DNA from: a virus
Lineage: Duplodnaviria; Caudoviricetes
IMG/VR virus record: IMGVR_UViG_3300033073_001109
Coordinates: 1-64,000 of that record
Direction: 5' to 3' (one strand)
Length of the DNA stretch: 64,000 nucleotides
Of the stretch, positions 1-64,000 are shown piece after piece; position 1 is the first letter of the stretch, and each line of letters starts with the position of its first letter. The notes under the pieces were generated by a model. The model was not told the DNA's origin. It saw only the letters and a list, made by a program, of their open reading frames with translations, and ran no database searches. Made by a program: the position numbers and the translations under genes.

Positions 1-1
1 A

Positions 2-457
2 AATATAGGTCAAGTTTTTGTAGGACCATTTGGCGGTGGCGGCACCGGAATACCAAATGTACCAGTTGAATTGGGTGACAGTTATTCTGGTAACACTGGA
101 TTTCCTACCGCAATTGTCAATGATCAAGTTCCTGTTGGGTCAAGAGTCTATGTTCAATGGACCTATGATGCCTATGTTGGTAGTACAGAAAATGCATTGG
201 TAGACATGGGCGTTGTGTCTGCGGTGTATAAAAGTGGCGCCCAATCTTATGTTATGGTATCAAACCCCTATGGAGTAAAACGACCATTTTATGCTCCAGA
301 CCCAGTGAGTGGATTTATAAATTCAAACATTGTGGCCTATGGGGCCACTAGGGTTCTGATTTCTTATGCATCGGGCGTTGGTACAACAAAACGTGAAACT
401 AGCACCGGAAGTTTGATGGTCAGCGGGTATTTTGACGAGGTTAACAAACCCACCTAA
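2..457 (+). CDS. Hypothetical (probably virion) protein, 5'-partial
   Basis: Frame is open from base 2 (NIGQVFVGPFGGGG...) to TAA at 455-457, so the TTG at 71 in the track is internal; lies upstream of the fibre genes. Confidence 0.6.
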   Translation, partial: NIGQVFVGPFGGGGTGIPNVPVELGDSYSGNTGFPTAIVNDQVPVGSRVYVQWTYDAYVGSTENALVDMGVVSAVYKSGAQSYVMVSNPYGVKRPFYAPDPVSGFINSNIVAYGATRVLISYASGVGTTKRETSTGSLMVSGYFDEVNKPT

Positions 458-479
458 ACACTGAATAAATAGAGATACC

Positions 480-3400
480 ATGGCAAAATTACTATCAGGC
501 ACACAGATTTACGGAAATTTAATAGTAGACACGTTTGTTACGGCTACGGGAAATGTAATTTCGTCGGCCAATGTTGTTGGTGGTAATTTAACAACTTCTG
601 GACAAATTTCGGCTTCGGGAAACATTACAGGAAATTATATCCTGGGCAATGGCTACTTCTTAACTGGTGTTATTACATCAGTGGCAAATATCAACAATGG
701 TACCAGCAACATCACAGTTGTAAGTGCTGGTGGAAACATCACAGTAGGTGTTGGCGGCACTTCAAATGTAGTGGTTTTTGCTAGCACCGGCGAGTATGTT
801 TCGGGAGTGATTAGTGCAACCGGCAACATCACTGGTGGAAATTTAATAGGTACAAATGTATCAGGTACGTTAACTACTGCAAGCCAGCCCAACATCACTG
901 CTGTTGGTACGCTAACAAGTCTTAATTCTGGTACCATTAGTTCCAGTGGCAATGTTACTGGAGCTAATATCAATACTGGCGGATTAATATCTGCTACTGG
1001 CAACATCACAGGCGGAAATTTATCCACTGGCGGAACTGCTACTATTATAGGTAATGTCACTGGTGGGAATATTGTTACTGCTGGATTAATATCTGCTGCT
1101 GGCAACATTACAGGTGGAAATCTATCTACTAGCGCATTGATTCAAGGTGCTGTTGTCAGTGCAACTGGTAACGTTGTTGGCGGTAATGTAACTACTACAG
1201 GTTTGATTAGTGCCACTGGTGATGTAACTAGTGGCAATGTTTTCACAAGTGGTTTAGTATCGGCCACAGGCAATGTTGTTGGAGGTAACGTAACAACAGC
1301 AGGACTGGTTACAGCTACAGGCAACATCACTGGCGGCAATATTCTCACAAGTGGTTTAGTATCGGCTACAGGCAATGTTGTTGGTGGTAACTTAATTACT
1401 TCTGCATTAATTCAAGGTGCTGTTGTTAGTGCAACCGGTAACGTAATTAGTGGAAATATAAACACTGCCGGAACTGTTTCAGCAACAGGTACAATTACCA
1501 GTGGCAATTTGGCCACAGGCGGAACAGCCAGTGCTACAGGAAATATTACTGGTGGTAATATTATTACTGCTGGAATTATGTCCAGCACAGGAAATGCCAC
1601 TCACGGAAATATATTAACCAGCGGACAAGTCAGTGCCACTGGTAACATCACAGCAGGTAATGTCAATGCTGGCGCTAATGTGTTTGCCACAACACATACT
1701 GGTACTACAGTTAGTGTTTCGGGCAATGTCAACGGCGGCAATATCATTGGTACTACTTTGATTCAAGGTACTACCGTAAGTGCAAGTGGCAACGTTATTG
1801 GTGGTAATGTTACAACCGCTGGTCAGTTGATATCCACGGTCAGCAACGGTACAGCACCTTTGGTTGTAACGTCAACTACTAAAGTTACTAACTTAAACGC
1901 TGAACAAGTAGACGGATATCATGCCGATACTGCAAATATTGTGTCCACAGTTGTGGTTCGAGATTCGGCTGCAAACATCACCGCCGCCAATTTCAATGGC
2001 TCTGGAGTAAGTGTAACTGCTAACGTTACTGGCGGAAATATTATTACAACCGGTGCGGTTAGTGCAACTGGTGCTGGCTCATTTGGTGCAGGTCTGAATG
2101 TTACTGGTAACCTCAACGTTACTGGTAATCTAAATTATCAAAATGTAACTGATTTGGTAGTAGGAGATCCGCTGATTTATATTGGCGCTAATAACACATC
2201 AAACTTAGTTGACTTAGGTATTGTAGCAAGTGCTAACGTGGCCAATGTGTATCAACACACGGGCTTTGTAAGAGATCACACGGACAACACCTGGAAGTTG
2301 TTTTCTAATGTTGTTGCCGAACCTACCACTGTAATTGACTGGGCAAATTCAGTTTACGCTCCACTAAATGTTGGTGCTTTCTTTGCTAATTCCACTGTTA
2401 GTGCAACTGGCAACATTGTTGGCGGAAATATTTCTACTGCTGGACAAATCAGTGCCGCTGGCAATATCACAGCAGGAAATGTTAATGGCGGTGCTAATGT
2501 TTATGCTACAACACACACTGGCACTACAGTATCAGTAAGCGGCAACGTTACTGGCGGTAATTTAATTAGTTCTGCTACAATTCAAAGTCAAACTGTTAGT
2601 GCAACTGGCAACATTGTTGGCGGAAATATTTCTACTGCTGGTTTAATTAGTACTGGTAGCCTAAGTTCGAGTGGTAACATAATTGCGCCATTGGTCAGTT
2701 CAACTGGTAATGTAGTTGGTGGTAACTTATTAACCGCTGGGTTAGTATCGGCCACAGGTAATGTTGTTGGTGGCAACTTAACTACTGCTGGATCAATTTC
2801 GGCCGCTGGCGCTATCACATCAGGCGGTGATTATTCATTAACTGGTAATATTGTTGACACTGGTACGTTATGGATTAATACCTTAGCCAACGGCAATATT
2901 AACTTGAATGTTGACGGAACTGGTCAAACTAATATACCAACTGGTATTCTCAATGTCACTGGTAATGTAGTTGGTGGTAACTTATTAACCGCTGGCTTGA
3001 TATCAGCAACAGGTAATGCTACTGCTGGAAATATATCAACGGCTGGATTGGTCACTGCAACTGGCAACGTCAACACTGCTGCTGGTGTACTGGCCACTGG
3101 AAACATACAAGGCGGTAATTTAAGAACTGCTGGATTGATATCTGCTACTGGTGCAATAACTGGTGCTGCAATAACTGGCACAAGTACAGTTACGTTCTCA
3201 ACCACAACTGGCACAATTGGCATAGGTACTAGTCAAACAACTGGTACAACCACTATTGGTGGTACAGGACAAACTGGCAACATTTTGATTGGCCAGAGCA
3301 CCGCCACACAAATTTTAAACATTGGCACAGGTGCTACATCTAGCGCCAACATCAAATCAATCAACATTGCGGCCAATGGTGTTGCAAACTCTGTTAGCAA

Positions 3401-6400
3401 CGTGACAATTTTTAGTGGTGTGGCTGGCAACAGCACGTTGACTATTGGCGCCTCTACAGGTAACACCACAGTAAGTTACACCAGCAATGCCATAGTTGCC
3501 ATTGCTAACACTGGGGGCTCTGCACTCAGTGTAGCAGGTAACATCACAGGCGGTAATATCATAACTGCTGGGTTAATATCTGCAACAAGTACAATTACTT
3601 CGGCTGCTAATATCACTGGTGGTAACATTCTAACAGGCGGCCAAATTAGTGCCACAGGCAATATCACAGGTGGTAATTTAACACTTGCCGCCAATGGTAC
3701 TATTACGTTAAGTGGTACTGCTTCGTCATTAATCGGAGCCAATTTGGTAAGTGCAACCAACTTAACCGGTACATTGACTACGGCTGCACAGCCAAATATT
3801 ACGTCTGTTGGCACATTGACCAGTTTAAATTCTGGCACTATTAGTTCAAGTGGCAATGTTACTGGTGCAAATATTAATACCGCAGGATTAATTTCTGCTA
3901 CAGGTAATGTCACTAGCGGCAACCTTATCAGTAACGGGCTGATATCAGCCACTGGTAGAATCTTTGCAGCCAACGGAAGCCTGACACAACCAAGTATTGC
4001 TTTCTCTGGAGATACAGGACAAGATTCAGGATTCTTTTTGCTTGCTGACGGCAACATTGGTGTAACAACCAATGCTGGTACCAGGGCAATATTCTTTGAC
4101 AGTGGAATTAATGTTCCTGGTCTTGTATCGGCAAGTGGCAACATTACTAGTGGCAACGTCAATACCGGCGGATTAATCACAGCTACAGGCAACATCACTG
4201 GCGGCAATTTAATTACTTCAACTTTGGTACAAGGAGCTACTGTCAGCGCCTCTGGCAACGTTGTTGGTGGAAATGTTAACACTGCTGGACAAATTAGTGC
4301 CACTGGTAACATAAGAGGCGGAAATATTATTGCATCAGGCATTGTTTCTGCTAACGATAATTTGATTATCAACAGCACCGGCGCTGAAGGCGGACAATTG
4401 GTTATTGGCTGGGCCAATATAAATGGTCTAACCGGACAGGCCAATTCTACTTGGAACTTAGACGTTGACGGCAGCAACTCTCTAAGAGCATTTTATCAAA
4501 ATGCCTTGGGTGCTGCACAAGTTTTAATACAGGCTAGTCCTACCAGTAACACTGTATCATTCCCTGCATCAGGTGTAGTCAGCGCCGCAGGCAACATTGC
4601 CACAGGCGGATTTTTTATCGGTAATGGTAGCCAACTCACAGGCGTCATATCAACTGCTAATACTATTTTAAATGGTACTTCTAATGTAGTAGTGCAACCC
4701 AGTAGTAATATAGTTGCCAACGTAGCAGGCACTTGGTCAGCGCAATTCACTTCTTCGGGGTTAATGGCCAATACTGTATGGGCCAATAACAACGGTAGTG
4801 GCACTAATTTCCGTGTTGGAGACGATGTTTGGATCGGCGATATCAACATAGCCGATACTATGAGTATTCGTGGACAGCAAAATGCAGCCAATGCCTATAT
4901 TGTATTTGGCAATGCTGATGGCACACAATTGGGCCGTGCAGGTTCAGGACCACTGACTTACGGTGGTGCTTTTAGTGCCGCAGGCAACGTAACTGGTGCA
5001 AATATTGTTACAGCAGGACTGGTTACAGCCACAGGCAATATCACTGGTGGCAATGTTCTCACAAGTGGTTTGCTGTCATCAACAGGCAACATAAACGGTG
5101 GCAATGTAATATCAGTGGCACTGGTACAAGGTGCTACAGTTTCGGCCAGTGGAAATGTTGTTGGTTCAAGATTGCTAGTTGGTAGCGGTAGTGCATCAGC
5201 ACCTGGCGTAACATTCTCTTCAGATATATCTCAAGATACTGGTTTTTACTGGGTATCAGACGGCAATATTGGCGTAACAACCAACGGAACATTAAGAGCA
5301 CAATTTTATGACACTGGTTTCAGTGTAGTTGGTACCATTGTTACTGGAAACTTAGACAGTAGCGGCCGTGTAAGCGCAGTTGGAAATGTCACAGGTGGAA
5401 ATGTAATCAGTTCTGCTTTGGTACAAGGTGTTACTGTCAGTGCATCAGGTAACGTTGTTGGTGGTAATGTAACAACAACCGGTTTGGTTAGTGCCGCTGG
5501 TAACGTAACAGGCACTAATATTACCACTGGAGGCAATGTTGTAGCTACAGGAAATGTTTCTGGTGGCAACGTAGCGGCTGTTACCAATGTATATTCTTTT
5601 GGCACAATGCAGGCAGTGAGTAATATCACTGGTGGCAATATTTTAACAGCGGGCATTACCAGTGCCACCGGCAATGTCACAGGCGGTAATATTGTAACAG
5701 GCGGCCAAATTAGTGCTACAGGCAATATCACAGGTGGCAATATTAGTGCTACCAATCACACAGGAACCACTGTTTCTGTGTCAGGTAATGTCACAGGTGG
5801 CAACTTAACTACTGCCGGTCAAGTAACCGCCACAGGCAACATCACTGGCGGGAATATAAACACAGCCGGACAACTAAGCGTTACAGGAGCAGCCTATATT
5901 GGAGGTGGACTCAGTGTAATTGGTAACATTACTGCTTCGGGCAATCTAAACTACACCAATGTTACTGATTTGGTAGTAGGCGACCCACTGATTTATATTG
6001 GCGCAAATAACACATCAAACCTAGTAGATCTAGGTATTGTGGCCAGCGCCAACGTGGCCAATGTGTATCAACACACAGGTTTTGTAAGAGATCACAATGA
6101 CAATACCTGGAAAGTATTCTCTAACGTTGTTGCTGAACCAACCACTGTAATTGACTGGGCGAATGCGGTGTACGCACCACTAAGCTCAGGTGCATTCTAT
6201 TCAAATACTACAATAAGTGCTCTTGGAAACATCACTGGTGGAAATGTAACTACCGCAGGAAGAATAAGTTCTACAGGTAACGTTGTTGGTGGTAATGTAA
6301 CCACTGTGGGGTTGATCTCTGCTACTGGTAATATCACTGGTGGCAATGTAACAACAGCAGGCCTGCTGTCTGTTACAGGTAACGTTACTGGTGGCAATGT

Positions 6401-7676
6401 AGTTAGTCTAGCTCTTGTACAAGGTGTTACAGTGTCTGCTACAGGAAACGTAGCAGGTGGCAACGTAATTAGTTCTGCTTTGGTACAAGGTGTTACTGTC
6501 AGTGCATCAGGTAATGTCACAGGCGGTAATTTGCTTACAAGTGGCTTGATCAGTGCCACCGGCAACATCACAGGCGGTAATATTGCTACTTCTGGACTGT
6601 TGACAGTCACTGGCAACGTAACCAGCGGAAATGTGATATCTACTGCATTGTTACAGGGTGTTACTGTCAGTGCATCGGGTAACTTAATAGGCGGCAATGT
6701 TACCACAGCAGGTTTAATTTCTGCCACTGGTAATATTACCGGTGGCAATATCAGTGCCACCAATCACACAGGAACCACTGTTTCTGTGTCAGGTAATGTC
6801 ACAGGTGGAAATATAACCACAGCAGGTTTGATATCTGCTGCGGGTAATGTAACAGGTGGTAACTTTATCAGCACTGGATTGGTATCAGCAACTGGTAACT
6901 TAGTAGGCGGTAATGTAACTACAATTGGAATTGTATCAGCCACTGGTAACATCACTGGCGGCAATGTTACTACAGCAGGTTTAATTTCTGCCACTGGTAA
7001 TATTACCGGTGGCAATATCAGTGCTACCAATTACACAGGTACTACAGTTTCTGTTACAGGCAACGTCAATGGCGGTAATGTAATTTCTAGTGCATTGGTG
7101 CAAGGTGCTACAGTATCTGCTACTGGTAATATCACAGGTGGAAATATTGCTACTGTTGGGCTAGTTAGTGCAACAGGCAACATCACTGGCGCCTATTTCT
7201 TGGGCAACGGAAGCCAACTCACTGGCATAACAACTGCGGCATTTAAAAATATTCTAGTTTCTGGGCAAAGCACAGTTGTAGCAGATTCCACAGGTAATGT
7301 TACGTTTGTTGGTGCTGGCGGCTTGGGCATAACCACAAATGCCACAACAGATACTGTTACTTTTACTCAAGAAGCCAATCCTTTTGTAACCGGCGGAACA
7401 CTGGGCACAGTTGATGTGGCTGCGTCCGGAGCAAGTTATGATTTTGGACTAATTTCTGATGCTATTGACACATACTACGATCTAGGATTAGTTGCAATAA
7501 CTGGCCCAGTTTACCCAGACCAACTCAAATTGCCTAGTTACACAGTTCTTACTTTGCCAGGAGCTACCCCAGCAGGATGCATGATTTTTGTAACCGATGC
7601 TTCGGGAGGATCAATTCCAGCGTTTGCAGACGGTGCAAACTGGCGCAGAGTAGATGACCGAACTATTATTTCATAA
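480..7676 (+). CDS. Giant repeat-rich tail-fibre-like protein (2398 aa)
   Basis: Dominated by S-A-T-G-N-I/V-T-G-G-N repeats; fibre-type inserts; C-terminal LPSYTV...FVTDASGG..PAFADGANWRRV motif typical of phage fibres; AATAAATA 8 nt upstream of the ATG. Confidence 0.75.
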   Translation: MAKLLSGTQIYGNLIVDTFVTATGNVISSANVVGGNLTTSGQISASGNITGNYILGNGYFLTGVITSVANINNGTSNITVVSAGGNITVGVGGTSNVVVFASTGEYVSGVISATGNITGGNLIGTNVSGTLTTASQPNITAVGTLTSLNSGTISSSGNVTGANINTGGLISATGNITGGNLSTGGTATIIGNVTGGNIVTAGLISAAGNITGGNLSTSALIQGAVVSATGNVVGGNVTTTGLISATGDVTSGNVFTSGLVSATGNVVGGNVTTAGLVTATGNITGGNILTSGLVSATGNVVGGNLITSALIQGAVVSATGNVISGNINTAGTVSATGTITSGNLATGGTASATGNITGGNIITAGIMSSTGNATHGNILTSGQVSATGNITAGNVNAGANVFATTHTGTTVSVSGNVNGGNIIGTTLIQGTTVSASGNVIGGNVTTAGQLISTVSNGTAPLVVTSTTKVTNLNAEQVDGYHADTANIVSTVVVRDSAANITAANFNGSGVSVTANVTGGNIITTGAVSATGAGSFGAGLNVTGNLNVTGNLNYQNVTDLVVGDPLIYIGANNTSNLVDLGIVASANVANVYQHTGFVRDHTDNTWKLFSNVVAEPTTVIDWANSVYAPLNVGAFFANSTVSATGNIVGGNISTAGQISAAGNITAGNVNGGANVYATTHTGTTVSVSGNVTGGNLISSATIQSQTVSATGNIVGGNISTAGLISTGSLSSSGNIIAPLVSSTGNVVGGNLLTAGLVSATGNVVGGNLTTAGSISAAGAITSGGDYSLTGNIVDTGTLWINTLANGNINLNVDGTGQTNIPTGILNVTGNVVGGNLLTAGLISATGNATAGNISTAGLVTATGNVNTAAGVLATGNIQGGNLRTAGLISATGAITGAAITGTSTVTFSTTTGTIGIGTSQTTGTTTIGGTGQTGNILIGQSTATQILNIGTGATSSANIKSINIAANGVANSVSNVTIFSGVAGNSTLTIGASTGNTTVSYTSNAIVAIANTGGSALSVAGNITGGNIITAGLISATSTITSAANITGGNILTGGQISATGNITGGNLTLAANGTITLSGTASSLIGANLVSATNLTGTLTTAAQPNITSVGTLTSLNSGTISSSGNVTGANINTAGLISATGNVTSGNLISNGLISATGRIFAANGSLTQPSIAFSGDTGQDSGFFLLADGNIGVTTNAGTRAIFFDSGINVPGLVSASGNITSGNVNTGGLITATGNITGGNLITSTLVQGATVSASGNVVGGNVNTAGQISATGNIRGGNIIASGIVSANDNLIINSTGAEGGQLVIGWANINGLTGQANSTWNLDVDGSNSLRAFYQNALGAAQVLIQASPTSNTVSFPASGVVSAAGNIATGGFFIGNGSQLTGVISTANTILNGTSNVVVQPSSNIVANVAGTWSAQFTSSGLMANTVWANNNGSGTNFRVGDDVWIGDINIADTMSIRGQQNAANAYIVFGNADGTQLGRAGSGPLTYGGAFSAAGNVTGANIVTAGLVTATGNITGGNVLTSGLLSSTGNINGGNVISVALVQGATVSASGNVVGSRLLVGSGSASAPGVTFSSDISQDTGFYWVSDGNIGVTTNGTLRAQFYDTGFSVVGTIVTGNLDSSGRVSAVGNVTGGNVISSALVQGVTVSASGNVVGGNVTTTGLVSAAGNVTGTNITTGGNVVATGNVSGGNVAAVTNVYSFGTMQAVSNITGGNILTAGITSATGNVTGGNIVTGGQISATGNITGGNISATNHTGTTVSVSGNVTGGNLTTAGQVTATGNITGGNINTAGQLSVTGAAYIGGGLSVIGNITASGNLNYTNVTDLVVGDPLIYIGANNTSNLVDLGIVASANVANVYQHTGFVRDHNDNTWKVFSNVVAEPTTVIDWANAVYAPLSSGAFYSNTTISALGNITGGNVTTAGRISSTGNVVGGNVTTVGLISATGNITGGNVTTAGLLSVTGNVTGGNVVSLALVQGVTVSATGNVAGGNVISSALVQGVTVSASGNVTGGNLLTSGLISATGNITGGNIATSGLLTVTGNVTSGNVISTALLQGVTVSASGNLIGGNVTTAGLISATGNITGGNISATNHTGTTVSVSGNVTGGNITTAGLISAAGNVTGGNFISTGLVSATGNLVGGNVTTIGIVSATGNITGGNVTTAGLISATGNITGGNISATNYTGTTVSVTGNVNGGNVISSALVQGATVSATGNITGGNIATVGLVSATGNITGAYFLGNGSQLTGITTAAFKNILVSGQSTVVADSTGNVTFVGAGGLGITTNATTDTVTFTQEANPFVTGGTLGTVDVAASGASYDFGLISDAIDTYYDLGLVAITGPVYPDQLKLPSYTVLTLPGATPAGCMIFVTDASGGSIPAFADGANWRRVDDRTIIS

Positions 7677-7697
7677 ATAACGCTATAGGATTTAGAC

Positions 7698-10685
7698 ATG
7701 TCAACTCAAGTACAATATCGACGCGGTACGCAGGCTCAAAACGATGCGTTTACAGGAGCACTAGCAGAAATTACAGTTGATACCACCAACTGGGCTCTTC
7801 GTGTTCACGATGGTGTTACTCCTGGCGGAACTTCTACGGTCAGTGCCAATAGTTCAGCACAACTTCAAACTGGCAATTTGCTGCCACAGGCAAACATAAC
7901 TTACAATCTTGGTTCTGCTACCAAAATGTGGAAAAGTTTGTATGTGTCTGGCAACACCATTTATCTAGGAAATTTACAACTCAAAGAAGCCAGCGCAAAT
8001 ACTTTTGCTGTTTTTACTAGTGACGGTATAACACAGGCCAACGTTGACGTTGGCAACATTGATGTAAGTTCGATTACTCAAGGAACTTCTAGCATTGGTA
8101 TTGCCGCAACCAATGGTAATGCGGTTATCACAGTTGGAGGAACATCCAACGTTGTAGTAGTGGCCACCACTGGATCTTACACAACAGGTTTGGCCAGTGT
8201 AACTGGCAACGTGATTGGTGGAAATATAACCACAGCAGGACTGGTTACAGCAACAGGCAACGTCAACGGCGGCAACATAATTTCTGCTGCTTTAGTGCAA
8301 GGAGTTACTGTCAGTGCTTCAGGTAACGTTGTTGGTGGCAACGTAACCACAGCAGGTTTGATATCTGCTGCTGGTACTATCGATGGTGCAAATTTAAGAA
8401 CCACAGGTCTGGTAACTGCTACAGGTAACGTCACAGGCGGCAACATTTTAACTACTGGATATGTTACGGCCACTGGCAATGTTGGAGGAGGAAATCTTCT
8501 AACCGCCGGCTTAATTTCTGCCACCGGTGCAATTACTGGTGCCGCTATCACTGGTACAAGTTTGACAGTGAGCACTGGTAATATCACTGCTGGTAACTTG
8601 ATAATCAGCGGCGCCATTGTTGATTCAGCACAACTTGACATTCAAACATCTGCTGCCAATGCAAACATTGTGTTAACGCCCAACGGTACTGGTAACGTCA
8701 ATATTGGTCGCATGAGCGCCAGCGGCAACATTACTTCCACAGCATTTTACGGACCATTGGTTGGAGCGGTATCTAGTTCAACAACAGTCAGTGCTACAGG
8801 CAACGTCAACGGTGGCAACATAATTTCTGCTGCTTTAGTGCAAGGAGTTACTGTCAGTGCTTCGGGTAACGTGATTGGTGGAAATGTAACCACAGCAGGA
8901 CTTATTTCAGCAACAGGTAACATCACTGGCGGTAACTTGAGTGGTACCAGCATTGTTGGCACTCTAACCACAGCCGCACAAACCAACATTACATCTGTTG
9001 GTACACTGGGTAGTTTAACGGTCACTGCCAACGTAGCCGGTGGTAATTTAACCACAGCAGGTCAGGTCAGTGCCACTGCTAACATTACTGGTGGCAACAT
9101 CAGAACTGCTGGTGTAGTATCGGCCACTGGGGCAGGTATCTTTGGCGGAGGCCTAAGCGTAGTTGGAAACATCACAGCTTCGGGTAATATTAACTACCAG
9201 AGTGTAACTGATTTGGTTGTGGGCGATCCGCTGATTTATATTGGCGCTAACAATACATCAAACTTGGTTGATTTAGGTATTGTTGGAAGTTATAACAACG
9301 GTGTGTACTACCATACTGGAGTTGCTAGAAACTACACCAGCGGGGTCTGGACCTTCTTTGATGGTGTAGTTAACGAACCCACCACAGTAATTGATTGGGC
9401 TAATGCTACATATCCAACTGTGAAAATGGGCGCTGGACAATTTACATCCACAGCCAGTGCTGCGGGAAATATCACCGGTGGCAATATATTAACAGCAGGG
9501 CTGATATCAGCCACTGGCAACATCACTGGCGGCAATTTGTCAGGCACCAGCATTGTTGGCACATTGACTACAGCGGCACAAACCAATATTACGTCAGTAG
9601 GTACACTGGGTTCATTGGCAGTTACAGGTAACATCACCGCAGGTAACCTAACTGGTGCTACACTGGTAAGTGCTACTAGTTTGGCTGGTACTCTAACCAC
9701 AGCGGCACAAACCAATATTACGTCAGTAGGTACACTGGGTTCATTGGCAGTTACAGGTAACATCACCGCAGGTAACCTAACTGGTGCTACATTAGTCAGT
9801 GCCACAAACTTAACTGGTACGTTGACTACAGCATCACAAACCAATATTACGTCAGTAGGTACACTGGGTTCATTGGCAGTTACAGGTAACATCACCGCAG
9901 GTAACATCACTGCCACACATTATGGCTCAGGCGCCGGCCTAAGCTCAATCACTGGTGCTAACGTAACTGGTACAGTTTCTAGTGCTGCATCGGCTACTTC
10001 AGCGACCACTGCTGGTACTGTTACTAATGCGGCTCAAGCCAATATTACATCAGTTGGCACATTGACCAGTCTTGCAGTTACAGGTAACATCACAGCAGGT
10101 AACATTTCAGCAACTAACCATACAGGTACAGCAGTAAGTGTTACTGGCAGCATCACCGGTGCTGGTATTACTGGCACAAGTTTAACTGTTTCAACAGGTA
10201 ACGTTACCGCAGGTAACATTGTCAATGCTAACGCCAATGGCGTCGGCAACGTTGGCAGTGCAACTAACTACTTCAATACAGTATTTGGTAAAGCAACTAC
10301 AGCTCAATATGCCGACTTGGCAGAAATGTATTCTGCAGATGCCGCCTACCCTCCAGGAACTGTGTTAGAATTTGGCGGCGCCAATGAAGTCACATTGAGT
10401 TTGTCCGCAGGAAGCAATCGCATTGCTGGGGTGGTTTCTACCAATCCAGCACACCTAATGAACTCTGTTCTTACCAGCGAACATGCTGTAGCGGTGGCAT
10501 TGACAGGTCGAGTTCCAACTTCTGTGGTGGGCACTGTGGCTAAAGGCGACATGATGGTGTCAGGAGGCAATGGTGTTGCTGTGGCCTGTGCTACACCAGC
10601 AATTGGTACAGTAATTGGTAAAGCTCTGGAAAATTACAACAGCGAAGCACCTGGAGTAATTGAAGTTGTAGTAGGCAGACTCTAA
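7698..10685 (+). CDS. Tail fibre with Mtd_N/hyaluronidase-like N-terminal anchor and C-terminal intramolecular chaperone (Peptidase_G2/IMC-like)
   Basis: N-term MSTQVQYRRGT..ND.FTGALAEITVDT...LRVHDGVTPGG; C-term YADLAEMY...GTVLEFGG...IAGVVST.PA.LMN...VAL.GRVP..V.G...KGD...IGKALE. Confidence 0.8.
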   Translation: MSTQVQYRRGTQAQNDAFTGALAEITVDTTNWALRVHDGVTPGGTSTVSANSSAQLQTGNLLPQANITYNLGSATKMWKSLYVSGNTIYLGNLQLKEASANTFAVFTSDGITQANVDVGNIDVSSITQGTSSIGIAATNGNAVITVGGTSNVVVVATTGSYTTGLASVTGNVIGGNITTAGLVTATGNVNGGNIISAALVQGVTVSASGNVVGGNVTTAGLISAAGTIDGANLRTTGLVTATGNVTGGNILTTGYVTATGNVGGGNLLTAGLISATGAITGAAITGTSLTVSTGNITAGNLIISGAIVDSAQLDIQTSAANANIVLTPNGTGNVNIGRMSASGNITSTAFYGPLVGAVSSSTTVSATGNVNGGNIISAALVQGVTVSASGNVIGGNVTTAGLISATGNITGGNLSGTSIVGTLTTAAQTNITSVGTLGSLTVTANVAGGNLTTAGQVSATANITGGNIRTAGVVSATGAGIFGGGLSVVGNITASGNINYQSVTDLVVGDPLIYIGANNTSNLVDLGIVGSYNNGVYYHTGVARNYTSGVWTFFDGVVNEPTTVIDWANATYPTVKMGAGQFTSTASAAGNITGGNILTAGLISATGNITGGNLSGTSIVGTLTTAAQTNITSVGTLGSLAVTGNITAGNLTGATLVSATSLAGTLTTAAQTNITSVGTLGSLAVTGNITAGNLTGATLVSATNLTGTLTTASQTNITSVGTLGSLAVTGNITAGNITATHYGSGAGLSSITGANVTGTVSSAASATSATTAGTVTNAAQANITSVGTLTSLAVTGNITAGNISATNHTGTAVSVTGSITGAGITGTSLTVSTGNVTAGNIVNANANGVGNVGSATNYFNTVFGKATTAQYADLAEMYSADAAYPPGTVLEFGGANEVTLSLSAGSNRIAGVVSTNPAHLMNSVLTSEHAVAVALTGRVPTSVVGTVAKGDMMVSGGNGVAVACATPAIGTVIGKALENYNSEAPGVIEVVVGRL
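9571..9908 (+). repeat. 129-bp (43-aa) tandem repeat, about 3 copies, near-identical at DNA level
   Basis: Unit starts CAGCGGCACAAACCAATATTACGTCAGTAGG at 9571 and 9700, and CAGCATCACAAACCAATATTACG at 9829. Confidence 0.9.
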
Positions 10686-11116
10686 TTTAACTCGCTGCTT
10701 TCAACCGCAGAGAGTTTGAGTTGAACACTGTCAATATTAACTGTGCTCCACAATCCAGGGTGCATGGGTCTAGGAAAAACACCACGGTCTATCCAAGCAT
10801 AGCCGTGGTGTTCGTCATTTAGCACCGGTACAAACTCTTGTTCCACGATACAGACCCAGGTATGATATTCAAATTGATTGTCTACAGACGTAAACTTTTC
10901 CAACGGAATCAGTCGTTGATAAGCAGGAAAACTGCCTAGCTCTTCGGTGCATTCTCTTTCCATAGCACCCAGCAACGTTTCTTCGGCTTCAACTTTGCCA
11001 CCCGGCAATCCCCATGTATATGGGTGTTTGTTGTCGTTTCTCATGAGATATAGATATCTGCCGGTATGCTTACAGCAGAACCATACGCCAACAGCCTTTA
11101 CAACACTAGACTCCAT
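10682..11116 (-). CDS. Nudix hydrolase
   Basis: Nudix box GLPGGKVEAEETLLGAMERECTEELG; likely start is ATG at 11116 (MESSVV), overlapping the gp15 stop. Confidence 0.9.
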   Translation of the reverse strand: MESSVVKAVGVWFCCKHTGRYLYLMRNDNKHPYTWGLPGGKVEAEETLLGAMERECTEELGSFPAYQRLIPLEKFTSVDNQFEYHTWVCIVEQEFVPVLNDEHHGYAWIDRGVFPRPMHPGLWSTVNIDSVQLKLSAVESSELN

Positions 11117-12495
11117 GAACCTTCTACGTAAACGCCTTGATAACTTTTGATCCATTCAGCACCAGTCCATTCGTATTGCAATCCAGTAGTTAGATTGGTA
11201 ACATACTGTATGTCAGTGGTAGTTTGACTAGGAAAAGCCACATTCCATTCTGCTCCGTCGTACTCAATGATGTCGTTGGCATTGGCAACCAAAGGTTGTC
11301 CGTATACACCAGTCCATAATTGAGGGTTAGCCCAGTTGTCTGTGTTGCCAGTGGCTTCGGTAATGAGATATCTTTGTCCTGTGGCCGCAGCAGGTAAACC
11401 GTCACCGGGGCCACTCAACAGAGGGTTAATGACAGCATTGATAGGATCTAGTGTATTTTGCGGAACTGTGTCTGGGTCAGCACTGAACAATAACAAGCGA
11501 TCGTCGTTGGGGTCTACTACAATAGTGCCCACAACTTCTGACCCGTCGGCTTGTTCTAAACGTATTTGACTGATACCAGGTCTAAGTACTCCGTAAGCAT
11601 TGATCACTGCTGGCCACACCAGTGATGAAGTAGTCACAACATCTGGTACAGTAAGTTGCTCGTTGGTTGAATCAACAACCACTGCTGGTTCTAGAATCTG
11701 TATTTTGTCTTGTATCACCACAATTTGATAGTTCCATGGCGTAAATATTGCTCGTGTACCTAACAACAAATCGTTGTTGGTAATTGCATCTGCGGCATCG
11801 CCGTTGGCATCAAATATACCTGCTACAATACGCTCAATAACGCCTAGTTTCTTAACTTTGGCTGGCGGACTAATCCAAATAGGCATGCTAAAACTCAGCG
11901 TGGCAATGTCAATGGGATTTTCTGTACCCAACGGTATAGTGCGACTGGTCCAAGTCACACGGTCTAGATACACCACACTCAAACTGGTCCAATCAATAAA
12001 GTTATCAGTTGATTGTATTTCTAAACTGGGATTGAACAGCGTTAAGATTTGTTCTAACAATTGCAGTTTTTGATTTGTGTTTGATGTCCATATGTCTAGG
12101 TTCAATACCAAGTTATAAGGCACAGGCATTAATCGTTCGATGGTGAATGCATTGCCTTGTTGAGTATCCCATGTTTCTGTGGCGTCATCGTAGGAACGTT
12201 GTCTCACATTCATTTTACTGACAAAATATGGCTCTTGAATACGGTCTCTAGCGTAATCCAGACTAGTTATATAAAAAGTCATCAGCGGAGTCGATGGTAA
12301 CTCACTGGCAGAGTTATTTTGTATCACTGTTTGTGCGTTGCGACTGGCATCTCCGTATCGTACAGGTACACGTAACAACGCAGCCGCGTTGGGTCCGTTA
12401 TTTTCATTGCCGTATTCAACTTGGAATCCTGAAAAGATTCTAGTAAATTGCAGTAAGAAGCGACGAATTTGCTCGTCGTAAAAAAACATTTGCAT
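11098..12495 (-). CDS. gp15: Tail sheath stabiliser/terminator (T4 gp15-like) with C-terminal extension
   Basis: FFYDEQIRRFLLQF..IFS...RVPVRYGD...P.PLMTFYITSLDY...ER.MPVPYNL..NLDIWT.NT.QKLQLLEQIL.LFNP. Confidence 0.8.
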   Translation of the reverse strand: MQMFFYDEQIRRFLLQFTRIFSGFQVEYGNENNGPNAAALLRVPVRYGDASRNAQTVIQNNSASELPSTPLMTFYITSLDYARDRIQEPYFVSKMNVRQRSYDDATETWDTQQGNAFTIERLMPVPYNLVLNLDIWTSNTNQKLQLLEQILTLFNPSLEIQSTDNFIDWTSLSVVYLDRVTWTSRTIPLGTENPIDIATLSFSMPIWISPPAKVKKLGVIERIVAGIFDANGDAADAITNNDLLLGTRAIFTPWNYQIVVIQDKIQILEPAVVVDSTNEQLTVPDVVTTSSLVWPAVINAYGVLRPGISQIRLEQADGSEVVGTIVVDPNDDRLLLFSADPDTVPQNTLDPINAVINPLLSGPGDGLPAAATGQRYLITEATGNTDNWANPQLWTGVYGQPLVANANDIIEYDGAEWNVAFPSQTTTDIQYVTNLTTGLQYEWTGAEWIKSYQGVYVEGSWSLVL

Positions 12496-12497
12496 TG

Positions 12498-13880
12498 TTA
12501 TGGCTCGTTAGGTTGTCCAGGCTGTTGCGGCGGTCTTGGATTAGGAGATAAGTTGCCACCTCGATCACCGTTGTCGGCTCTGGGCTTGAGAATCTCTGAC
12601 AGACTTTGGCGACTTGGAATATTGCCCATGTCTGTGGTGTTAACAGTGTATGTATTGTTAACAAAGCCTGAGCGTAAAGTATTGTTACTAGGTCCATTGT
12701 TCAAATCTGTACGCACCTTCTCTTCGATCTTGACCCAACGGCGTCCATTATATCTAAACAGTCTATTGGGAAAATAATCCAAACGCAGGCAGTAATCTCC
12801 GTTTACTGGATTTGTAGGGAAACTGACACCAGGAGTCACAGGCAATCCGTTAGGAGGAACACCGTCACCAGTTAGGTAACCCACTGTATATCCGTCACTT
12901 CTTGGCGTATTATTTTCACCGCTTACTGTACCATCAACTGTGTTGCCATTTACTGTTGAAGTAACTGGTGTTTCTGGGTTGGCAGGCTGTCCATCTACTA
13001 ATGTTGGTGCAACATATAATTTTGTAACGTCGTAGCCCGATGCAGGAACTTCAACATCAGCCTGCGCTAATATAGCATCATTGATTTGGTTGTCTTTGGG
13101 TCTGGTACTAATCACGTCACTGACTGATGGTGGTGTGTAAGGTTGCCAATAATTGGTATTGTTAATATCAATGTCGGCTGGCGTGTTTTGTACGGCTTGA
13201 TAATAAACATCACCGTAGTTTACAATGGTTCCTTGTGGGTAGAAATTGCCTGGATCCCAGATATTTTCTTGCACAAAAGGTTTGTCTAGAATGTCTTTGT
13301 ATTCTTGTTGATTGGCCAGTGGGGTGGCTTTTACACGCCATAGGTGCGGCAACCATGTTTGACTAAATCCTTCAGACGCATAGTTGGCGTCCTGAATTAC
13401 ATAGTAACGTGGCATGGCTCTGGGAATAGAAGCATCCAACGGATAATAGTCTTTTAAATTAGGAACTTCAAGAACATCACCGTTCATGAGCTTGCGCCCA
13501 AATGTGTCAATCATGTCATTGAAATGAAAGGTCATAAACAATGTGTCATTGTTTAAAAACAATCCAAACTGTGTGAGATCAAAGTCAATGTCTTGTGCTC
13601 GATACACACCGCGCATGACATAAATGTCAGTGTCATAAATTCTATCTCTGTTTTCTAACAGCAACAAGTCTTGAATGTTCAATGGGCTTAGATCTTCATA
13701 GATGGGTTGCGTGGCATCGCCGTTGCCTGAAAAAGCAGAATCTGCCCCGCCTGTTTGTGGCCCCATGTATTTGTGGACATAGATATCTAATCCGCCTACA
13801 GTAAACATTTCACTGATTGTGCGGTCAAAAAACTGGTAATCTTTTGTGCGATTTGGGCGGTACAGACTTAACTTTGGCAT
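12498..13880 (-). CDS. gp14: Neck/head-closure protein (T4 gp14-like) with inserted CBM-like segment
   Basis: DYQFFDRTISEMF.VGG.DIYVHKY...DL.QFGLFL.NDTLFMTFH...GDVLE.P; located next to gp15. Confidence 0.7.
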   Translation of the reverse strand: MPKLSLYRPNRTKDYQFFDRTISEMFTVGGLDIYVHKYMGPQTGGADSAFSGNGDATQPIYEDLSPLNIQDLLLLENRDRIYDTDIYVMRGVYRAQDIDFDLTQFGLFLNNDTLFMTFHFNDMIDTFGRKLMNGDVLEVPNLKDYYPLDASIPRAMPRYYVIQDANYASEGFSQTWLPHLWRVKATPLANQQEYKDILDKPFVQENIWDPGNFYPQGTIVNYGDVYYQAVQNTPADIDINNTNYWQPYTPPSVSDVISTRPKDNQINDAILAQADVEVPASGYDVTKLYVAPTLVDGQPANPETPVTSTVNGNTVDGTVSGENNTPRSDGYTVGYLTGDGVPPNGLPVTPGVSFPTNPVNGDYCLRLDYFPNRLFRYNGRRWVKIEEKVRTDLNNGPSNNTLRSGFVNNTYTVNTTDMGNIPSRQSLSEILKPRADNGDRGGNLSPNPRPPQQPGQPNEP

Positions 13881-13888
13881 GGTAATAC

Positions 13889-13896
13889 TATTTATT
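13889..13896 (-). promoter_or_regulatory. T4-late-like promoter (AATAAATA) for the gp14-gp15-Nudix operon
   Basis: AATAAATA 8 nt upstream of the gp14 ATG on the minus strand. Confidence 0.6.
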
Positions 13897-13901
13897 GACG
13901 G

Positions 13902-13930
13902 TTGACCCGAAATTCTAAGAGTGCTATAAT
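13902..13930 (+). promoter_or_regulatory. Sigma70-type promoter with extended -10
   Basis: TTGACC-N17-TATAAT with TGC immediately before the -10. Confidence 0.85.
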
Positions 13931-13936
13931 TTGGGT

Positions 13937-14209
13937 ATGAAAGTTGTTAAATTAAACCGCAGATTCAAGATGTTCCGGGAACACGGGCATACCGTGGCTC
14001 TGCGTTTCAACGGCTGGAGCAAACTGATAGCACCCTATGAAAAGGTGTGTCGTGCGCGGCTGGGCACTGAATACAAAAACTTCAGTTGGTCTGGTCATTT
14101 TGGAACCCGTTCGGGCCGCAACGATGTACGCCCGTACTGGATTACATTCCGCAACGAAGCAGATCTTACTTTAGTACTACTTTCTGTTGACTTGACCAAA
14201 AAACCATAA
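13937..14209 (+). CDS. Hypothetical protein, probably leaderless
   Basis: ATG 6 nt after the -10 box; no SD sequence. Confidence 0.65.
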   Translation: MKVVKLNRRFKMFREHGHTVALRFNGWSKLIAPYEKVCRARLGTEYKNFSWSGHFGTRSGRNDVRPYWITFRNEADLTLVLLSVDLTKKP

Positions 14210-14220
14210 TCTGCTATAAT
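14192..14220 (+). promoter_or_regulatory. Sigma70-type promoter with extended -10
   Basis: TTGACC-N17-TATAAT with TGC; GGAG SD precedes ATG 14240. Confidence 0.85.
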
Positions 14221-14239
14221 TACAGTCAAAGGAGCCGTA

Positions 14240-15379
14240 ATGAAAACAGCCGCACCCAAACCCTTGAATCCCCGTAGCCCAGATACCAAGTATGTGGGCG
14301 ATGAACCTCGCTGGACCAAACAGCCCACAGAAGGCCGCATCAGTGCTCTCAGCAATGCGTTTGGATGGTACAATTACTTTTATGGCAAGAAAGAAGCCAA
14401 GGACTTTGTAGCCAGTTATTTAGACCGCCATGAACGCACAAAAGATGCTAAAAAAATACGTGCCATATCTGACAGTCAAATCCGGCTGACCACAGGTTGG
14501 TTGTGCCGCATGGCGGACATGGGTTTGCAGTTAGACGAGCATGAGCAAATTAAACTGGACAACCTTATTGCTGAACTCTTGGCTATCAAAGACGAGCCAC
14601 GAGTTGAACTAGAAGCGACCGAAGCCAAAGACGAAACCCCACGTCTTACTATTCAAGACCGTTTGCGAGAAAAGGTCAGTGAGTTTTTGGGCGAACTAGA
14701 CGGACAGTTTGATGAGTTCATTACTTCTGGCGCCAAGCTCACTGCTGATTACAAACCAGTGGCTCTCATGCGTGGTATGAATATTGCCCCGCAGATGATT
14801 AGCATAGTCAAAGATACCTGGGCACGTAAACTAGCCGAATTTGAAGATGCTGTGGCCGGCAAAGATGCAGATCTTGTAAAAGGTTACGACTTCCTGACCA
14901 AGAATCAACTCAAACAGTGTGTAAAGTTCTGTGAATTAGTACTGAACGACTGTGGCAGTTATGTACAAATCAAGAAGGTTGAACGCAAGCCTCGCAAGGT
15001 CAAGCCTGTGAGTCCTGAAAAGAAAGCGGCTAAGTTTAAAATTTGCGCCGAAGTTCCAGAGCTTAAACTCAAGAGCTTGCCAGCATCACAGTTAGTGGAC
15101 AAGAGCGAAGCATGGTTGTTTGATGCCAAGAAACGCAAATTAATCCACCTTGTGGCTGACGAATATGCCAAGACATTTACTGTTAAAAACAACGCTGTGA
15201 TTGGCTTTTCGACTACAGAAACCCAGCAAAAAACCCTGCGTAAACCTTCAGAGCAAATCAAAGCCATAGCCACAGTAGGCAAGCCCGCGGCCCGCAAAGC
15301 ATTCAAGGACATCAAAGCCACCGAAACTGCCTGGAATGGACGTGGTACTGAAAATCTTGTGATACTGCGAGTTTGGTAA
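14240..15379 (+). CDS. Hypothetical phage protein (379 aa)
   Basis: Long ORF with SD and promoter; no motif recognised. Confidence 0.75.
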   Translation: MKTAAPKPLNPRSPDTKYVGDEPRWTKQPTEGRISALSNAFGWYNYFYGKKEAKDFVASYLDRHERTKDAKKIRAISDSQIRLTTGWLCRMADMGLQLDEHEQIKLDNLIAELLAIKDEPRVELEATEAKDETPRLTIQDRLREKVSEFLGELDGQFDEFITSGAKLTADYKPVALMRGMNIAPQMISIVKDTWARKLAEFEDAVAGKDADLVKGYDFLTKNQLKQCVKFCELVLNDCGSYVQIKKVERKPRKVKPVSPEKKAAKFKICAEVPELKLKSLPASQLVDKSEAWLFDAKKRKLIHLVADEYAKTFTVKNNAVIGFSTTETQQKTLRKPSEQIKAIATVGKPAARKAFKDIKATETAWNGRGTENLVILRVW

Positions 15380-15384
15380 ACCAG

Positions 15385-15412
15385 TCTCCTGCCAATAAAT
15401 ACTGGCAGGAGA
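15385..15412 (+). promoter_or_regulatory. 10-bp hairpin with late promoter ATAAATA in the loop and the gp13 SD in the 3' arm
   Basis: TCTCCTGCCA-ATAAATAC-TGGCAGGAGA; ATG at 15418. Confidence 0.75.
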
Positions 15413-15417
15413 TTCTC

Positions 15418-16188
15418 ATGGCAGAACAGCAACAAGATTCACTTTCAGAGCTCAAGCAAAACCTAATCAACTACGTACAGTTGCAGTTGGGTGGCCAAAT
15501 GGTCGACATTGAGTTAGATCCTGAGCACTACGAAGCCGCTTATCAAAAAACTTTAGGCACATATCGCCAACGTGCTCAAAATGCCTATGAAGAAAGTTAC
15601 AGTTTCTTGCAAATGGTCAAGGACGACAACATCTACGTCTTGCCACAAGAAGTTGTTTCAGTCCGTCAAATTTTTCGCAGAACATTCGGCGATGCTACAG
15701 GTCCGTTTGCATCAAACTTTGATCCTTTTGCTCAAGCATCGTTGAACGTTTATCTAATGAACTTCAACGTAGCCGGTGGCCTTGCTACCTATGATTTTTA
15801 CAGCCAGTATGTAGAACTTGCGGGTCGTATGTTTGGCGCTTACATGAACTATACGTTCAACCCAGTGACTAAGAAGTTACAGTTAATTCGTGACCCCAAA
15901 GGCACCGGTGAGTTTGTGCTACTTTGGACCTATAACCTAAAACCTGAAATCAATCTGTTGTCAGACTTCCAAATCTCACAGTGGATTCGAGATTACATGG
16001 TTGCCAACTGCAAAATGATGATTGGCGAAGCCCGTGAAAAATTTGCAACTATTGCTGGCCCACAAGGAGGTTCTACCCTAAACGGCACTGCCATGAAAGG
16101 CGAAGCGCAAGCTCAAATGGACGCTCTTGTATTACAATTGGTTAACTACGTAGATGGCTCACAGCCCATTACTTGGGTCATTGGATAA
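15418..16188 (+). CDS. gp13: Neck protein / head-tail adaptor (T4 gp13-like)
   Basis: LINYV.LQLGG.MVDIELD.EHY..A....L..YRQR; WIRDY..A.CK..IGEAREKF..I.GP.GG.TLNG. Confidence 0.8.
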   Translation: MAEQQQDSLSELKQNLINYVQLQLGGQMVDIELDPEHYEAAYQKTLGTYRQRAQNAYEESYSFLQMVKDDNIYVLPQEVVSVRQIFRRTFGDATGPFASNFDPFAQASLNVYLMNFNVAGGLATYDFYSQYVELAGRMFGAYMNYTFNPVTKKLQLIRDPKGTGEFVLLWTYNLKPEINLLSDFQISQWIRDYMVANCKMMIGEAREKFATIAGPQGGSTLNGTAMKGEAQAQMDALVLQLVNYVDGSQPITWVIG

Positions 16189-16217
16189 TTGACACAGCAA
16201 TCAGTTCATGCTATAAT
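16189..16217 (+). promoter_or_regulatory. Sigma70-type promoter with extended -10
   Basis: TTGACA-N17-TATAAT with TGC. Confidence 0.85.
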
Positions 16218-16222
16218 CATGC

Positions 16223-16744
16223 ATGGACTTAATGATTGATCTTGAGGGTTTGGGCACAGGCCCCGACACTACTATTCTTACCATAGCCGCACAAGCGTTT
16301 GATCCGTTTGGCTCTGGCTACTACCCTCAATCATACTACGCTAGGGTAACTCTAGAAAGCCAAGAAAATCGCAGCATTCAACAAGGAACCATTGAATGGT
16401 GGGCTACTCAACCTGCTGTGGTTCGCGATGAAGCATTTGCTGAAGACGGTCGTATTCCCCTGGACGAAGCATTGGACGGTCTAGGCAAACTAATTTGGCA
16501 CTCTAAACGTGTGTGGGCGCAAGGCCCTACCTATGACATGAATATTTTAGAGCATGCTTACAAGAGTTACAACAAACCATTGCCTTGGCAGTACTACATG
16601 GTGCGTGATAGCCGTACAGTGTTCTCCTTGTGGCCAGATCAGCCTATTCCTCCTACCACACATCATGCCCTAGAAGACTGCCGCAGACAAATTAGTATGC
16701 TACAAAATTGTCTTAAATACCTCAACGTTAAGGAACTTAAATGA
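16223..16744 (+). CDS. DEDDh 3'-5' exonuclease (DexA / Rv2179c-like)
   Basis: MIDLEGLG, W.QGPTYD..IL, RDSRT and HHALEDC motifs. Confidence 0.8.
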   Translation: MDLMIDLEGLGTGPDTTILTIAAQAFDPFGSGYYPQSYYARVTLESQENRSIQQGTIEWWATQPAVVRDEAFAEDGRIPLDEALDGLGKLIWHSKRVWAQGPTYDMNILEHAYKSYNKPLPWQYYMVRDSRTVFSLWPDQPIPPTTHHALEDCRRQISMLQNCLKYLNVKELK

Positions 16745-17403
16745 TCATTGGAATCTGTGGTTTTATTGGCTCCGGCAAGGATACAATTGCTGATTATCTA
16801 GTTAATTTACACGGGTTTAGACGCGAATCATTTGCTAATAGTTTGAAAGACGCTGTGGCACAAGTTTTTGGTTGGGATAGAACCATGCTTGAGGGTCGTA
16901 CCAAGCAAAGCAGAGAATGGCGCGAACAACGGGACGAGTGGTGGAGCCAACGCCTGGGCATGGATATTACTCCGCGTTATGTGCTACAACAATGGGGCAC
17001 AGAAGTTTGCCGTAAGTCATTCCATGATGATATTTGGATTGCTAGCTTAGAAAACAAACTGCGCAACATACAAGATGATGTTGTGATCACTGACTGTAGA
17101 TTTCCCAACGAAATACGAGCAATTAGAGCTGCGGGCGGTCAAGTTTTGCGTGTAGTGCGCGGTCCTGAACCGGACTGGTATTTGGCCGCAGAAAGTGTAA
17201 ATCGTGGCCCCGATGGCAATGCATCTTGGAGCATCGGCAAAGCCAAATTAGAACGATTAAAAATACATGCTAGCGAAACTTCTTGGGTTGGCACCAATTT
17301 TGATGCAGTGCTAGACAACAATAGCACACTGGATGATCTGTATCAACAGGTTAAACGTCTGGTGTCAGATCCCCCGGACGCCACACACTCTCTTGCCGCT
17401 TGA
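16741..17403 (+). CDS. Deoxynucleoside monophosphate kinase (T4 gp1-like)
   Basis: IIGICGFIGSGKDT P-loop; F...LKDA; PR..LQ.WGTE..R; VITDCRFPNE. Confidence 0.9.
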   Translation: MIIGICGFIGSGKDTIADYLVNLHGFRRESFANSLKDAVAQVFGWDRTMLEGRTKQSREWREQRDEWWSQRLGMDITPRYVLQQWGTEVCRKSFHDDIWIASLENKLRNIQDDVVITDCRFPNEIRAIRAAGGQVLRVVRGPEPDWYLAAESVNRGPDGNASWSIGKAKLERLKIHASETSWVGTNFDAVLDNNSTLDDLYQQVKRLVSDPPDATHSLAA

Positions 17404-17695
17404 TATCTGCGGCGCAATTTAAACAAATTGTTCGCAAATTTCTTTGAGCAGAGTTGTTGAGATTTCCGTCAACGTGAAATACCAATAATTGACTGGGATG
17501 TTTTGCTTTGAATCCGCATCTATCACATGCGGATTTTTTCTTATAGCCATCTAGTTGCCAACGAGGAACCGGTGCTTTGGCTTTTTTGTTCTTTTTGATA
17601 CAAGTTTCACAGCGGCTGCGATAATAAATTTTGCCATTGCGATAACAATTTACTGCTCTTGGACGTTGATTACAAGCAGGACAGATAGGTCTCAT
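17351..17695 (-). CDS. Zn-finger / HNH-like protein
   Basis: Three CxxC pairs plus HVDGNLNN...NLRTICLNC. Confidence 0.7.
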   Translation of the reverse strand: MRPICPACNQRPRAVNCYRNGKIYYRSRCETCIKKNKKAKAPVPRWQLDGYKKKSACDRCGFKAKHPSQLLVFHVDGNLNNSAQRNLRTICLNCAADIKRQESVWRPGDLTPDV

Positions 17696-17699
17696 ACAG

Positions 17700-17707
17700 T
17701 ATTTATA
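17700..17707 (-). promoter_or_regulatory. T4-late consensus promoter TATAAATA
   Basis: TATAAATA-CTGT-ATG on the minus strand. Confidence 0.7.
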
Positions 17708-17751
17708 GTACGAACCTTACTGTAAGGGTAGCATAGACGGCGAATTTTTCC

Positions 17752-17775
17752 AGTTACCTATAAATATTGGTAACT
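17752..17775 (+). promoter_or_regulatory. Late promoter TATAAATA inside a 7-bp inverted repeat, upstream of the sheath gene
   Basis: AGTTACC-TATAAATATT-GGTAACT. Confidence 0.7.
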
Positions 17776-17793
17776 TGAAAAGGAAACCATAAC

Positions 17794-20700
17794 ATGGCTC
17801 TAGTATCACCCGGCGTACAAGTAACAGTAATTGATGAAAGTCAATATATTCCATCTGCTGTTAACACAGTACCTTATTTCCTTGTTGCCACTGCACAAAA
17901 CAAAGTCAGCAGTGACGGCATCACTGTTGCTGCTGGCACAACCGCTGCCAATGCCAACAAAACATATTTAATCACAAGTCAGAGAGATTTAACTGCTACT
18001 TTTGGTGTGCCATTCTTCTACAATACCACAGGCGGCACCCCGATCAACGGTTACGAACTCAACGAATACGGCTTGCTTGCTGCCTACAGTGCGCTTGGGG
18101 TGTCAAACCGTTGCTATGTTCAGCGTGTAGACATTGACCTGACACAATTGGCTGCTAGTTTGAGCCGACCAACTGGAGAACCCAACAACGGTGCTTTCTG
18201 GGAAGATGCTAGTGCTTCTACCTGGGGCATCCAAGAGTGGAATCAATCCACTGCTGGATTCACAGTAAAAACTCCTATAGTAGTCACTGACCAGGCTGAC
18301 GTAGTGAATTACTCAGGCGGCGACTATACTCCGGTATCAACACTAGGCAGCATTGGAGATTATGCTGTCAGTGCTGTCAGCGAATTTTTACAAGTTTACT
18401 ACAAAACAGCCGGTCTAACACCCACTGGCGAAAGCTCAGTGGTTACTACAAACACCTGGGTGTTGGTTGGCAGCGATAATTGGAAATTGTCATGGCCCAC
18501 AGTGAGTGGTACCGCAGCTCCAACTAGCCTGACCGCTGGAAACAGTATTTTTATTAATGATGTAGAAGTTATTGTTGGAACCGGTGCTACTGCAACAACT
18601 GTCACTGGGTTTGCTACAGCCATTAACACTGTGGTATCAATCACTGGTGTTTACGCCAAAGTTGTCAGCGGCAAGTTGAACTTGTATGCAAACAAATCTG
18701 CAACCAACGACGGAAGTACTAATTCTGGCAACGGTATTATCAGTGTTGAACCAGGTACCAACGGTGCTAGTTTGTTGACTGCACTGGGCATCACTTCTGC
18801 TGTATACCAAGCTCCTACTTATTTGCCAGCCTACAGCTATCAAGCTCCACGCTGGAGAACCACCGACACAGTCCCTGCGCCAACCGGAAGCGTATGGCAA
18901 AATCTTAGCCCAGTAAACAACGGAATGAATGTTGTACTGAAAAAGTGGAGCAGTACACTAGCATCTTGGGTTACTCAAACCACTAATGTATATCTCAATG
19001 ACGCCTTGGCGATTTATGCATTAGATCCAAGTGGAGGCGGAAAAAATATTCCTGTTGGCACAACCTACATGAATTACAACGCTCAGCAAGGCAGTGCGTC
19101 AAACCCGCCTACTGCATCATTTGAAATTTTTGAAAGATTGTTGCTAGGACAAACTGTGGTCACAGGCAGTGTGTCCAATCCAACATTCACTGTTGGCGAT
19201 AGTTTTAGTTTCCAGGTTACTGAAGCAGGAAATTCAAACTTTGTTGGACCATTCTATGTAACACTAACTGGAACCACTGCTGATGATTTTATCAGCGACT
19301 TCCAAGCTGCCAATGCTCCATATACCACAGCTAGTTTAGATAGCTCGGGTAATATTGTGTTAACTCACACACAAGGCGGTACCATTGTATTGTTTAATAC
19401 AATCTACGGAACACCAGTTGCAGATGCTGGCTTCACTAATTCAACTCCGTTGTGTCGCCCAGGTCGCACCACAGGTAATTTGGTATTGAGTAACTTTGTT
19501 ACTACACCAGAGTTTACCTATGCTAATAGCACCACTGCCCCTTATCAAAACCCAGCCAACGGAACATTGTGGTACTATAGCACTGCCACACAAGCAGATA
19601 TTATGATTCAAGACAACGGCTCGTGGCAAGGTTATCAAAACGTTGCCAACGATGTACGTGGTTTCGATCTGAGAGATACCAACGCAAGTGGACCAATTTT
19701 CAGTACCACTGCTCCGTTGACTCAGAACAATGCTGCTGAATCACCATTGGCCTACGGTGATCTCTGGATCGACACCAGCGACTTGGAAAATTATCCAATG
19801 ATATATCGTTGGGAGCCTGTGGACGGAGTTGACCAATGGGTATCAATCAACACCACTGACCAGGTAACGCAAAATGGTATTTTGTTTGCCGATGCCCGTT
19901 GGGCTCCAAACGGGACCACTGACCCAATCAGCGATCCAATTCCGACCATTGCAAGTTTGTTGACCAGCGATTACCTAGATTTGGACGCTCCAGATCCTTT
20001 GTTATATCCACAAGGTATGTTGTTATGGAACACACGTCGCAGTGGTTACAATGTTAAGAGTTACAACAACGACTACTTCAATGCTACAAACTTCCCTGAT
20101 GCTAGTTTGCCAAGCGTTGCTGCCACTTGGATTACTGCTAGCGGCAACCGCGACAATGGCGCTATGTGGGGAGGCCGCCTAGCACAACGTCAGATGGTTG
20201 TTGCAGCCATGAAGGCAGGTATTGACACAAGTCAGGCAGCACGAGAAGAGCAAAACAATTATAATTTGATTGCTTCTCCAGCATATCCTGAATTGATGCC
20301 AAACATGATTGCACTCAGCAACGAGCGCAACAACACACTGTTTGTTGTTGGAGATACTCCAATGAGATTGGCAGTTGATGGTAATAGCTTGGTTGCTTGG
20401 GCCACCAACAACAACGGATTGGGCTTGCCAACTGAAGACGGCCTAGTGGCAACCAGCAACTATTGTGCTGCTTTCTATCCAAGTTGCCAGACCAATGATT
20501 TGAGTGGCAATACAGTGGTAGCTCCTCCAAGTCACATGATGGTGCGTACAATTTTGCGTAGTGACTCAGTGAGCTATCCATGGTTAGCACCAGCAGGTAC
20601 ACGCCGCGGTGTGATTGACAATGCTACCGCTATTGGTTACATCGATTCTGCCACAGGTGAATTTGTACAATTAGGCGTTGGGCAAAGTGTACGCGACATC

Positions 20701-21117
20701 CTGTATGAGCGCAACATTAACCCAATTACGTTTATTCCAGGCGTGGGTATTACTAATTTTGGTAACAAGACCACAACCACTGTGACTACAGCGTTGGATC
20801 GTATCAACGTGGCACGTTTGATCTGTTTCTTGCGCGAGCGTTTGGCACAAATTGGTAAGTTGTATTTGTTTGAACCAAATGACGAAATCACACGCAATGA
20901 AATTACCAATACTATCAACAGTTTGATGATTGACTTGATTTCTAAGCGAGCCATCTATGATTATTTGACTGTATGTGATCTTACAAATAATACACCAGCA
21001 CGTATTGATAGAAACGAATTATGGGTAGACGTTGCTATTGAACCTGTCAAAGCAGTGGAATTCATTTACATTCCGTTGCGTATTAAGAACACAGGAGAGA
21101 TTGCAGCCGGAGCATAA
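17794..21117 (+). CDS. gp18: Tail sheath protein (1107 aa)
   Basis: MALVSPGVQVTVIDES N-terminus; C-term WLAPAG.RRG, YERNINPI.F.PG.G...FGNKT, ALDRINVARL, FEPND..TR, ELWVDVAIEPVKAVEFIYIPL. Confidence 0.95.
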   Translation: MALVSPGVQVTVIDESQYIPSAVNTVPYFLVATAQNKVSSDGITVAAGTTAANANKTYLITSQRDLTATFGVPFFYNTTGGTPINGYELNEYGLLAAYSALGVSNRCYVQRVDIDLTQLAASLSRPTGEPNNGAFWEDASASTWGIQEWNQSTAGFTVKTPIVVTDQADVVNYSGGDYTPVSTLGSIGDYAVSAVSEFLQVYYKTAGLTPTGESSVVTTNTWVLVGSDNWKLSWPTVSGTAAPTSLTAGNSIFINDVEVIVGTGATATTVTGFATAINTVVSITGVYAKVVSGKLNLYANKSATNDGSTNSGNGIISVEPGTNGASLLTALGITSAVYQAPTYLPAYSYQAPRWRTTDTVPAPTGSVWQNLSPVNNGMNVVLKKWSSTLASWVTQTTNVYLNDALAIYALDPSGGGKNIPVGTTYMNYNAQQGSASNPPTASFEIFERLLLGQTVVTGSVSNPTFTVGDSFSFQVTEAGNSNFVGPFYVTLTGTTADDFISDFQAANAPYTTASLDSSGNIVLTHTQGGTIVLFNTIYGTPVADAGFTNSTPLCRPGRTTGNLVLSNFVTTPEFTYANSTTAPYQNPANGTLWYYSTATQADIMIQDNGSWQGYQNVANDVRGFDLRDTNASGPIFSTTAPLTQNNAAESPLAYGDLWIDTSDLENYPMIYRWEPVDGVDQWVSINTTDQVTQNGILFADARWAPNGTTDPISDPIPTIASLLTSDYLDLDAPDPLLYPQGMLLWNTRRSGYNVKSYNNDYFNATNFPDASLPSVAATWITASGNRDNGAMWGGRLAQRQMVVAAMKAGIDTSQAAREEQNNYNLIASPAYPELMPNMIALSNERNNTLFVVGDTPMRLAVDGNSLVAWATNNNGLGLPTEDGLVATSNYCAAFYPSCQTNDLSGNTVVAPPSHMMVRTILRSDSVSYPWLAPAGTRRGVIDNATAIGYIDSATGEFVQLGVGQSVRDILYERNINPITFIPGVGITNFGNKTTTTVTTALDRINVARLICFLRERLAQIGKLYLFEPNDEITRNEITNTINSLMIDLISKRAIYDYLTVCDLTNNTPARIDRNELWVDVAIEPVKAVEFIYIPLRIKNTGEIAAGA

Positions 21118-21119
21118 TC

Positions 21120-21140
21120 AAAGGGGCTTAGGCCCCTTTT
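21120..21140 (+). terminator. Rho-independent terminator
   Basis: AAA-GGGGC-TTAG-GCCCC-TTTT directly after the sheath stop. Confidence 0.8.
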
Positions 21141-21159
21141 GACCGGTTGGAAGAATAGG

Positions 21160-21165
21160 TAAATA
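21160..21165 (+). promoter_or_regulatory. Late promoter TAAATA upstream of the tube gene
   Basis: GGTAAATA, then CAGGAG SD, then ATG 21186. Confidence 0.6.
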
Positions 21166-21185
21166 AAGTACAGGAGAAATCTAAA

Positions 21186-21827
21186 ATGGCAGTTTCATCA
21201 TTACAACGCATGACAGTGCCTTTGGCAAGTGATCAAAGTTCACCTACCCAAGGCCTATTAATGCCCAAACTCAAATATCGCTTTAGAGTGATGTTTGAAA
21301 ACTTTGGCGTGTCTACTCCAAGAACAGAACTTACTAAGCAAGTTATGACTGTTACACGCCCTAACTTATCATTTGAAGAAATTCCAATTCCAATTTATAA
21401 TTCAACATTGAAACTGGCTGGACGTCATTCATGGGCAGACATTAGTTGTTCACTGCGTGACGATGCCAGTGGTACAATTTCTAAATTGGTCGGCGAGCAA
21501 ATTCAGAAACAAATGGACTTCATGGAAATGAGTTCTGCCGCATCAGGTATTGATTACAAATTTAAGACTGTGATTGAAATCCTTGACGGCGGAAACGGAG
21601 CCAACACACCTGTGGTTCTTGAGCAGTGGGAACTGTATGGGTGCTATCTTAAGAGCTCAGATTACGGCGATTTAAACTACGGTTCAAATGAACCAGTTAC
21701 AATTAGCATGGCTATTGCTTATGACAATGCTAACCAGAACCCAACAGCCAGCGGTAACCCAGCCGGTGTTGGTATTGCAGTTGGCAGAACACTGGGTGAT
21801 GTTGTAACGGGCGTTGGCCCAGTCTAA
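21186..21827 (+). CDS. gp19: Tail tube protein
   Basis: PKLKYRFRV.F, RPNLSFEEI.IP.YNS..KLAGR.SW, W.LYGC.L...YGDL.Y.S.EPVTI.M.I.YDNA; follows the sheath gene. Confidence 0.85.
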   Translation: MAVSSLQRMTVPLASDQSSPTQGLLMPKLKYRFRVMFENFGVSTPRTELTKQVMTVTRPNLSFEEIPIPIYNSTLKLAGRHSWADISCSLRDDASGTISKLVGEQIQKQMDFMEMSSAASGIDYKFKTVIEILDGGNGANTPVVLEQWELYGCYLKSSDYGDLNYGSNEPVTISMAIAYDNANQNPTASGNPAGVGIAVGRTLGDVVTGVGPV

Positions 21828-21839
21828 TAGGAGCCGCCA

Positions 21840-23045
21840 ATGAACGGTGGTGGACCATTTGGTCAACAACTTCTCCAAGGCTTTTTTGGAGTAGAGAACT
21901 TGCGTGATTACACTCACGCAAGTAAAACTTTTACTACTAACAGTTACGAACTCAAGCCGCGCTTTAAATTTCTCTTTCATGTTTCGTTTACCTTAAACGT
22001 TCAACAGATCCCTGCCTTGCGTGGCGCAATTAGCAACGATGAAATTGCACTTTACAGTTATCTGGTAAAAACAGTTGACCTGCCAAAGTACAATATTGCC
22101 AACGAAGTTTTAAATCAGTACAATCGCAAAAGACTTGTACAAACTAGAATTGATTACGATCCAATCAACATAACATTCCACGACGACGGCGGAGACAACA
22201 GCCGTAACATGTGGTACAACTATTTCAAATACTACTACAAAGATCCGAGTCAGAAATATCTATCAGGGTCAGAAAATACCAATGGAACCATTGGCAAACT
22301 AGCCAACTATCAAAACGGATTTAGTTATAACAACCGTGACATTTACGAAGCTCAGAGAGTTGGCAATGTCAATGACTGGGGATATGTAGGAGAAGCCTAC
22401 AACGATGGCACACAAGAGGCGTCAGGTAAGCCTCCGTTTTTTAGAGACATTAGAATCACTGGCATGGATCAACACAAGTTTGCTCAGTATGTGTTGGTAA
22501 ACCCAATCATTACCAACTGGAGTCATGACGTCTATGATTATACTCAAGGCGGCGGCACAATGACTAACTCTATGCAGATACGCTACGAAACAGTGAAGTA
22601 TTTCAGTGGCGCATTGAGTGGTGCCAAACCAGACGTTAATGTACAAGGATTTGCTGATCCTGCACACTATGATACTAAAAAGAGCCCGCTGGCAAGACCA
22701 GGCAGCACTGCTACTATATTTGGTCAAGGTGGGTTGTTGGATACTGCTGAAGGCATCATGGAAGATCTTGAATCAGGATCTGTGTTGGGAGTAATTGGTG
22801 CAATACAAAAAGCCGGCACAGCATACAATACTTTCAAAGGTAAAAACTTGGCCAGTATTCTCAAGAGCGAAGCAACTGCTCTGGGTAAAAACATATTGGT
22901 TGGAAGTTTACCTGGTGCTGTCAAAGCAGTGGCCGGTACTGCCGATGGTGTGTTTTTCCCAAGACAAAATGCTGAACGAGTTTGGCAACGTCAAAATGAA
23001 GCCATGAACCAAGACGTGCCACCTGGCGGATACATTTCTTACTAA
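21840..23045 (+). CDS. Tube-like baseplate/tube-junction protein (gp48/gp54/gp19-fold)
   Basis: KPRFKFLFHV.F, VKTVDLPKY.I..E.LNQYNRKR..QT.I.YDPI.ITFHDD; N-terminal half resembles the tube fold. Confidence 0.6.
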   Translation: MNGGGPFGQQLLQGFFGVENLRDYTHASKTFTTNSYELKPRFKFLFHVSFTLNVQQIPALRGAISNDEIALYSYLVKTVDLPKYNIANEVLNQYNRKRLVQTRIDYDPINITFHDDGGDNSRNMWYNYFKYYYKDPSQKYLSGSENTNGTIGKLANYQNGFSYNNRDIYEAQRVGNVNDWGYVGEAYNDGTQEASGKPPFFRDIRITGMDQHKFAQYVLVNPIITNWSHDVYDYTQGGGTMTNSMQIRYETVKYFSGALSGAKPDVNVQGFADPAHYDTKKSPLARPGSTATIFGQGGLLDTAEGIMEDLESGSVLGVIGAIQKAGTAYNTFKGKNLASILKSEATALGKNILVGSLPGAVKAVAGTADGVFFPRQNAERVWQRQNEAMNQDVPPGGYISY

Positions 23046-23048
23046 TCT

Positions 23049-23408
23049 ATGCCTACAGTAAATTATACCAATCGAAACATTGATCCAACTGTGAGAGTGT
23101 TTGACAGTTTCTATAGATACGAGTCGAATGTTCCAGCAGATCAGTACGACCTGGTCAACAGTTACTTTCGCAGTGTAATGACCACTCGAGAAGCCGCAGA
23201 CAATTTCACAACCAGTTTGTTTAGAGTTGCAGATCAAACTGGTATACCAATCATGGAATTGCTTCAAAGCATACAAGGACAAAGTGGCATGGAGCTCAAT
23301 GTTAGCATGTCCTATTATCTCAATAATCTACGAAGCAATGCTACTTTGGTAGGTATTGGAACGCCGGCAGCACAGAATTTCTATGTTGCTAGATGCGTGG
23401 TAAAATAA
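23049..23408 (+). CDS. Hypothetical virion-module protein
   Basis: 119-aa ORF tightly packed in the tail operon. Confidence 0.65.
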   Translation: MPTVNYTNRNIDPTVRVFDSFYRYESNVPADQYDLVNSYFRSVMTTREAADNFTTSLFRVADQTGIPIMELLQSIQGQSGMELNVSMSYYLNNLRSNATLVGIGTPAAQNFYVARCVVK

Positions 23409-23839
23409 TGGCTAAGTGGGCACAAGGCACATATCAAGTTCAAAATCCTGAAAAATACATTGGAAATCGTACACCAAGGTATAGATCAGGATGGGAACAC
23501 AGTTTCATGCGCTTCTGCGATACCAACGAAAACATATTGCAGTGGGCCAGTGAATCAATACAAATACCATACCGCCATCCACTCACAGGCAAGCACACTA
23601 TCTACGTTCCTGATTTTCTTATTACGTACCGCACCCGTAACAACATAATGAAGGGCGAGCTTATTGAAATCAAGCCCAAAGGGCAAAGCATGATCAATGA
23701 GCGCAGTAACAGCAGAGATCGCGCTGTGGTTGCAGTGAACTATGCCAAATGGGACGCGGCCACCAAATGGGCTCAGCGCAACGGGCTTGTTTTTAGAGTT
23801 ATAACTGAGGACCAAATGTTCCACAACGGGCGTGCCTGA
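23408..23839 (+). CDS. gp4: Head completion nuclease (T4 gp4 / TnsA-like PD-(D/E)xK)
   Basis: NPEKY.G...P.YRS.WE..FM.FCD.N..IL.W.SE.I.IPY.HP..GK...Y.PDF, ELIEIKP, NYAKW.AA. Confidence 0.9.
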   Translation: MAKWAQGTYQVQNPEKYIGNRTPRYRSGWEHSFMRFCDTNENILQWASESIQIPYRHPLTGKHTIYVPDFLITYRTRNNIMKGELIEIKPKGQSMINERSNSRDRAVVAVNYAKWDAATKWAQRNGLVFRVITEDQMFHNGRA

Positions 23840-23854
23840 GCCACTAAATATGGC

Positions 23855-24349
23855 ATGACTCGCAAACTCGAAGAACTTTTTGACCTACCCCCAAGTCAAT
23901 CCGAAATAGACTCTGCTTTGCCAGAGTTGCCGGCTAGCCGCGAAACTATCCATGCCTTGGATGAAGCCATTGACAAAATTGATGCAGCCTTGCCCGGGGT
24001 CAAAGGATTGGAATCCACAGACTCAGAAATGGACGATCTTGCAAATCTAGCCGCTGCTAGTTACAAAGATCTCATGGACCTTGGCATGCAGGTTGACAGT
24101 CGCTTTGCGGCTGAAATTTTTAGTGTTGCTGGTACCATGCTAGGGCATGCAATATCAGCCAAAACTGCCAAACTTGACAAAAAGCTCAAAATGGTAGATC
24201 TGCAACTTAAAAAAATGCGTCTGGATCAAAACAAAACAGAAGAAGATTCTGCTCCCACTCAAACAGGCACCGGTGTTGTGTTGAGTCGCAATGACTTATT
24301 AGAGCGCATTATCGGCAAGAGCAAAGATCAAAACTCTAAAAAAGAATAA
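23855..24349 (+). CDS. Probable terminase small subunit
   Basis: Size and helical core (SYKDLMDLGM.VDSR.AAEIF.VA..ML..AI.AK..K) resemble T4 gp16-like proteins; TAAATA 4 nt upstream. Confidence 0.5.
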   Translation: MTRKLEELFDLPPSQSEIDSALPELPASRETIHALDEAIDKIDAALPGVKGLESTDSEMDDLANLAAASYKDLMDLGMQVDSRFAAEIFSVAGTMLGHAISAKTAKLDKKLKMVDLQLKKMRLDQNKTEEDSAPTQTGTGVVLSRNDLLERIIGKSKDQNSKKE

Positions 24350-24369
24350 ATATCGTATAGGACATTGAC

Positions 24370-24978
24370 ATGAAACCATTTGCAAAATATCTAGCAGAAA
24401 GCGAACGCACATACAACTACCGCATCAAAGTAGTAGGTGATGTGCCTGAGGGATTTTTCAAACAGTTGGAAGGCAAGTTAGAGCAGTTTGACGTTGTCAA
24501 AATGACCGGCCCTAAAACCACACCTGTTCGTAAACAAATTCCTGATTTTCCTGCTTTCCCCAACCAACCCATGAGCATCATTGATGTTGAGTTTAAGTAC
24601 CCTGCTATTGAGCCACAGATCAAACAGTTGGCACAGTTGGCTGGTCTTGATCCAAATCGTATTGTGATGAATACCACACCCTACGAAGAAGAGCTCAATG
24701 TTGAAAGCGACAAGATTGAAGCAGAAAACAAGGACTTGTTGAAGGACACTGATTATCCTGCTCCTGACAAGAAACAAAAAGCATTGAACAAAGATTATGC
24801 AACTGGTCCTTATGATCATGCAGTGTTAAAAAATGCTTACCGCAGTGATTTCTCTGTGGCCGGCGGCAAAACACCTCCAGCAAAAACAACCAATGATTTG
24901 CCACAAGGCACCAATAGCCCAATGACAAACATCAAGCGTCCCCCAAGACCAGCCACTGGCGCACAACCCCGAGGATAA
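24370..24978 (+). CDS. Putative internal head protein
   Basis: N-terminus MKPFAKYLAE resembles the T4 capsid-targeting sequence; AATAAATA upstream. Confidence 0.5.
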   Translation: MKPFAKYLAESERTYNYRIKVVGDVPEGFFKQLEGKLEQFDVVKMTGPKTTPVRKQIPDFPAFPNQPMSIIDVEFKYPAIEPQIKQLAQLAGLDPNRIVMNTTPYEEELNVESDKIEAENKDLLKDTDYPAPDKKQKALNKDYATGPYDHAVLKNAYRSDFSVAGGKTPPAKTTNDLPQGTNSPMTNIKRPPRPATGAQPRG

Positions 24979-24984
24979 TTTGAA

Positions 24985-26997
24985 ATGACATTTTTCTACG
25001 ACTTAAACAAAAAATTAGCCAGCATTGGCAAGCCCACAGAACAACTCAATGAGCGCAGAATGCGTGAAGGATCTATCCAGGGTGGTGTATGGACTGCTGA
25101 TCCTCCCAAGCCTGGTCAACCAAATGTTCCTGTGCCTCAGAATCCTGACGGCGGCAGTATTAAATCAACTTATACTCCTCCTGCACCAGGTAGTGCAATC
25201 AAGGTAACACCAGAGCCAAAATCACTTGCACCGGCCCCAAAATCACTTGCACCGGCCCCAACACCAACCAAAGAAGAGTTAGTTGGCGGCCAGAAAAAAT
25301 TAGACAAGAATGCCAATGGCAAACTTGATGCTCAAGACTTTGCTATGTTGCGTAAAAGTAAAAAACAAACTTCCGAAGGCGATTTTGGTCCCATGGAAGG
25401 ATCAACCGGTGACTACTCAGCCAAGAAGGCACGTGCCGGCAAAGACATCGGAAAGCCAGGCAAAGAGTTTTCTCAAATTGCTGACAAGGCCGGTAAAAAA
25501 TATGGCAGCAAAGAAGCCGGCGAGCGAGTTGCTGGTGCTGTGTTAGCAAAATTGCGTGCCAAAGAAAGTGTTGCTGAAGCCGATATGGACGAATCAGCAT
25601 TGCAGGCCTACCTTGGCAAGAAGAAATATGGTGCTGACGGCATGAAGGCATTACAAAAAGCCGGTCGTGACGGTGCTAGCAAAGAAACCATGGCCAAGAT
25701 TCGTGCTAAACACGAAGTAGACGAAGGCTGGGATGACATGCTCAAAGACGTTGAGCGTCGTCGTTCTGGCATGAAGACTGGCGAAAAAGTTCAAGGCCAC
25801 AAAGGCGAAATTGAAAAAACAGCCACAGGCATCAAGCACACTCGCAAGTACGATCCTAAGACAGGCGAAACTGATTCAGGAGATGACGATGCACCCAAAG
25901 GTGAAAAGCGTCGTGGACGTCCAAAAGGCACAGGCAAAGCCATGGGTGCCAAAGGTCCCAGCGGCAAGTCAAAACTCATGAAGAAAGAAGGTTTTGACAT
26001 TACCACTCCTAGTGGTACTTTCAGTACTAACACAGGTACAATGACACCTCCGCCTATGCCAGAAAGCAAAGGCGATGACGTCAAGGCTGCTATGACTCTG
26101 CTTAAGAAGGCTGGTTACAAAGTGACCAAGGCTGATGCCAAAGAGCCTGTGGAAGAAAAAGCAGTGAGCAAAGCACAACAAAAGTTCATGGGCATGGTAC
26201 ATGCTACACAAAAAGGCGAAAAAGCCCCTTCAAAAGAAGTTGCTAAAGTTGCCAAGTCTATGAAGAAATCTGACGCAGAAGATTTTGCTGCTACCAAACA
26301 CAAAGGTCTGCCTGAAAAGAAAAAGAAGAAAACTGAAGAAGCCGGTGGTGTAGATACACCCACAGCAAGCAGCGGATTCTCATTTGGCAAAGGCATTTAC
26401 GATTCGATCAATCGCGAACTAGAAGAAATGATTGCTGAATCTATGAACATTTCTATGAACAGCAATTCCGATGGTGCCAATGGTCCTACCAAAAGTTTGA
26501 CAGTCACAGCCACAGACGAAGATGCAGCATACTTGGCTCAGATTCTCAAGTCAGCCGGCTTAGGTGGCGGCAGTCACGGAGATTGCGGCTGCGGCGATTC
26601 TCCTTGCTCATGTGGTTCAGATGCCGAACATGTAGACGAGAACAAGCCAGATTGGCCAACCAACACTGAATACAGCGATGATGCACTACAGTATTCAGGC
26701 GGATTGAACAAGCCTAAAACTGACGTTGCTGGCGATGGCCAAACCACTGTGCCAGTGGCTGCTGTTCACACACAAGACGAAGATGAGTTGCGTAGACTGC
26801 GTGAAATGGCCGGTATTGCCGAAACTAAAAAAGTCGATGAAGATGACATGGAAGAAGGCAACAAGTTCACTGGCAATCTAGCCAAAGCTCGTGCTGCTGG
26901 CAAGAAAGAAGCCGACCTAGACGGCGATGGCGATATGGAAAAAGTCAAGGAAAGCATCCTTGATATGAAACATCTCTGGACAGAATACAAGGGTTAA
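24985..26997 (+). CDS. Modular, charged low-complexity protein (putative internal head polyprotein) with DUF3008-like and EF-hand-like segments
   Basis: KAVSKAQQKFMGMVHA..KG...MKKSDAEDFAATKHKGLPEKK; DKNANGKLDAQD; DLDGDGDMEK; modules separated by x-x-E sites. Confidence 0.55.
   Translation: MTFFYDLNKKLASIGKPTEQLNERRMREGSIQGGVWTADPPKPGQPNVPVPQNPDGGSIKSTYTPPAPGSAIKVTPEPKSLAPAPKSLAPAPTPTKEELVGGQKKLDKNANGKLDAQDFAMLRKSKKQTSEGDFGPMEGSTGDYSAKKARAGKDIGKPGKEFSQIADKAGKKYGSKEAGERVAGAVLAKLRAKESVAEADMDESALQAYLGKKKYGADGMKALQKAGRDGASKETMAKIRAKHEVDEGWDDMLKDVERRRSGMKTGEKVQGHKGEIEKTATGIKHTRKYDPKTGETDSGDDDAPKGEKRRGRPKGTGKAMGAKGPSGKSKLMKKEGFDITTPSGTFSTNTGTMTPPPMPESKGDDVKAAMTLLKKAGYKVTKADAKEPVEEKAVSKAQQKFMGMVHATQKGEKAPSKEVAKVAKSMKKSDAEDFAATKHKGLPEKKKKKTEEAGGVDTPTASSGFSFGKGIYDSINRELEEMIAESMNISMNSNSDGANGPTKSLTVTATDEDAAYLAQILKSAGLGGGSHGDCGCGDSPCSCGSDAEHVDENKPDWPTNTEYSDDALQYSGGLNKPKTDVAGDGQTTVPVAAVHTQDEDELRRLREMAGIAETKKVDEDDMEEGNKFTGNLAKARAAGKKEADLDGDGDMEKVKESILDMKHLWTEYKG
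25216..25257 (+). repeat. Perfect 21-bp tandem duplication (PKSLAPA x2)
   Basis: CCAAAATCACTTGCACCGGCC x2. Confidence 0.9.
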
Positions 26998-26999
26998 TC

Positions 27000-27695
27000 A
27001 TGAAAAGTCTGCGTGAATACATTACAGAAGCCGAACAAATATTTGATACACCTCAAGTGGGTGATAACTTTGCAATCAGTTGCAGAGAAGAATGTTTGTT
27101 AGAAACCTATGTGTGCGACCAAACTGAAGACGGTATTGTGCTTCACGCCGACGACAAGATTATGCGTGCTTTGGAGGCCTATGGATATCTCAGCGAAGAA
27201 GAACTCAGTCCATTGAGTCTTGAAGAAAACTTTGATGATGTGGCTTCACAAGATGCTGGTGAATATGACTACGAAGGCGATTCGGTCAAAGATGATTTAG
27301 AAACTGTGATTCGTGCTGCTCGCAGACTCACAGGAATGTTGCGTGACAATGACAATGTACCTGAGTGGGTGCAGTCTAAGGTAACCAAAGCCGCAGACTA
27401 TGTTGACACAGCGGCTGATTATCTTGAATCAAATCAAGACGAAGAACACATGGATGAAGCCAAGTATCAAGGACGTGAAGTTCCGCTGGGCAAGCCCATG
27501 AAAGGTGATGTTAAAAAATCTAAGGTTTATGTGCGTGGGCCCAAGGGCAATGTGGTCAAAGTTAACTTTGGTCAAAAAGGCATGAAGATTAAAAAGAATA
27601 TTCCTGGCCGCCGCAAAAACTTCCGTGCTAGACACAACTGCGACAATCCAGGTCCACGTTGGAAAGCACGTTATTGGAGCTGCCGCGCTTGGTAA
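27000..27695 (+). CDS. Putative internal head protein with basic Cys-containing C-terminal domain (DUF6321-like)
   Basis: MKSLREYITE N-terminus; PEWVQSKVTKAADY module; C-term RRKNFRARHNC...ARYWSCRAW. Confidence 0.55.
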   Translation: MKSLREYITEAEQIFDTPQVGDNFAISCREECLLETYVCDQTEDGIVLHADDKIMRALEAYGYLSEEELSPLSLEENFDDVASQDAGEYDYEGDSVKDDLETVIRAARRLTGMLRDNDNVPEWVQSKVTKAADYVDTAADYLESNQDEEHMDEAKYQGREVPLGKPMKGDVKKSKVYVRGPKGNVVKVNFGQKGMKIKKNIPGRRKNFRARHNCDNPGPRWKARYWSCRAW

Positions 27696-27704
27696 GGAAC
27701 CACT

Positions 27705-27881
27705 ATGAGCTATCAACCATATAACCCAAATACTCCTCTCACCACTCCTCCGGTGCAGAATCCACATTCGCCTGCTACAGGTGGATATAAACAACAACCA
27801 GTTGAAATTCCTGGCGTAATTAGTCAAACTAATTCTTTATACAAGCCTTACACTGGCCACCCAAACAAGGATAACAAATAA
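27705..27881 (+). CDS. 58-aa Pro/Gln-rich small protein (not in the ORF track)
   Basis: AAGGA SD, ATG 27705, MSYQPYNPNTPL...NKDNK*; TAATG overlap with the next gene fills the gap exactly. Confidence 0.6.
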   Translation: MSYQPYNPNTPLTTPPVQNPHSPATGGYKQQPVEIPGVISQTNSLYKPYTGHPNKDNK

Positions 27882-28204
27882 TGAGTTCAGCCAACGTATA
27901 TACTTCTGTTGCCAATGCCACTTGGTACACTGATCGTGCCAGTATTAGCACTGGTAACACTGCTGTGACCTATAATGTATACGAAATGGCTCTGGTAGCA
28001 ATCAATGCAAACGGACAGCCAATTACTGCACAAGCCGCTGCTGGTAATATCTATAGCAATGCAGTTGCTATTCCTGCAAATGCAGTAAAAGAAGTTTATG
28101 TTGGCTCTGGTAATAAATTAACAATCACAGGATCTAATTTTACTGCCCAAGAAATTGGAACAGCGACCTCTGCCACCTATGGCGTTGTTGGCGTAGGAGA
28201 CTAA
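27881..28204 (+). CDS. Hypothetical beta-rich (probably virion) protein
   Basis: 107 aa, Ala/Thr/Gly/Asn-rich, translationally coupled to the upstream ORF. Confidence 0.6.
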   Translation: MSSANVYTSVANATWYTDRASISTGNTAVTYNVYEMALVAINANGQPITAQAAAGNIYSNAVAIPANAVKEVYVGSGNKLTITGSNFTAQEIGTATSATYGVVGVGD

Positions 28205-28205
28205 A

Positions 28206-28586
28206 ATGCGAGCTCGCGAATTTGTCACCGAGGGTAGTAGACCCGGTCGGCGTGCAGACGCCAATCACGAATTCGACATGGCACATCCAGGACTAGTAGG
28301 ACCTCAAGCCAATGGGGACACTTACTGGGGCAGGTACTATGACTTTTACCGTGTGTCATCACTGGCTGGCATGGATCTAGACAGACTAGAACACGTAGAT
28401 GACATCAGTTTCTTTGGTAATTTACCAGTGTTCTCAGCATACACCGAACATGATCGTAAAAAATTGTATGCAATTATGAAAAAACTAGGCATGAAGCCCA
28501 GTGATCATGTTGAGCCAGGCAGTCTTGAACCAGACTATGTAAATCGCTCCAGCCCTGTCAAAGGGTTCCAAGGCTTTAAGAGATAA
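28206..28586 (+). CDS. Small paralogue 1 (MRAREF...SPVKGF family)
   Basis: MRAREFVTE N-terminus; EPDYVNRSSPVKGFQGFKR C-terminus. Confidence 0.75.
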   Translation: MRAREFVTEGSRPGRRADANHEFDMAHPGLVGPQANGDTYWGRYYDFYRVSSLAGMDLDRLEHVDDISFFGNLPVFSAYTEHDRKKLYAIMKKLGMKPSDHVEPGSLEPDYVNRSSPVKGFQGFKR

Positions 28587-28589
28587 GCC

Positions 28590-29468
28590 GTGTGCATCAT
28601 AGTAGCCAAATATTTTCCTGGCATTGGCTGGGCCGGCGCTAAAAATCGCGACAGAACCTACGTGCCCACATTGGACTTTATCATTGATGATGTTAAGGGT
28701 ACTGAGCGTTGCATGATGCACGATCAAGTCACAGGTTACCGCGAAGGACTCAACAGTCACGGTGTCAGCATATTAAACACCAGCCTTGACGTACTGGATG
28801 ATGAAAAAGAAGTTGAAGCAGGAACAGTAGATTCAAGTCCAGACGGCAAGTACATTGCTGAAGCATTGTTACACAAAGATCCGTTGTCGGCCGCCAAGCA
28901 CTTGATCAGTAAAAATCTTGTGGGTTGCACCATGGTTTTTGATCAAAACGATCTGTATTTGATTGAAGCCAGTGATCAAGACGGTACCAAGCCTTACAGA
29001 TACAGTCTACGCAAGATACCCCAAGATCACACACTGGCCAGAACCAATCACGGTCAGTGGTTGGAATGGTCAGGATTTCAACGCAATCCCAACAACGACA
29101 ATGAAACCAAAGATCGCATCAGCAGTGAAGCACGGCTAGTGCAGGCACAAGCAGTGGTTAAACAAGCCAAAAAACCGCAGGATCTTGTGGACGGTATGTG
29201 CCAAGTCAACATCAACGATCCTCAACTAAATATTATGAGAACCAGTACTGACAGCAAAAAGATGCGTACTACCAGTCAACAGTTATGTGTGCCCAGTGAG
29301 CGCACTTTATATTGTAGACCAGTTAGCAGTAATTTACAATTTGATTTTTGGAAATTAAACAAACCCGAACGCAAAGTCTGGATAGAACTGTTGAGCAATA
29401 GAGAATTGTGGAACAGAGATAGAAATAATCAACCTTTTGATGGGTTGAAACTGAAAGACGTAGAATGA
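28590..29468 (+). CDS. N-terminal-nucleophile (Cys) hydrolase, NRDE/C45/C59-like
   Basis: GTG start then Cys2; MCIIVAK...KNRDR, EGLNSHGVSI, ARTNH and TTSQ motifs. Confidence 0.65.
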   Translation: MCIIVAKYFPGIGWAGAKNRDRTYVPTLDFIIDDVKGTERCMMHDQVTGYREGLNSHGVSILNTSLDVLDDEKEVEAGTVDSSPDGKYIAEALLHKDPLSAAKHLISKNLVGCTMVFDQNDLYLIEASDQDGTKPYRYSLRKIPQDHTLARTNHGQWLEWSGFQRNPNNDNETKDRISSEARLVQAQAVVKQAKKPQDLVDGMCQVNINDPQLNIMRTSTDSKKMRTTSQQLCVPSERTLYCRPVSSNLQFDFWKLNKPERKVWIELLSNRELWNRDRNNQPFDGLKLKDVE

Positions 29469-29860
29469 GAGCAAAAGAATTTGTCAGTGAAGCAAGATTT
29501 GGTGCAGCAAAAGATGTACCTGCTATGGCATCTAAACTGCCTAAGTCGCATCGATCTGCTCTCAAAGGTGCCATTTCTATGCCTGATATTTCGCAGACCA
29601 AGCAAGGCGGTAGTCCTTACACACAGTGGCGTTTTGGTATTGCTATGGCAGGTGCTCCGGACTATCCCACAGAACCTGCGGGTGCGTTTGCAGGAGATCC
29701 ACTATTGGCTACTTACACAGATGTTGATTTGGATATTATCAATGCTGCGGCAAAAAATGTCGGAGCCGGCCTAGTTAAAAAGATAACAGACAATCGCAGT
29801 ACCGAAGCAGAGTACGTAAACAAGTCAAGTCCTGTTCGGGGATTCCGGGGGTTCAAATGA
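29465..29860 (+). CDS. Small paralogue 2
   Basis: MRAKEFVSE N-terminus; EAEYVNKSSPVRGFRGFK C-terminus. Confidence 0.75.
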   Translation: MRAKEFVSEARFGAAKDVPAMASKLPKSHRSALKGAISMPDISQTKQGGSPYTQWRFGIAMAGAPDYPTEPAGAFAGDPLLATYTDVDLDIINAAAKNVGAGLVKKITDNRSTEAEYVNKSSPVRGFRGFK

Positions 29861-30240
29861 GAGCACGAGAATTTATTAGAGAACAACGAGAATTGCCCCC
29901 TGAAACTAAAGAGCCCATGCGTTATACGTTTACGCTACCAGGATTAAGCTCGGCTGACCCATATAAAACTTATAGAATGGGGGTTGCTTTGGCCCGTGCT
30001 AGGAGCAATGCACAAAAAGACAATGTCAATCCATATATACCTGAGTGGTCAGCCGAAACTGCATTTGGAGAACACGCTGTGGTGGCAGGAATGAATGCAG
30101 GTATCGAACAACTGATAGACACAGCATTGGCAATGACAGACACTCCGGGCGGCAAACAAATTGTTTCAACACCCAAAAGTCAAGAACCCGAGTTCGTAGT
30201 TACGCAAAGTCCGGTCAAAGGCTTCAAAGGATATAGATAA
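29857..30240 (+). CDS. Small paralogue 3
   Basis: MRAREFIRE N-terminus; EPEFVVTQSPVKGFKGYR C-terminus. Confidence 0.75.
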   Translation: MRAREFIREQRELPPETKEPMRYTFTLPGLSSADPYKTYRMGVALARARSNAQKDNVNPYIPEWSAETAFGEHAVVAGMNAGIEQLIDTALAMTDTPGGKQIVSTPKSQEPEFVVTQSPVKGFKGYR

Positions 30241-31826
30241 TGGCCTACCCCCAACCAACAGAAGTAGCACCGTGGTATTTACGGAATATCACCCAGGCCC
30301 TTGAGCTCGATCAAGCCACAGGCAATGTATTTGTTAGAACCAATGCCGCTGTTATTGGAAACATATCAGTGGGCAACGTGGCCATTGGTAGTTTGGGCAA
30401 CGTTGACTTAACTGGCAATACCTTACCAGTTACCGTGGTAGGAAATATCACAGGCATCACAGGCAACATAGCAGGCATCACAGGCAATGTTACTGTGAAT
30501 CCCATAACAGGCAATGTTGGTATTGTTGGCAATGTCAACGTCACACAAGGAACAAGCCCTTGGGTAGTATCGGGCAATGTTACCGCCACACTAAACGGTG
30601 ATGCCAATGTTGTTATTTCGGGATTCAGCGGAGCAACATCAGACGCATTTGGTCGACTGCGTGTATCAAATCCTTACACACTGTTTGATACACAAGCTCG
30701 CTATTTCGATCATGGTCAATTTGCCAGCAATGTTACAGGTACCGGCAATGTGGTATATGTGCAAAATCAAAGTTCGTATCAACTCAATGTGGGCACAGCA
30801 TCTGGTGATTCAGTATTAAGAGAAACGCTAAAGCCATTTCCTTATCAGCCAGGCAAGAGTCAACTTACACTGAATACATTCTGCATGAACACACCCAAAA
30901 CCAATCTACGTCAACGTGTGGGTTTGTTTGATGCCAACGATGGCGTGTTCTTTGAAAACGACGGGACCTACAACTACTTTGTGATACGTTCGGGATCCAC
31001 TGGTTTAGAGGAACGTGTGCGCCAAGACGCTTGGAATGGTGACCAACTCACTGGCGCAGGCGGCGCGACTAATCCATCTGGCATCACACTATACCCACAA
31101 CGCACACAGATTATGTTTGCTGATGTAGAGTGGCTAGGTGTAGGAACGGTTCGTGTTGGATTTGTAATCAATGGCGCTTATATTATTTGCCATTCTTTCA
31201 ATCATGCTAACCAATCAGGCAATACCAAGGTCTACATGACCACAGCCAGTTTGCCCATACGCTATGAAATAACTAATACAGGAACTGTAGCCAGTGTCAG
31301 CATGATGACACAGATTTGTAGTAGTGTGATTTCTGAGGGTGGATTTCAACTGGCAGGCTCTGGCAACCCTCGCGCTGCCAGTCACGCCATAGGCACACCA
31401 GTGCGATTGCCCAACGACCAAAGTTTTAAACCAGTCATAGCCATAAGATTAAAAAGCACCAATCTCAATGCTGTGGTCATACCCATAAACTACAGCCTAG
31501 TGCCAACAGCACAAAGTGTGTTTCAATTTCGCGTTTACAAGAAAGCCATTACATCAGGCGGTTCTTGGGTAGACTCGGCTGCAGACAGTTCAGTTCAATA
31601 TAATCTTGCCCCTACGACTCTTGTGTCAGGTGATATTGCAGAGCAATCATTTATTAACTCAAGCAATCAAACTGCTGGTGCTCCTACTCAAGAAGCATTT
31701 GGATTTGAATATCAGTTAGAGCGAGAACCATTTACTGGCACGCCCTATGAGTATGTGATTACCATGGCCACCACAGGCACCAACCAAGACGTATATGCCA
31801 GCATTGAATGGCAGGAGATAACATGA
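30240..31826 (+). CDS. Probable virion structural protein (DAFGRLRVS family)
   Basis: Short GNV/IT repeat stalk, then DAFGRLRVSNP.TLFD...YQPGKSQ...RVG.FD...WLGVG.VRVGF beta-rich domain seen in many phages. Confidence 0.6.
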   Translation: MAYPQPTEVAPWYLRNITQALELDQATGNVFVRTNAAVIGNISVGNVAIGSLGNVDLTGNTLPVTVVGNITGITGNIAGITGNVTVNPITGNVGIVGNVNVTQGTSPWVVSGNVTATLNGDANVVISGFSGATSDAFGRLRVSNPYTLFDTQARYFDHGQFASNVTGTGNVVYVQNQSSYQLNVGTASGDSVLRETLKPFPYQPGKSQLTLNTFCMNTPKTNLRQRVGLFDANDGVFFENDGTYNYFVIRSGSTGLEERVRQDAWNGDQLTGAGGATNPSGITLYPQRTQIMFADVEWLGVGTVRVGFVINGAYIICHSFNHANQSGNTKVYMTTASLPIRYEITNTGTVASVSMMTQICSSVISEGGFQLAGSGNPRAASHAIGTPVRLPNDQSFKPVIAIRLKSTNLNAVVIPINYSLVPTAQSVFQFRVYKKAITSGGSWVDSAADSSVQYNLAPTTLVSGDIAEQSFINSSNQTAGAPTQEAFGFEYQLEREPFTGTPYEYVITMATTGTNQDVYASIEWQEIT

Positions 31827-32536
31827 TGAAAAAGTTATTGGTAGTATTGTTGTTTTTGCCGCTGGCGGCACTGGCACAGATCGCACAACGCTGTCCACAG
31901 TTTACTCCTTACGGTACAGGCCCTGCTTATCAAGCACAACCTGGCGATCAGGAGATTTGTAAGGCCAACTATGCTGTGATACATCGTTGTAGTGTAAAAG
32001 CACCTGTGGCAGTGTTCGAACATTTGACTGTGCAATCAATGACTGGCCAATCAAAGCGTAGAGACAACTTTAGACCAGATCCCGAAGTACATGAACAATG
32101 TCGTGCCACCTTACAAGACTATGCTGTGGTAGGACGCACACACGACCGTGGGCACCTAAGCCCTGCGGCCAACAATACACAAAACGACCAGACCATGTCA
32201 GATAGTTTTTATCTGTCAAACATGATCGCCCAAGTTGCTAATAACAATCGCGGTATTTGGAAACAACTTGAAACTTGGGAACGCGATTGGGCAATGAAAG
32301 GGGGTGATTTTTATATTGTGTCAGGCGGCATTTTTGCTGCTGGTTATCAAACTGTGGGCAACGGTTTGGGTATACCCACACACATATACAAAATCATCTA
32401 TGAAAAGAACAGCCGTCAACTCATGGCTTGGCTCATGCCTAACTCGGCCTTGCCGGTGGCAGACTTGCCCAAATATCAAGTGCCACTAGCCACAGTGGAA
32501 CAGGCCACAGGCATGCGTTTTAATTTTGGACAATGA
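31823..32536 (+). CDS. DNA/RNA non-specific endonuclease (NucA/EndG family) with signal peptide
   Basis: MMKKLLVVLLFLPLAALA signal; DRGHLSPA, F.LSNM.AQ...NNRG.W..LE and G..IP...YK motifs; AGGAGA SD. Confidence 0.9.
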   Translation: MMKKLLVVLLFLPLAALAQIAQRCPQFTPYGTGPAYQAQPGDQEICKANYAVIHRCSVKAPVAVFEHLTVQSMTGQSKRRDNFRPDPEVHEQCRATLQDYAVVGRTHDRGHLSPAANNTQNDQTMSDSFYLSNMIAQVANNNRGIWKQLETWERDWAMKGGDFYIVSGGIFAAGYQTVGNGLGIPTHIYKIIYEKNSRQLMAWLMPNSALPVADLPKYQVPLATVEQATGMRFNFGQ

Positions 32537-32757
32537 CCAAAGAAATAAAGTTCACCAGTGCCAATCTCAGTTACACTGATCCTGCTGAAGATTGTTACTT
32601 AGATCCATCTGATCCCATACATGCTGTGTACGGTCAAGGTATTTTAGGCACATTAAAACCTGCTGCCGAGCAACATTTTGAACTGCGAAATCGCGCACAA
32701 CAGCAAGGCATACGTCCCGGAACACCGGCTTGGTTTGCGTTGACCCAAACTCGATAA
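32533..32757 (+). CDS. Hypothetical protein
   Basis: 74 aa; ATGA overlap with the nuclease stop. Confidence 0.55.
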   Translation: MTKEIKFTSANLSYTDPAEDCYLDPSDPIHAVYGQGILGTLKPAAEQHFELRNRAQQQGIRPGTPAWFALTQTR

Positions 32758-32771
32758 GACTTAAATATTCC

Positions 32772-33914
32772 ATGGATAACTTTTATTGTGCTGCCCCCTG
32801 GCGCGGCCTGCATATCAATCCCCGTGGCGATGTAAAAACCTGCTGTGCAGGCAATCCTAATATGCTGGGAAATCTTAATTCAGCAAAGATTGAAGATGTG
32901 CTCAATAGCCCTAAGTTGCAAGAAATAAGACAAACAGTTGCTCGCGGTCAAAAACATCCTTATTGTTCTAACTGTCAAAGTGCTGAAGCCATGGGCGGGT
33001 CAAGTGAACGGTCCTGGCACAACAACCAAAACCCACAGTTTGATTACACCACTGCTGGGGATCGTTATCACTATCCGGTGATCATGGATGTACGTTGGAA
33101 TACCACGTGCAATTTGAGTTGCAACTATTGTAGCGAATGGGCCAGTTCAAAATGGTCAGCACTCAAAAGCATACCCTTCAAATCTGGTACCAGACCTTAC
33201 TATGATGCTGTATGTGACTTTGTGGAGCAACACCGTGAACACATACAGGAAGTTGCGCTGGTAGGCGGTGAACCACTGCTGCTTCCTGAAAACGAAAGAT
33301 TGTTGGATGTCATCCCTGAAAACGCTATTGTTACATTGATTACCAACATGGCAGTGGATTTTGAAAACAACAAAGTATTTCGTAAGATTGCTCAACGTCG
33401 TCGAGTTGGTTGGTCAATGAGTTTTGAAAACATAGCACAACGATACGAATATGTGCGCTATGGCGGAGACTGGCAATTGCTAAAACATAACTTGGAGATT
33501 ATAAATGACCTTAAGAAGAATCAAGGGCATTGGGGCGGCATTCATGCGGTTTATAACATCTACTCGGCAACTAGGCTTTGTGAGCTTTACCAGTTTGCGA
33601 AAGAAACTGAAACCAGTATACTATGGCAAAAATTGTTTGACCCGGATTGTCTTGATCCTTTCTTACACGGGCCTAAAGTTGCCCAATTGGCAATGGCTGA
33701 AATTGATCGCTTGGTTGCAATGGGACTCATTAGTAACCATGAACAGAATTTGTTTGCAACATCACGTCAGCGATTTAAAGAAATACAAAAGCCCAGCGTA
33801 GGCATTGAAGCACAATTCCGACAACACATTTCAAATATTGAAAGTAAATATCACACAAACAAGGCAGGCCAATTTGAACAACTGTGGCCTGAACTAGCGT
33901 TCTTATGCAAGTAA
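32772..33914 (+). CDS. Radical SAM protein with N-terminal SPASM/twitch-like Cys cluster
   Basis: CAAPW...GDVKTCC...CSNC; CNLSCNYC; GGEPLL; TAAATA 4 nt before ATG 32772. Confidence 0.85.
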   Translation: MDNFYCAAPWRGLHINPRGDVKTCCAGNPNMLGNLNSAKIEDVLNSPKLQEIRQTVARGQKHPYCSNCQSAEAMGGSSERSWHNNQNPQFDYTTAGDRYHYPVIMDVRWNTTCNLSCNYCSEWASSKWSALKSIPFKSGTRPYYDAVCDFVEQHREHIQEVALVGGEPLLLPENERLLDVIPENAIVTLITNMAVDFENNKVFRKIAQRRRVGWSMSFENIAQRYEYVRYGGDWQLLKHNLEIINDLKKNQGHWGGIHAVYNIYSATRLCELYQFAKETETSILWQKLFDPDCLDPFLHGPKVAQLAMAEIDRLVAMGLISNHEQNLFATSRQRFKEIQKPSVGIEAQFRQHISNIESKYHTNKAGQFEQLWPELAFLCK

Positions 33915-35491
33915 AAAGTCATTTAGAGACAGTGCTGGTCAAAGCACCGCACAGAAAACAAACCTACACTGAGCAAGAGTTAGAAGATTTTGCTCGATGT
34001 GCTGATCCTGTGGACGGGCCCATGTACTTCATGGACAACTTCTTCTACATACAGCACCCCACACGCGGCAAAATGCTATACCACCCGTTTGAATACCAGC
34101 GAAGATTGATTGAGAACTATCACACAAATCGTTTTTCAATATCGTTGATGCCTCGACAAACAGGTAAATCGACGTCGGCTGCTGGATATTTGTTATGGTA
34201 TGCTATGTTTATACCAGACTCTACTATTCTTATTGCGGCACACAAGTATCTTGGTGCACAGGAAATCATGCAACGTATTCGTTATGCATACGAACTGTGT
34301 CCCAACCACATACGAGCAGGTGCTACTAGTTACAACAAAGGCTCAATAGAGTTTGAAAACGGTAGTCGTATTGTAAGTCAAACCACAACTGAAAACACTG
34401 GTCGTGGTATGTCTATCACGCTCCTATACTTGGACGAGTTTGCGTTCGTAAGACCCACTATTGCGTCAGAGTTTTGGACTTCTATTACTCCTACGCTGAG
34501 TACCGGTGGTAAGGCCATTATCACTAGTACCCCAAACTCCGACGAAGATCAGTTTGCGTTGATTTGGAAAGGTGCTAACAAAACAGAAGATGAATACGGC
34601 AATCCTCGTCCAGGCGGAGTTGGTATCAACGGATTCAAAGCATACAGAGCATATTGGCGAGAGCATCCTGATCGTGATGATACGTGGGCAGAAGAACAAC
34701 GGGCACAGTTAGGTGAAGAACGTTTTCGACGAGAAATGGACTGTGAGTTTGTTATCAATGACGAAACTTTGATAAGTCCGATTAAATTACTAGAACTTGA
34801 AGGCTCAGATCCTATTCGCAAAACTGGACAGATACGTTGGTATAGGCCCATACGCAAAGATGGAATATATGTTGTGAGCCTTGATCCTAGTTTGGGTACT
34901 GGCGGTGATCCTGCAGCCATACAAGTTTTTGAAGCCGATACCACAGAACAAGTGGCCGAGTGGAAACACAACAAAACAGACATCCCCACACAGGTCAAGC
35001 TCATGGCAGATATTGTAAAAGAGATACATGACATTACTAAAAACGACAAAACTATATACTACAGCATTGAAAACAACACCCTAGGCGAGGCGGCTCTGAT
35101 TAGTATCAACGAATACGGAGAAGAAAATATTCGAGGGTATTTCTTAAGCGACAATTCCATAGTTAATTCAGTGGGACGCAGGTTTCGCAAAGGGTTTACG
35201 ACCACAAACAAAAGCAAACTAACTGCCTGCGCTAAGTTTAAAATACTGGTTGAAAGTGGGCGTATGAAGTTGCATTCACGTTCTTTGATCAGCGAACTAA
35301 AGAACTTTGTAGCAATAGGCAGTAGCTACGAAGCAAAACTTGGGGAAACTGACGATCTTGTAATGGCGACTTTGTTAAGTGTGCGCATGATGATTTTGCT
35401 ACAGAGCTACCACACTGAACTAGACGGGCATTTGCGCGATCATACAGACAACATAATTGATCCCATGCCTTTCATCAGTGTAATGCGCTAA
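33905..35491 (+). CDS. gp17: Terminase large subunit
   Basis: PRQTGKST Walker A; LYLDEFAF Walker B; STPN coupling motif; SLDP RNase H domain; DDLVMA. Confidence 0.95.
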   Translation: MQVKSHLETVLVKAPHRKQTYTEQELEDFARCADPVDGPMYFMDNFFYIQHPTRGKMLYHPFEYQRRLIENYHTNRFSISLMPRQTGKSTSAAGYLLWYAMFIPDSTILIAAHKYLGAQEIMQRIRYAYELCPNHIRAGATSYNKGSIEFENGSRIVSQTTTENTGRGMSITLLYLDEFAFVRPTIASEFWTSITPTLSTGGKAIITSTPNSDEDQFALIWKGANKTEDEYGNPRPGGVGINGFKAYRAYWREHPDRDDTWAEEQRAQLGEERFRREMDCEFVINDETLISPIKLLELEGSDPIRKTGQIRWYRPIRKDGIYVVSLDPSLGTGGDPAAIQVFEADTTEQVAEWKHNKTDIPTQVKLMADIVKEIHDITKNDKTIYYSIENNTLGEAALISINEYGEENIRGYFLSDNSIVNSVGRRFRKGFTTTNKSKLTACAKFKILVESGRMKLHSRSLISELKNFVAIGSSYEAKLGETDDLVMATLLSVRMMILLQSYHTELDGHLRDHTDNIIDPMPFISVMR

Positions 35492-35499
35492 ATAATGCT

Positions 35500-37248
35500 A
35501 TGGCAACTACAGAAACAATTTCACAAGATCTGTATGATTTTTTGGTAACAAAAAACTTTGATCCTGAGCCTTTGGACGCCAAAGGCAATCCTTCCGACGC
35601 AGAAGATGCAAAAGTTTTCAGTTTTGATTATGTCAGCACTTCGGGCAAAAATTACGGCACTGGCGTGATCGTAATTGCCGATCCCGGCGATGTTAAATTC
35701 TTCTACGGGGACAACCTGGGTCGCAGTATGGAAGAACCAGACAAATCAGAATGGTTCAAGTTTTTGGAAGAACTCAGCGATTTCGCTACTCAACATCGGC
35801 ATGATTGGACACCCAGCGATATCAGCAAACTCAAGTATACCATGGCCGGCATTGCTGCCATTAAGGAAGGTTTGTTTGAAGGTTATTACGGTACTCGCAA
35901 AGTCAGTTACATGGGCGAGCAAACTGAAGCACGACTGGTAATCAAGCACAATCGTGTGCTAGGTGAAAATGACAAACGCTATCGTTATGTAGAAAGTCTG
36001 TTTATTGAAACAGCCGACAGCGAACGTTTTAAACTGCCATTTAAGAATCTCAGTGGCGGCCGTGCCATGTTAGAGCATGTACGTCAGGGCGGTAAGCCTT
36101 ATGATGTGCGCGGCAATCACATTGCACAATTGGTCACAGAAGCAGCCACTTTGGCTCGTTTCAATCGTGCCAGCCAGCATAGAATCTTAGAAGGTTCTAC
36201 AAAACAACTAGCCGAGCAAGCAGCACAATATTATCAACAAGTGCGTGAAACCATCCAGCATTTGAGCACTGGTCGCGGCTATACAAAATACTTTGAGTCT
36301 TGGAGCCCAGTAGACGTTGCTCCGCAGGAAGGCCTAGTGGAAGATATCAAGACTCTGTTTATTGAACAAACCTTGGACACAAGGATAGAACAGGCATTGC
36401 CTATATTGGCTCGCCTTCAACAACAAGGAAATGACATGAAAGAAGCACAAATATTTGAAAGTTGGATCGAGCAATTATCCGAAGGTACTTGGGCATTGCC
36501 AGAAACTCCCGAACAACAGGCTCAGTTACGCGAACTAATGAGCAAGCCGCTAGCAGCCGGGCCCAACGGTAGTTATGCCACCGAAGAACTCTACGACCTA
36601 GTAGGCGATGATCAGTTGTTCGATATCATTACCGAAATGGCCAAACAAAATCCTGATGCTAATATCTGGGAAGACACCGATGTACAACGTAGACTGGAAG
36701 AGTTAGGCGTGTACATGGTTAATCCAGAAACACCAGAAGAGCCTTCTACACCTGAAACTGGGTCTGTAACAGAAAGTATAATGATAGATGAATCGGGAAA
36801 TACTTGGGATCACTTGTTGGATAGATTTAAGCACGAAGTTCAAAATTTCCGAAACGGTGAAGAATTAGACAGCGATTTGTATGATGCATTGTTTGACTAC
36901 TATAGTCAGCATGGTGTAATGCCATACGGTGTGGCCAAAGCACGCACTGGGGATCCATTTAACTGGGTAAGCCATCGTTTAGCACAAGACCTTAAGATTG
37001 ACGAAGCAGACAACATAGCTCATTTTGTTGAAGAAGGCAGTTGCAATCACACCATGGAAGGTGAATACTGTCCCGAACACGGACTTGCTGAATGTGGATA
37101 CATAGAAACAACCACAGCCGGAGGGATGGCTCCTGTTATGGGCGAAGCCGATGACCCTATTAATTACAATGCCGCAATGACCGGTTCATACTATGAGTCA
37201 AAGCAAGATGAATTGACCAGAATGAAAAAATTAGCTTTGGGCAAGTAA
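35500..37248 (+). CDS. Hypothetical protein (582 aa), possibly virion-associated
   Basis: TAAATA 5 nt upstream; C-terminal acidic modules, CNHT..G..CPEHG..EC motif and DELTRMKKLA. Confidence 0.7.
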   Translation: MATTETISQDLYDFLVTKNFDPEPLDAKGNPSDAEDAKVFSFDYVSTSGKNYGTGVIVIADPGDVKFFYGDNLGRSMEEPDKSEWFKFLEELSDFATQHRHDWTPSDISKLKYTMAGIAAIKEGLFEGYYGTRKVSYMGEQTEARLVIKHNRVLGENDKRYRYVESLFIETADSERFKLPFKNLSGGRAMLEHVRQGGKPYDVRGNHIAQLVTEAATLARFNRASQHRILEGSTKQLAEQAAQYYQQVRETIQHLSTGRGYTKYFESWSPVDVAPQEGLVEDIKTLFIEQTLDTRIEQALPILARLQQQGNDMKEAQIFESWIEQLSEGTWALPETPEQQAQLRELMSKPLAAGPNGSYATEELYDLVGDDQLFDIITEMAKQNPDANIWEDTDVQRRLEELGVYMVNPETPEEPSTPETGSVTESIMIDESGNTWDHLLDRFKHEVQNFRNGEELDSDLYDALFDYYSQHGVMPYGVAKARTGDPFNWVSHRLAQDLKIDEADNIAHFVEEGSCNHTMEGEYCPEHGLAECGYIETTTAGGMAPVMGEADDPINYNAAMTGSYYESKQDELTRMKKLALGK

Positions 37249-37250
37249 GA

Positions 37251-37312
37251 TATAAATACACTTGACACAAGTGTACGAAAGCGCATATACTACTCTTGTG
37301 TATGCGCTTTTT
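37251..37312 (+). promoter_or_regulatory. Late promoter, sigma70 promoter and overlapping terminator-like hairpin upstream of gp32
   Basis: TATAAATA 37251-58; TTGACA 37262 N18 TATACT; 13-bp stem 37278-90/37298-310 ending in a T run. Confidence 0.65.
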
Positions 37313-37392
37313 CATTTGTTGTCACAGGCAACTTAGATCTAAATTTTTAGATAGGCAACACAACATAGGCAACTTTATAAGGAGAAAATACT

Positions 37393-38403
37393 ATGGCATC
37401 TTTAGCAGAAATTCGAGCACGACTACAGGCAGCAGAGAACAAACAAGGCGGAAACTCTACAGGCGGTGATCGATCAATCTATCCGCACTGGAACATGGAA
37501 GAAGGTCAATCCTGCACAATCCGTTTTCTTCCAGACGGCAACTCCAAAAACACATTTTTCTGGCAAGAACGAGCAATGATTCGTTTGCCTTTCGCTGGTA
37601 TCAAAGGCGAAATGGAATCCAAACAAGTTATGGTTCAGGTTCCTTGTGTGGAAATGTGGGGTGAGGCTTGCCCGATCTTGGCAGAAGTACGCACTTGGTT
37701 CAAAGACAAGAGCCTTGAAGAAATGGGTCGTAAGTACTGGAAAAAGCGCAGTTACATCATGCAAGGTTTTGTTCGTGAAAACCCTATTTCAGACGACACT
37801 ACACCCGAGAATCCAATCCGTAAATTTATCATTGGCCCTCAGTTGTTCGCAACTATCAAGGCAGTGTTGATGGATCCCGAAACAGAAGAACTGCCAACCG
37901 ACTATCTGCGTGGCTTAGACTTCCGTATTACCAAGACCTCCAAAGGCGGTTACGCTGATTATTCCACTTCTAAGTGGGCTCGCAAAGAGTCAGCACTCAC
38001 AGAAGCCGAACAAGCCGCTGTGGAAGCACACAGTCTGTTTGACTTGAGCAGTTTCTTACCCAAGAAGCCTGGCGAAGTCGAACTCAAAGTGATCAAAGAG
38101 ATGTTTGAAGCATCAGTTGATGGTCAACCGTATGACACAGAGCGTTGGGGTCAGTACTTCCGTCCAGCCGGTGTTCAAGCACCCGGCGGTAGCAACACCG
38201 CTGATCAAACAGATGAGGACGCACCTCGCACAGCAGCCAAGCCTGCCCCAGTTGTGAGCAAGCCTGCTGTTCAGGACGAAGATCCACCTTTTGACACTGA
38301 CGATGCACCTGTGGCAAGTGCTCCTGTGCAAGCGGCCAAACCTGGCGGCCAAAATGCACAAGACATTCTTGCAATGATTCGTGCAAGACAAAACAAGCAG
38401 TAA
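37393..38403 (+). CDS. gp32: Single-stranded DNA-binding protein
   Basis: IRFLPDG..KNTFFW, VPC.EM.GE.CP, YWKKRSYI.QGFV, GLDF.I.K..KGGYADYS.S.W; acidic/Pro-rich tail; AAGGAG SD. Confidence 0.9.
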   Translation: MASLAEIRARLQAAENKQGGNSTGGDRSIYPHWNMEEGQSCTIRFLPDGNSKNTFFWQERAMIRLPFAGIKGEMESKQVMVQVPCVEMWGEACPILAEVRTWFKDKSLEEMGRKYWKKRSYIMQGFVRENPISDDTTPENPIRKFIIGPQLFATIKAVLMDPETEELPTDYLRGLDFRITKTSKGGYADYSTSKWARKESALTEAEQAAVEAHSLFDLSSFLPKKPGEVELKVIKEMFEASVDGQPYDTERWGQYFRPAGVQAPGGSNTADQTDEDAPRTAAKPAPVVSKPAVQDEDPPFDTDDAPVASAPVQAAKPGGQNAQDILAMIRARQNKQ

Positions 38404-38407
38404 TGAT

Positions 38408-38429
38408 ATCAAGGCCTTTGGGCCTTGAT
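38408..38429 (+). other. 9-bp RNA hairpin without a U-tract
   Basis: ATCAAGGCC-TTTG-GGCCTTGAT between gp32 and the next ORF. Confidence 0.65.
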
Positions 38430-38434
38430 CCTGT

Positions 38435-39202
38435 ATGTCAAAGTTAAGTTGGACTCAATCTGGAGATTTTATAGATCTTGCAGTAATCAACTGCGAGGTC
38501 TATGAATATTTTGTATCTAATCTCAATTTGCATAACATAAATCAATATGCAACAGTTGATTTTGGATTTGCTTCTATGCGAGATGAACTGTTAGAAAAGT
38601 TCAGTGTGTTTCGCAATTTTGTAAAAACAAAATTGAGATCGGACATATTTGACTTTGACATAGATCCTAGCAATCAAGAACACTTAAACAAGTTGCATAG
38701 AGCATGGGTAAAAATTCATCAGCAATATCCAAACATAGGCAATGTATTTGATCGATCTCTAGTTAATCGAATTAACATGTTAATTCATTACATTGAAGAT
38801 TTGTCGCAAGATTTTGTGGTTGAAACTATTAATCCAGAACGCTGTTTTAAAAATATTTTTGGTACAAAAATACTCAATCACGGTGTCTGGAACGTATCCA
38901 TTCCCTATCTAAATTTAGGAAGAAGCTCGTATCGAAAATGGGTCAATGGTGACTGTGTCAATGACTCAGATACCAATAACTTTGATGACTTGTATACACG
39001 ATTGCAAATCAAGACGGTGCCTAGTGAGCAATACTCTTTGCCACCTCAGTTTAAGTCTTGGTGTCAGCAGTACGGATTAGAGTGTGTTGGCGATAGTTTA
39101 CCACTAGCAAATTTTGACAACCTAGAACAAAACATGCTAAAATACAGACAACTTATATTGACAAATTCGTTGATAGAAAATAATTTTATAATTTTGGAGT
39201 GA
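38435..39202 (+). CDS. Hypothetical accessory protein (distant paralogue of 52904..53767)
   Basis: LNKLH...IN.LIH..E...Y.NLG...LP.A pattern. Confidence 0.65.
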   Translation: MSKLSWTQSGDFIDLAVINCEVYEYFVSNLNLHNINQYATVDFGFASMRDELLEKFSVFRNFVKTKLRSDIFDFDIDPSNQEHLNKLHRAWVKIHQQYPNIGNVFDRSLVNRINMLIHYIEDLSQDFVVETINPERCFKNIFGTKILNHGVWNVSIPYLNLGRSSYRKWVNGDCVNDSDTNNFDDLYTRLQIKTVPSEQYSLPPQFKSWCQQYGLECVGDSLPLANFDNLEQNMLKYRQLILTNSLIENNFIILE

Positions 39203-39204
39203 TC

Positions 39205-40260
39205 ATGGCAAAACCATTTGACGTAAGCAAGTTCCGCAAGGAAATCACTAAGAGCATTGATGGTCTTAGTATTGGATTCAACGATCCCACAGACTGGATC
39301 AGCACAGGTAATTACGCCTTGAACTATCTTATCTCAGGAGATTTCAATCGCGGTATTCCGCTTGGTAAAGTCACGGTGTTTGCTGGTGAATCAGGTGCTG
39401 GCAAGAGTTATATTTGCTCCGGCAATATCATTAAGAACGCACAAGAGCAAGGTATCTTTGTTGTGTTGATTGATTCAGAAAACGCTCTTGATGAAGATTG
39501 GCTCAAAGCACTGGGAGTTGACACCAACGAATCCAAACTGTTGAAGTTGAGCATGGCCATGATTGATGATGTGGCCAAAACTATCTCTACATTCATGAGT
39601 GATTACAAGGCTTTGCCTGATGGTGAGCGCCCCAAGGTGTTGTTTGTGATTGACTCCTTGGGCATGTTGCTGACTCCCACTGACATCAACCAGTTTGATT
39701 CGGGCGACTTGAAGGGTGACCTAGGCCGTAAGCCCAAGGCACTCACAGCATTGGTGCGTAACTGTGTGAACATGTTTGGTAGTTACAATGTGGGCTTGGT
39801 TTGTACCAACCACACATACGCAAGTCAAGACATGTTCGACCCCGACGATAAGATCTCTGGAGGTCAAGGTTTCATCTATGCTTCGTCGATTGTGGTTGCT
39901 ATGAAGAAACTCAAGCTCAAAGAAGATGAGGACGGTAACAAAGTCACAGACGTCATGGGTATTCGTAGTGCCTGCAAAGTTATGAAAACTCGCTATGCCA
40001 AACCCTTTGAAGGTGTACAGGTCAAGATTCCTTATGAAACAGGCATGAATCCTTATTCAGGTCTTGTGGACTTGGCTGAAAAGAAAGGCTTCTTGAAGAA
40101 AGACGGCAATCGTCTTGCATACACTACCTTGGACGGTGAGATACTCAAACACTTCCGCAAGGCTTGGGAATCAAACGAAGATGGCGTGTTAGATATTGTT
40201 ATGGCAGAATTTGGAAAACGCAAGGAAGAGGTAAGTACGGTTGAGGAGGAAACTGAATGA
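39205..40260 (+). CDS. uvsX: RecA-like recombinase
   Basis: WISTGNYALN..ISG, GESGAGKS, DSENALD, VIDSLG, ISGGQGFIYASS. Confidence 0.95.
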   Translation: MAKPFDVSKFRKEITKSIDGLSIGFNDPTDWISTGNYALNYLISGDFNRGIPLGKVTVFAGESGAGKSYICSGNIIKNAQEQGIFVVLIDSENALDEDWLKALGVDTNESKLLKLSMAMIDDVAKTISTFMSDYKALPDGERPKVLFVIDSLGMLLTPTDINQFDSGDLKGDLGRKPKALTALVRNCVNMFGSYNVGLVCTNHTYASQDMFDPDDKISGGQGFIYASSIVVAMKKLKLKEDEDGNKVTDVMGIRSACKVMKTRYAKPFEGVQVKIPYETGMNPYSGLVDLAEKKGFLKKDGNRLAYTTLDGEILKHFRKAWESNEDGVLDIVMAEFGKRKEEVSTVEEETE

Positions 40261-40514
40261 GCGAGTATATCGTAGCAGAACTTTGGGGCGAACTCAAACG
40301 CTATGTAAACACAGTTGATCGCGCAGAAGCCGCAGAAACTGTAGTACAAATTTTGATGGATAATGATTCAGATGTTGAAGACATTCGTGACGCCTTTAAA
40401 GGCGACTCAGACATCAAACGTGCGCTAACTTCGTATCTTGACAACGACAACGATTATTCCGAAGAAGAGGAAGAAGAGGAAGAAGAGTACGAAGACGATG
40501 ACTGGGAAAACTAA
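40257..40514 (+). CDS. Small acidic hypothetical protein
   Basis: 85 aa with poly-Glu/Asp tail; ATGA overlap with uvsX. Confidence 0.7.
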   Translation: MSEYIVAELWGELKRYVNTVDRAEAAETVVQILMDNDSDVEDIRDAFKGDSDIKRALTSYLDNDNDYSEEEEEEEEEYEDDDWEN

Positions 40515-41745
40515 AACCTTTCCGATAGAGAATTCATCAGCATGTGTATTCAAATGGGCGTGGAATACCTTTAGGTTGTACAACGCCCAATCATCTAGTT
40601 GTCACCGAGTGACACCAGTGGTTGTACCGTTGGACAAGTTTGACAATTTTCACAATACTCCTGAGATTTTAGTTGACCGGCAAAAGATGCTGGAAGGATC
40701 GTGGCCAGGACGTGGCTGCGAATATTGTCAAAGCATAGAGTCTCAGGGAGGTACCAGCGATAGGTTATACCACAATCAAATTCCTGGACTTACGCCCATT
40801 GATTTTGATGGTATAAAACCAGTTACTCCCCGAATCAGTGAAATCTATCTGCACAATACTTGCGATCTTGCCTGTGTATATTGCTTACCAATATTCAGTG
40901 AGAAGATCAATCAGGAAATAAAAAAGTTTGGCCCTTACCCAGTTGGTATTGCCGCGGTCCAAGAACACTCACAGCGAGAACAGTATTTCGACGCCTATGT
41001 GAACTGGTTGAAAGACAATGGGTCCAAATTGTCACGACTGAGTATACTAGGTGGCGAGCCTTTGTTACAAAAGGAGTTTTGGACCTTGTTGGATTTGTTA
41101 CCTGAAATTGCTAACAAAGATTTAGAACTAGCAATTAATACCAATCTAAATTGCAATTCTGCTATCATGGACAGATTCGTTGCTAAAAGTCGAGAACTCA
41201 CAGTGTCAAGATCTATCAAGCAAGTGTTTGTGTCGGCCAGTTTGGACTGTTGGGGGCCACAAGCAGAGTTTGTTCGATATGGGTTAAATCTCGGCACCTG
41301 GCAGAAAAATTTTGAGCGTTTGGTAGAAAACCGCTGGATAGCAACGTCGGTGCATCAGGTGTTAACAGCATTGACTATAAAAACCTCACTGGAGCTACAA
41401 AATAAAATTGCAGAATACAAAAAGTTCAATCCTAAGATATTGCAAGAATATTATTTTGTTGACAGTGGTTATGAAAAAGTATACCATCCAGAAATATTTG
41501 GCAATGAGTTTTTCCATGACAAATTGCATGAATTACTGCGTCTGTTTCCAGTTACAACAGAGTGGGACCATGAATCTCGAAAACGGCTCGAAGGTATTGT
41601 GAATTTCATAGATCAGTCCAGCGCAGATCTTCCGAGGCTACAGATGTTGAAACAGACTTTAGACACAATAGATCATAGAAGAAACACTGATTGGAAAAAG
41701 TTGTGGCCAGAGATCAATGACTATTTTGTTGAAAACAAGGTTTAA
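40498..41745 (+). CDS. Radical SAM protein
   Basis: CVFKW...SSSCH...CEYC...E N-terminal cluster; CDLACVYC; GGEPLL; SLD.WG.QAE.VR.G. Confidence 0.85.
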   Translation: MTGKTKTFPIENSSACVFKWAWNTFRLYNAQSSSCHRVTPVVVPLDKFDNFHNTPEILVDRQKMLEGSWPGRGCEYCQSIESQGGTSDRLYHNQIPGLTPIDFDGIKPVTPRISEIYLHNTCDLACVYCLPIFSEKINQEIKKFGPYPVGIAAVQEHSQREQYFDAYVNWLKDNGSKLSRLSILGGEPLLQKEFWTLLDLLPEIANKDLELAINTNLNCNSAIMDRFVAKSRELTVSRSIKQVFVSASLDCWGPQAEFVRYGLNLGTWQKNFERLVENRWIATSVHQVLTALTIKTSLELQNKIAEYKKFNPKILQEYYFVDSGYEKVYHPEIFGNEFFHDKLHELLRLFPVTTEWDHESRKRLEGIVNFIDQSSADLPRLQMLKQTLDTIDHRRNTDWKKLWPEINDYFVENKV

Positions 41746-41747
41746 TT

Positions 41748-42200
41748 ATGTGGTATAGTAAAGTTACATCAGATCTAGGAAACATACCAGACTTTATAGC
41801 CTATTACGATCGCGAACTAGAAGAAGCCAAGAAAGAATGTAGAATTGGCGGCATAGTAGAACGTAATATCAAAGAACTACCTGGGCACACAGAGCACAGA
41901 TTCAATCAATTACAAGAGATTGAGGCGGTGCTCAATTATCTCAACATTCAACTTCGTAAGATTCGTAGGAAACATTTCCAAAAGTACCTTGAAGCCTATG
42001 CTCGTGCCTTGACCTCTAGAGACGCAGAAAAATATGTAGACGGCGAAGACGAAGTTGTGGACTTTGAAACCATAATTAACGAAGTAGCTTTTTTGCGCAA
42101 TCGTTGGCTAGGCGTGATGAAAGGTTTAGAAACCAAACAGTGGCAAATGGGTCACATAGTTCGTCTAAGAACTGCTGGCATGGAAGACATCCAGGTGTAA
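41748..42200 (+). CDS. uvsY: Recombination mediator
   Basis: Helical ~150 aa; L.YLNI.LRKIR..HF.KYLE.Y.RAL.SRDAEKYVDGE; located near uvsX. Confidence 0.75.
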   Translation: MWYSKVTSDLGNIPDFIAYYDRELEEAKKECRIGGIVERNIKELPGHTEHRFNQLQEIEAVLNYLNIQLRKIRRKHFQKYLEAYARALTSRDAEKYVDGEDEVVDFETIINEVAFLRNRWLGVMKGLETKQWQMGHIVRLRTAGMEDIQV

Positions 42201-42207
42201 ATACCTG
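42192..42207 (+). promoter_or_regulatory. Late promoter TAAATA in a short inverted repeat heading the glycan cassette
   Basis: CAGGT-GTAAAT-ACCTG; ATG at 42209. Confidence 0.55.
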
Positions 42208-42208
42208 C

Positions 42209-42964
42209 ATGAAAATTGTAGTTGTTACTGGCGGCTTTGACCCGCTACACTCGGGACACCTAGCCTACTTCAAAGCTGCCAAAAAACTTGGCGATAGACT
42301 CATTGTAGGGCTTAACTCAGATGAATGGCTGACCCGTAAAAAAGGTCGTCCTTTTATGCCTATGAGTGAACGCTTTGCATTGGTCAGTGCCATTGGGGTA
42401 GTTGACGAAGTTGTTGTTTACAACGACGATGATGGCTCTAGCTGTGATGCCATTCGTTTGGTTAAAAAGCGACATCCTGATGCACACATAATCTTTGCCA
42501 ATGGCGGAGATAGAACCAAAGACAACATTCCCGAAATGGTGTTTGACGACGTTGAGTTTGTGTTTGGTGTGGGCGGCGAAGATAAGAAAAACAGTTCAAG
42601 TTGGATTTTAGAAGATTGGAAAAAACCCAAAACTCAACGCAATTGGGGATACTATCGTGTGCTACATGAAGTTGGTGCTCGCACCAAGCTCAAAGAACTC
42701 ACAGTAAATCCCAAAACATGCTTGAGCATGCAACGCCACGATCAGCGAGCAGAATTTTGGTTTGTTGCTGAAGGCGAGGCCTCTGTTTATACCTTAGATG
42801 CCTCTAGCGATCATGATTTAGTAGGAACATACAGTCAACACGAGTACATATGGATTGATCGTAACCAATGGCACATGCTTTGTAACGAAACAAGTGAACC
42901 TCTAAAGTTAATTGAAATACAGTACGGAGATGATTGTGTAGAAGAGGACATAGAACGTCGATGA
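42209..42964 (+). CDS. Bifunctional HIGH-family nucleotidyl(cytidylyl)transferase (RfaE/TagD-like) plus type II phosphomannose-isomerase-like cupin
   Basis: VVTGGFDPLHSGH, VGLNSDEWL.RKKG.PFM, FANGGDR; C-term WG.Y.VL...LSMQRH..R.EFW.V.EG. Confidence 0.85.
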   Translation: MKIVVVTGGFDPLHSGHLAYFKAAKKLGDRLIVGLNSDEWLTRKKGRPFMPMSERFALVSAIGVVDEVVVYNDDDGSSCDAIRLVKKRHPDAHIIFANGGDRTKDNIPEMVFDDVEFVFGVGGEDKKNSSSWILEDWKKPKTQRNWGYYRVLHEVGARTKLKELTVNPKTCLSMQRHDQRAEFWFVAEGEASVYTLDASSDHDLVGTYSQHEYIWIDRNQWHMLCNETSEPLKLIEIQYGDDCVEEDIERR

Positions 42965-43641
42965 AGCCTATTCCTATTTTTATTGGCTATGACCCTAGAG
43001 AAGCAGTGGCTTATCATACCTGCGTAAATTCTATAATCAGACATGCATCAAAGCCTGTTGCTTGTATTCCGCTGGCCCTGAATTTGTTTGAAGACTACAA
43101 AGAAACACACACTGATGGTTCAAACCAGTTTATCTACAGTCGTTTCCTTGTGCCTCATCTAATGAATTACGCCGGTTGGGCTATATTTATCGACGGTGAC
43201 ATGATTTTGAGATCAGACATTGTGGAACTATGGGAACTTGCTGAGTCAGACAAAGATGTCATGGTTGTCAAGCACGACTATCAAACTCGCATGACAGAAA
43301 AGTATCTTGGAGCCCGAAATGAAAATTACCCCAGAAAAAATTGGTCTAGTGTTATTCTATGGAATTGCAGCAGTTATCCTAATCGCAAACTTACTCCTGA
43401 TTTTGTTCAACGATCAACCGGTGCCGAATTACATCGTTTTACCTGGCTAGAAGATCGACGCATAGGAGAACTACCACCGGAGTGGAATTGGTTACCTGAT
43501 GAGTTTGGTGCCAATGCTGACGCTAAGTTACTGCATTACACTTTAGGAACTCCGTGTTTTCATGAGTTTGCCACTACACCGCAAGGCGAAGAATGGCATA
43601 GAGAACACATGTTAACTGATTACTGTCAACAACGAGTATGA
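42961..43641 (+). CDS. Glycosyltransferase (GT-A, GT8-like)
   Basis: IFIGYD.RE.VAY, F.YSRFLVP, FIDGDMI, YPRKNWSS..LWNC, WN.L, HYT.G.P. Confidence 0.85.
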   Translation: MKPIPIFIGYDPREAVAYHTCVNSIIRHASKPVACIPLALNLFEDYKETHTDGSNQFIYSRFLVPHLMNYAGWAIFIDGDMILRSDIVELWELAESDKDVMVVKHDYQTRMTEKYLGARNENYPRKNWSSVILWNCSSYPNRKLTPDFVQRSTGAELHRFTWLEDRRIGELPPEWNWLPDEFGANADAKLLHYTLGTPCFHEFATTPQGEEWHREHMLTDYCQQRV

Positions 43642-44606
43642 TGGAAGAAGATCTAGCACCACTGATCAAGCACGAGCTTGACATGGTACCTCCTGAGATA
43701 TCCAAACTGTTTCGAGACATATTAAAATATAGAGTGGATCCCGGTGGCGATTATTATCAAATTACTCGAGAACACTTAGAACAGGCCATTGATAATCTAT
43801 ATCAACCCAACGTTTATGCAGTTGATGTAGAGCCTGGTGAATTTAGACACAAAGACAAAGGACACATGTACGATCCTATATTACAAAGTTTTGTTCAAGG
43901 AGCCGGCGGCTGCATCACATCTTGGAACAAGGTAGAACAATCAATGATCCCAGTGGTTCTGAGAGGCATTACTAAACGCAAAGAAATGGCAGCATGTCGA
44001 GCTGTTGGTAGAGATTTTTATTACATTGACACAGGCTATTTTGGCAATGGCAAGAAGAAGACATATCATCGCATTACCAAAAATGACGTACAATGGTTTG
44101 GTGCTATCATTGATAGACCTAGAGATCGTCTTGAAAAAACAGGAGTACAAATTCGCAAATGTCGTGCCGATGGTAGTAAAATTTTGTTGGCCCCGCCTAG
44201 TCAAAAACTTTTAAATTTATACAATATCAATTTGGAAACCTGGTTAGAGAATGTAAAAAAAGAATTGTCTCAATACACTGATAGAGAAATTGTAGTAAGA
44301 CTCAAACAAGGAAGAGCAGTACGACAATCCACAGATACCATGGAAATGGCTCTAGCCGACAATGTATATTGTTTGGTGACGTTTTCTAGCATTGCTGCTA
44401 CAGAAGCATTGTTGTTCGGCAAACCAGCAATCACTCTTGGTCCAAATGCCGCGGCACCTCTTTGTAGTCAACATCTAAACCAAATCGAAAATCTTCGAAT
44501 ACCTACTCTAGACGAAATAGATGCCTGGGCTAGAAACCTTGCATATTGCCAGTTCACAGAACCTGAAATGCGCGACGGAACCGCCTGGCGGATATTAAAT
44601 GCTTGA
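43638..44606 (+). CDS. KpsS/KpsC-like (capsule biosynthesis family) putative glycosyltransferase, paralogue A
   Basis: YIDTGYFG, ILLAPP, IVVRLK, VTFSSIAA.EA...GKP, LAYCQFT..EM..G.AW. Confidence 0.6.
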   Translation: MMEEDLAPLIKHELDMVPPEISKLFRDILKYRVDPGGDYYQITREHLEQAIDNLYQPNVYAVDVEPGEFRHKDKGHMYDPILQSFVQGAGGCITSWNKVEQSMIPVVLRGITKRKEMAACRAVGRDFYYIDTGYFGNGKKKTYHRITKNDVQWFGAIIDRPRDRLEKTGVQIRKCRADGSKILLAPPSQKLLNLYNINLETWLENVKKELSQYTDREIVVRLKQGRAVRQSTDTMEMALADNVYCLVTFSSIAATEALLFGKPAITLGPNAAAPLCSQHLNQIENLRIPTLDEIDAWARNLAYCQFTEPEMRDGTAWRILNA

Positions 44607-45522
44607 TTGTGTAGTCTATATTAGCTCTGTGGCTAATCCACACAAGCATCCAAGAAAGGTTGCCTGTTTGGAAAGTTTTGCTAGAGGTGTAAGCAAGCTA
44701 GGACACACAGTAAAGATAGAAACCAATTATCGTTATACTCCTAGCCGAGTTGCAGTTATCTTGGGCTGGATTTCCAACGGCGGTGGCGGCAAAAACATAG
44801 AACTCAGACGACAGATTATTTCAGAACAAGCACGTTATAAAAAACATACTATGTGTGTGGATGCCAGTTGCTGGAAGTATATAGATACAAACAGTTTATA
44901 TCTTCGCTACAGCATTGGTGGACCGTTTTACGATCGAGCACAGTATGCTAATGCCAACAGCACAAACGCCAAGTGGAATGAAATTAGCCAACAGTTAGGT
45001 GTTAGACTACAAGAACCACAATCCAATGTCAATGGTCATATACTTGTGTGTATGCAACGTGACGGCGGATTTGCAATGAAAAATCTGAATCCCCTGGCCT
45101 GGACACAGGCTAAGATACAAGAAATACGTAGGTATACTAATCGACCAATTAAAGTAAGGCCTCACCCTGGCGCATATAATATGAAGGATTTTGATCCATT
45201 GAGATCCCAATGGGGCAAACAACATGTTGAAGTTCTGCACCCTGAAGAGTCTAGACTCTTTGACAACCTACAAGGGGCTCACAGCGCAGTATTTTTTAAT
45301 TCAAGTGCAAGTGTGGCAGCAGTTTGTGAAGGAATACCAATATTTGTGGATGACCGTAGTTGTGTGAGTTTTGATGTAGCAAATACTGATGTCGCCAACA
45401 TTGAATCTCCGGCAAAATTCAACAGGGATCAATGGCTTTGGAATTTAGCTGCCGCACACTGGAGTGACGCTGAAGGAGCCAAAGGTCGCATTTGGCAAAA
45501 GTTTACTCCTTTTATTTTTTAA
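44599..45522 (+). CDS. KpsS/KpsC-like putative glycosyltransferase, paralogue B
   Basis: ILVCMQ, IKVRPHP, VFFNSSASV.AV.EGIP, LAAAHWS..E...G..W. Confidence 0.6.
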   Translation: MLDCVVYISSVANPHKHPRKVACLESFARGVSKLGHTVKIETNYRYTPSRVAVILGWISNGGGGKNIELRRQIISEQARYKKHTMCVDASCWKYIDTNSLYLRYSIGGPFYDRAQYANANSTNAKWNEISQQLGVRLQEPQSNVNGHILVCMQRDGGFAMKNLNPLAWTQAKIQEIRRYTNRPIKVRPHPGAYNMKDFDPLRSQWGKQHVEVLHPEESRLFDNLQGAHSAVFFNSSASVAAVCEGIPIFVDDRSCVSFDVANTDVANIESPAKFNRDQWLWNLAAAHWSDAEGAKGRIWQKFTPFIF

Positions 45523-46075
45523 CCACAATCAAATCATAGTTGTGGCCTTTGACCCAGTGCCACTTGTTAGTTTTGTCAAACACACTGATTTCCTCCCATA
45601 CTATGGTTACGTCCATACAACTGAGTATTTTTTCTCTCCACCATGCTGGTGGCTTCACAATCAAGTGAGCATTGCGACCGTCTGGTAGATTCTTTTTTGC
45701 AGGATAACAAGCAATTCTAAAACACCCACAACGTACCATCAAGTTGCTGATTGTTTTCAGTGTTTGATCAAGATGTGCAGGTTCAATGTGTTCTATTGCA
45801 TCTGTACTAACAACAACATCTACAGGATTGCTAGGCAAAGTCTGAAACTCAACATTGCCGGGATCATATCCTGCAACAGAGATTTCGGGATGCAGTTTAG
45901 AAATTGTAGCAATTAAACCTCCCTTGCCGCAACCAAAATCTAACAATGTGCTGGGCTTGTATTCAGCAATAAATTTTTCTACAATCTTGTATGCTTTGGC
46001 ACCGTGGTTGAATTTTTTGTCAGAACTGTGCAGTTGTTCTAACTGAGCTTGGTATGCTTTGTCGATCAGTGCCAT
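45512..46075 (-). CDS. Class I SAM-dependent methyltransferase
   Basis: LLDFGCGKG, GYDPG, D...STDAIEHIEP, NAHL.V.PP.WW; likely start MALIDK at 46075. Confidence 0.85.
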   Translation of the reverse strand: MALIDKAYQAQLEQLHSSDKKFNHGAKAYKIVEKFIAEYKPSTLLDFGCGKGGLIATISKLHPEISVAGYDPGNVEFQTLPSNPVDVVVSTDAIEHIEPAHLDQTLKTISNLMVRCGCFRIACYPAKKNLPDGRNAHLIVKPPAWWREKILSCMDVTIVWEEISVFDKTNKWHWVKGHNYDLIVVKK

Positions 46076-46713
46076 CCCATGATCCAATCATCTTTTACTT
46101 GATCTAGTTTACTCATGCCCCAATCTTCTAACAGTCCTATTGCGGCAAATTGTCCATAATCTTTGCTATACATGTCGTGTGGTTTTTGCTCAATAACCAC
46201 TATAGGTCGACAACGTCTTATTGTCTGTTCTGCACCTTGTAACACTCGATATTCATATCCTTCACAATCAATTTTTATGTAATCAACGTTGTTAAGATTT
46301 AAACTATCAAGTCGACGAATTTCTGTATTACCTTGTTTGCTAGTAGGATCCACGTGAGTATGACCAGTGTTGCCTTCAGTAATAATCATGTTCACTGTGC
46401 CTTCTTGGTCGCCTAGGGCAATACTGTGGACCTCAAGATTTTTTGCAAATACATTTCGAGCCAAGCATTCTCTAAACATAGCCACTGGTTCAAAAGCATG
46501 TACTGTAATAAAGTGTTTAACAAGATCACGACTCCACAACCCAACGTTGGCGCCAATATCGAGTGCCACTCGTTTTTGTTTAACGTGTGCCAAGCTACGA
46601 TTTCTAACTTGCCACTGATACGCAGCCGGGCCGTTTTTAGCAATGCTTTTGTCAAGCATTTTAGGAAAGTGTGATTCCATGTCAGGAAACCACCAACCAA
46701 GATGATTATACAT
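46066..46713 (-). CDS. FkbM-family methyltransferase
   Basis: ALDIGANVG, V.AFEP, ALGD, RRLDS, DYIKIDCEGYE..VL.GA...I....P..VIE. Confidence 0.9.
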   Translation of the reverse strand: MYNHLGWWFPDMESHFPKMLDKSIAKNGPAAYQWQVRNRSLAHVKQKRVALDIGANVGLWSRDLVKHFITVHAFEPVAMFRECLARNVFAKNLEVHSIALGDQEGTVNMIITEGNTGHTHVDPTSKQGNTEIRRLDSLNLNNVDYIKIDCEGYEYRVLQGAEQTIRRCRPIVVIEQKPHDMYSKDYGQFAAIGLLEDWGMSKLDQVKDDWIMGWH

Positions 46714-47506
46714 TATAGGTATCCTTTAAAATTTTCATTGCACGACCGTTTTCTAATTCTTTGTAGTGAAACTGTCCGTAAGCCAAATGTTTGACCCATG
46801 CGTATCTTAGTTCTTCTTCTGGCCACCAGGGATTATCTATCATACTGAGATCTTTGTTGCTCACTGGCCGAGCTGCATTGCATGGGGCCAGTACAAAAGT
46901 AGGCACACCTGCAATCACTGACTCAGTGGCTGCTATGCTATTATACGTTACTAAAGCATGAGCGTCGCTGAGCGCTTGTTCTAAAGTGTCGTGATTTCTA
47001 GCTTGGCGACTTTTGGTGCGTTGTCTAACAACCACTTCTCTGTCAGTGTACTTTTTAATTTCCATCACAGTGTCTGTGATCCATTGTTGCAGATCTATAC
47101 CGTAAAACACACAAGGTTTTTCGTCTGGCGCAGCCACAATGATTTTAGATCCTTTGTTCCTTCGTTTGAGTGCAATGGCCATACGCTGCCAACGGTCTGG
47201 AGGCCGCGGAATAATTTCGTTGTGTTGTAAGTCGTTGAATACTACTCTATTCCAAATCTTTGCACCGTGCGGATTTAACGGCCCTCGACGATTGCCGAAG
47301 TACCCAGAATCAAAATAAAAAAACGGACGTTGATCTTCCCAACAACGTTTGATTATTTTGTGTTTCATGATGCCGCGTATTACCAACAAATTGTTGTTGT
47401 CCTCGTAGTTCCAAGATTCTAAGTTAGTGGGCTCAGCACCGCAACCACGAGCAAAACGATCAATGTAGTTGTCTTCATCTTTTTTGTTTAAAAATATCCA
47501 CGTCAT
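46706..47506 (-). CDS. KpsS/KpsC-like putative glycosyltransferase, paralogue C
   Basis: YFDSGYFG, IIVAAP, VVVRQR, VTYNSIAA.ES..AGVP, LAYGQF..EL..G. Confidence 0.6.
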   Translation of the reverse strand: MTWIFLNKKDEDNYIDRFARGCGAEPTNLESWNYEDNNNLLVIRGIMKHKIIKRCWEDQRPFFYFDSGYFGNRRGPLNPHGAKIWNRVVFNDLQHNEIIPRPPDRWQRMAIALKRRNKGSKIIVAAPDEKPCVFYGIDLQQWITDTVMEIKKYTDREVVVRQRTKSRQARNHDTLEQALSDAHALVTYNSIAATESVIAGVPTFVLAPCNAARPVSNKDLSMIDNPWWPEEELRYAWVKHLAYGQFHYKELENGRAMKILKDTYNV

Positions 47507-48306
47507 TGCCAGTATGCCTCGGATCTTGCAATTTTTAAATCTGAGCCAGGACTACGTCCCCGATGTTTTCTTGAACCTTTGAGATGATCAAGATATGCAC
47601 CCCAGTCAGAATTTATCAATGGATGACCTTCCCCAGTAATAAGATGACTAGACCAATCGTGTTCATGCATTTTGATACGTTGGCGAACAGCATCAAAAAC
47701 AAAACTGTCATGCCATTCATTCAGTTGAAAAATGCCCAATTCGGCTTGATCATAAAAACGTTGAAACTCTTTGAGAAACAAACGAGTAGAATCGCTGCGT
47801 AGGTTCATGGCGTAAAGTCCGCACTCAGTGAATTTGCCACGTCTTCCCAAGAAGCATAGGTCTTTGGCAACTGGGCACAGGCGGTCAATTTCGGCTACAG
47901 TGATAGGACTGTGACAAACCATGTCGGCGTCCATCCACAATAGCCAATCGGCGTCAACATTTTCGGCAGCGGCAAATATGGCATATACCTTGTGAGCAAA
48001 ACGCACAGCGTCCCATTTAAACCCTTTGCCTGCGTCTTTTCTACGACTGCGCACTGGATCAGAACTTACGTCGCCATTGGCTCGAGGCACTCCGCGCCAT
48101 TGATTTTTAAATGCAACCAAAGCCGGACTGGCTTGTTCTAGATCAAAAACTTTGACATTGGGGGCATTACAGTCTACAGCACAACCTTCTGCGTAAACCA
48201 TCAAGGTCACTGATTTGGGCCATGTTTTGCAAAAGGTTTTGATCATTCTGCGTCCATAATTCTCATAGCCCTGAGCATTAAAAGTGGTAACTACAGCGTA
48301 CTTCAT
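47503..48306 (-). CDS. Glycosyltransferase (GT-A, DxD)
   Basis: VVTTFN..GY..YG, DAVRFAHKVYA, WLLWMDAD, WHDS.VFD, DH.KG.RK. Confidence 0.75.
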   Translation of the reverse strand: MKYAVVTTFNAQGYENYGRRMIKTFCKTWPKSVTLMVYAEGCAVDCNAPNVKVFDLEQASPALVAFKNQWRGVPRANGDVSSDPVRSRRKDAGKGFKWDAVRFAHKVYAIFAAAENVDADWLLWMDADMVCHSPITVAEIDRLCPVAKDLCFLGRRGKFTECGLYAMNLRSDSTRLFLKEFQRFYDQAELGIFQLNEWHDSFVFDAVRQRIKMHEHDWSSHLITGEGHPLINSDWGAYLDHLKGSRKHRGRSPGSDLKIARSEAYWQ

Positions 48307-48317
48307 GATAGATACTT

Positions 48318-49154
48318 ATGATCAAAAACATAGCCTATTTTCCTAATCAATGTGCATTGAATTCGGGACCGGTAATGACTGCATTAAAATTCAGTTTGGG
48401 GAGAGCCGGTGTGCGTATGATAGAAAATAGCATGGAATGTGATGCGGCAGTGATTTGGTCAGTGTTATGGTCTGGCCGTATGTCGGCCAACAGAGAGGTC
48501 TACCGACACTATAGAAATCAAAACAAACCAGTGATCATTGTTGAAATAGGTGCATTGCACAGAGGGAGAACTTGGAAAATATCAGTCAACAACGTTACAT
48601 CCAATGGTTACTATGGACATCTAACTGACCTTGATTGGGACCGTCCCAGTAAGTTGGGTATCAAACTCCTAAAACCCAGCGTCACACAACCCAACGTGTT
48701 GATCGCTTTGCAACATCACAAAAGCATGCAGGTAGATTCAATACCAGACATGACTGAATGGCTTCGTACCACTGTTCAGATCATTAAAAACAACACGGAT
48801 CGACCCATAACAGTGCGGCCACATCCTAGATCTCGAATAGAAATTCCAACCGGACTGACAATAGAAACTCCCAAGCCTGTGCCTGGAACCTATGACAGTT
48901 TTGACATGCATTTTAATTGTCATGCTGTGGTCAACTACAACTCGGGTCCTGGCATACAAGCAGCCATTGCTGGCGCTCGTCCTCTAGTGGATTTTTCTAG
49001 TCTGGCTTATCCGGTGAGCATTGGATTTCCTGATATTGAACAACCATACGATCGAGATCGTGATTTGTGGCTCACACAAATTTGCCACACAGAATATACA
49101 GTGGAAGAACTACAAATAGGTTTATGGCTAAAAAGAATAGAATTGGCGCTGTGA
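48318..49154 (+). CDS. KpsS/KpsC-like putative glycosyltransferase, paralogue D
   Basis: IVEIG, VLIALQ, ITVRPHP, VVNYNSGPGI.AAIAG, ICHTEYT.EE...G. Confidence 0.6.
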   Translation: MIKNIAYFPNQCALNSGPVMTALKFSLGRAGVRMIENSMECDAAVIWSVLWSGRMSANREVYRHYRNQNKPVIIVEIGALHRGRTWKISVNNVTSNGYYGHLTDLDWDRPSKLGIKLLKPSVTQPNVLIALQHHKSMQVDSIPDMTEWLRTTVQIIKNNTDRPITVRPHPRSRIEIPTGLTIETPKPVPGTYDSFDMHFNCHAVVNYNSGPGIQAAIAGARPLVDFSSLAYPVSIGFPDIEQPYDRDRDLWLTQICHTEYTVEELQIGLWLKRIELAL

Positions 49155-49858
49155 TAGATTGTGCTTGTGTAATACACAGCACACTTTACAGTTGGACGTA
49201 TGTTGAACGATTAACCAACATGATACAACGGCACATGCCCAAAGAAATACGAATGCATGTATACACTGAGCATGACCGAAGCGTACCACCACAGTATGTC
49301 AAACATTGTTTGGAAGACTGGAAAGGCATTGGCGGACCCAAGCGCAGTTGGTGGTACAAGATGCAATTGTTTAATACCAAATTTCATCAAGGACCATTGT
49401 TGTATTTTGATCTAGACTGTGTGATTAGAAAAGATTTATCATGGGTGCTAGATAGTTCGCCAGAACTGTTTTGGGCCATCAGAGATTTTAAATACCTTCA
49501 AAATTCTAGTGTACAAACCTTGAACAGCAGTGTAATGTGGTGGGACACCAGAGATTTTGCAGACATATGGGACAATTTTACAAAGTTAGATATCAATGAA
49601 ACTGTGAGAAAATTTCCTGGTGACCAAGATTATCTAACTCAGTGCATACCGTTTAATCGCAGAAGATTTTTTGAAGATAGACACTTTCAAAGTTATCGCT
49701 GGCAAGTAATGGATGGTGGATACGATTTTGCTAGACGCCGTCACAAGCAACCTGGGTCAGGTGCTAAAATTGCTGACGACACATCCGTGATTGTATTTCA
49801 TGGCAAACCCAAACCTGATCAAGTCAAAGATCCACTGATTCAGCAAGAATGGATTTAG
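49151..49858 (+). CDS. Glycosyltransferase (GT-A, GT8-like)
   Basis: WWYK.QLF, LYFDLD.VI, NSS.MWW, GDQDY, FHGKPKP; GTG start overlapping the upstream TGA. Confidence 0.8.
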   Translation: MIDCACVIHSTLYSWTYVERLTNMIQRHMPKEIRMHVYTEHDRSVPPQYVKHCLEDWKGIGGPKRSWWYKMQLFNTKFHQGPLLYFDLDCVIRKDLSWVLDSSPELFWAIRDFKYLQNSSVQTLNSSVMWWDTRDFADIWDNFTKLDINETVRKFPGDQDYLTQCIPFNRRRFFEDRHFQSYRWQVMDGGYDFARRRHKQPGSGAKIADDTSVIVFHGKPKPDQVKDPLIQQEWI

Positions 49859-50459
49859 TGTTCTGGCTTCTAACTTTGTTGTTGTAAAAATCTTCAACCA
49901 TAGACCATTTATACAGTGGAATGTAGTCTAAAAATAAATGTGTGCGAATACTGCGTCCACGGTTAGTACTGCCGTGCATGGTCATAACATTAAGCTCGTA
50001 CAACTGACCGGGTTCCATGTGTATTGATTCGCCATCAACTTGTGTAAAAGCATCTGGATTGGTTGCAATAGGCACAATAATTCTGTGAGCATGTTTTTGC
50101 CACCATGGTGCATCAATATGCAGATCTTGTTGACCGTTGGGTAGTAGACAAATATAATGGCCTTTGAACCAGCGTGTTTCGGGAAACACATCTTTTAAGT
50201 AGTCGGCTAACTCGTCTGCTAGGCTAACTAAATTTTGTGTATCAGGCCGGTACCTGAGTTCTTGGTTGTAGGTCCACTTCCAGTACGTCCAGGCCAGATT
50301 GTTGCGCAATACTTGTATCACGTAACTGTCTTTGTTGTTCTGGGGAAATATTGTATCGATCAGCGGATCTGAGTAGTCGTAACTCTCTACTGCCCGCACT
50401 AATCTTTTGAAAATTTCTGTGTTGGCAATGCTGTGAAGTTTGCGATTTTGTAGTTCCAT
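49824..50459 (-). CDS. 2OG-Fe(II) oxygenase, aspartyl/asparaginyl beta-hydroxylase-like
   Basis: L.PNG...LHID...RI.VPI.TNP...H.E.G..YELN...MHG..N.G...R.HL.LD. Confidence 0.75.
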   Translation of the reverse strand: MELQNRKLHSIANTEIFKRLVRAVESYDYSDPLIDTIFPQNNKDSYVIQVLRNNLAWTYWKWTYNQELRYRPDTQNLVSLADELADYLKDVFPETRWFKGHYICLLPNGQQDLHIDAPWWQKHAHRIIVPIATNPDAFTQVDGESIHMEPGQLYELNVMTMHGSTNRGRSIRTHLFLDYIPLYKWSMVEDFYNNKVRSQNTKSILAESVDL

Positions 50460-50478
50460 TGTAGTATTTAAGTATTAC

Positions 50479-50507
50479 TTGACCAATAATTGCCTTTTTG
50501 CTATAAT
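50479..50507 (+). promoter_or_regulatory. Sigma70 promoter
   Basis: TTGACC-N17-TATAAT with TGC. Confidence 0.85.
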
Positions 50508-50535
50508 TTGGTTATGTTCAGCAAAGGAGCGTGAC

Positions 50536-50766
50536 ATGGGTTATCGTGTAATTGGCCAGCGTGATGCAAAGTGGCAACCCCGCAAAGGTTTAGAAGGTCC
50601 GTTCTTTTATCCCAATGGGCAGGTACTGTACTATGATCCCAAAGCAGGACAGTACTGGGATCCAACCACGGATTTCTATGTGTCCAATGATGATGTTGCA
50701 GATTTGCAACAGGATTTTATGAAGTTTTTGGCCCAAGGAGGCCATCAACCCGCTGTTCAAAAGTAA
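50536..50766 (+). CDS. Small hypothetical early protein
   Basis: AAGGAG SD then ATG 50536 (MGYRVIG...GLEGPF..LYYDPKAGQYWDP). Confidence 0.7.
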   Translation: MGYRVIGQRDAKWQPRKGLEGPFFYPNGQVLYYDPKAGQYWDPTTDFYVSNDDVADLQQDFMKFLAQGGHQPAVQK

Positions 50767-50780
50767 TACTTTTGCTGTAC

Positions 50781-50809
50781 TTGCACAGAAATGGGCAATC
50801 TGCTATAAT
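50781..50809 (+). promoter_or_regulatory. Sigma70 promoter
   Basis: TTGCAC-N17-TATAAT with TGC. Confidence 0.8.
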
Positions 50810-50835
50810 AATGACATAGAAACAAGGAGGACTAT

Positions 50836-51081
50836 ATGTCAAATCAAACCAAGGCAGGCCTAATTACAGTAGGAATCTTGGGCATTGGTGCCCTGGCACT
50901 CACTGCAATGCAATGGATTGTGGAGTATTTTACTCGGGAAGAAATTGTTAATACTTTAGTATTGGGTATTTGTGTGTTCTTAGTCTGGAGCATGTACCAA
51001 CTGATTTTGACTCGTTTAGAATATGACGAGCGTTTAGAAAAGTTAAACGAAAGTATTAAGAAACCAGCGGTTGACCAATAA
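50836..51081 (+). CDS. Small membrane protein (2 predicted TM segments)
   Basis: AAGGAGG SD; two hydrophobic stretches. Confidence 0.7.
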   Translation: MSNQTKAGLITVGILGIGALALTAMQWIVEYFTREEIVNTLVLGICVFLVWSMYQLILTRLEYDERLEKLNESIKKPAVDQ

Positions 51082-51099
51082 TCCGCTATTTGCTATAAT
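51071..51099 (+). promoter_or_regulatory. Sigma70 promoter
   Basis: TTGACC-N17-TATAAT with TGC. Confidence 0.85.
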
Positions 51100-51139
51100 A
51101 ATGACATACTGTAACAACAACCACTCACAGGAGCCAACC

Positions 51140-52162
51140 ATGAGTACTATTCGCATCATCAACGGTAACTACCGCGGTATCAACATCCAGAACACTGAAT
51201 TTGAACTAGTGTCTGGTTTCCAAACTGGCGCCAAAGGTGCCTACGTCACTGTTAAAAACAGTGGAACTTTCCCCAAGTGCCCTGACACCATTCGTGTCAA
51301 GGTTGACAGCATCCGAGACATTGAGTATACTACAGGCATGACACAAGACAACACCGTTCACTTTGAAAAACCCGTGGCCCAAACTGAAACTGAAGAACAA
51401 GCCATGGATCGTATCCGTGAGCGTTTTGACATCTTGCATGAAATGTCAAAAGCCTGTGTCAGTGGCGACATTCGTGCTATGATCGTGTCAGGCCCGCCCG
51501 GCGTTGGTAAATCTTTTGGTGTGGAGCAAGAAATTGACAAAGCCTGTATGTTTGACAAGATTGCTGGCAAACGACTTCGCGCAGAAGTTGTCAAAGGCTC
51601 AGCAACCCCAATCGGTCTTTATCAGACGCTGTACAAATATTCTGACCCAAATTGTGTCGTGGTTTTCGATGACTGCGATTCAATTCTGTTGGACGATGTC
51701 GCCCTTAACTTACTCAAAGGCGCACTCGATTCAGGTAAGAAACGCAAAATTAGTTGGCTCGCCGACAGTCGCATCCTGCGCCAAGAAGGTATCCCGGACA
51801 GTTTTGAGTTTAAAGGCAGTGTTATCTTCATCACTAACCTTAAGTTCGATAAGATGAAGTCGCAAAAGTTGCGCGATCACTTGGATGCTCTCCAAAGCCG
51901 TTGTCACTATCTGGACCTTACTTTGGATACCATGCGTGACAAAATCCTGCGTATCAAGCAGATTGCCAAAGACGGTGTGTTGTTTGCAGACTATGACTTT
52001 GCTCCTGAAGTACAAGATGAGATTATTGAGTTTATGAATGACAATCAAAATCGCCTGCGTGAGATGAGCTTGCGTATGGCGCTGAAGATTGCTGACTTGC
52101 GTAAACTGTCGGTTCTCAACTGGAAGCGACTGGCTGAGACCACTTGCATGAAGGCAGCCTAA
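51140..52162 (+). CDS. P-loop (AAA+-like) ATPase
   Basis: GPPGVGKS Walker A; VVFDDCD Walker B; IFITN sensor; AL.SR; CAGGAG SD before ATG 51140. Confidence 0.8.
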   Translation: MSTIRIINGNYRGINIQNTEFELVSGFQTGAKGAYVTVKNSGTFPKCPDTIRVKVDSIRDIEYTTGMTQDNTVHFEKPVAQTETEEQAMDRIRERFDILHEMSKACVSGDIRAMIVSGPPGVGKSFGVEQEIDKACMFDKIAGKRLRAEVVKGSATPIGLYQTLYKYSDPNCVVVFDDCDSILLDDVALNLLKGALDSGKKRKISWLADSRILRQEGIPDSFEFKGSVIFITNLKFDKMKSQKLRDHLDALQSRCHYLDLTLDTMRDKILRIKQIAKDGVLFADYDFAPEVQDEIIEFMNDNQNRLREMSLRMALKIADLRKLSVLNWKRLAETTCMKAA

Positions 52163-52163
52163 C

Positions 52164-52256
52164 ATGGCTTGGTGGGGTGTGTTCTTTTTGTTCATAACAG
52201 GCCACCCCGGTTTTGCTATTATTTTGATGCTGTTGATTTTGGCATTTGGAGATTGA
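52164..52256 (+). CDS. 30-aa hydrophobic peptide (not in the ORF track)
   Basis: MAWWGVFFLFITGHPGFAIILMLLILAFGD*; starts 1 nt after the ATPase stop. Confidence 0.45.
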   Translation: MAWWGVFFLFITGHPGFAIILMLLILAFGD

Positions 52257-52257
52257 T

Positions 52258-52374
52258 ATGTACCAAATATGGGACGGAGATTTATATCTGTATTCTGTGG
52301 ATACAGATCACGAAGCAGATGAAGCTCGCGAAGCAGGATTTACAGTAAAATCTCAGGAGTATTACGGAGCATGA
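52258..52374 (+). CDS. 38-aa acidic peptide (not in the ORF track)
   Basis: MYQIWDGDLYLYSVDTDHEADEAREAGFTVKSQEYYGA*; ATGA-coupled to the next gene. Confidence 0.5.
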   Translation: MYQIWDGDLYLYSVDTDHEADEAREAGFTVKSQEYYGA

Positions 52375-52793
52375 AAATAGGATTGAGTTATAGTCGTTGC
52401 ATACGTGACCTTATTGAAGGTGCTGTGAACATTGATGACGTGCTGATTATTATTGCCCGCACAGACTTTGACCCTGACAACGACGAGCAATGGGCCGGCA
52501 TTTGGCGTGGATATCGCGGCCGTGGTGCGTTGGGCATGGCTCGTGAGTGGGGCGATTATGATGATAATCGAGAAGAGGAGTTCCGAGACATGACTCGGGC
52601 CTTGTTCCGCATGGGCAAGATCCATCAGCCTCGGCAGTTTGGTGCTCACCCATCGCGCCGCCCTGAGTATTGGCTAGAGGCTGTGTTGCCTCCTGAAGAA
52701 CTAGAACGCAATCCAGCCGCCAAGGATGCATGGGATCGATTTCAAGTTGTGGCCGGTTTGACTAATATCAAATTGGATCGCGAGTACAGTTAA
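52371..52793 (+). CDS. Hypothetical protein
   Basis: 140 aa, GGAG SD; MKIGLSYSRC.RD...RTDF...HQPR.FG. Confidence 0.7.
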   Translation: MKIGLSYSRCIRDLIEGAVNIDDVLIIIARTDFDPDNDEQWAGIWRGYRGRGALGMAREWGDYDDNREEEFRDMTRALFRMGKIHQPRQFGAHPSRRPEYWLEAVLPPEELERNPAAKDAWDRFQVVAGLTNIKLDREYS

Positions 52794-52838
52794 TAGGTTT
52801 TCCTTGAGCACTATCGGTTGGCTCCGGCTCAAGGCTTT

Positions 52839-52870
52839 ACAGGTGCCCCTAAAAAGGCACCTGTTTTTTT
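52839..52870 (+). terminator. Rho-independent terminator
   Basis: ACAGGTGCC-N8-GGCACCTGT followed by TTTTTT. Confidence 0.85.
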
Positions 52871-52897
52871 GACTTTTGTTAGCGGTAAGTATATACT
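52869..52897 (+). promoter_or_regulatory. Sigma70 promoter
   Basis: TTGACT-N17-TATACT; ATG 6 nt later. Confidence 0.7.
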
Positions 52898-52903
52898 GCT
52901 ATA

Positions 52904-53767
52904 ATGTTTAAATTCTTGCGAATAGTTCTTGGCCGTACAGGCGATCTACACATACGGTTCCGACTTAGAAATTCTGAAGTAACTGACCTGTGGTTACAAC
53001 GAATGTTGCAACGCACAGCCTGGCCCTTGGATCATCCAGATAGATTTTACGGATTTGGCACTCCAGTTGAAGAACGCAACCGTGCCGTGGTCATGATTGA
53101 ACAATGTATCAATACTATCAACGCACACGAGCCAATCATACATCGCAAGTTTGAATATACACAAGACTGTCTTAACTATTTGCACAATATATTTGAACGA
53201 TACCACGGATTGTTGGATCAACAAACATCACCTTATTGGAAGTCTGCACCAAACACAGTTCGCAAAGCTCTAGCCGAACTTAACTTGGCAGTACACAGAT
53301 GTGAAAGTGTGTCCAGTGGTAATCAACCGAGGTTTGTATGCACTTGGTACGGCATGCCCAAGACATATACGTTGGATCCTAAACTGCAATCTATATACGG
53401 AGACTGGCGTATCAAGTTTGGTACTGTATATCTTAACTATTGTGAAATAGGCAAAACTGTAGAAGACCTTACTCACGACAACGATAAGTACATTGGGGAC
53501 GATGCGTTTCGTCCATTTAGCCATTACAGTGCCGATTTCAATGTTGCATTTTATGAACGAGACCTAACTGAAATCTATGGCAAAGTTCAAAACTACATTG
53601 ATCAACATAGAGATTTTTTTCTTGCACACAACATACAAAGTGTGTATAATATCAAAGCACAACCTTTGAGACTGCCAGTTGCTGAACTTGAGTACAGCGG
53701 CAACAGGGAAGAGTTACTTTTTCAAATTGCACAACGTCAATGGGTGCATGAAGTTATATTAGAATGA
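52904..53767 (+). CDS. Hypothetical accessory protein (distant paralogue of 38435..39202)
   Basis: LNYLH...LN..VH..E...YLNY..IGK...LPVA. Confidence 0.65.
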   Translation: MFKFLRIVLGRTGDLHIRFRLRNSEVTDLWLQRMLQRTAWPLDHPDRFYGFGTPVEERNRAVVMIEQCINTINAHEPIIHRKFEYTQDCLNYLHNIFERYHGLLDQQTSPYWKSAPNTVRKALAELNLAVHRCESVSSGNQPRFVCTWYGMPKTYTLDPKLQSIYGDWRIKFGTVYLNYCEIGKTVEDLTHDNDKYIGDDAFRPFSHYSADFNVAFYERDLTEIYGKVQNYIDQHRDFFLAHNIQSVYNIKAQPLRLPVAELEYSGNREELLFQIAQRQWVHEVILE

Positions 53768-55230
53768 AAACTGCCACAATAATTGTTCGAGACGAAGTTA
53801 ACATCAAGATTGAAGGACTAGATCTTGACATGCGCCGCAGACTGGTTAGCCAGTTCAAGTATGATGTGCCTTATGCTAGATATCTACCAGCAGTAAGACT
53901 GGGCCGTTGGGATGGCAAGGTCAGTTACTTTCAATTGGGTGGCTCAACCTACACCAACTTGCTGCCTGAAATTTTGCCCACATTGGAGCAATGGGGCTGG
54001 GATGTTGAAGTAGATGATCAACGTAGCTACGGTGTAACATTTGATTTCATGCCCGTGGTTGAAGAACAATGGTCACACAAGGTGTGGCCCAAAGGACACC
54101 CAGCCGAAGGTGAACCTATTATGTTGCGTGACTATCAAGTAGAAATTGTCAACAACTTTTTACAGAATCCTCAGTGCATACAAGAAGTGGCCACAGGTGC
54201 AGGCAAAACAATTATGACTGCCACACTCAGTGCCGCAGTAGAATCTTATGGTAGGTCAATTGTGATTGTGCCCAACAAGAGTTTGGTTACACAAACAGAA
54301 AAAGACTATCGCAATGTTGGCTTAGATGTAGGTGTTTACTTTGGCGACCGTAAGGAAGTTGGCCACCAGCATACCATATGCACTTGGCAGAGTCTCAACG
54401 TGTTGTTAAAAAATACAAAATCTGGCACTGCCCAAACCACCATTGGTGAGTTTATTGAGGATGTTGTGTGTGTCATGGTAGACGAAGTACACATGGCCAA
54501 AGCAGACGCACTGAAAACCTTGCTTACAGGTGTTATGAGTCATATTCCTATTCGCTGGGGACTCACAGGCACCATACCCAAGGAAAAGTTTGAAAGCCAA
54601 GCTCTGTTGGTCAGTCTTGGCCCAGTGATTGGTAAACTCAGTGCCAATGAACTACAACAACAAGGCGTACTGGCTAACTGCCACGTCAACATTGTGCAAT
54701 TGGTAGATCATGTAGAGTACAAAGACTATCAAAGCGAGCTCAAATATTTGTTGGAAGAATCGGGCAGACTAGATACTATTGCCAAGCTCGTTCAACAAGT
54801 TAACGAAACCGGAAATACTTTGGTATTGGTTGATCGAGTAGCAGCCGGTCATGCATTGGTTGAACGGTTAGGCGAACGTGCTGTATTTGTGTCGGGTGCA
54901 ACCAAAGCAAAGGATAGACAAAGTGAATACGACGAAGTGGCAGAAAGCTCAGACAAAATTATTGTGGCTACATATGGTGTGGCCGCGGTTGGTATTAACA
55001 TTCCTCGTATTTTTAATTTGGTGTTGCTTGAACCTGGGAAGAGTTTTGTACGAGTTATCCAATCAATTGGTCGTGGTATCCGCAAGGCTGAGGACAAAGA
55101 TCATGTACAAATCTGGGACGTTACATCAACGTGCAAGTTTGCAAAACGGCACCTTACAAAGAGAAAAGCCTACTACAAAGAAGCCAACTATCCGTTTACA
55201 CAAGAACGATTAGATTGGATGATAATTTAA
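53764..55230 (+). CDS. uvsW: SF2 DNA helicase
   Basis: LRDYQ, ATGAGKT, VDEVH, GLTGT, VATYG...VGINIP, QSIGRG.R. Confidence 0.9.
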   Translation: MKTATIIVRDEVNIKIEGLDLDMRRRLVSQFKYDVPYARYLPAVRLGRWDGKVSYFQLGGSTYTNLLPEILPTLEQWGWDVEVDDQRSYGVTFDFMPVVEEQWSHKVWPKGHPAEGEPIMLRDYQVEIVNNFLQNPQCIQEVATGAGKTIMTATLSAAVESYGRSIVIVPNKSLVTQTEKDYRNVGLDVGVYFGDRKEVGHQHTICTWQSLNVLLKNTKSGTAQTTIGEFIEDVVCVMVDEVHMAKADALKTLLTGVMSHIPIRWGLTGTIPKEKFESQALLVSLGPVIGKLSANELQQQGVLANCHVNIVQLVDHVEYKDYQSELKYLLEESGRLDTIAKLVQQVNETGNTLVLVDRVAAGHALVERLGERAVFVSGATKAKDRQSEYDEVAESSDKIIVATYGVAAVGINIPRIFNLVLLEPGKSFVRVIQSIGRGIRKAEDKDHVQIWDVTSTCKFAKRHLTKRKAYYKEANYPFTQERLDWMII

Positions 55231-55352
55231 TGGGCAAACCATATTTAGAAGCACAAAATTTCTTGCCACCAAGTATTGTTGGCAATCATGTTTTTGTGGA
55301 AATAGGCAGTGATCGCGGAGTAATTATGAGAAGAGTTGACAACTCTTGTTAA
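55230..55352 (+). pseudogene. Probable truncated methyltransferase remnant (40 codons)
   Basis: TAATG-coupled to uvsW; ...HVFVEIGSDRG resembles a SAM-binding motif I, then the frame runs into a promoter and stops. Confidence 0.4.
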
Positions 55353-55364
55353 AACATGTACACT
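55331..55364 (+). promoter_or_regulatory. Sigma70-like promoter with a 17-bp palindrome over the -35 box
   Basis: AAGAGTTG-A-CAACTCTT; TTGACA-N17-TACACT. Confidence 0.55.
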
Positions 55365-55372
55365 TATACTAT

Positions 55373-55873
55373 ATGAAGATATTAACTCTTGACAATGTAC
55401 CTTACGACCTTGATCATTTGCCCGACGAAGTAGATGACATGCGGTTTGCAATTTTAGATAATTCTAATCCGTTAGATCCAGACTATCAATTTATTCCTTT
55501 GATCTTTCTTGAAAGTTTTACCAGCCCTGCATTGGTATTGCGAATCGGAAAAACCACTCTCAAAATGCCCATGGATTGGCAAATATTAATTGGTGAACCA
55601 GACATTGGCGACCTTGAAATGCTACCGCTGACATCTATAAATGATCGTGGATTCAAAGTATTTCAATTTAATCCGCTTTCAAGTTTTAGGCCCAGTTTCC
55701 CCGACATTGAAATTTTAGACGTGTATCACGAAGTCAACTGGTACGCACCCAAACTAAAGAACGGGCAAATACTGGCAGTTCCAATAGATGACGAAGAACA
55801 GCCAGACTGTGTATACTTTGTAAAGGATATCAGTCGCAACTGCGAAATTGTAGACTACAACAAGGCGTGGTAA
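55373..55873 (+). CDS. Hypothetical protein
   Basis: Likely start MKILTLDN at 55373; beta-rich, Pro/Asp-rich. Confidence 0.7.
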   Translation: MKILTLDNVPYDLDHLPDEVDDMRFAILDNSNPLDPDYQFIPLIFLESFTSPALVLRIGKTTLKMPMDWQILIGEPDIGDLEMLPLTSINDRGFKVFQFNPLSSFRPSFPDIEILDVYHEVNWYAPKLKNGQILAVPIDDEEQPDCVYFVKDISRNCEIVDYNKAW

Positions 55874-56205
55874 TGTTAAAATATTCTAATCATGACGTTG
55901 GTGGCGAAGTTGTCAAAGACAACGAAACATATTTTCTGAAAGACAATCGAACTCTGAAAAATCTTGTGCTGAGTTCTACCAAACTGTATCGAGGACAATC
56001 TACTCGTGGGCATAGCCATGCAGGACAAGAAGAAGTTTATTTCTTTGTACAAGGCACAGGCATGATGCTTGTAGACGAAGAAAAGTTTCGTGTTAACCCT
56101 GGTGATATTATTCTCGTCCCCGACGGTGCGTTTCACAGAGTAATCAACGACGGCGAAATGCATCTTGTGTTTAACTGTGTATTTGATGGAAAACGAAACC
56201 ACTGA
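55873..56205 (+). CDS. Cupin-domain protein
   Basis: GHSH...EEVY.FV.G.G.M.VD......GD..LVP.G.FHRV.N. Confidence 0.85.
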   Translation: MLKYSNHDVGGEVVKDNETYFLKDNRTLKNLVLSSTKLYRGQSTRGHSHAGQEEVYFFVQGTGMMLVDEEKFRVNPGDIILVPDGAFHRVINDGEMHLVFNCVFDGKRNH

Positions 56206-56206
56206 C

Positions 56207-56449
56207 ATGGGCTCACTCACTCCCGGCGCAACTTACATTTATGAACGTGTGGCAGGCACAATTTTTGCCCGAGAATTTGGTAAGACTGAACGCAAAGCAG
56301 TGGGGTATACCACTGACATGAGTCCAGAAATGCAACTGTACCGCAGTGAAATGAATCAAGTGCTGTTGATGTGTGAGCAAGATCCGGCCATGCGAGATTT
56401 GCTAGATCAACTGTTTGTGTTGTATAATTTAAAGAAAACACATGAGTGA
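56207..56449 (+). CDS. Hypothetical protein
   Basis: MGSLTPGATYIYER..GTIFARE; packed between neighbours. Confidence 0.6.
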   Translation: MGSLTPGATYIYERVAGTIFAREFGKTERKAVGYTTDMSPEMQLYRSEMNQVLLMCEQDPAMRDLLDQLFVLYNLKKTHE

Positions 56450-56885
56450 CAAACTAAACATTGCTAACGAGATGCGTATGTTTGACCGCAAGGTCAGATC
56501 ATTCTATGACGACCTTACCCCTGAAGAAAAGAAAAAGTTTTCAAACTATCTTATGATTCGCTGGGGATCAGCAGTAGAAGGATCACGCGAACTTCAAGAG
56601 TTTTATGTGATTGCTACAAATGAAAGATTGAACAAACATTTCTTTGATGTTAACAAGCACCCTAAACTACAATGGCTCATGGCAACTAGTGTGAGTCCGG
56701 GAATGGGCACACCGCGACATCCGTGGATTGCTCCTAAGAAAAAAGAAGCCGGTGCCGGACCAAAGCGCAAGGCCTTACAAGCAATCTTTCCGACCTACAA
56801 AGACGACGAAATTGATGTTATGATGGCGCTGTGGTCGCAAAAAGACATTGATGCTTATAACAAACGTTTAGGTCAGGAAAAATGA
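56442..56885 (+). CDS. Probable clamp-loader small subunit (T4 gp62-like)
   Basis: F..Y.MIRW.S...TNE.LN..FF....HP.LQW......H.WI; size and replication context fit. Confidence 0.5.
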   Translation: MSDKLNIANEMRMFDRKVRSFYDDLTPEEKKKFSNYLMIRWGSAVEGSRELQEFYVIATNERLNKHFFDVNKHPKLQWLMATSVSPGMGTPRHPWIAPKKKEAGAGPKRKALQAIFPTYKDDEIDVMMALWSQKDIDAYNKRLGQEK

Positions 56886-57556
56886 CATACGTTTGCGAGT
56901 TCTGTCATAAAGAGTTTATGAAAGAAACGTCTATTGCGGTTCACATGTGTGAGCCCAAGCGTCGACGCATGCAACGGGACGAACCTGGTGTGCGATTTGG
57001 TATGCAAGCGTATTTGAGATTTTATGAAGTACACCAAGGCAGTGCCAAGCTAAAAACATACGATGACTTTTGTGATTCTAGTTACTACAGAGCTTTTGTT
57101 AAATTTGGCAACTACTGCGTAAACACTCACGTAATTGCCCCACATAGATTTTTAGATTGGTTATTAAAACAAAACAAGAAAATTGATCGCTGGTGCAGTG
57201 ACACACTATACACTGAATATCTACAAGAGCATCTGCTGGTAGAATCAGTGCAGGATGCTTTAGAGCGTAGCATTGAACAAAGTATTCGGTGGGAAGAACG
57301 CACAGGAAACCCTGCCCGAGATATGTTGCGTTACGGAAATCAAAATGCTCTATGTTATGATATCACCACAGGTCGCATCAGTCCGTGGGTGATTTACAAC
57401 TCTGAGGCAGGGCAGAAGTTTCTAAACGAAATATCTGCAGAACAAGTGCAAATGATTTGGCCTTACATCAACAGTGATCGTTGGCACAAGAAGTTTACAG
57501 ATTACCCGGCCGATCAAGCCTGGGTCAAAGATATATTAGAGAAAGCGGGATGGTAA
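56882..57556 (+). CDS. Hypothetical protein with N-terminal C2H2-like zinc finger
   Basis: YVCEFCHKEFMKETSIAVHMC. Confidence 0.7.
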   Translation: MTYVCEFCHKEFMKETSIAVHMCEPKRRRMQRDEPGVRFGMQAYLRFYEVHQGSAKLKTYDDFCDSSYYRAFVKFGNYCVNTHVIAPHRFLDWLLKQNKKIDRWCSDTLYTEYLQEHLLVESVQDALERSIEQSIRWEERTGNPARDMLRYGNQNALCYDITTGRISPWVIYNSEAGQKFLNEISAEQVQMIWPYINSDRWHKKFTDYPADQAWVKDILEKAGW

Positions 57557-57557
57557 T

Positions 57558-57917
57558 ATGCTAGGCGGAATTAGTGCAGGAAGATATCTTGAAGTAACTG
57601 GCGGCGGGTCAACCCATGTTCCTAAGTCTTACAACAGCAATCAATACATGGCTGGAGACATGAGATACGATCTTGACAATCAATGTATCAAGGTATTTGA
57701 TGGTACTAACTGGCAAAGCATGATCAATACTCATGCCACGATAAATTTAAACTCTGAAGCACAACTACTGCTGGAGTGGGCTAAACAAAAACGAGAAGAA
57801 GAATTAATGATCAAATCATTGGCCCAAATACATCCCGCAGTGGCAGATGCTCTCGAAGCAGTAAAGAAAGCCCAAGAGCAAGTTCGTATTGTGGCGGCAT
57901 TGGTAGATACAGCATGA
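57558..57917 (+). CDS. Hypothetical protein
   Basis: 119 aa; GDMRY..DNQC.KVFDG.NW motif plus coiled-coil C-terminus. Confidence 0.6.
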   Translation: MLGGISAGRYLEVTGGGSTHVPKSYNSNQYMAGDMRYDLDNQCIKVFDGTNWQSMINTHATINLNSEAQLLLEWAKQKREEELMIKSLAQIHPAVADALEAVKKAQEQVRIVAALVDTA

Positions 57918-58492
57918 GTGCAGACATTGACATTGACATGCCCAACAGGGACGCATTGCTGAAACTGATTCGGCATGTGCCTGCACGATTGGAAGTCAAC
58001 GGAAAAATACGTAAACATAATTCAGGTATCTACGTCACAGAGATACCCACCGATCCTGTGCATGATTGTGCGGCACTGGATTATGAGTCAGCCGAGAAAC
58101 GTGGTTATTTCAAAATCGATTTGCTGAATATGAGTGTTTACAACTTGATTCAAAGCCCCGAACACTATGAACAAATGTTGAACACCACACCTCCATGGTC
58201 GAGACTGTGGACTGACGGACCTTGGGCCTCTCAACTGGTACACGTAGGAAATTACACAGACTTACTCAAAATAATGAAGCCAGATTCGATACCTAGGATG
58301 GCCGCCTTTATTAGTATCATTCGGCCGGGCAAAGCACACTTACAGACACGCCCTTGGACAGAAGTATTTGCATCAGTGTGGGATGGAGACGAAAGCCGGG
58401 GATATACATTTAAGAAAAGCCACGCAGTTTCCTACGCGGCCCTGGTAGCATTGCACATGAATTTACTCAACACGCCTAACCAAAGTAATTGA
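57914..58492 (+). CDS. Miniature DNA polymerase III alpha (DnaE)-like catalytic fragment
   Basis: DIDID, HNSGIY, GYFKIDLL, IIRPG and YTFKKSHAVSY in DnaE order. Confidence 0.8.
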   Translation: MSADIDIDMPNRDALLKLIRHVPARLEVNGKIRKHNSGIYVTEIPTDPVHDCAALDYESAEKRGYFKIDLLNMSVYNLIQSPEHYEQMLNTTPPWSRLWTDGPWASQLVHVGNYTDLLKIMKPDSIPRMAAFISIIRPGKAHLQTRPWTEVFASVWDGDESRGYTFKKSHAVSYAALVALHMNLLNTPNQSN

Positions 58493-58840
58493 TTTGCGCT
58501 TGCTCTTACGGCGTGCAATATCAGTTAAACTACACACAGGCCCGTGTAGAATTTCAAGGTCTTTGTTTGAAAATGTGCGCAAGGTATATCTAAACTTTTC
58601 CCAATCTGTGCGTAAAAAGATATTAATGGGGATTGAACGATTTGATTCCCACCACCACTGACTGGCCAGTTCTAAAAACTCAACTTTTTCTTGTTGTGTA
58701 AGTACTGACCCAAAGTCGTAGATTGTAGTAACCGCATCGTCGCGATTTTGTACTACTCCAATATACTCTGCGTTTGCGTATACGCACAGTGTTATAAAGG
58801 GATATTTTTCAGCCAATTTTTCGAAGATATTGTTACCCAT
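58463..58840 (-). CDS. Hypothetical protein
   Basis: 125 aa; YPF.T...Y...EY.G..QN.D...T.IYD...WWWESNR.IPINIFL. Confidence 0.65.
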   Translation of the reverse strand: MGNNIFEKLAEKYPFITLCVYANAEYIGVVQNRDDAVTTIYDFGSVLTQQEKVEFLELASQWWWESNRSIPINIFLRTDWEKFRYTLRTFSNKDLEILHGPVCSLTDIARRKSKRKSITLVRRVE

Positions 58841-58861
58841 AAATACTTGTCGAGGATTCCT

Positions 58862-59932
58862 ATGTATTCGACCACTGCATACTTATACCAACAGATAACC
58901 AAAGTTTTGTTAGTTGACACCAGCGGTGGCTATTTCACAGCGAGGTATGACCCAGTGTACGCAAAAACCCTAACAGTTAACAAGGGCGTTGATAACGTCC
59001 TGCTATTTGAATTTATCAATCAAGACCAGAAGCCAGTAAACATCACAGGTTCTACATTTGTTTTTAGACTTATGAACCAAACCGGGGATAGATTATTGTT
59101 GGAAAAAGAAATGGAAATTCTTAGTGCGCCCACTGGACGTGTCAAAGTGGTATTAAACTCTGCTGATACCATTGACATAGTTGCACAGCCCGGTAGCTAC
59201 AGCATTCAGAGAGCAGCCGGTAGTTATGTTCAAGCAGTGTTTGTTGATGCTGATGCTGGTGCTAGAGCAGACTGTAACATTGTTGACAGTATCTTCCCAG
59301 ACTTTGTGCCCAGCAAAGAACTAACTATACCCACTGTAACTGGATACCAAACCTGGCAACAACCAGCACCACAATCATGGCCTGACTGGGCACTGCAACC
59401 AGCCCCAATTAATCGCACACAAATGACTGAATACTACAGCAGTGAAATGCCTACCAATGGTCTGGCATTCACTACAATCAAGTACGATCTTGTACACTTT
59501 ACCGGCACAATCAAAGTACAAGGAGCCCAGGATTATTTGGCTGTGTGGAACGACGTAACAGAAAGCCGACAGTACTACGATGAAACCAAAACTGATTACT
59601 GGACTGTAGTTGGATTTCATCCATTGCTTCGACTTGCTCTTAACCAAAGTATTGGCAGTGGTGCTTCGGCCAATGCTGTGGTATCCGATGGTGTGGTCAC
59701 GGGTATTTCAGTGACCACTGGTGGCACAGGCTTTCAGGCACCTCCTTATGTTCAAATTTTAGGAGATGGTGCTGGAGCCACAGCAGTGAGCCAGATTAAC
59801 GCCGGCGGTGTGGTAACAGGAATCACAGTTACCAATGGCGGTTCAGGCTATGTGCCAATTCAATATCAAGGCTCAATTTCGGCCACTGTGGTCATCAGCA
59901 ACGGACTTTGTGTTAACCTAATGTATAGATAA
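58862..59932 (+). CDS. Probable baseplate/virion structural protein
   Basis: ATAAATA late promoter and GAGGA SD; N-terminal BppU-like region; C-terminal VTGI.VT.GG.G[FY] repeats. Confidence 0.6.
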   Translation: MYSTTAYLYQQITKVLLVDTSGGYFTARYDPVYAKTLTVNKGVDNVLLFEFINQDQKPVNITGSTFVFRLMNQTGDRLLLEKEMEILSAPTGRVKVVLNSADTIDIVAQPGSYSIQRAAGSYVQAVFVDADAGARADCNIVDSIFPDFVPSKELTIPTVTGYQTWQQPAPQSWPDWALQPAPINRTQMTEYYSSEMPTNGLAFTTIKYDLVHFTGTIKVQGAQDYLAVWNDVTESRQYYDETKTDYWTVVGFHPLLRLALNQSIGSGASANAVVSDGVVTGISVTTGGTGFQAPPYVQILGDGAGATAVSQINAGGVVTGITVTNGGSGYVPIQYQGSISATVVISNGLCVNLMYR

Positions 59933-59935
59933 TTC

Positions 59936-59964
59936 TTGCAACTGTACAAGAATTACGCTATAAT
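59936..59964 (+). promoter_or_regulatory. Sigma70 promoter for the primase-helicase genes
   Basis: TTGCAA-N17-TATAAT; ATG 6 nt later. Confidence 0.8.
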
Positions 59965-59970
59965 ATACAG

Positions 59971-60942
59971 ATGCTTGACATCTTAAACTACCTGCCTGCA
60001 AAGCGTAAATCTACTCCTTCGGGCTGGATCAGTTTCAATGCACCCTGTTGCAATGATAAACGAGGCCGCGGCGGTATCAAGCTAACCGATCAAAGTTGGA
60101 GTTATCATTGTTTCAATTGTGGGCGCACAGGCAGTTTTGTCATGGGCCGTAGCGTAAGTTTTAAAGCTCGCAGTTTGCTCAAACTTTTAAATGTGCCCGA
60201 CATAGAAATTGAACAACTGAATCTTGAAAGCCTGAGACATCGTAGCATACATGGTATCTTGGATGATCGAGCCAGAGTTGTCAACGAAGTCAGTGATATT
60301 CACTTTGAAGAGTTTGATGACTTTCCTCCTGCCAGTGAAATTATCACTCCCGAGCTGCCACTGTATTGGAACTACATCCGAGATCGACGGGTGCCTGAAA
60401 ACTTCCCAGCCATGACTACCATACGGACAGACGGCATTCATTGGGTAAGGCCGCATGTGGTAATTCCGTTTACCTACGATGACAAACTAGTAGGATGGTG
60501 TGCTAGATTCTTAGATGGTAAAGCACCCAAGTACATCAATCATGCACAACCAGGTTATGTGTTTGGCACAGACCTGCAACATGACAATTGGCAGCATGTG
60601 TTGGTCATGGAAGGCATCTTTGATGCTCTCAGCATCGGTGGCTTGGCAGTGATGCACAACACAGTGAGTGACCGACAGGCCCGACTGATACGCAACCTTG
60701 GTCGTGAAATCACAGTGATTCCTGATCAAGATGAAGCAGGCATGGAACTTGTGGATCGTGCGCTGGAACTGGGATGGGCAGTGAGCATGCCTGACTGGGA
60801 ACCAGGAGTAAAAGATGTCAATGATGCAGTAGTAAAGTATGGCCGCCTAACAACTTTGCTAACTATAATGCAAGCTCGGGAAACCAGTAGAATCAAAATT
60901 GAATTAAGGAAGAAACAACTTGTTAAAAGACTACGGAGTTGA
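59971..60942 (+). CDS. gp61: DNA primase
   Basis: PCC...YHCFNCG zinc-binding region; VMEGIFDA, PDQD.AG and KDVND TOPRIM motifs. Confidence 0.9.
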   Translation: MLDILNYLPAKRKSTPSGWISFNAPCCNDKRGRGGIKLTDQSWSYHCFNCGRTGSFVMGRSVSFKARSLLKLLNVPDIEIEQLNLESLRHRSIHGILDDRARVVNEVSDIHFEEFDDFPPASEIITPELPLYWNYIRDRRVPENFPAMTTIRTDGIHWVRPHVVIPFTYDDKLVGWCARFLDGKAPKYINHAQPGYVFGTDLQHDNWQHVLVMEGIFDALSIGGLAVMHNTVSDRQARLIRNLGREITVIPDQDEAGMELVDRALELGWAVSMPDWEPGVKDVNDAVVKYGRLTTLLTIMQARETSRIKIELRKKQLVKRLRS

Positions 60943-62368
60943 TGTTCAACGACTATTTTTGGAAATGATGTTGGAGGATGCACAGAGCTATGTGCGTGTT
61001 CAGAACATTTATAATCCTGCAAACTTTGACAAGAGTTTGAGACCTGTGGCTGAGTTCATCAAAGAACACAGCGCCAAATTCAATACATTGCCAGACCGCA
61101 CACAGATTGCCGCAGCCACTGGTGTCAAACTTCAAACTGTGCCCGACTTGAATGAAGGGCACTACAATTGGTTCATGGAAGAGTTTGAAGCGTTTACTAA
61201 ACGTCAAGAACTAGAGAGAGCTATTCTCAAGTCAGCAGATTTGCTGGAAAAAGGTGAGTTTGAGCCTGTGGAGAAACTGATCAAGGATGCGGTACAAATA
61301 TCGTTGACCAAAGATCTTGGCACAGACTTTTGGCTAGATCCCGAAGGCATGTTTGCCAAATATTTTGATGCTGGCGGTCAAGTATCAACAGGGTGGCCAC
61401 AGTTGGACAAATTGCTGTATGGCGGTTTTAGTCGCGGAGAACTCAATATCTTTGCTGGCGGGTCAGGCTCAGGAAAATCCTTGGTAATGATGAACATTGC
61501 GTTGAACTGGGTGCAACAAGGACTCAACGGTGTATACATTACACTAGAACTTTCAGAAGAGCTAACGGGTTTGCGTACAGCAGCCATGCTGGCTAATATG
61601 TCAACCAAAGATATTCGCCGTGACAAAGAAACTGCGGCGCTCAAAGTCAAGATGGTGGGCAAAAAAGCCGGTAGTTATCAAGTTAAAGCCTTGCCAGCAC
61701 AGAGCAACATCAACGATATTCGCGCTTTTTTAAAAGAGTATCAGATCAAAACAGGCAAGCGTGTGGACTTTATGATGATTGACTATTTGGATTTGCTGAT
61801 GCCCGTGAGTGCCAAAGTCAGTCCCAATGACTTGTTTGTCAAAGACAAGTATGTTTCAGAAGAACTCCGAAATTTAGCCAAAGAACTTGGCATACTAATG
61901 GTAACTGCATCGCAGTTAAACAGATCCGCTGTGGAAGAAGTTGAATTTGATCACTCACACATCTCAGGTGGTATTTCAAAGATCAACACAGCAGATAATG
62001 TGTTTGGTATTTTTACAAGCCGTGCTATGAAAGAGCGTGGCAAGTATCAAATACAGTGTATGAAGAGTCGCTCATCAACGGGCGTTGGACAAAAAATTGA
62101 TCTGGAGTATAACATTGAAACCATGCGCATTACTGATCCCGGAATTGAAGACACGGACTCATTCCGTGGCGGCCCCAAACCATCAATCATGGATGCAATC
62201 AAAGCCAAGGCAACAGTCAGCACTGCTAACTCCGACGAGGATAATGCACCGCCAAAATTTGAACGTGCAACAGGAACCCCTGCATGGGAGCAGGGGCCTA
62301 AAGTAACAGCAGATGTGCAGAGCAACAAACTCAAACAACTGCTAGGACAGATCAAATCAGGAAGTTAA
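60920..62368 (+). CDS. gp41: Replicative DNA helicase (DnaB/gp41 family)
   Basis: STGW..LD..LYGG, GGSGSGKS, YITLE, IDYLDL, TASQLNR, MKSR. Confidence 0.93.
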   Translation: MLKDYGVDVQRLFLEMMLEDAQSYVRVQNIYNPANFDKSLRPVAEFIKEHSAKFNTLPDRTQIAAATGVKLQTVPDLNEGHYNWFMEEFEAFTKRQELERAILKSADLLEKGEFEPVEKLIKDAVQISLTKDLGTDFWLDPEGMFAKYFDAGGQVSTGWPQLDKLLYGGFSRGELNIFAGGSGSGKSLVMMNIALNWVQQGLNGVYITLELSEELTGLRTAAMLANMSTKDIRRDKETAALKVKMVGKKAGSYQVKALPAQSNINDIRAFLKEYQIKTGKRVDFMMIDYLDLLMPVSAKVSPNDLFVKDKYVSEELRNLAKELGILMVTASQLNRSAVEEVEFDHSHISGGISKINTADNVFGIFTSRAMKERGKYQIQCMKSRSSTGVGQKIDLEYNIETMRITDPGIEDTDSFRGGPKPSIMDAIKAKATVSTANSDEDNAPPKFERATGTPAWEQGPKVTADVQSNKLKQLLGQIKSGS

Positions 62369-63294
62369 GTTGCTGAACTCTTGATCACAACAAAGTTAAG
62401 CACAATAGCTTCGCCGAGGCTGCCCGAGCTCATGTTACCCACACTGATTCTGCAACTTCCTGACCCCACTGCATCAACTTGCACATTGTAGGCTCCAGCA
62501 GTGGCACCCGAAGCAATACACACATACACAACATCAGTTGACGCAATGTAACTGTTGGTCAAAGTGAAACTGACTTCTGCAGCCGCTGACAAACTGGCAT
62601 TGTTCATAGTAATTTGACCGCAACGTTTGTTTAATGTTACGCCAGTGGATTTATTGGTAGACTGTGTCACGGTGCCACCAGTACCAGTGCTGTAGCCAAC
62701 GGCTGCACCTGGACTGCCCAGCAACGGACGATTAAGGTCAAACATTGTGATAGTGGTGCCACCATCAGCAGTAAAGAAACGGAATTGATATGTTCCTGTG
62801 GCAGCAAATGTAATTATGTTAGAACTAATTCCTTGAACACCGGTAGTACCCAATGACACTGCGTAAGGTAAAGTTAAAGTATATGATGTACTAGTGACAT
62901 TGATAGCAAGATCGATGCTGCCGGCAGAACCTGCTGCTGGCCAATTGGTAAAATCTAAAAAAATAGATCCCGTGGTTGAAATATACTGAAATTGCCCGGC
63001 ACTGTAGTCAACTGTAACTGTGCCTGATGTGGCGGTATTTTGAAACCATGTATAACTTACGTCTTGCAGTTTAACAGCATAAATGAGATTGTCATTCATG
63101 TTGTTGTCAAGGGTAGTTCCGGTTAGCGCAGATTTAAATACAGACTTGCTCTGCAACTCAGTTATTTCGTCTGCGGCATATTGGAAGTTTGTTTTGGTGT
63201 TGTTAAAATTGGTGCGCATGCCCTCGGTGCTGTTGGCTTGTCCAGCAATGGGGTAATTGCCATCGATGTTGTTGGGGTTAATTTGACTGGTCAT
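62365..63294 (-). CDS. Probable virion structural/fibre protein
   Basis: MTSQINP.NID..YP.AG..N...G.R.NF...K N-terminus; GGTVTQ.T.KSTGVTLN..CG.ITM C-terminal domain; AATAAATA and AGGA upstream. Confidence 0.6.
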   Translation of the reverse strand: MTSQINPNNIDGNYPIAGQANSTEGMRTNFNNTKTNFQYAADEITELQSKSVFKSALTGTTLDNNMNDNLIYAVKLQDVSYTWFQNTATSGTVTVDYSAGQFQYISTTGSIFLDFTNWPAAGSAGSIDLAINVTSTSYTLTLPYAVSLGTTGVQGISSNIITFAATGTYQFRFFTADGGTTITMFDLNRPLLGSPGAAVGYSTGTGGTVTQSTNKSTGVTLNKRCGQITMNNASLSAAAEVSFTLTNSYIASTDVVYVCIASGATAGAYNVQVDAVGSGSCRISVGNMSSGSLGEAIVLNFVVIKSSAT

Positions 63295-63365
63295 AACTGT
63301 TCCTGTTTCTAATCAATATTTATTGTTTCAGCAAAAGCGGTAAATAATCCAAAGATTCCTGAGTC

Positions 63366-63614
63366 ATGCAAAAACACACAAAAAGCATTTTAGAAGAACT
63401 GGATAACTTGTATATCGAACGCGACAAGCGCCTGGTCATTGAAAATCGGGCCGCTAACATAATCGCCAGTGCTATACGTCTAGTAGAACAAATCGAAGCC
63501 GAGTTCCCTCCAGAACAAGCAGAGAATCTAACCCGTAAATTATTAAATGCAATAAGAACCAAAGATTCGGGTAAATTTTCTAGATCAGTGAGACGCACCA
63601 ATGCAGATACATGA
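63366..63614 (+). CDS. Hypothetical protein
   Basis: 82-aa helical ORF; TAAATA at 63341. Confidence 0.65.
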   Translation: MQKHTKSILEELDNLYIERDKRLVIENRAANIIASAIRLVEQIEAEFPPEQAENLTRKLLNAIRTKDSGKFSRSVRRTNADT

Positions 63615-63999
63615 AATAACAACTAAAAAAATCGCCGAGGGAGTTATGGACGCTCTTAGAGGTATTGGTAGTGTGGCAGCACAGGGCGTGAATCAAGCTC
63701 TTGGCACAAACATAGGCGGTGTCTCTGCTGGGGCCACTCTAGGACCAGGACAGCGCCAACAGGCAGCAATGCAAATCAATCAAGGATTGGCAGCCAAACA
63801 AGCCGAACAGTTATCGAAGCAATATATTCGATCAGTGACTTCTTTTTTACAACAAGCAGGAGTACAATCTCCTAGTCAGTTGGCGGCGACTACACAGGCT
63901 GCAATAAAGAAAGAAATAGATCAAATCATTTATGAACAACTGCTGTCTTACACTGGAGTAAGAGATTTAAATCAATTAGTTCCACTGGTGGATAAAAGC
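63601..63999 (+). CDS. Hypothetical protein, 3'-partial (not in the ORF track); putative internal head protein
   Basis: MQIHEITTKKIAEG... stays open to the end of the window. Confidence 0.6.
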   Translation, partial: MQIHEITTKKIAEGVMDALRGIGSVAAQGVNQALGTNIGGVSAGATLGPGQRQQAAMQINQGLAAKQAEQLSKQYIRSVTSFLQQAGVQSPSQLAATTQAAIKKEIDQIIYEQLLSYTGVRDLNQLVPLVDKS

Positions 64000-64000
64000 A

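Follow-up and report, generated by a model that had tools for sequence, protein, structure and literature searches.

The locus described here raises the question of what a phage builds with a block of sugar-handling enzymes, and on which acceptor. The block, eleven genes (g01-g11), occupies 42.2-50.5 kb of the window, the whole 64,000-nucleotide stretch of DNA that was analysed, which derives from an uncultured, freshwater, jumbo phage.

Gene content of the island

The block encodes one cytidylyltransferase-like/cupin fusion, three GT-A glycosyltransferases, four KpsC/WbbB-fold paralogues, two methyltransferases and one oxygenase. The first-pass annotation had put the number of genes at about 10, which is corrected here to eleven, and its enzyme inventory is borne out by Pfam, TIGR, PHROG and fold matches. 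The genes and their flanks are as follows.

41748..42200, plus strand: UvsY-like recombination mediator (phrog_231, E 1e-12), the left conserved flank of the island, kept in 45 related loci
42209..42964, plus strand: g01, HxGH nucleotidyltransferase (RfaE-II/TagD/ECT-like) with PMI-type cupin (PF01467, PF01050)
42961..43641, plus strand: g02, GT8-family GT-A glycosyltransferase with DxD motif (PF01501, 31.1 bits; cut-off 24.3)
43638..44606, plus strand: g03, degenerate KpsC/WbbB-fold paralogue that lacks both the Q and the HP motif
44599..45522, plus strand: g04, KpsC/WbbB-fold paralogue with RPHP, and QRDGG where QXXXD is expected
45512..46087, minus strand: g05, class-I SAM methyltransferase (PF13489, 33.5 bits; phrog_24759)
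46066..46713, minus strand: g06, FkbM-family methyltransferase (PF05050, 70.8 bits; TIGR01444, 98.3 bits, cut-off 37.7)
46706..47506, minus strand: g07, KpsC/WbbB-fold paralogue, degenerate type (AF2 pLDDT 95.6)
47503..48306, minus strand: g08, GT-A glycosyltransferase, DxD within WMDADM (AF2 model pLDDT 83.8)
48318..49154, plus strand: g09, KpsC/WbbB-fold paralogue with RPHP, and QHHKS where QXXXD is expected
49067..49858, plus strand: g10, GT-A-type glycosyltransferase, DxD within YFDLDC (phrog_1962, E 7e-23)
49824..50459, minus strand: g11, Asp/Asn beta-hydroxylase-family oxygenase (cupin, 2OG/Fe; PF05118 Asp_Arg_Hydrox, 25.6 bits, cut-off 22.6)
50479..50507, plus strand: sigma70 promoter TTGACC-17-TGCTATAAT of the small gene g12, the right boundary of the island

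The two domains of g01 score 62 bits (CTP_transf_like) and 71 bits (MannoseP_isomer cupin); its matches to TIGR02199 and TIGR01479 both fall under the equivalog cut-offs, and its PDB matches are 3elb and 1coz. The enzyme would activate a phosphorylated sugar or polyol to an NDP or CDP derivative. Starting at an ATGA that overlaps the g01 stop, g02 resembles WbbM (6u4b, E 1e-4) and shares 45% identity with a gene of Pelagibacter phage Mosig. Profile searches, proposed earlier as the means of assigning glycosyltransferase families, place g02 in GT8 and g10 in phrog_1962; the AF2 model of g08, the first gene of a minus-strand operon in the order g08-g07-g06-g05, has a GT-A fold nearest to GT6 (probability 1.0, TM about 0.4). 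For g10, which likely starts at the ATG at 49124, there is no Pfam match and no PDB sequence match, and the call is based on the PHROG match and the DxD motif. Together, g02, g08 and g10 and the four paralogues, as specialised KpsC-fold transferases, would add residues singly, and g05 and g06 would O-methylate the sugars. The start of g05 is likely the ATG at 46075, and just 38 of the related loci carry this gene.

The oxygenase g11 would add a hydroxyl group, in the source sub-lineage only. The family assigned to it in the first-pass annotation stands, with PF05118 above its cut-off, but its place in the cassette does not extend further: it is missing in 80 of 80 related loci, has only 10 clusters among 5.8 billion proteins, and is an accessory gene restricted to the sub-lineage of the source phage.

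None of the eleven products has a transmembrane segment, all being predicted soluble, and the family matches to the block include no exporter, flippase or initiating transferase. The best explanation of the block is a self-contained cytoplasmic glycan-assembly island, carried by a T4-core jumbo myophage. The best, though tentative, reading of its product is virion glycosylation, in which the island builds a methylated sugar chain on the phage particle; an enzyme set without export parts favours it. The acceptor would most likely be at least one of the virion proteins that assemble in the cytoplasm, giving a methylated oligosaccharide coat. Mycobacteriophage virion glycosylation systems have one or two glycosyltransferases. 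Like the island, they combine phage-encoded glycosyltransferases with the lack of export machinery, and as Freeman et al. (2023) are summarised in PMC12619734, the enzymes are thought to be cytoplasmic and to act on virion proteins. One such mycobacteriophage has one or two glycosyltransferases (PMC11256854), whereas the island has eight transferase-type genes together with methyltransferases and a nucleotidyltransferase. The hosts also differ, those of the island being probably Gram-negative.

KpsC/WbbB-fold paralogues and the host envelope

The four paralogues g03, g04, g07 and g09 are related to one another, most closely g03 and g07 (37% identity, E 1e-50; other pairs E 1e-5 to 1e-11). Across the motif region they match the profiles of WbbB and KpsC weakly, and the g07 model matches the retaining beta-Kdo glycosyltransferases KpsC/KpsS (GT107), WbbB (GT99) and KrkA (GT140) over its whole length (Foldseek probability 1.0; VIA Z 11.1-11.7 across 225-236 residues). 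As with KpsC, the island's enzymes occur as several modules. However, the Asp nucleophile of QXXXD, which defines Kdo transferases, is found in none of the four, g03 and g07 being without any Q; RxHP is missing from these same two, and g04 and g09, which keep it, may retain a CMP-type pocket. The paralogues also have no match to Pfam Capsule_synth. The earlier description of these proteins as KpsS/KpsC-like therefore applies to their fold but not to their motifs. As the catalytic Asp of the KpsC/WbbB family is not kept, their chemistry is uncertain, a point that counts against the virion.

The characterised relatives suggest a second acceptor. A lipid-linked glycan of the host (LPS core, O-antigen or a capsule linker) could be lengthened or capped by the enzymes at the inner membrane face and exported by host machinery, and the altered surface would block superinfection or keep progeny off debris. 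Though unlikely, this alternative has several points in its favour, the first of which weighs against the virion: KpsC and WbbB, the nearest solved folds, use lipid-linked acceptors and are peripheral, without transmembrane segments (PDB titles; PMC12887879). In addition, g02 is similar to WbbM and to GT8 enzymes of the LPS type, and PHROG files the g10 family under 'moron, auxiliary metabolic gene and host takeover'. Relatives encode neither KdsA nor KdsB, so that a Kdo donor, if there is one, would have to come from the host, as envelope remodelling would have it. Against it, the island lacks any initiating transferase, flippase, polymerase or transporter, and in its lytic jumbo lineage it forms a conserved core rather than a variable moron. 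Furthermore, the KpsC-fold family to which the paralogues belong is almost entirely viral and not host-borrowed, which also favours virion glycosylation.

Late-type motifs and the timing of expression

Three late-type motifs precede genes of the island, at positions reported in the first-pass annotation (42198, 48313-19 minus and 50465-70 minus) and read directly from the sequence; a strong sigma70-type promoter lies further upstream.

39114..39143, plus strand: sigma70-type promoter TTGACA-18-TAAAAT with upstream TG, before uvsX (11/12 matches)
42197..42203, plus strand: late-type motif GTAAATA (TAAATA 42198-42203), 5 nt before the g01 ATG, its TAA being the uvsY stop
48313..48319, minus strand: late-type variant ATAAGTA (TAAGTA 48313-48318), 6 nt before the g08 ATG and overlapping the g09 start codon on the opposite strand
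50465..50471, minus strand: late-type motif TTAAATA (TAAATA 50465-50470), 5 nt before the g11 ATG

Of the 11 ATAAATA copies in the window, 10 are followed at 11-44 nt by the start of a gene on the same strand, and (A)TAAATA stands directly upstream of the genes for tail sheath, tail tube, both fibres and virion structural proteins. Raw 6-mers alone are not enriched, and TATAAATA occurs 3 times against 2.4 expected; the gapped pattern TAAATA-N4-8-ATG occurs 8 times against 4.1 expected, and in all eight the ATG opens a long ORF. (A)TAAATA is thus, beyond chance, a real motif class common to virion genes. Among relatives, TAAATA lies 4-6 nt before the g01 ATG in 41 of 45, even with a different upstream gene, and before g08 it is found in 45 of 74, with TAAGTA in the others shown.

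The core motif is that of the gp55-dependent T4 late promoters (TATAAATA), which likewise stand upstream of virion genes, and one nearly complete relative yields a gp55-like match (E 7e-7). The island's core, (A)TAAATA, differs in being shorter and in lying 4-8 nt from the ATG at eight genes, with no Shine-Dalgarno sequence. Because the motif is so near the ATG, the mRNAs of g01-g04, g08-g05 and g11 would be leaderless or nearly so, a similar arrangement being seen at the fibre and virion-protein genes. By this account gp55-type motifs would start at least two units (g01-g04 and g08-g05) plus g11, favouring the virion as acceptor and telling against envelope remodelling, since a surface change just before lysis would have little time to act.

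The earlier claim that the units start at late motifs and not at sigma70 promoters holds in part. The motifs at g01, g08 and g11, their conservation at the first two and the gp55-like factor agree with it, and there is no strong sigma70 site within the block. However, no convincing terminator was found between the uvsX promoter (39114) and 45522, and so g01-g04 could possibly be expressed earlier by read-through. Moreover, g09-g10 lack a late motif, as does the head of the Mosig module. Both the read-through and these gaps count against virion glycosylation. T4 late promoters serve non-structural genes too.

Genomic setting, spread and acceptor

In the source lineage and in Mosig, the island's neighbours are genes of replication and recombination (uvsX/uvsY, helicase, nrd, RuvC) rather than structural ones, which weighs against the virion. 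This position speaks for a third possibility, that the oligosaccharide is assembled by the transferases on a modified base in the phage's DNA as a means to evade restriction. DNA-modifying phage glycosyltransferases of the GT-A/GT-B types, as in T4 (alpha/beta-GT) and the 5hmC/5hmU glycan pathways, are also found near replication genes, beside polymerase, helicase, clamp, epimerase, extra glycosyltransferase and APH genes (10.1101/2023.12.21.572611), and genes similar to these neighbours occur in a hot spot of the relatives. A T4 gp1-like dNMP kinase is encoded at 16741-17403. DNA as the target is nevertheless very improbable. ThyA-family hydroxymethylase, TET/JBP dioxygenase and TGT/DpdA were found neither in a 331-kb, 95%-complete relative nor in four fragments, which argues against DNA glycosylation and upholds the case made in the first-pass annotation; the TET/JBP absence is weak, since the control search found that family in 0 of 14 genomes. 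Both methyltransferases are of FkbM or small-molecule types rather than C5-DNA methyltransferases, the late-type motifs do not fit, and the transferase-type proteins number eight (g10 by PHROG and DxD, the other seven by a match to a glycosyltransferase fold or family), well beyond what known DNA systems have.

The island is syntenic across dozens of related IMG/VR contigs; in about 45 long loci its core is bounded by uvsY on one side and an AAA ATPase on the other. The hot spot of the relatives is variable and holds extra methyltransferases, a kinase, nucleotidyltransferases and an RmlD-like enzyme. Median identity is 55-79% for the island genes and 80-89% for uvsX, uvsY and AAA in the flanks, so that the former have diverged faster. 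Loci for exposed glycans usually combine a conserved frame with a variable centre. Both the conserved core with its hot spot and the faster divergence speak for the virion, and the former suits an exposed surface better than a metabolite. This bears on the idea that the glycan is placed on a non-virion target, for example a cytoplasmic protein of the host or the phage, a lipid or a small molecule (such as a glycosylated metabolite or decoy). Radical SAM genes near the island, the departure of the viral KpsC-fold catalytic motif from characterised enzymes, and the lack of both canonical motifs in g03 and g07, which could be non-catalytic binders, would fit such a target, but no specific acceptor or product can be named, and this reading is considered improbable.

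For virion glycosylation, the late-type signal common to tail and fibre genes, in combination with the conserved enzyme block, suggests that the particle is decorated. The proposed co-occurrence of the cassette with repeat fibres is confined to the source lineage, as Mosig and the large Caulobacter phage CcrBL9 both carry reduced versions of the module and have no detectable repeat-fibre homologue; this one-lineage link counts against the reading. In CcrBL9, one of several large Caulobacter phages with a reduced module, the genes lie between tail genes and a lysozyme gene, a position that favours it. Fusions elsewhere of a g03-like/KpsC-fold domain to GT8 or GT4 domains point the same way.

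The capsid and fibril glycan machinery of giant viruses, including chloroviruses and Megavirinae (PMC10117803), resembles the island in its clustered glycosyltransferases, sugar methyltransferases and nucleotide-sugar enzymes and in its clade-specific variation, whereas these are eukaryotic viruses whose gene sets are not homologous overall. Among giant viruses, TetV-1 encodes four KpsC-fold paralogues, which is in keeping with a glycan on the virion.

The eleven-gene island and its enzymes

The window covers the first 64 kb of an IMG/VR contig of 82 kb; with a CheckV completeness of 24%, that contig represents only part of a jumbo phage genome. The large terminase is 53% identical to that of the Pseudomonas PA5oct group, and T4-core genes in the window encode UvsX, UvsY, a gp32-like SSB, tail sheath, tail tube, helicase and dNMP kinase. 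The jumbo 'moraphages', with Bacteroidota hosts (PMC12619734), were considered for their relevance and set aside as a different lineage.

The first-pass annotation had claimed a cassette of about 10 glycan genes, and the analysis confirmed 11 closely packed genes at 42209-50459, with family or fold assignments and in four orientation blocks.

Orientation blocks of the island
g01-g04, + strand: nucleotidyltransferase-cupin fusion, GT8 enzyme, two KpsC-fold paralogues
g05-g08, - strand: two methyltransferases, KpsC-fold paralogue, GT-A-type enzyme
g09-g10, + strand: KpsC-fold paralogue, GT-A-type enzyme
g11, - strand: hydroxylase-family gene

GC content is uniform along the window (0.41-0.47), indicating that the island is no recent foreign insert. 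Megablast found no match to the island among 50,697 phage records, nor did tblastn with a fibre segment give one, possibly owing to the low-complexity filter; a full-text literature search found no paper on this glycan module.

Among the enzymes outside the KpsC-fold group, g01 fuses an HxGH nucleotidyltransferase to a PMI-type cupin and scores below every equivalog cut-off. The g02 product belongs to GT8 (PF01501, 31.1 bits against a cut-off of 24.3, with partial coverage), carries its DxD motif as FIDGDM, and matches WbbM (6u4b) at E 1e-4. The AF2 model of g08 (pLDDT 83.8) has a GT-A fold with GT6 enzymes nearest, and g10 matches a PHROG glycosyltransferase family; single-sequence PDB searches with g10 and g07 returned nothing useful. 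The g11 product falls in the Asp/Asn beta-hydroxylase family (PF05118, 25.6 bits against 22.6) through a match spanning only profile positions 97-154 of 157, and is represented by only 10 clusters in a large protein database.

The two methyltransferases are a class-I enzyme (g05) and an FkbM enzyme (g06; PF05050, 70.8 bits against 22.7; TIGR01444, 98.3 bits against 37.7). Neither is of a DNA type, which speaks against the reading that the island serves sugar hypermodification of phage DNA. The base-making enzymes of the ThyA-family hydroxymethylase, TET/JBP and TGT/DpdA groups also had no match in G001 (a 331-kb, 95%-complete relative) or in four fragments, although the TET/JBP result carries little weight because the control found this family in none of the control genomes. 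Hypermodification, against which the first reading had also argued, is disfavoured on both grounds.

No transmembrane segment is predicted in g01-g11 (highest 19-residue hydropathy, 1.56), and no initiating phosphoglycosyltransferase, flippase, polymerase or transporter occurs among their family matches. The eleven genes lack the defining membrane proteins of a bacterial surface-polysaccharide locus of either the Wzx/Wzy or the ABC-transporter type, and this want of a membrane or export part counts against a second alternative, in which the enzymes remodel the host surface.

The KpsC-fold paralogues

The genes g03, g04, g07 and g09 are paralogues of one another, and a profile built from the four recovers 4,599 cluster representatives at 50% identity; the Atlas clusters of the family are 95-100% viral and unnamed. 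For the g07 model (pLDDT 95.6), the top Foldseek matches are KpsC, KrkA and WbbB, over the whole length and with probability 1.0. The same three enzymes give VIA Z scores of 11.1-11.7 over 225-236 residues, whereas other GT-B enzymes reach at most 9.1 over approximately 110 residues, as half-domain matches. As modelled, g07 is predicted to have the modified two-Rossmann-domain (GT-B-like) fold common to KpsC, WbbB and KrkA. By sequence, the family profiles match WbbB and KpsC weakly.

Retaining Kdo transferases are defined by a QXXXD motif, which holds the Asp nucleophile, and a CMP-binding (K/R)XHP motif (PMC12887879). QXXXD does not occur in any of the four paralogues: g09 reads QHHKS and g04 QRDGG, in g03 and g07 the Q is replaced by P, and D stands at Q+4 in only 10 of 44 sequences of the g04/g09 subfamily alignment. 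The second motif is present in g04 and g09 as VRPHP, aligned to the HP motif of WbbB and KpsC, and is missing from g03 (VRLKQ) and g07 (VRQRT). Bearing on CMP-beta-Kdo as a possible donor, no phage KdsA or KdsB was found in the relatives. Pfam Capsule_synth (PF05159) matches none of the four even at E 5; it matches one of 53 family members (6e-5), and some related Atlas clusters carry it in 18% of their members. The earlier label 'KpsS/KpsC-like' is thus right for the fold but not shown for chemistry or donor, because the two motifs are only partly kept. What the module defines is a large enzyme family with a Kdo-transferase fold and a differing catalytic motif.

Natural fusions of a GT8 or GT4-type domain with a viral KpsC-fold domain (proteins P0018, P0020, P0126 and P0136) tie g02 and g03, which are separate genes with a 4 nt overlap in the window, to one pathway. 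Four paralogues with the same KpsC fold are also encoded by the giant virus TetV-1. The action of KpsC and WbbB on lipid-linked glycans keeps host-surface remodelling plausible; the near-exclusively viral distribution of the family with the KpsC fold argues against it.

Late-type motifs and sigma70-type promoters

The sequence TATAAATA by itself is not enriched in the window (3 observed, 2.4 expected). Ten of the 11 copies of ATAAATA precede a gene start on the same strand by 11-44 nt, and six further copies of TAAATA fall within 30 nt upstream of starts. In all eight matches to TAAATA-N4-8-ATG, the final ATG is the start codon of a long ORF.

TAAATA 4-8 nt before ATG, window positions
466-482
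13878-13894
17693-17705
23845-23857
32762-32774
35489-35502
42198-42211
50457-50470

Among the genes preceded by the motif are those for the two fibres, the tail sheath, the tail tube (in the shorter form GTAAATA, counted among the TAAATA matches), the head-tail adaptor and two virion structural proteins. This placement points to a TATAAATA-like -10 element of a putative T4-type late promoter upstream of virion genes.

Within the island, the 6-mer core lies 5 nt before the ATG of g01 and g11, and TAAGTA lies 6 nt before that of g08; no separate late motif precedes g09-g10. The g01 motif is retained in 41 of 45 related contigs, including those with different upstream genes, and the g08 site reads TAAATA in 45 of 74 relatives, the others shown having TAAGTA. 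The possibility that the g01 TAAATA is merely the uvsY stop codon was rejected, since the motif stays in place where other genes precede it. The claim of late-type motifs is therefore upheld at the level of sequence, by placement before virion genes and by retention at g01 and g08 in relatives, and such motifs count against host-surface remodelling. No clear late motif heads the modules of Pelagibacter phage Mosig and Caulobacter phage CcrBL9.

At 48313-48320 the start codon of g09 overlaps the g08 motif, which is on the opposite strand, and the divergent genes are 11 nt apart. Among the relatives shown, TAAATA at the g08 site goes mostly with a GTG start for g09, and TAAGTA with an ATG start. 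A forced trade-off between motif and start codon was rejected, as two relatives pair CATAAATA with an ATG start.

A gp55-family sigma factor was not found in the 82-kb fragment. With T4 gp55 as query, the 95%-complete relative gives a match that is weak yet significant (E 7e-7, with 34% identity across 79 residues); in another relative the match has an E value of 1e-4.

Match to T4 gp55 in the relative
G001:C1:303591-303821 (L094): gp55-like match within a 304-aa open frame; T4 gp55 is shorter, at 185 aa

The eight genes with TAAATA near ATG have no Shine-Dalgarno sequence, and other window genes have clear AAGGAG sites. T4-like spacing would put the transcript start at or beside the start codon, so that the phage may use leaderless late mRNAs.

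The window is strongly enriched in promoters matching TTGACN-N17-TGCTATAAT (6 observed, 0.17 expected). These sigma70-type promoters serve other genes, such as the exonuclease gene, g12 (the small gene bounding the island on the right) and the AAA ATPase gene, and no strong sigma70 site was found within the island. A strong sigma70 promoter lies at 39114, before uvsX, with no convincing terminator between it and g04, and through it g01-g04 may also be expressed earlier. A near-consensus promoter, TTGACC-17-TATAAT, lies antisense inside g11 at 50130-50158 (+) and points towards g12; it may act as a second early promoter, or the match may be due to chance.

Recurrence, the fibres and possible targets of the proposed glycan

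A scan of IMG/VR recovered at least 575 loci, and the comparison rests on the best 80, all of this lineage. Approximately 45 long loci keep the order uvsX, p85, (radical SAM), uvsY, g01-g04, (g05), g06-g10, g12 and AAA ATPase, where parentheses mark optional genes, and each of the four paralogues is retained as a separate orthologue across loci. Median identity is 55-79% for island genes versus 80-89% for uvsX, uvsY and the AAA ATPase gene. None of the best 80 of the at least 575 loci has g11. In relatives, a variable hot spot reaching approximately 8 kb occupies the gap between g04 and g06.

Hot spot in two related contigs
L027, 2590-9863: three methyltransferases, an APH-like kinase, an NTP-transferase/HAD fusion, a second cytidylyltransferase-like gene and an RmlD-like enzyme
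L024, 11426-18216: the same gap

Reduced modules occur in cultured phages. That of Mosig holds two FkbM genes, a g08-like gene, a GT8 gene, two KpsC-fold genes, a sulfotransferase gene and a g10-like gene, and adjoins nrd and RuvC genes. That of CcrBL9 and its kin holds two KpsC-fold genes, a GT8 gene and a g05-like methyltransferase gene, and sits between tail genes and a lysozyme gene.

The first-pass annotation had proposed the fibres as candidate acceptors. The two fibre proteins, of 2398 and 995 aa (480-10685), consist of SATGN(I/V)TGGN-type repeats and contain 108 (4.5 per 100 residues) and 38 N-x-S/T sites, respectively, approximately 5-6 times denser than in other window proteins (mean, 0.73 per 100 residues). 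Similar fibres occur in four long relatives, including fibres of 2352 and 2365 aa, but this co-occurrence with the island weighs little because both are lineage traits. The complete genomes of Mosig and CcrBL9, which carry the module, have no detectable fibre homologue. The fibre link is left unsupported.

Virion glycosylation is the best of several readings, and we advance it tentatively. It fits best because the island shares its upstream signal with virion genes and all of its enzymes are predicted to be soluble, because a conserved frame surrounds a variable tailoring centre, and because the Caulobacter module is located in the tail-lysis region. To our knowledge, mycobacteriophages are the only phages shown to glycosylate their virions with enzymes of their own.

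A wider proposal, which we regard as rather unlikely, is that the near-exclusively viral KpsC-fold superfamily, with its canonical Asp nucleophile replaced, forms together with GT8-, g08- and g10-type GT-A enzymes and FkbM methyltransferases a widespread modular 'self-glycosylation' machine, which would give the particles of abundant aquatic phages (a SAR11 myophage, freshwater jumbo phages and large Caulobacter phages) a coat of lineage-variable methylated glycans. Such a machine would be the phage counterpart of giant-virus capsid glycosylation. If the module does glycosylate virions, particles with a glycan coat would be common in aquatic phages of very high abundance, given that 2,672 clusters at 90% identity match g08 alone with an E value of 0.001 or lower. 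A glycan coat would influence adsorption, the stability of particles, and their aggregation or sinking in water, and would aid evasion of recognition by hosts or grazers. The cultured carriers CcrBL9, CcrColossus and Mosig make the glycosylation question open to direct testing.

The window also holds two radical SAM genes, of which the copies in relatives are only weakly similar and shift in position.

Radical SAM genes
32772-33914: SPASM domain, with its own late-type motif, between virion genes and the terminase gene
40438-41745: twitch domain (NF033640, 201.7 bits against a cut-off of 170), between uvsX and uvsY
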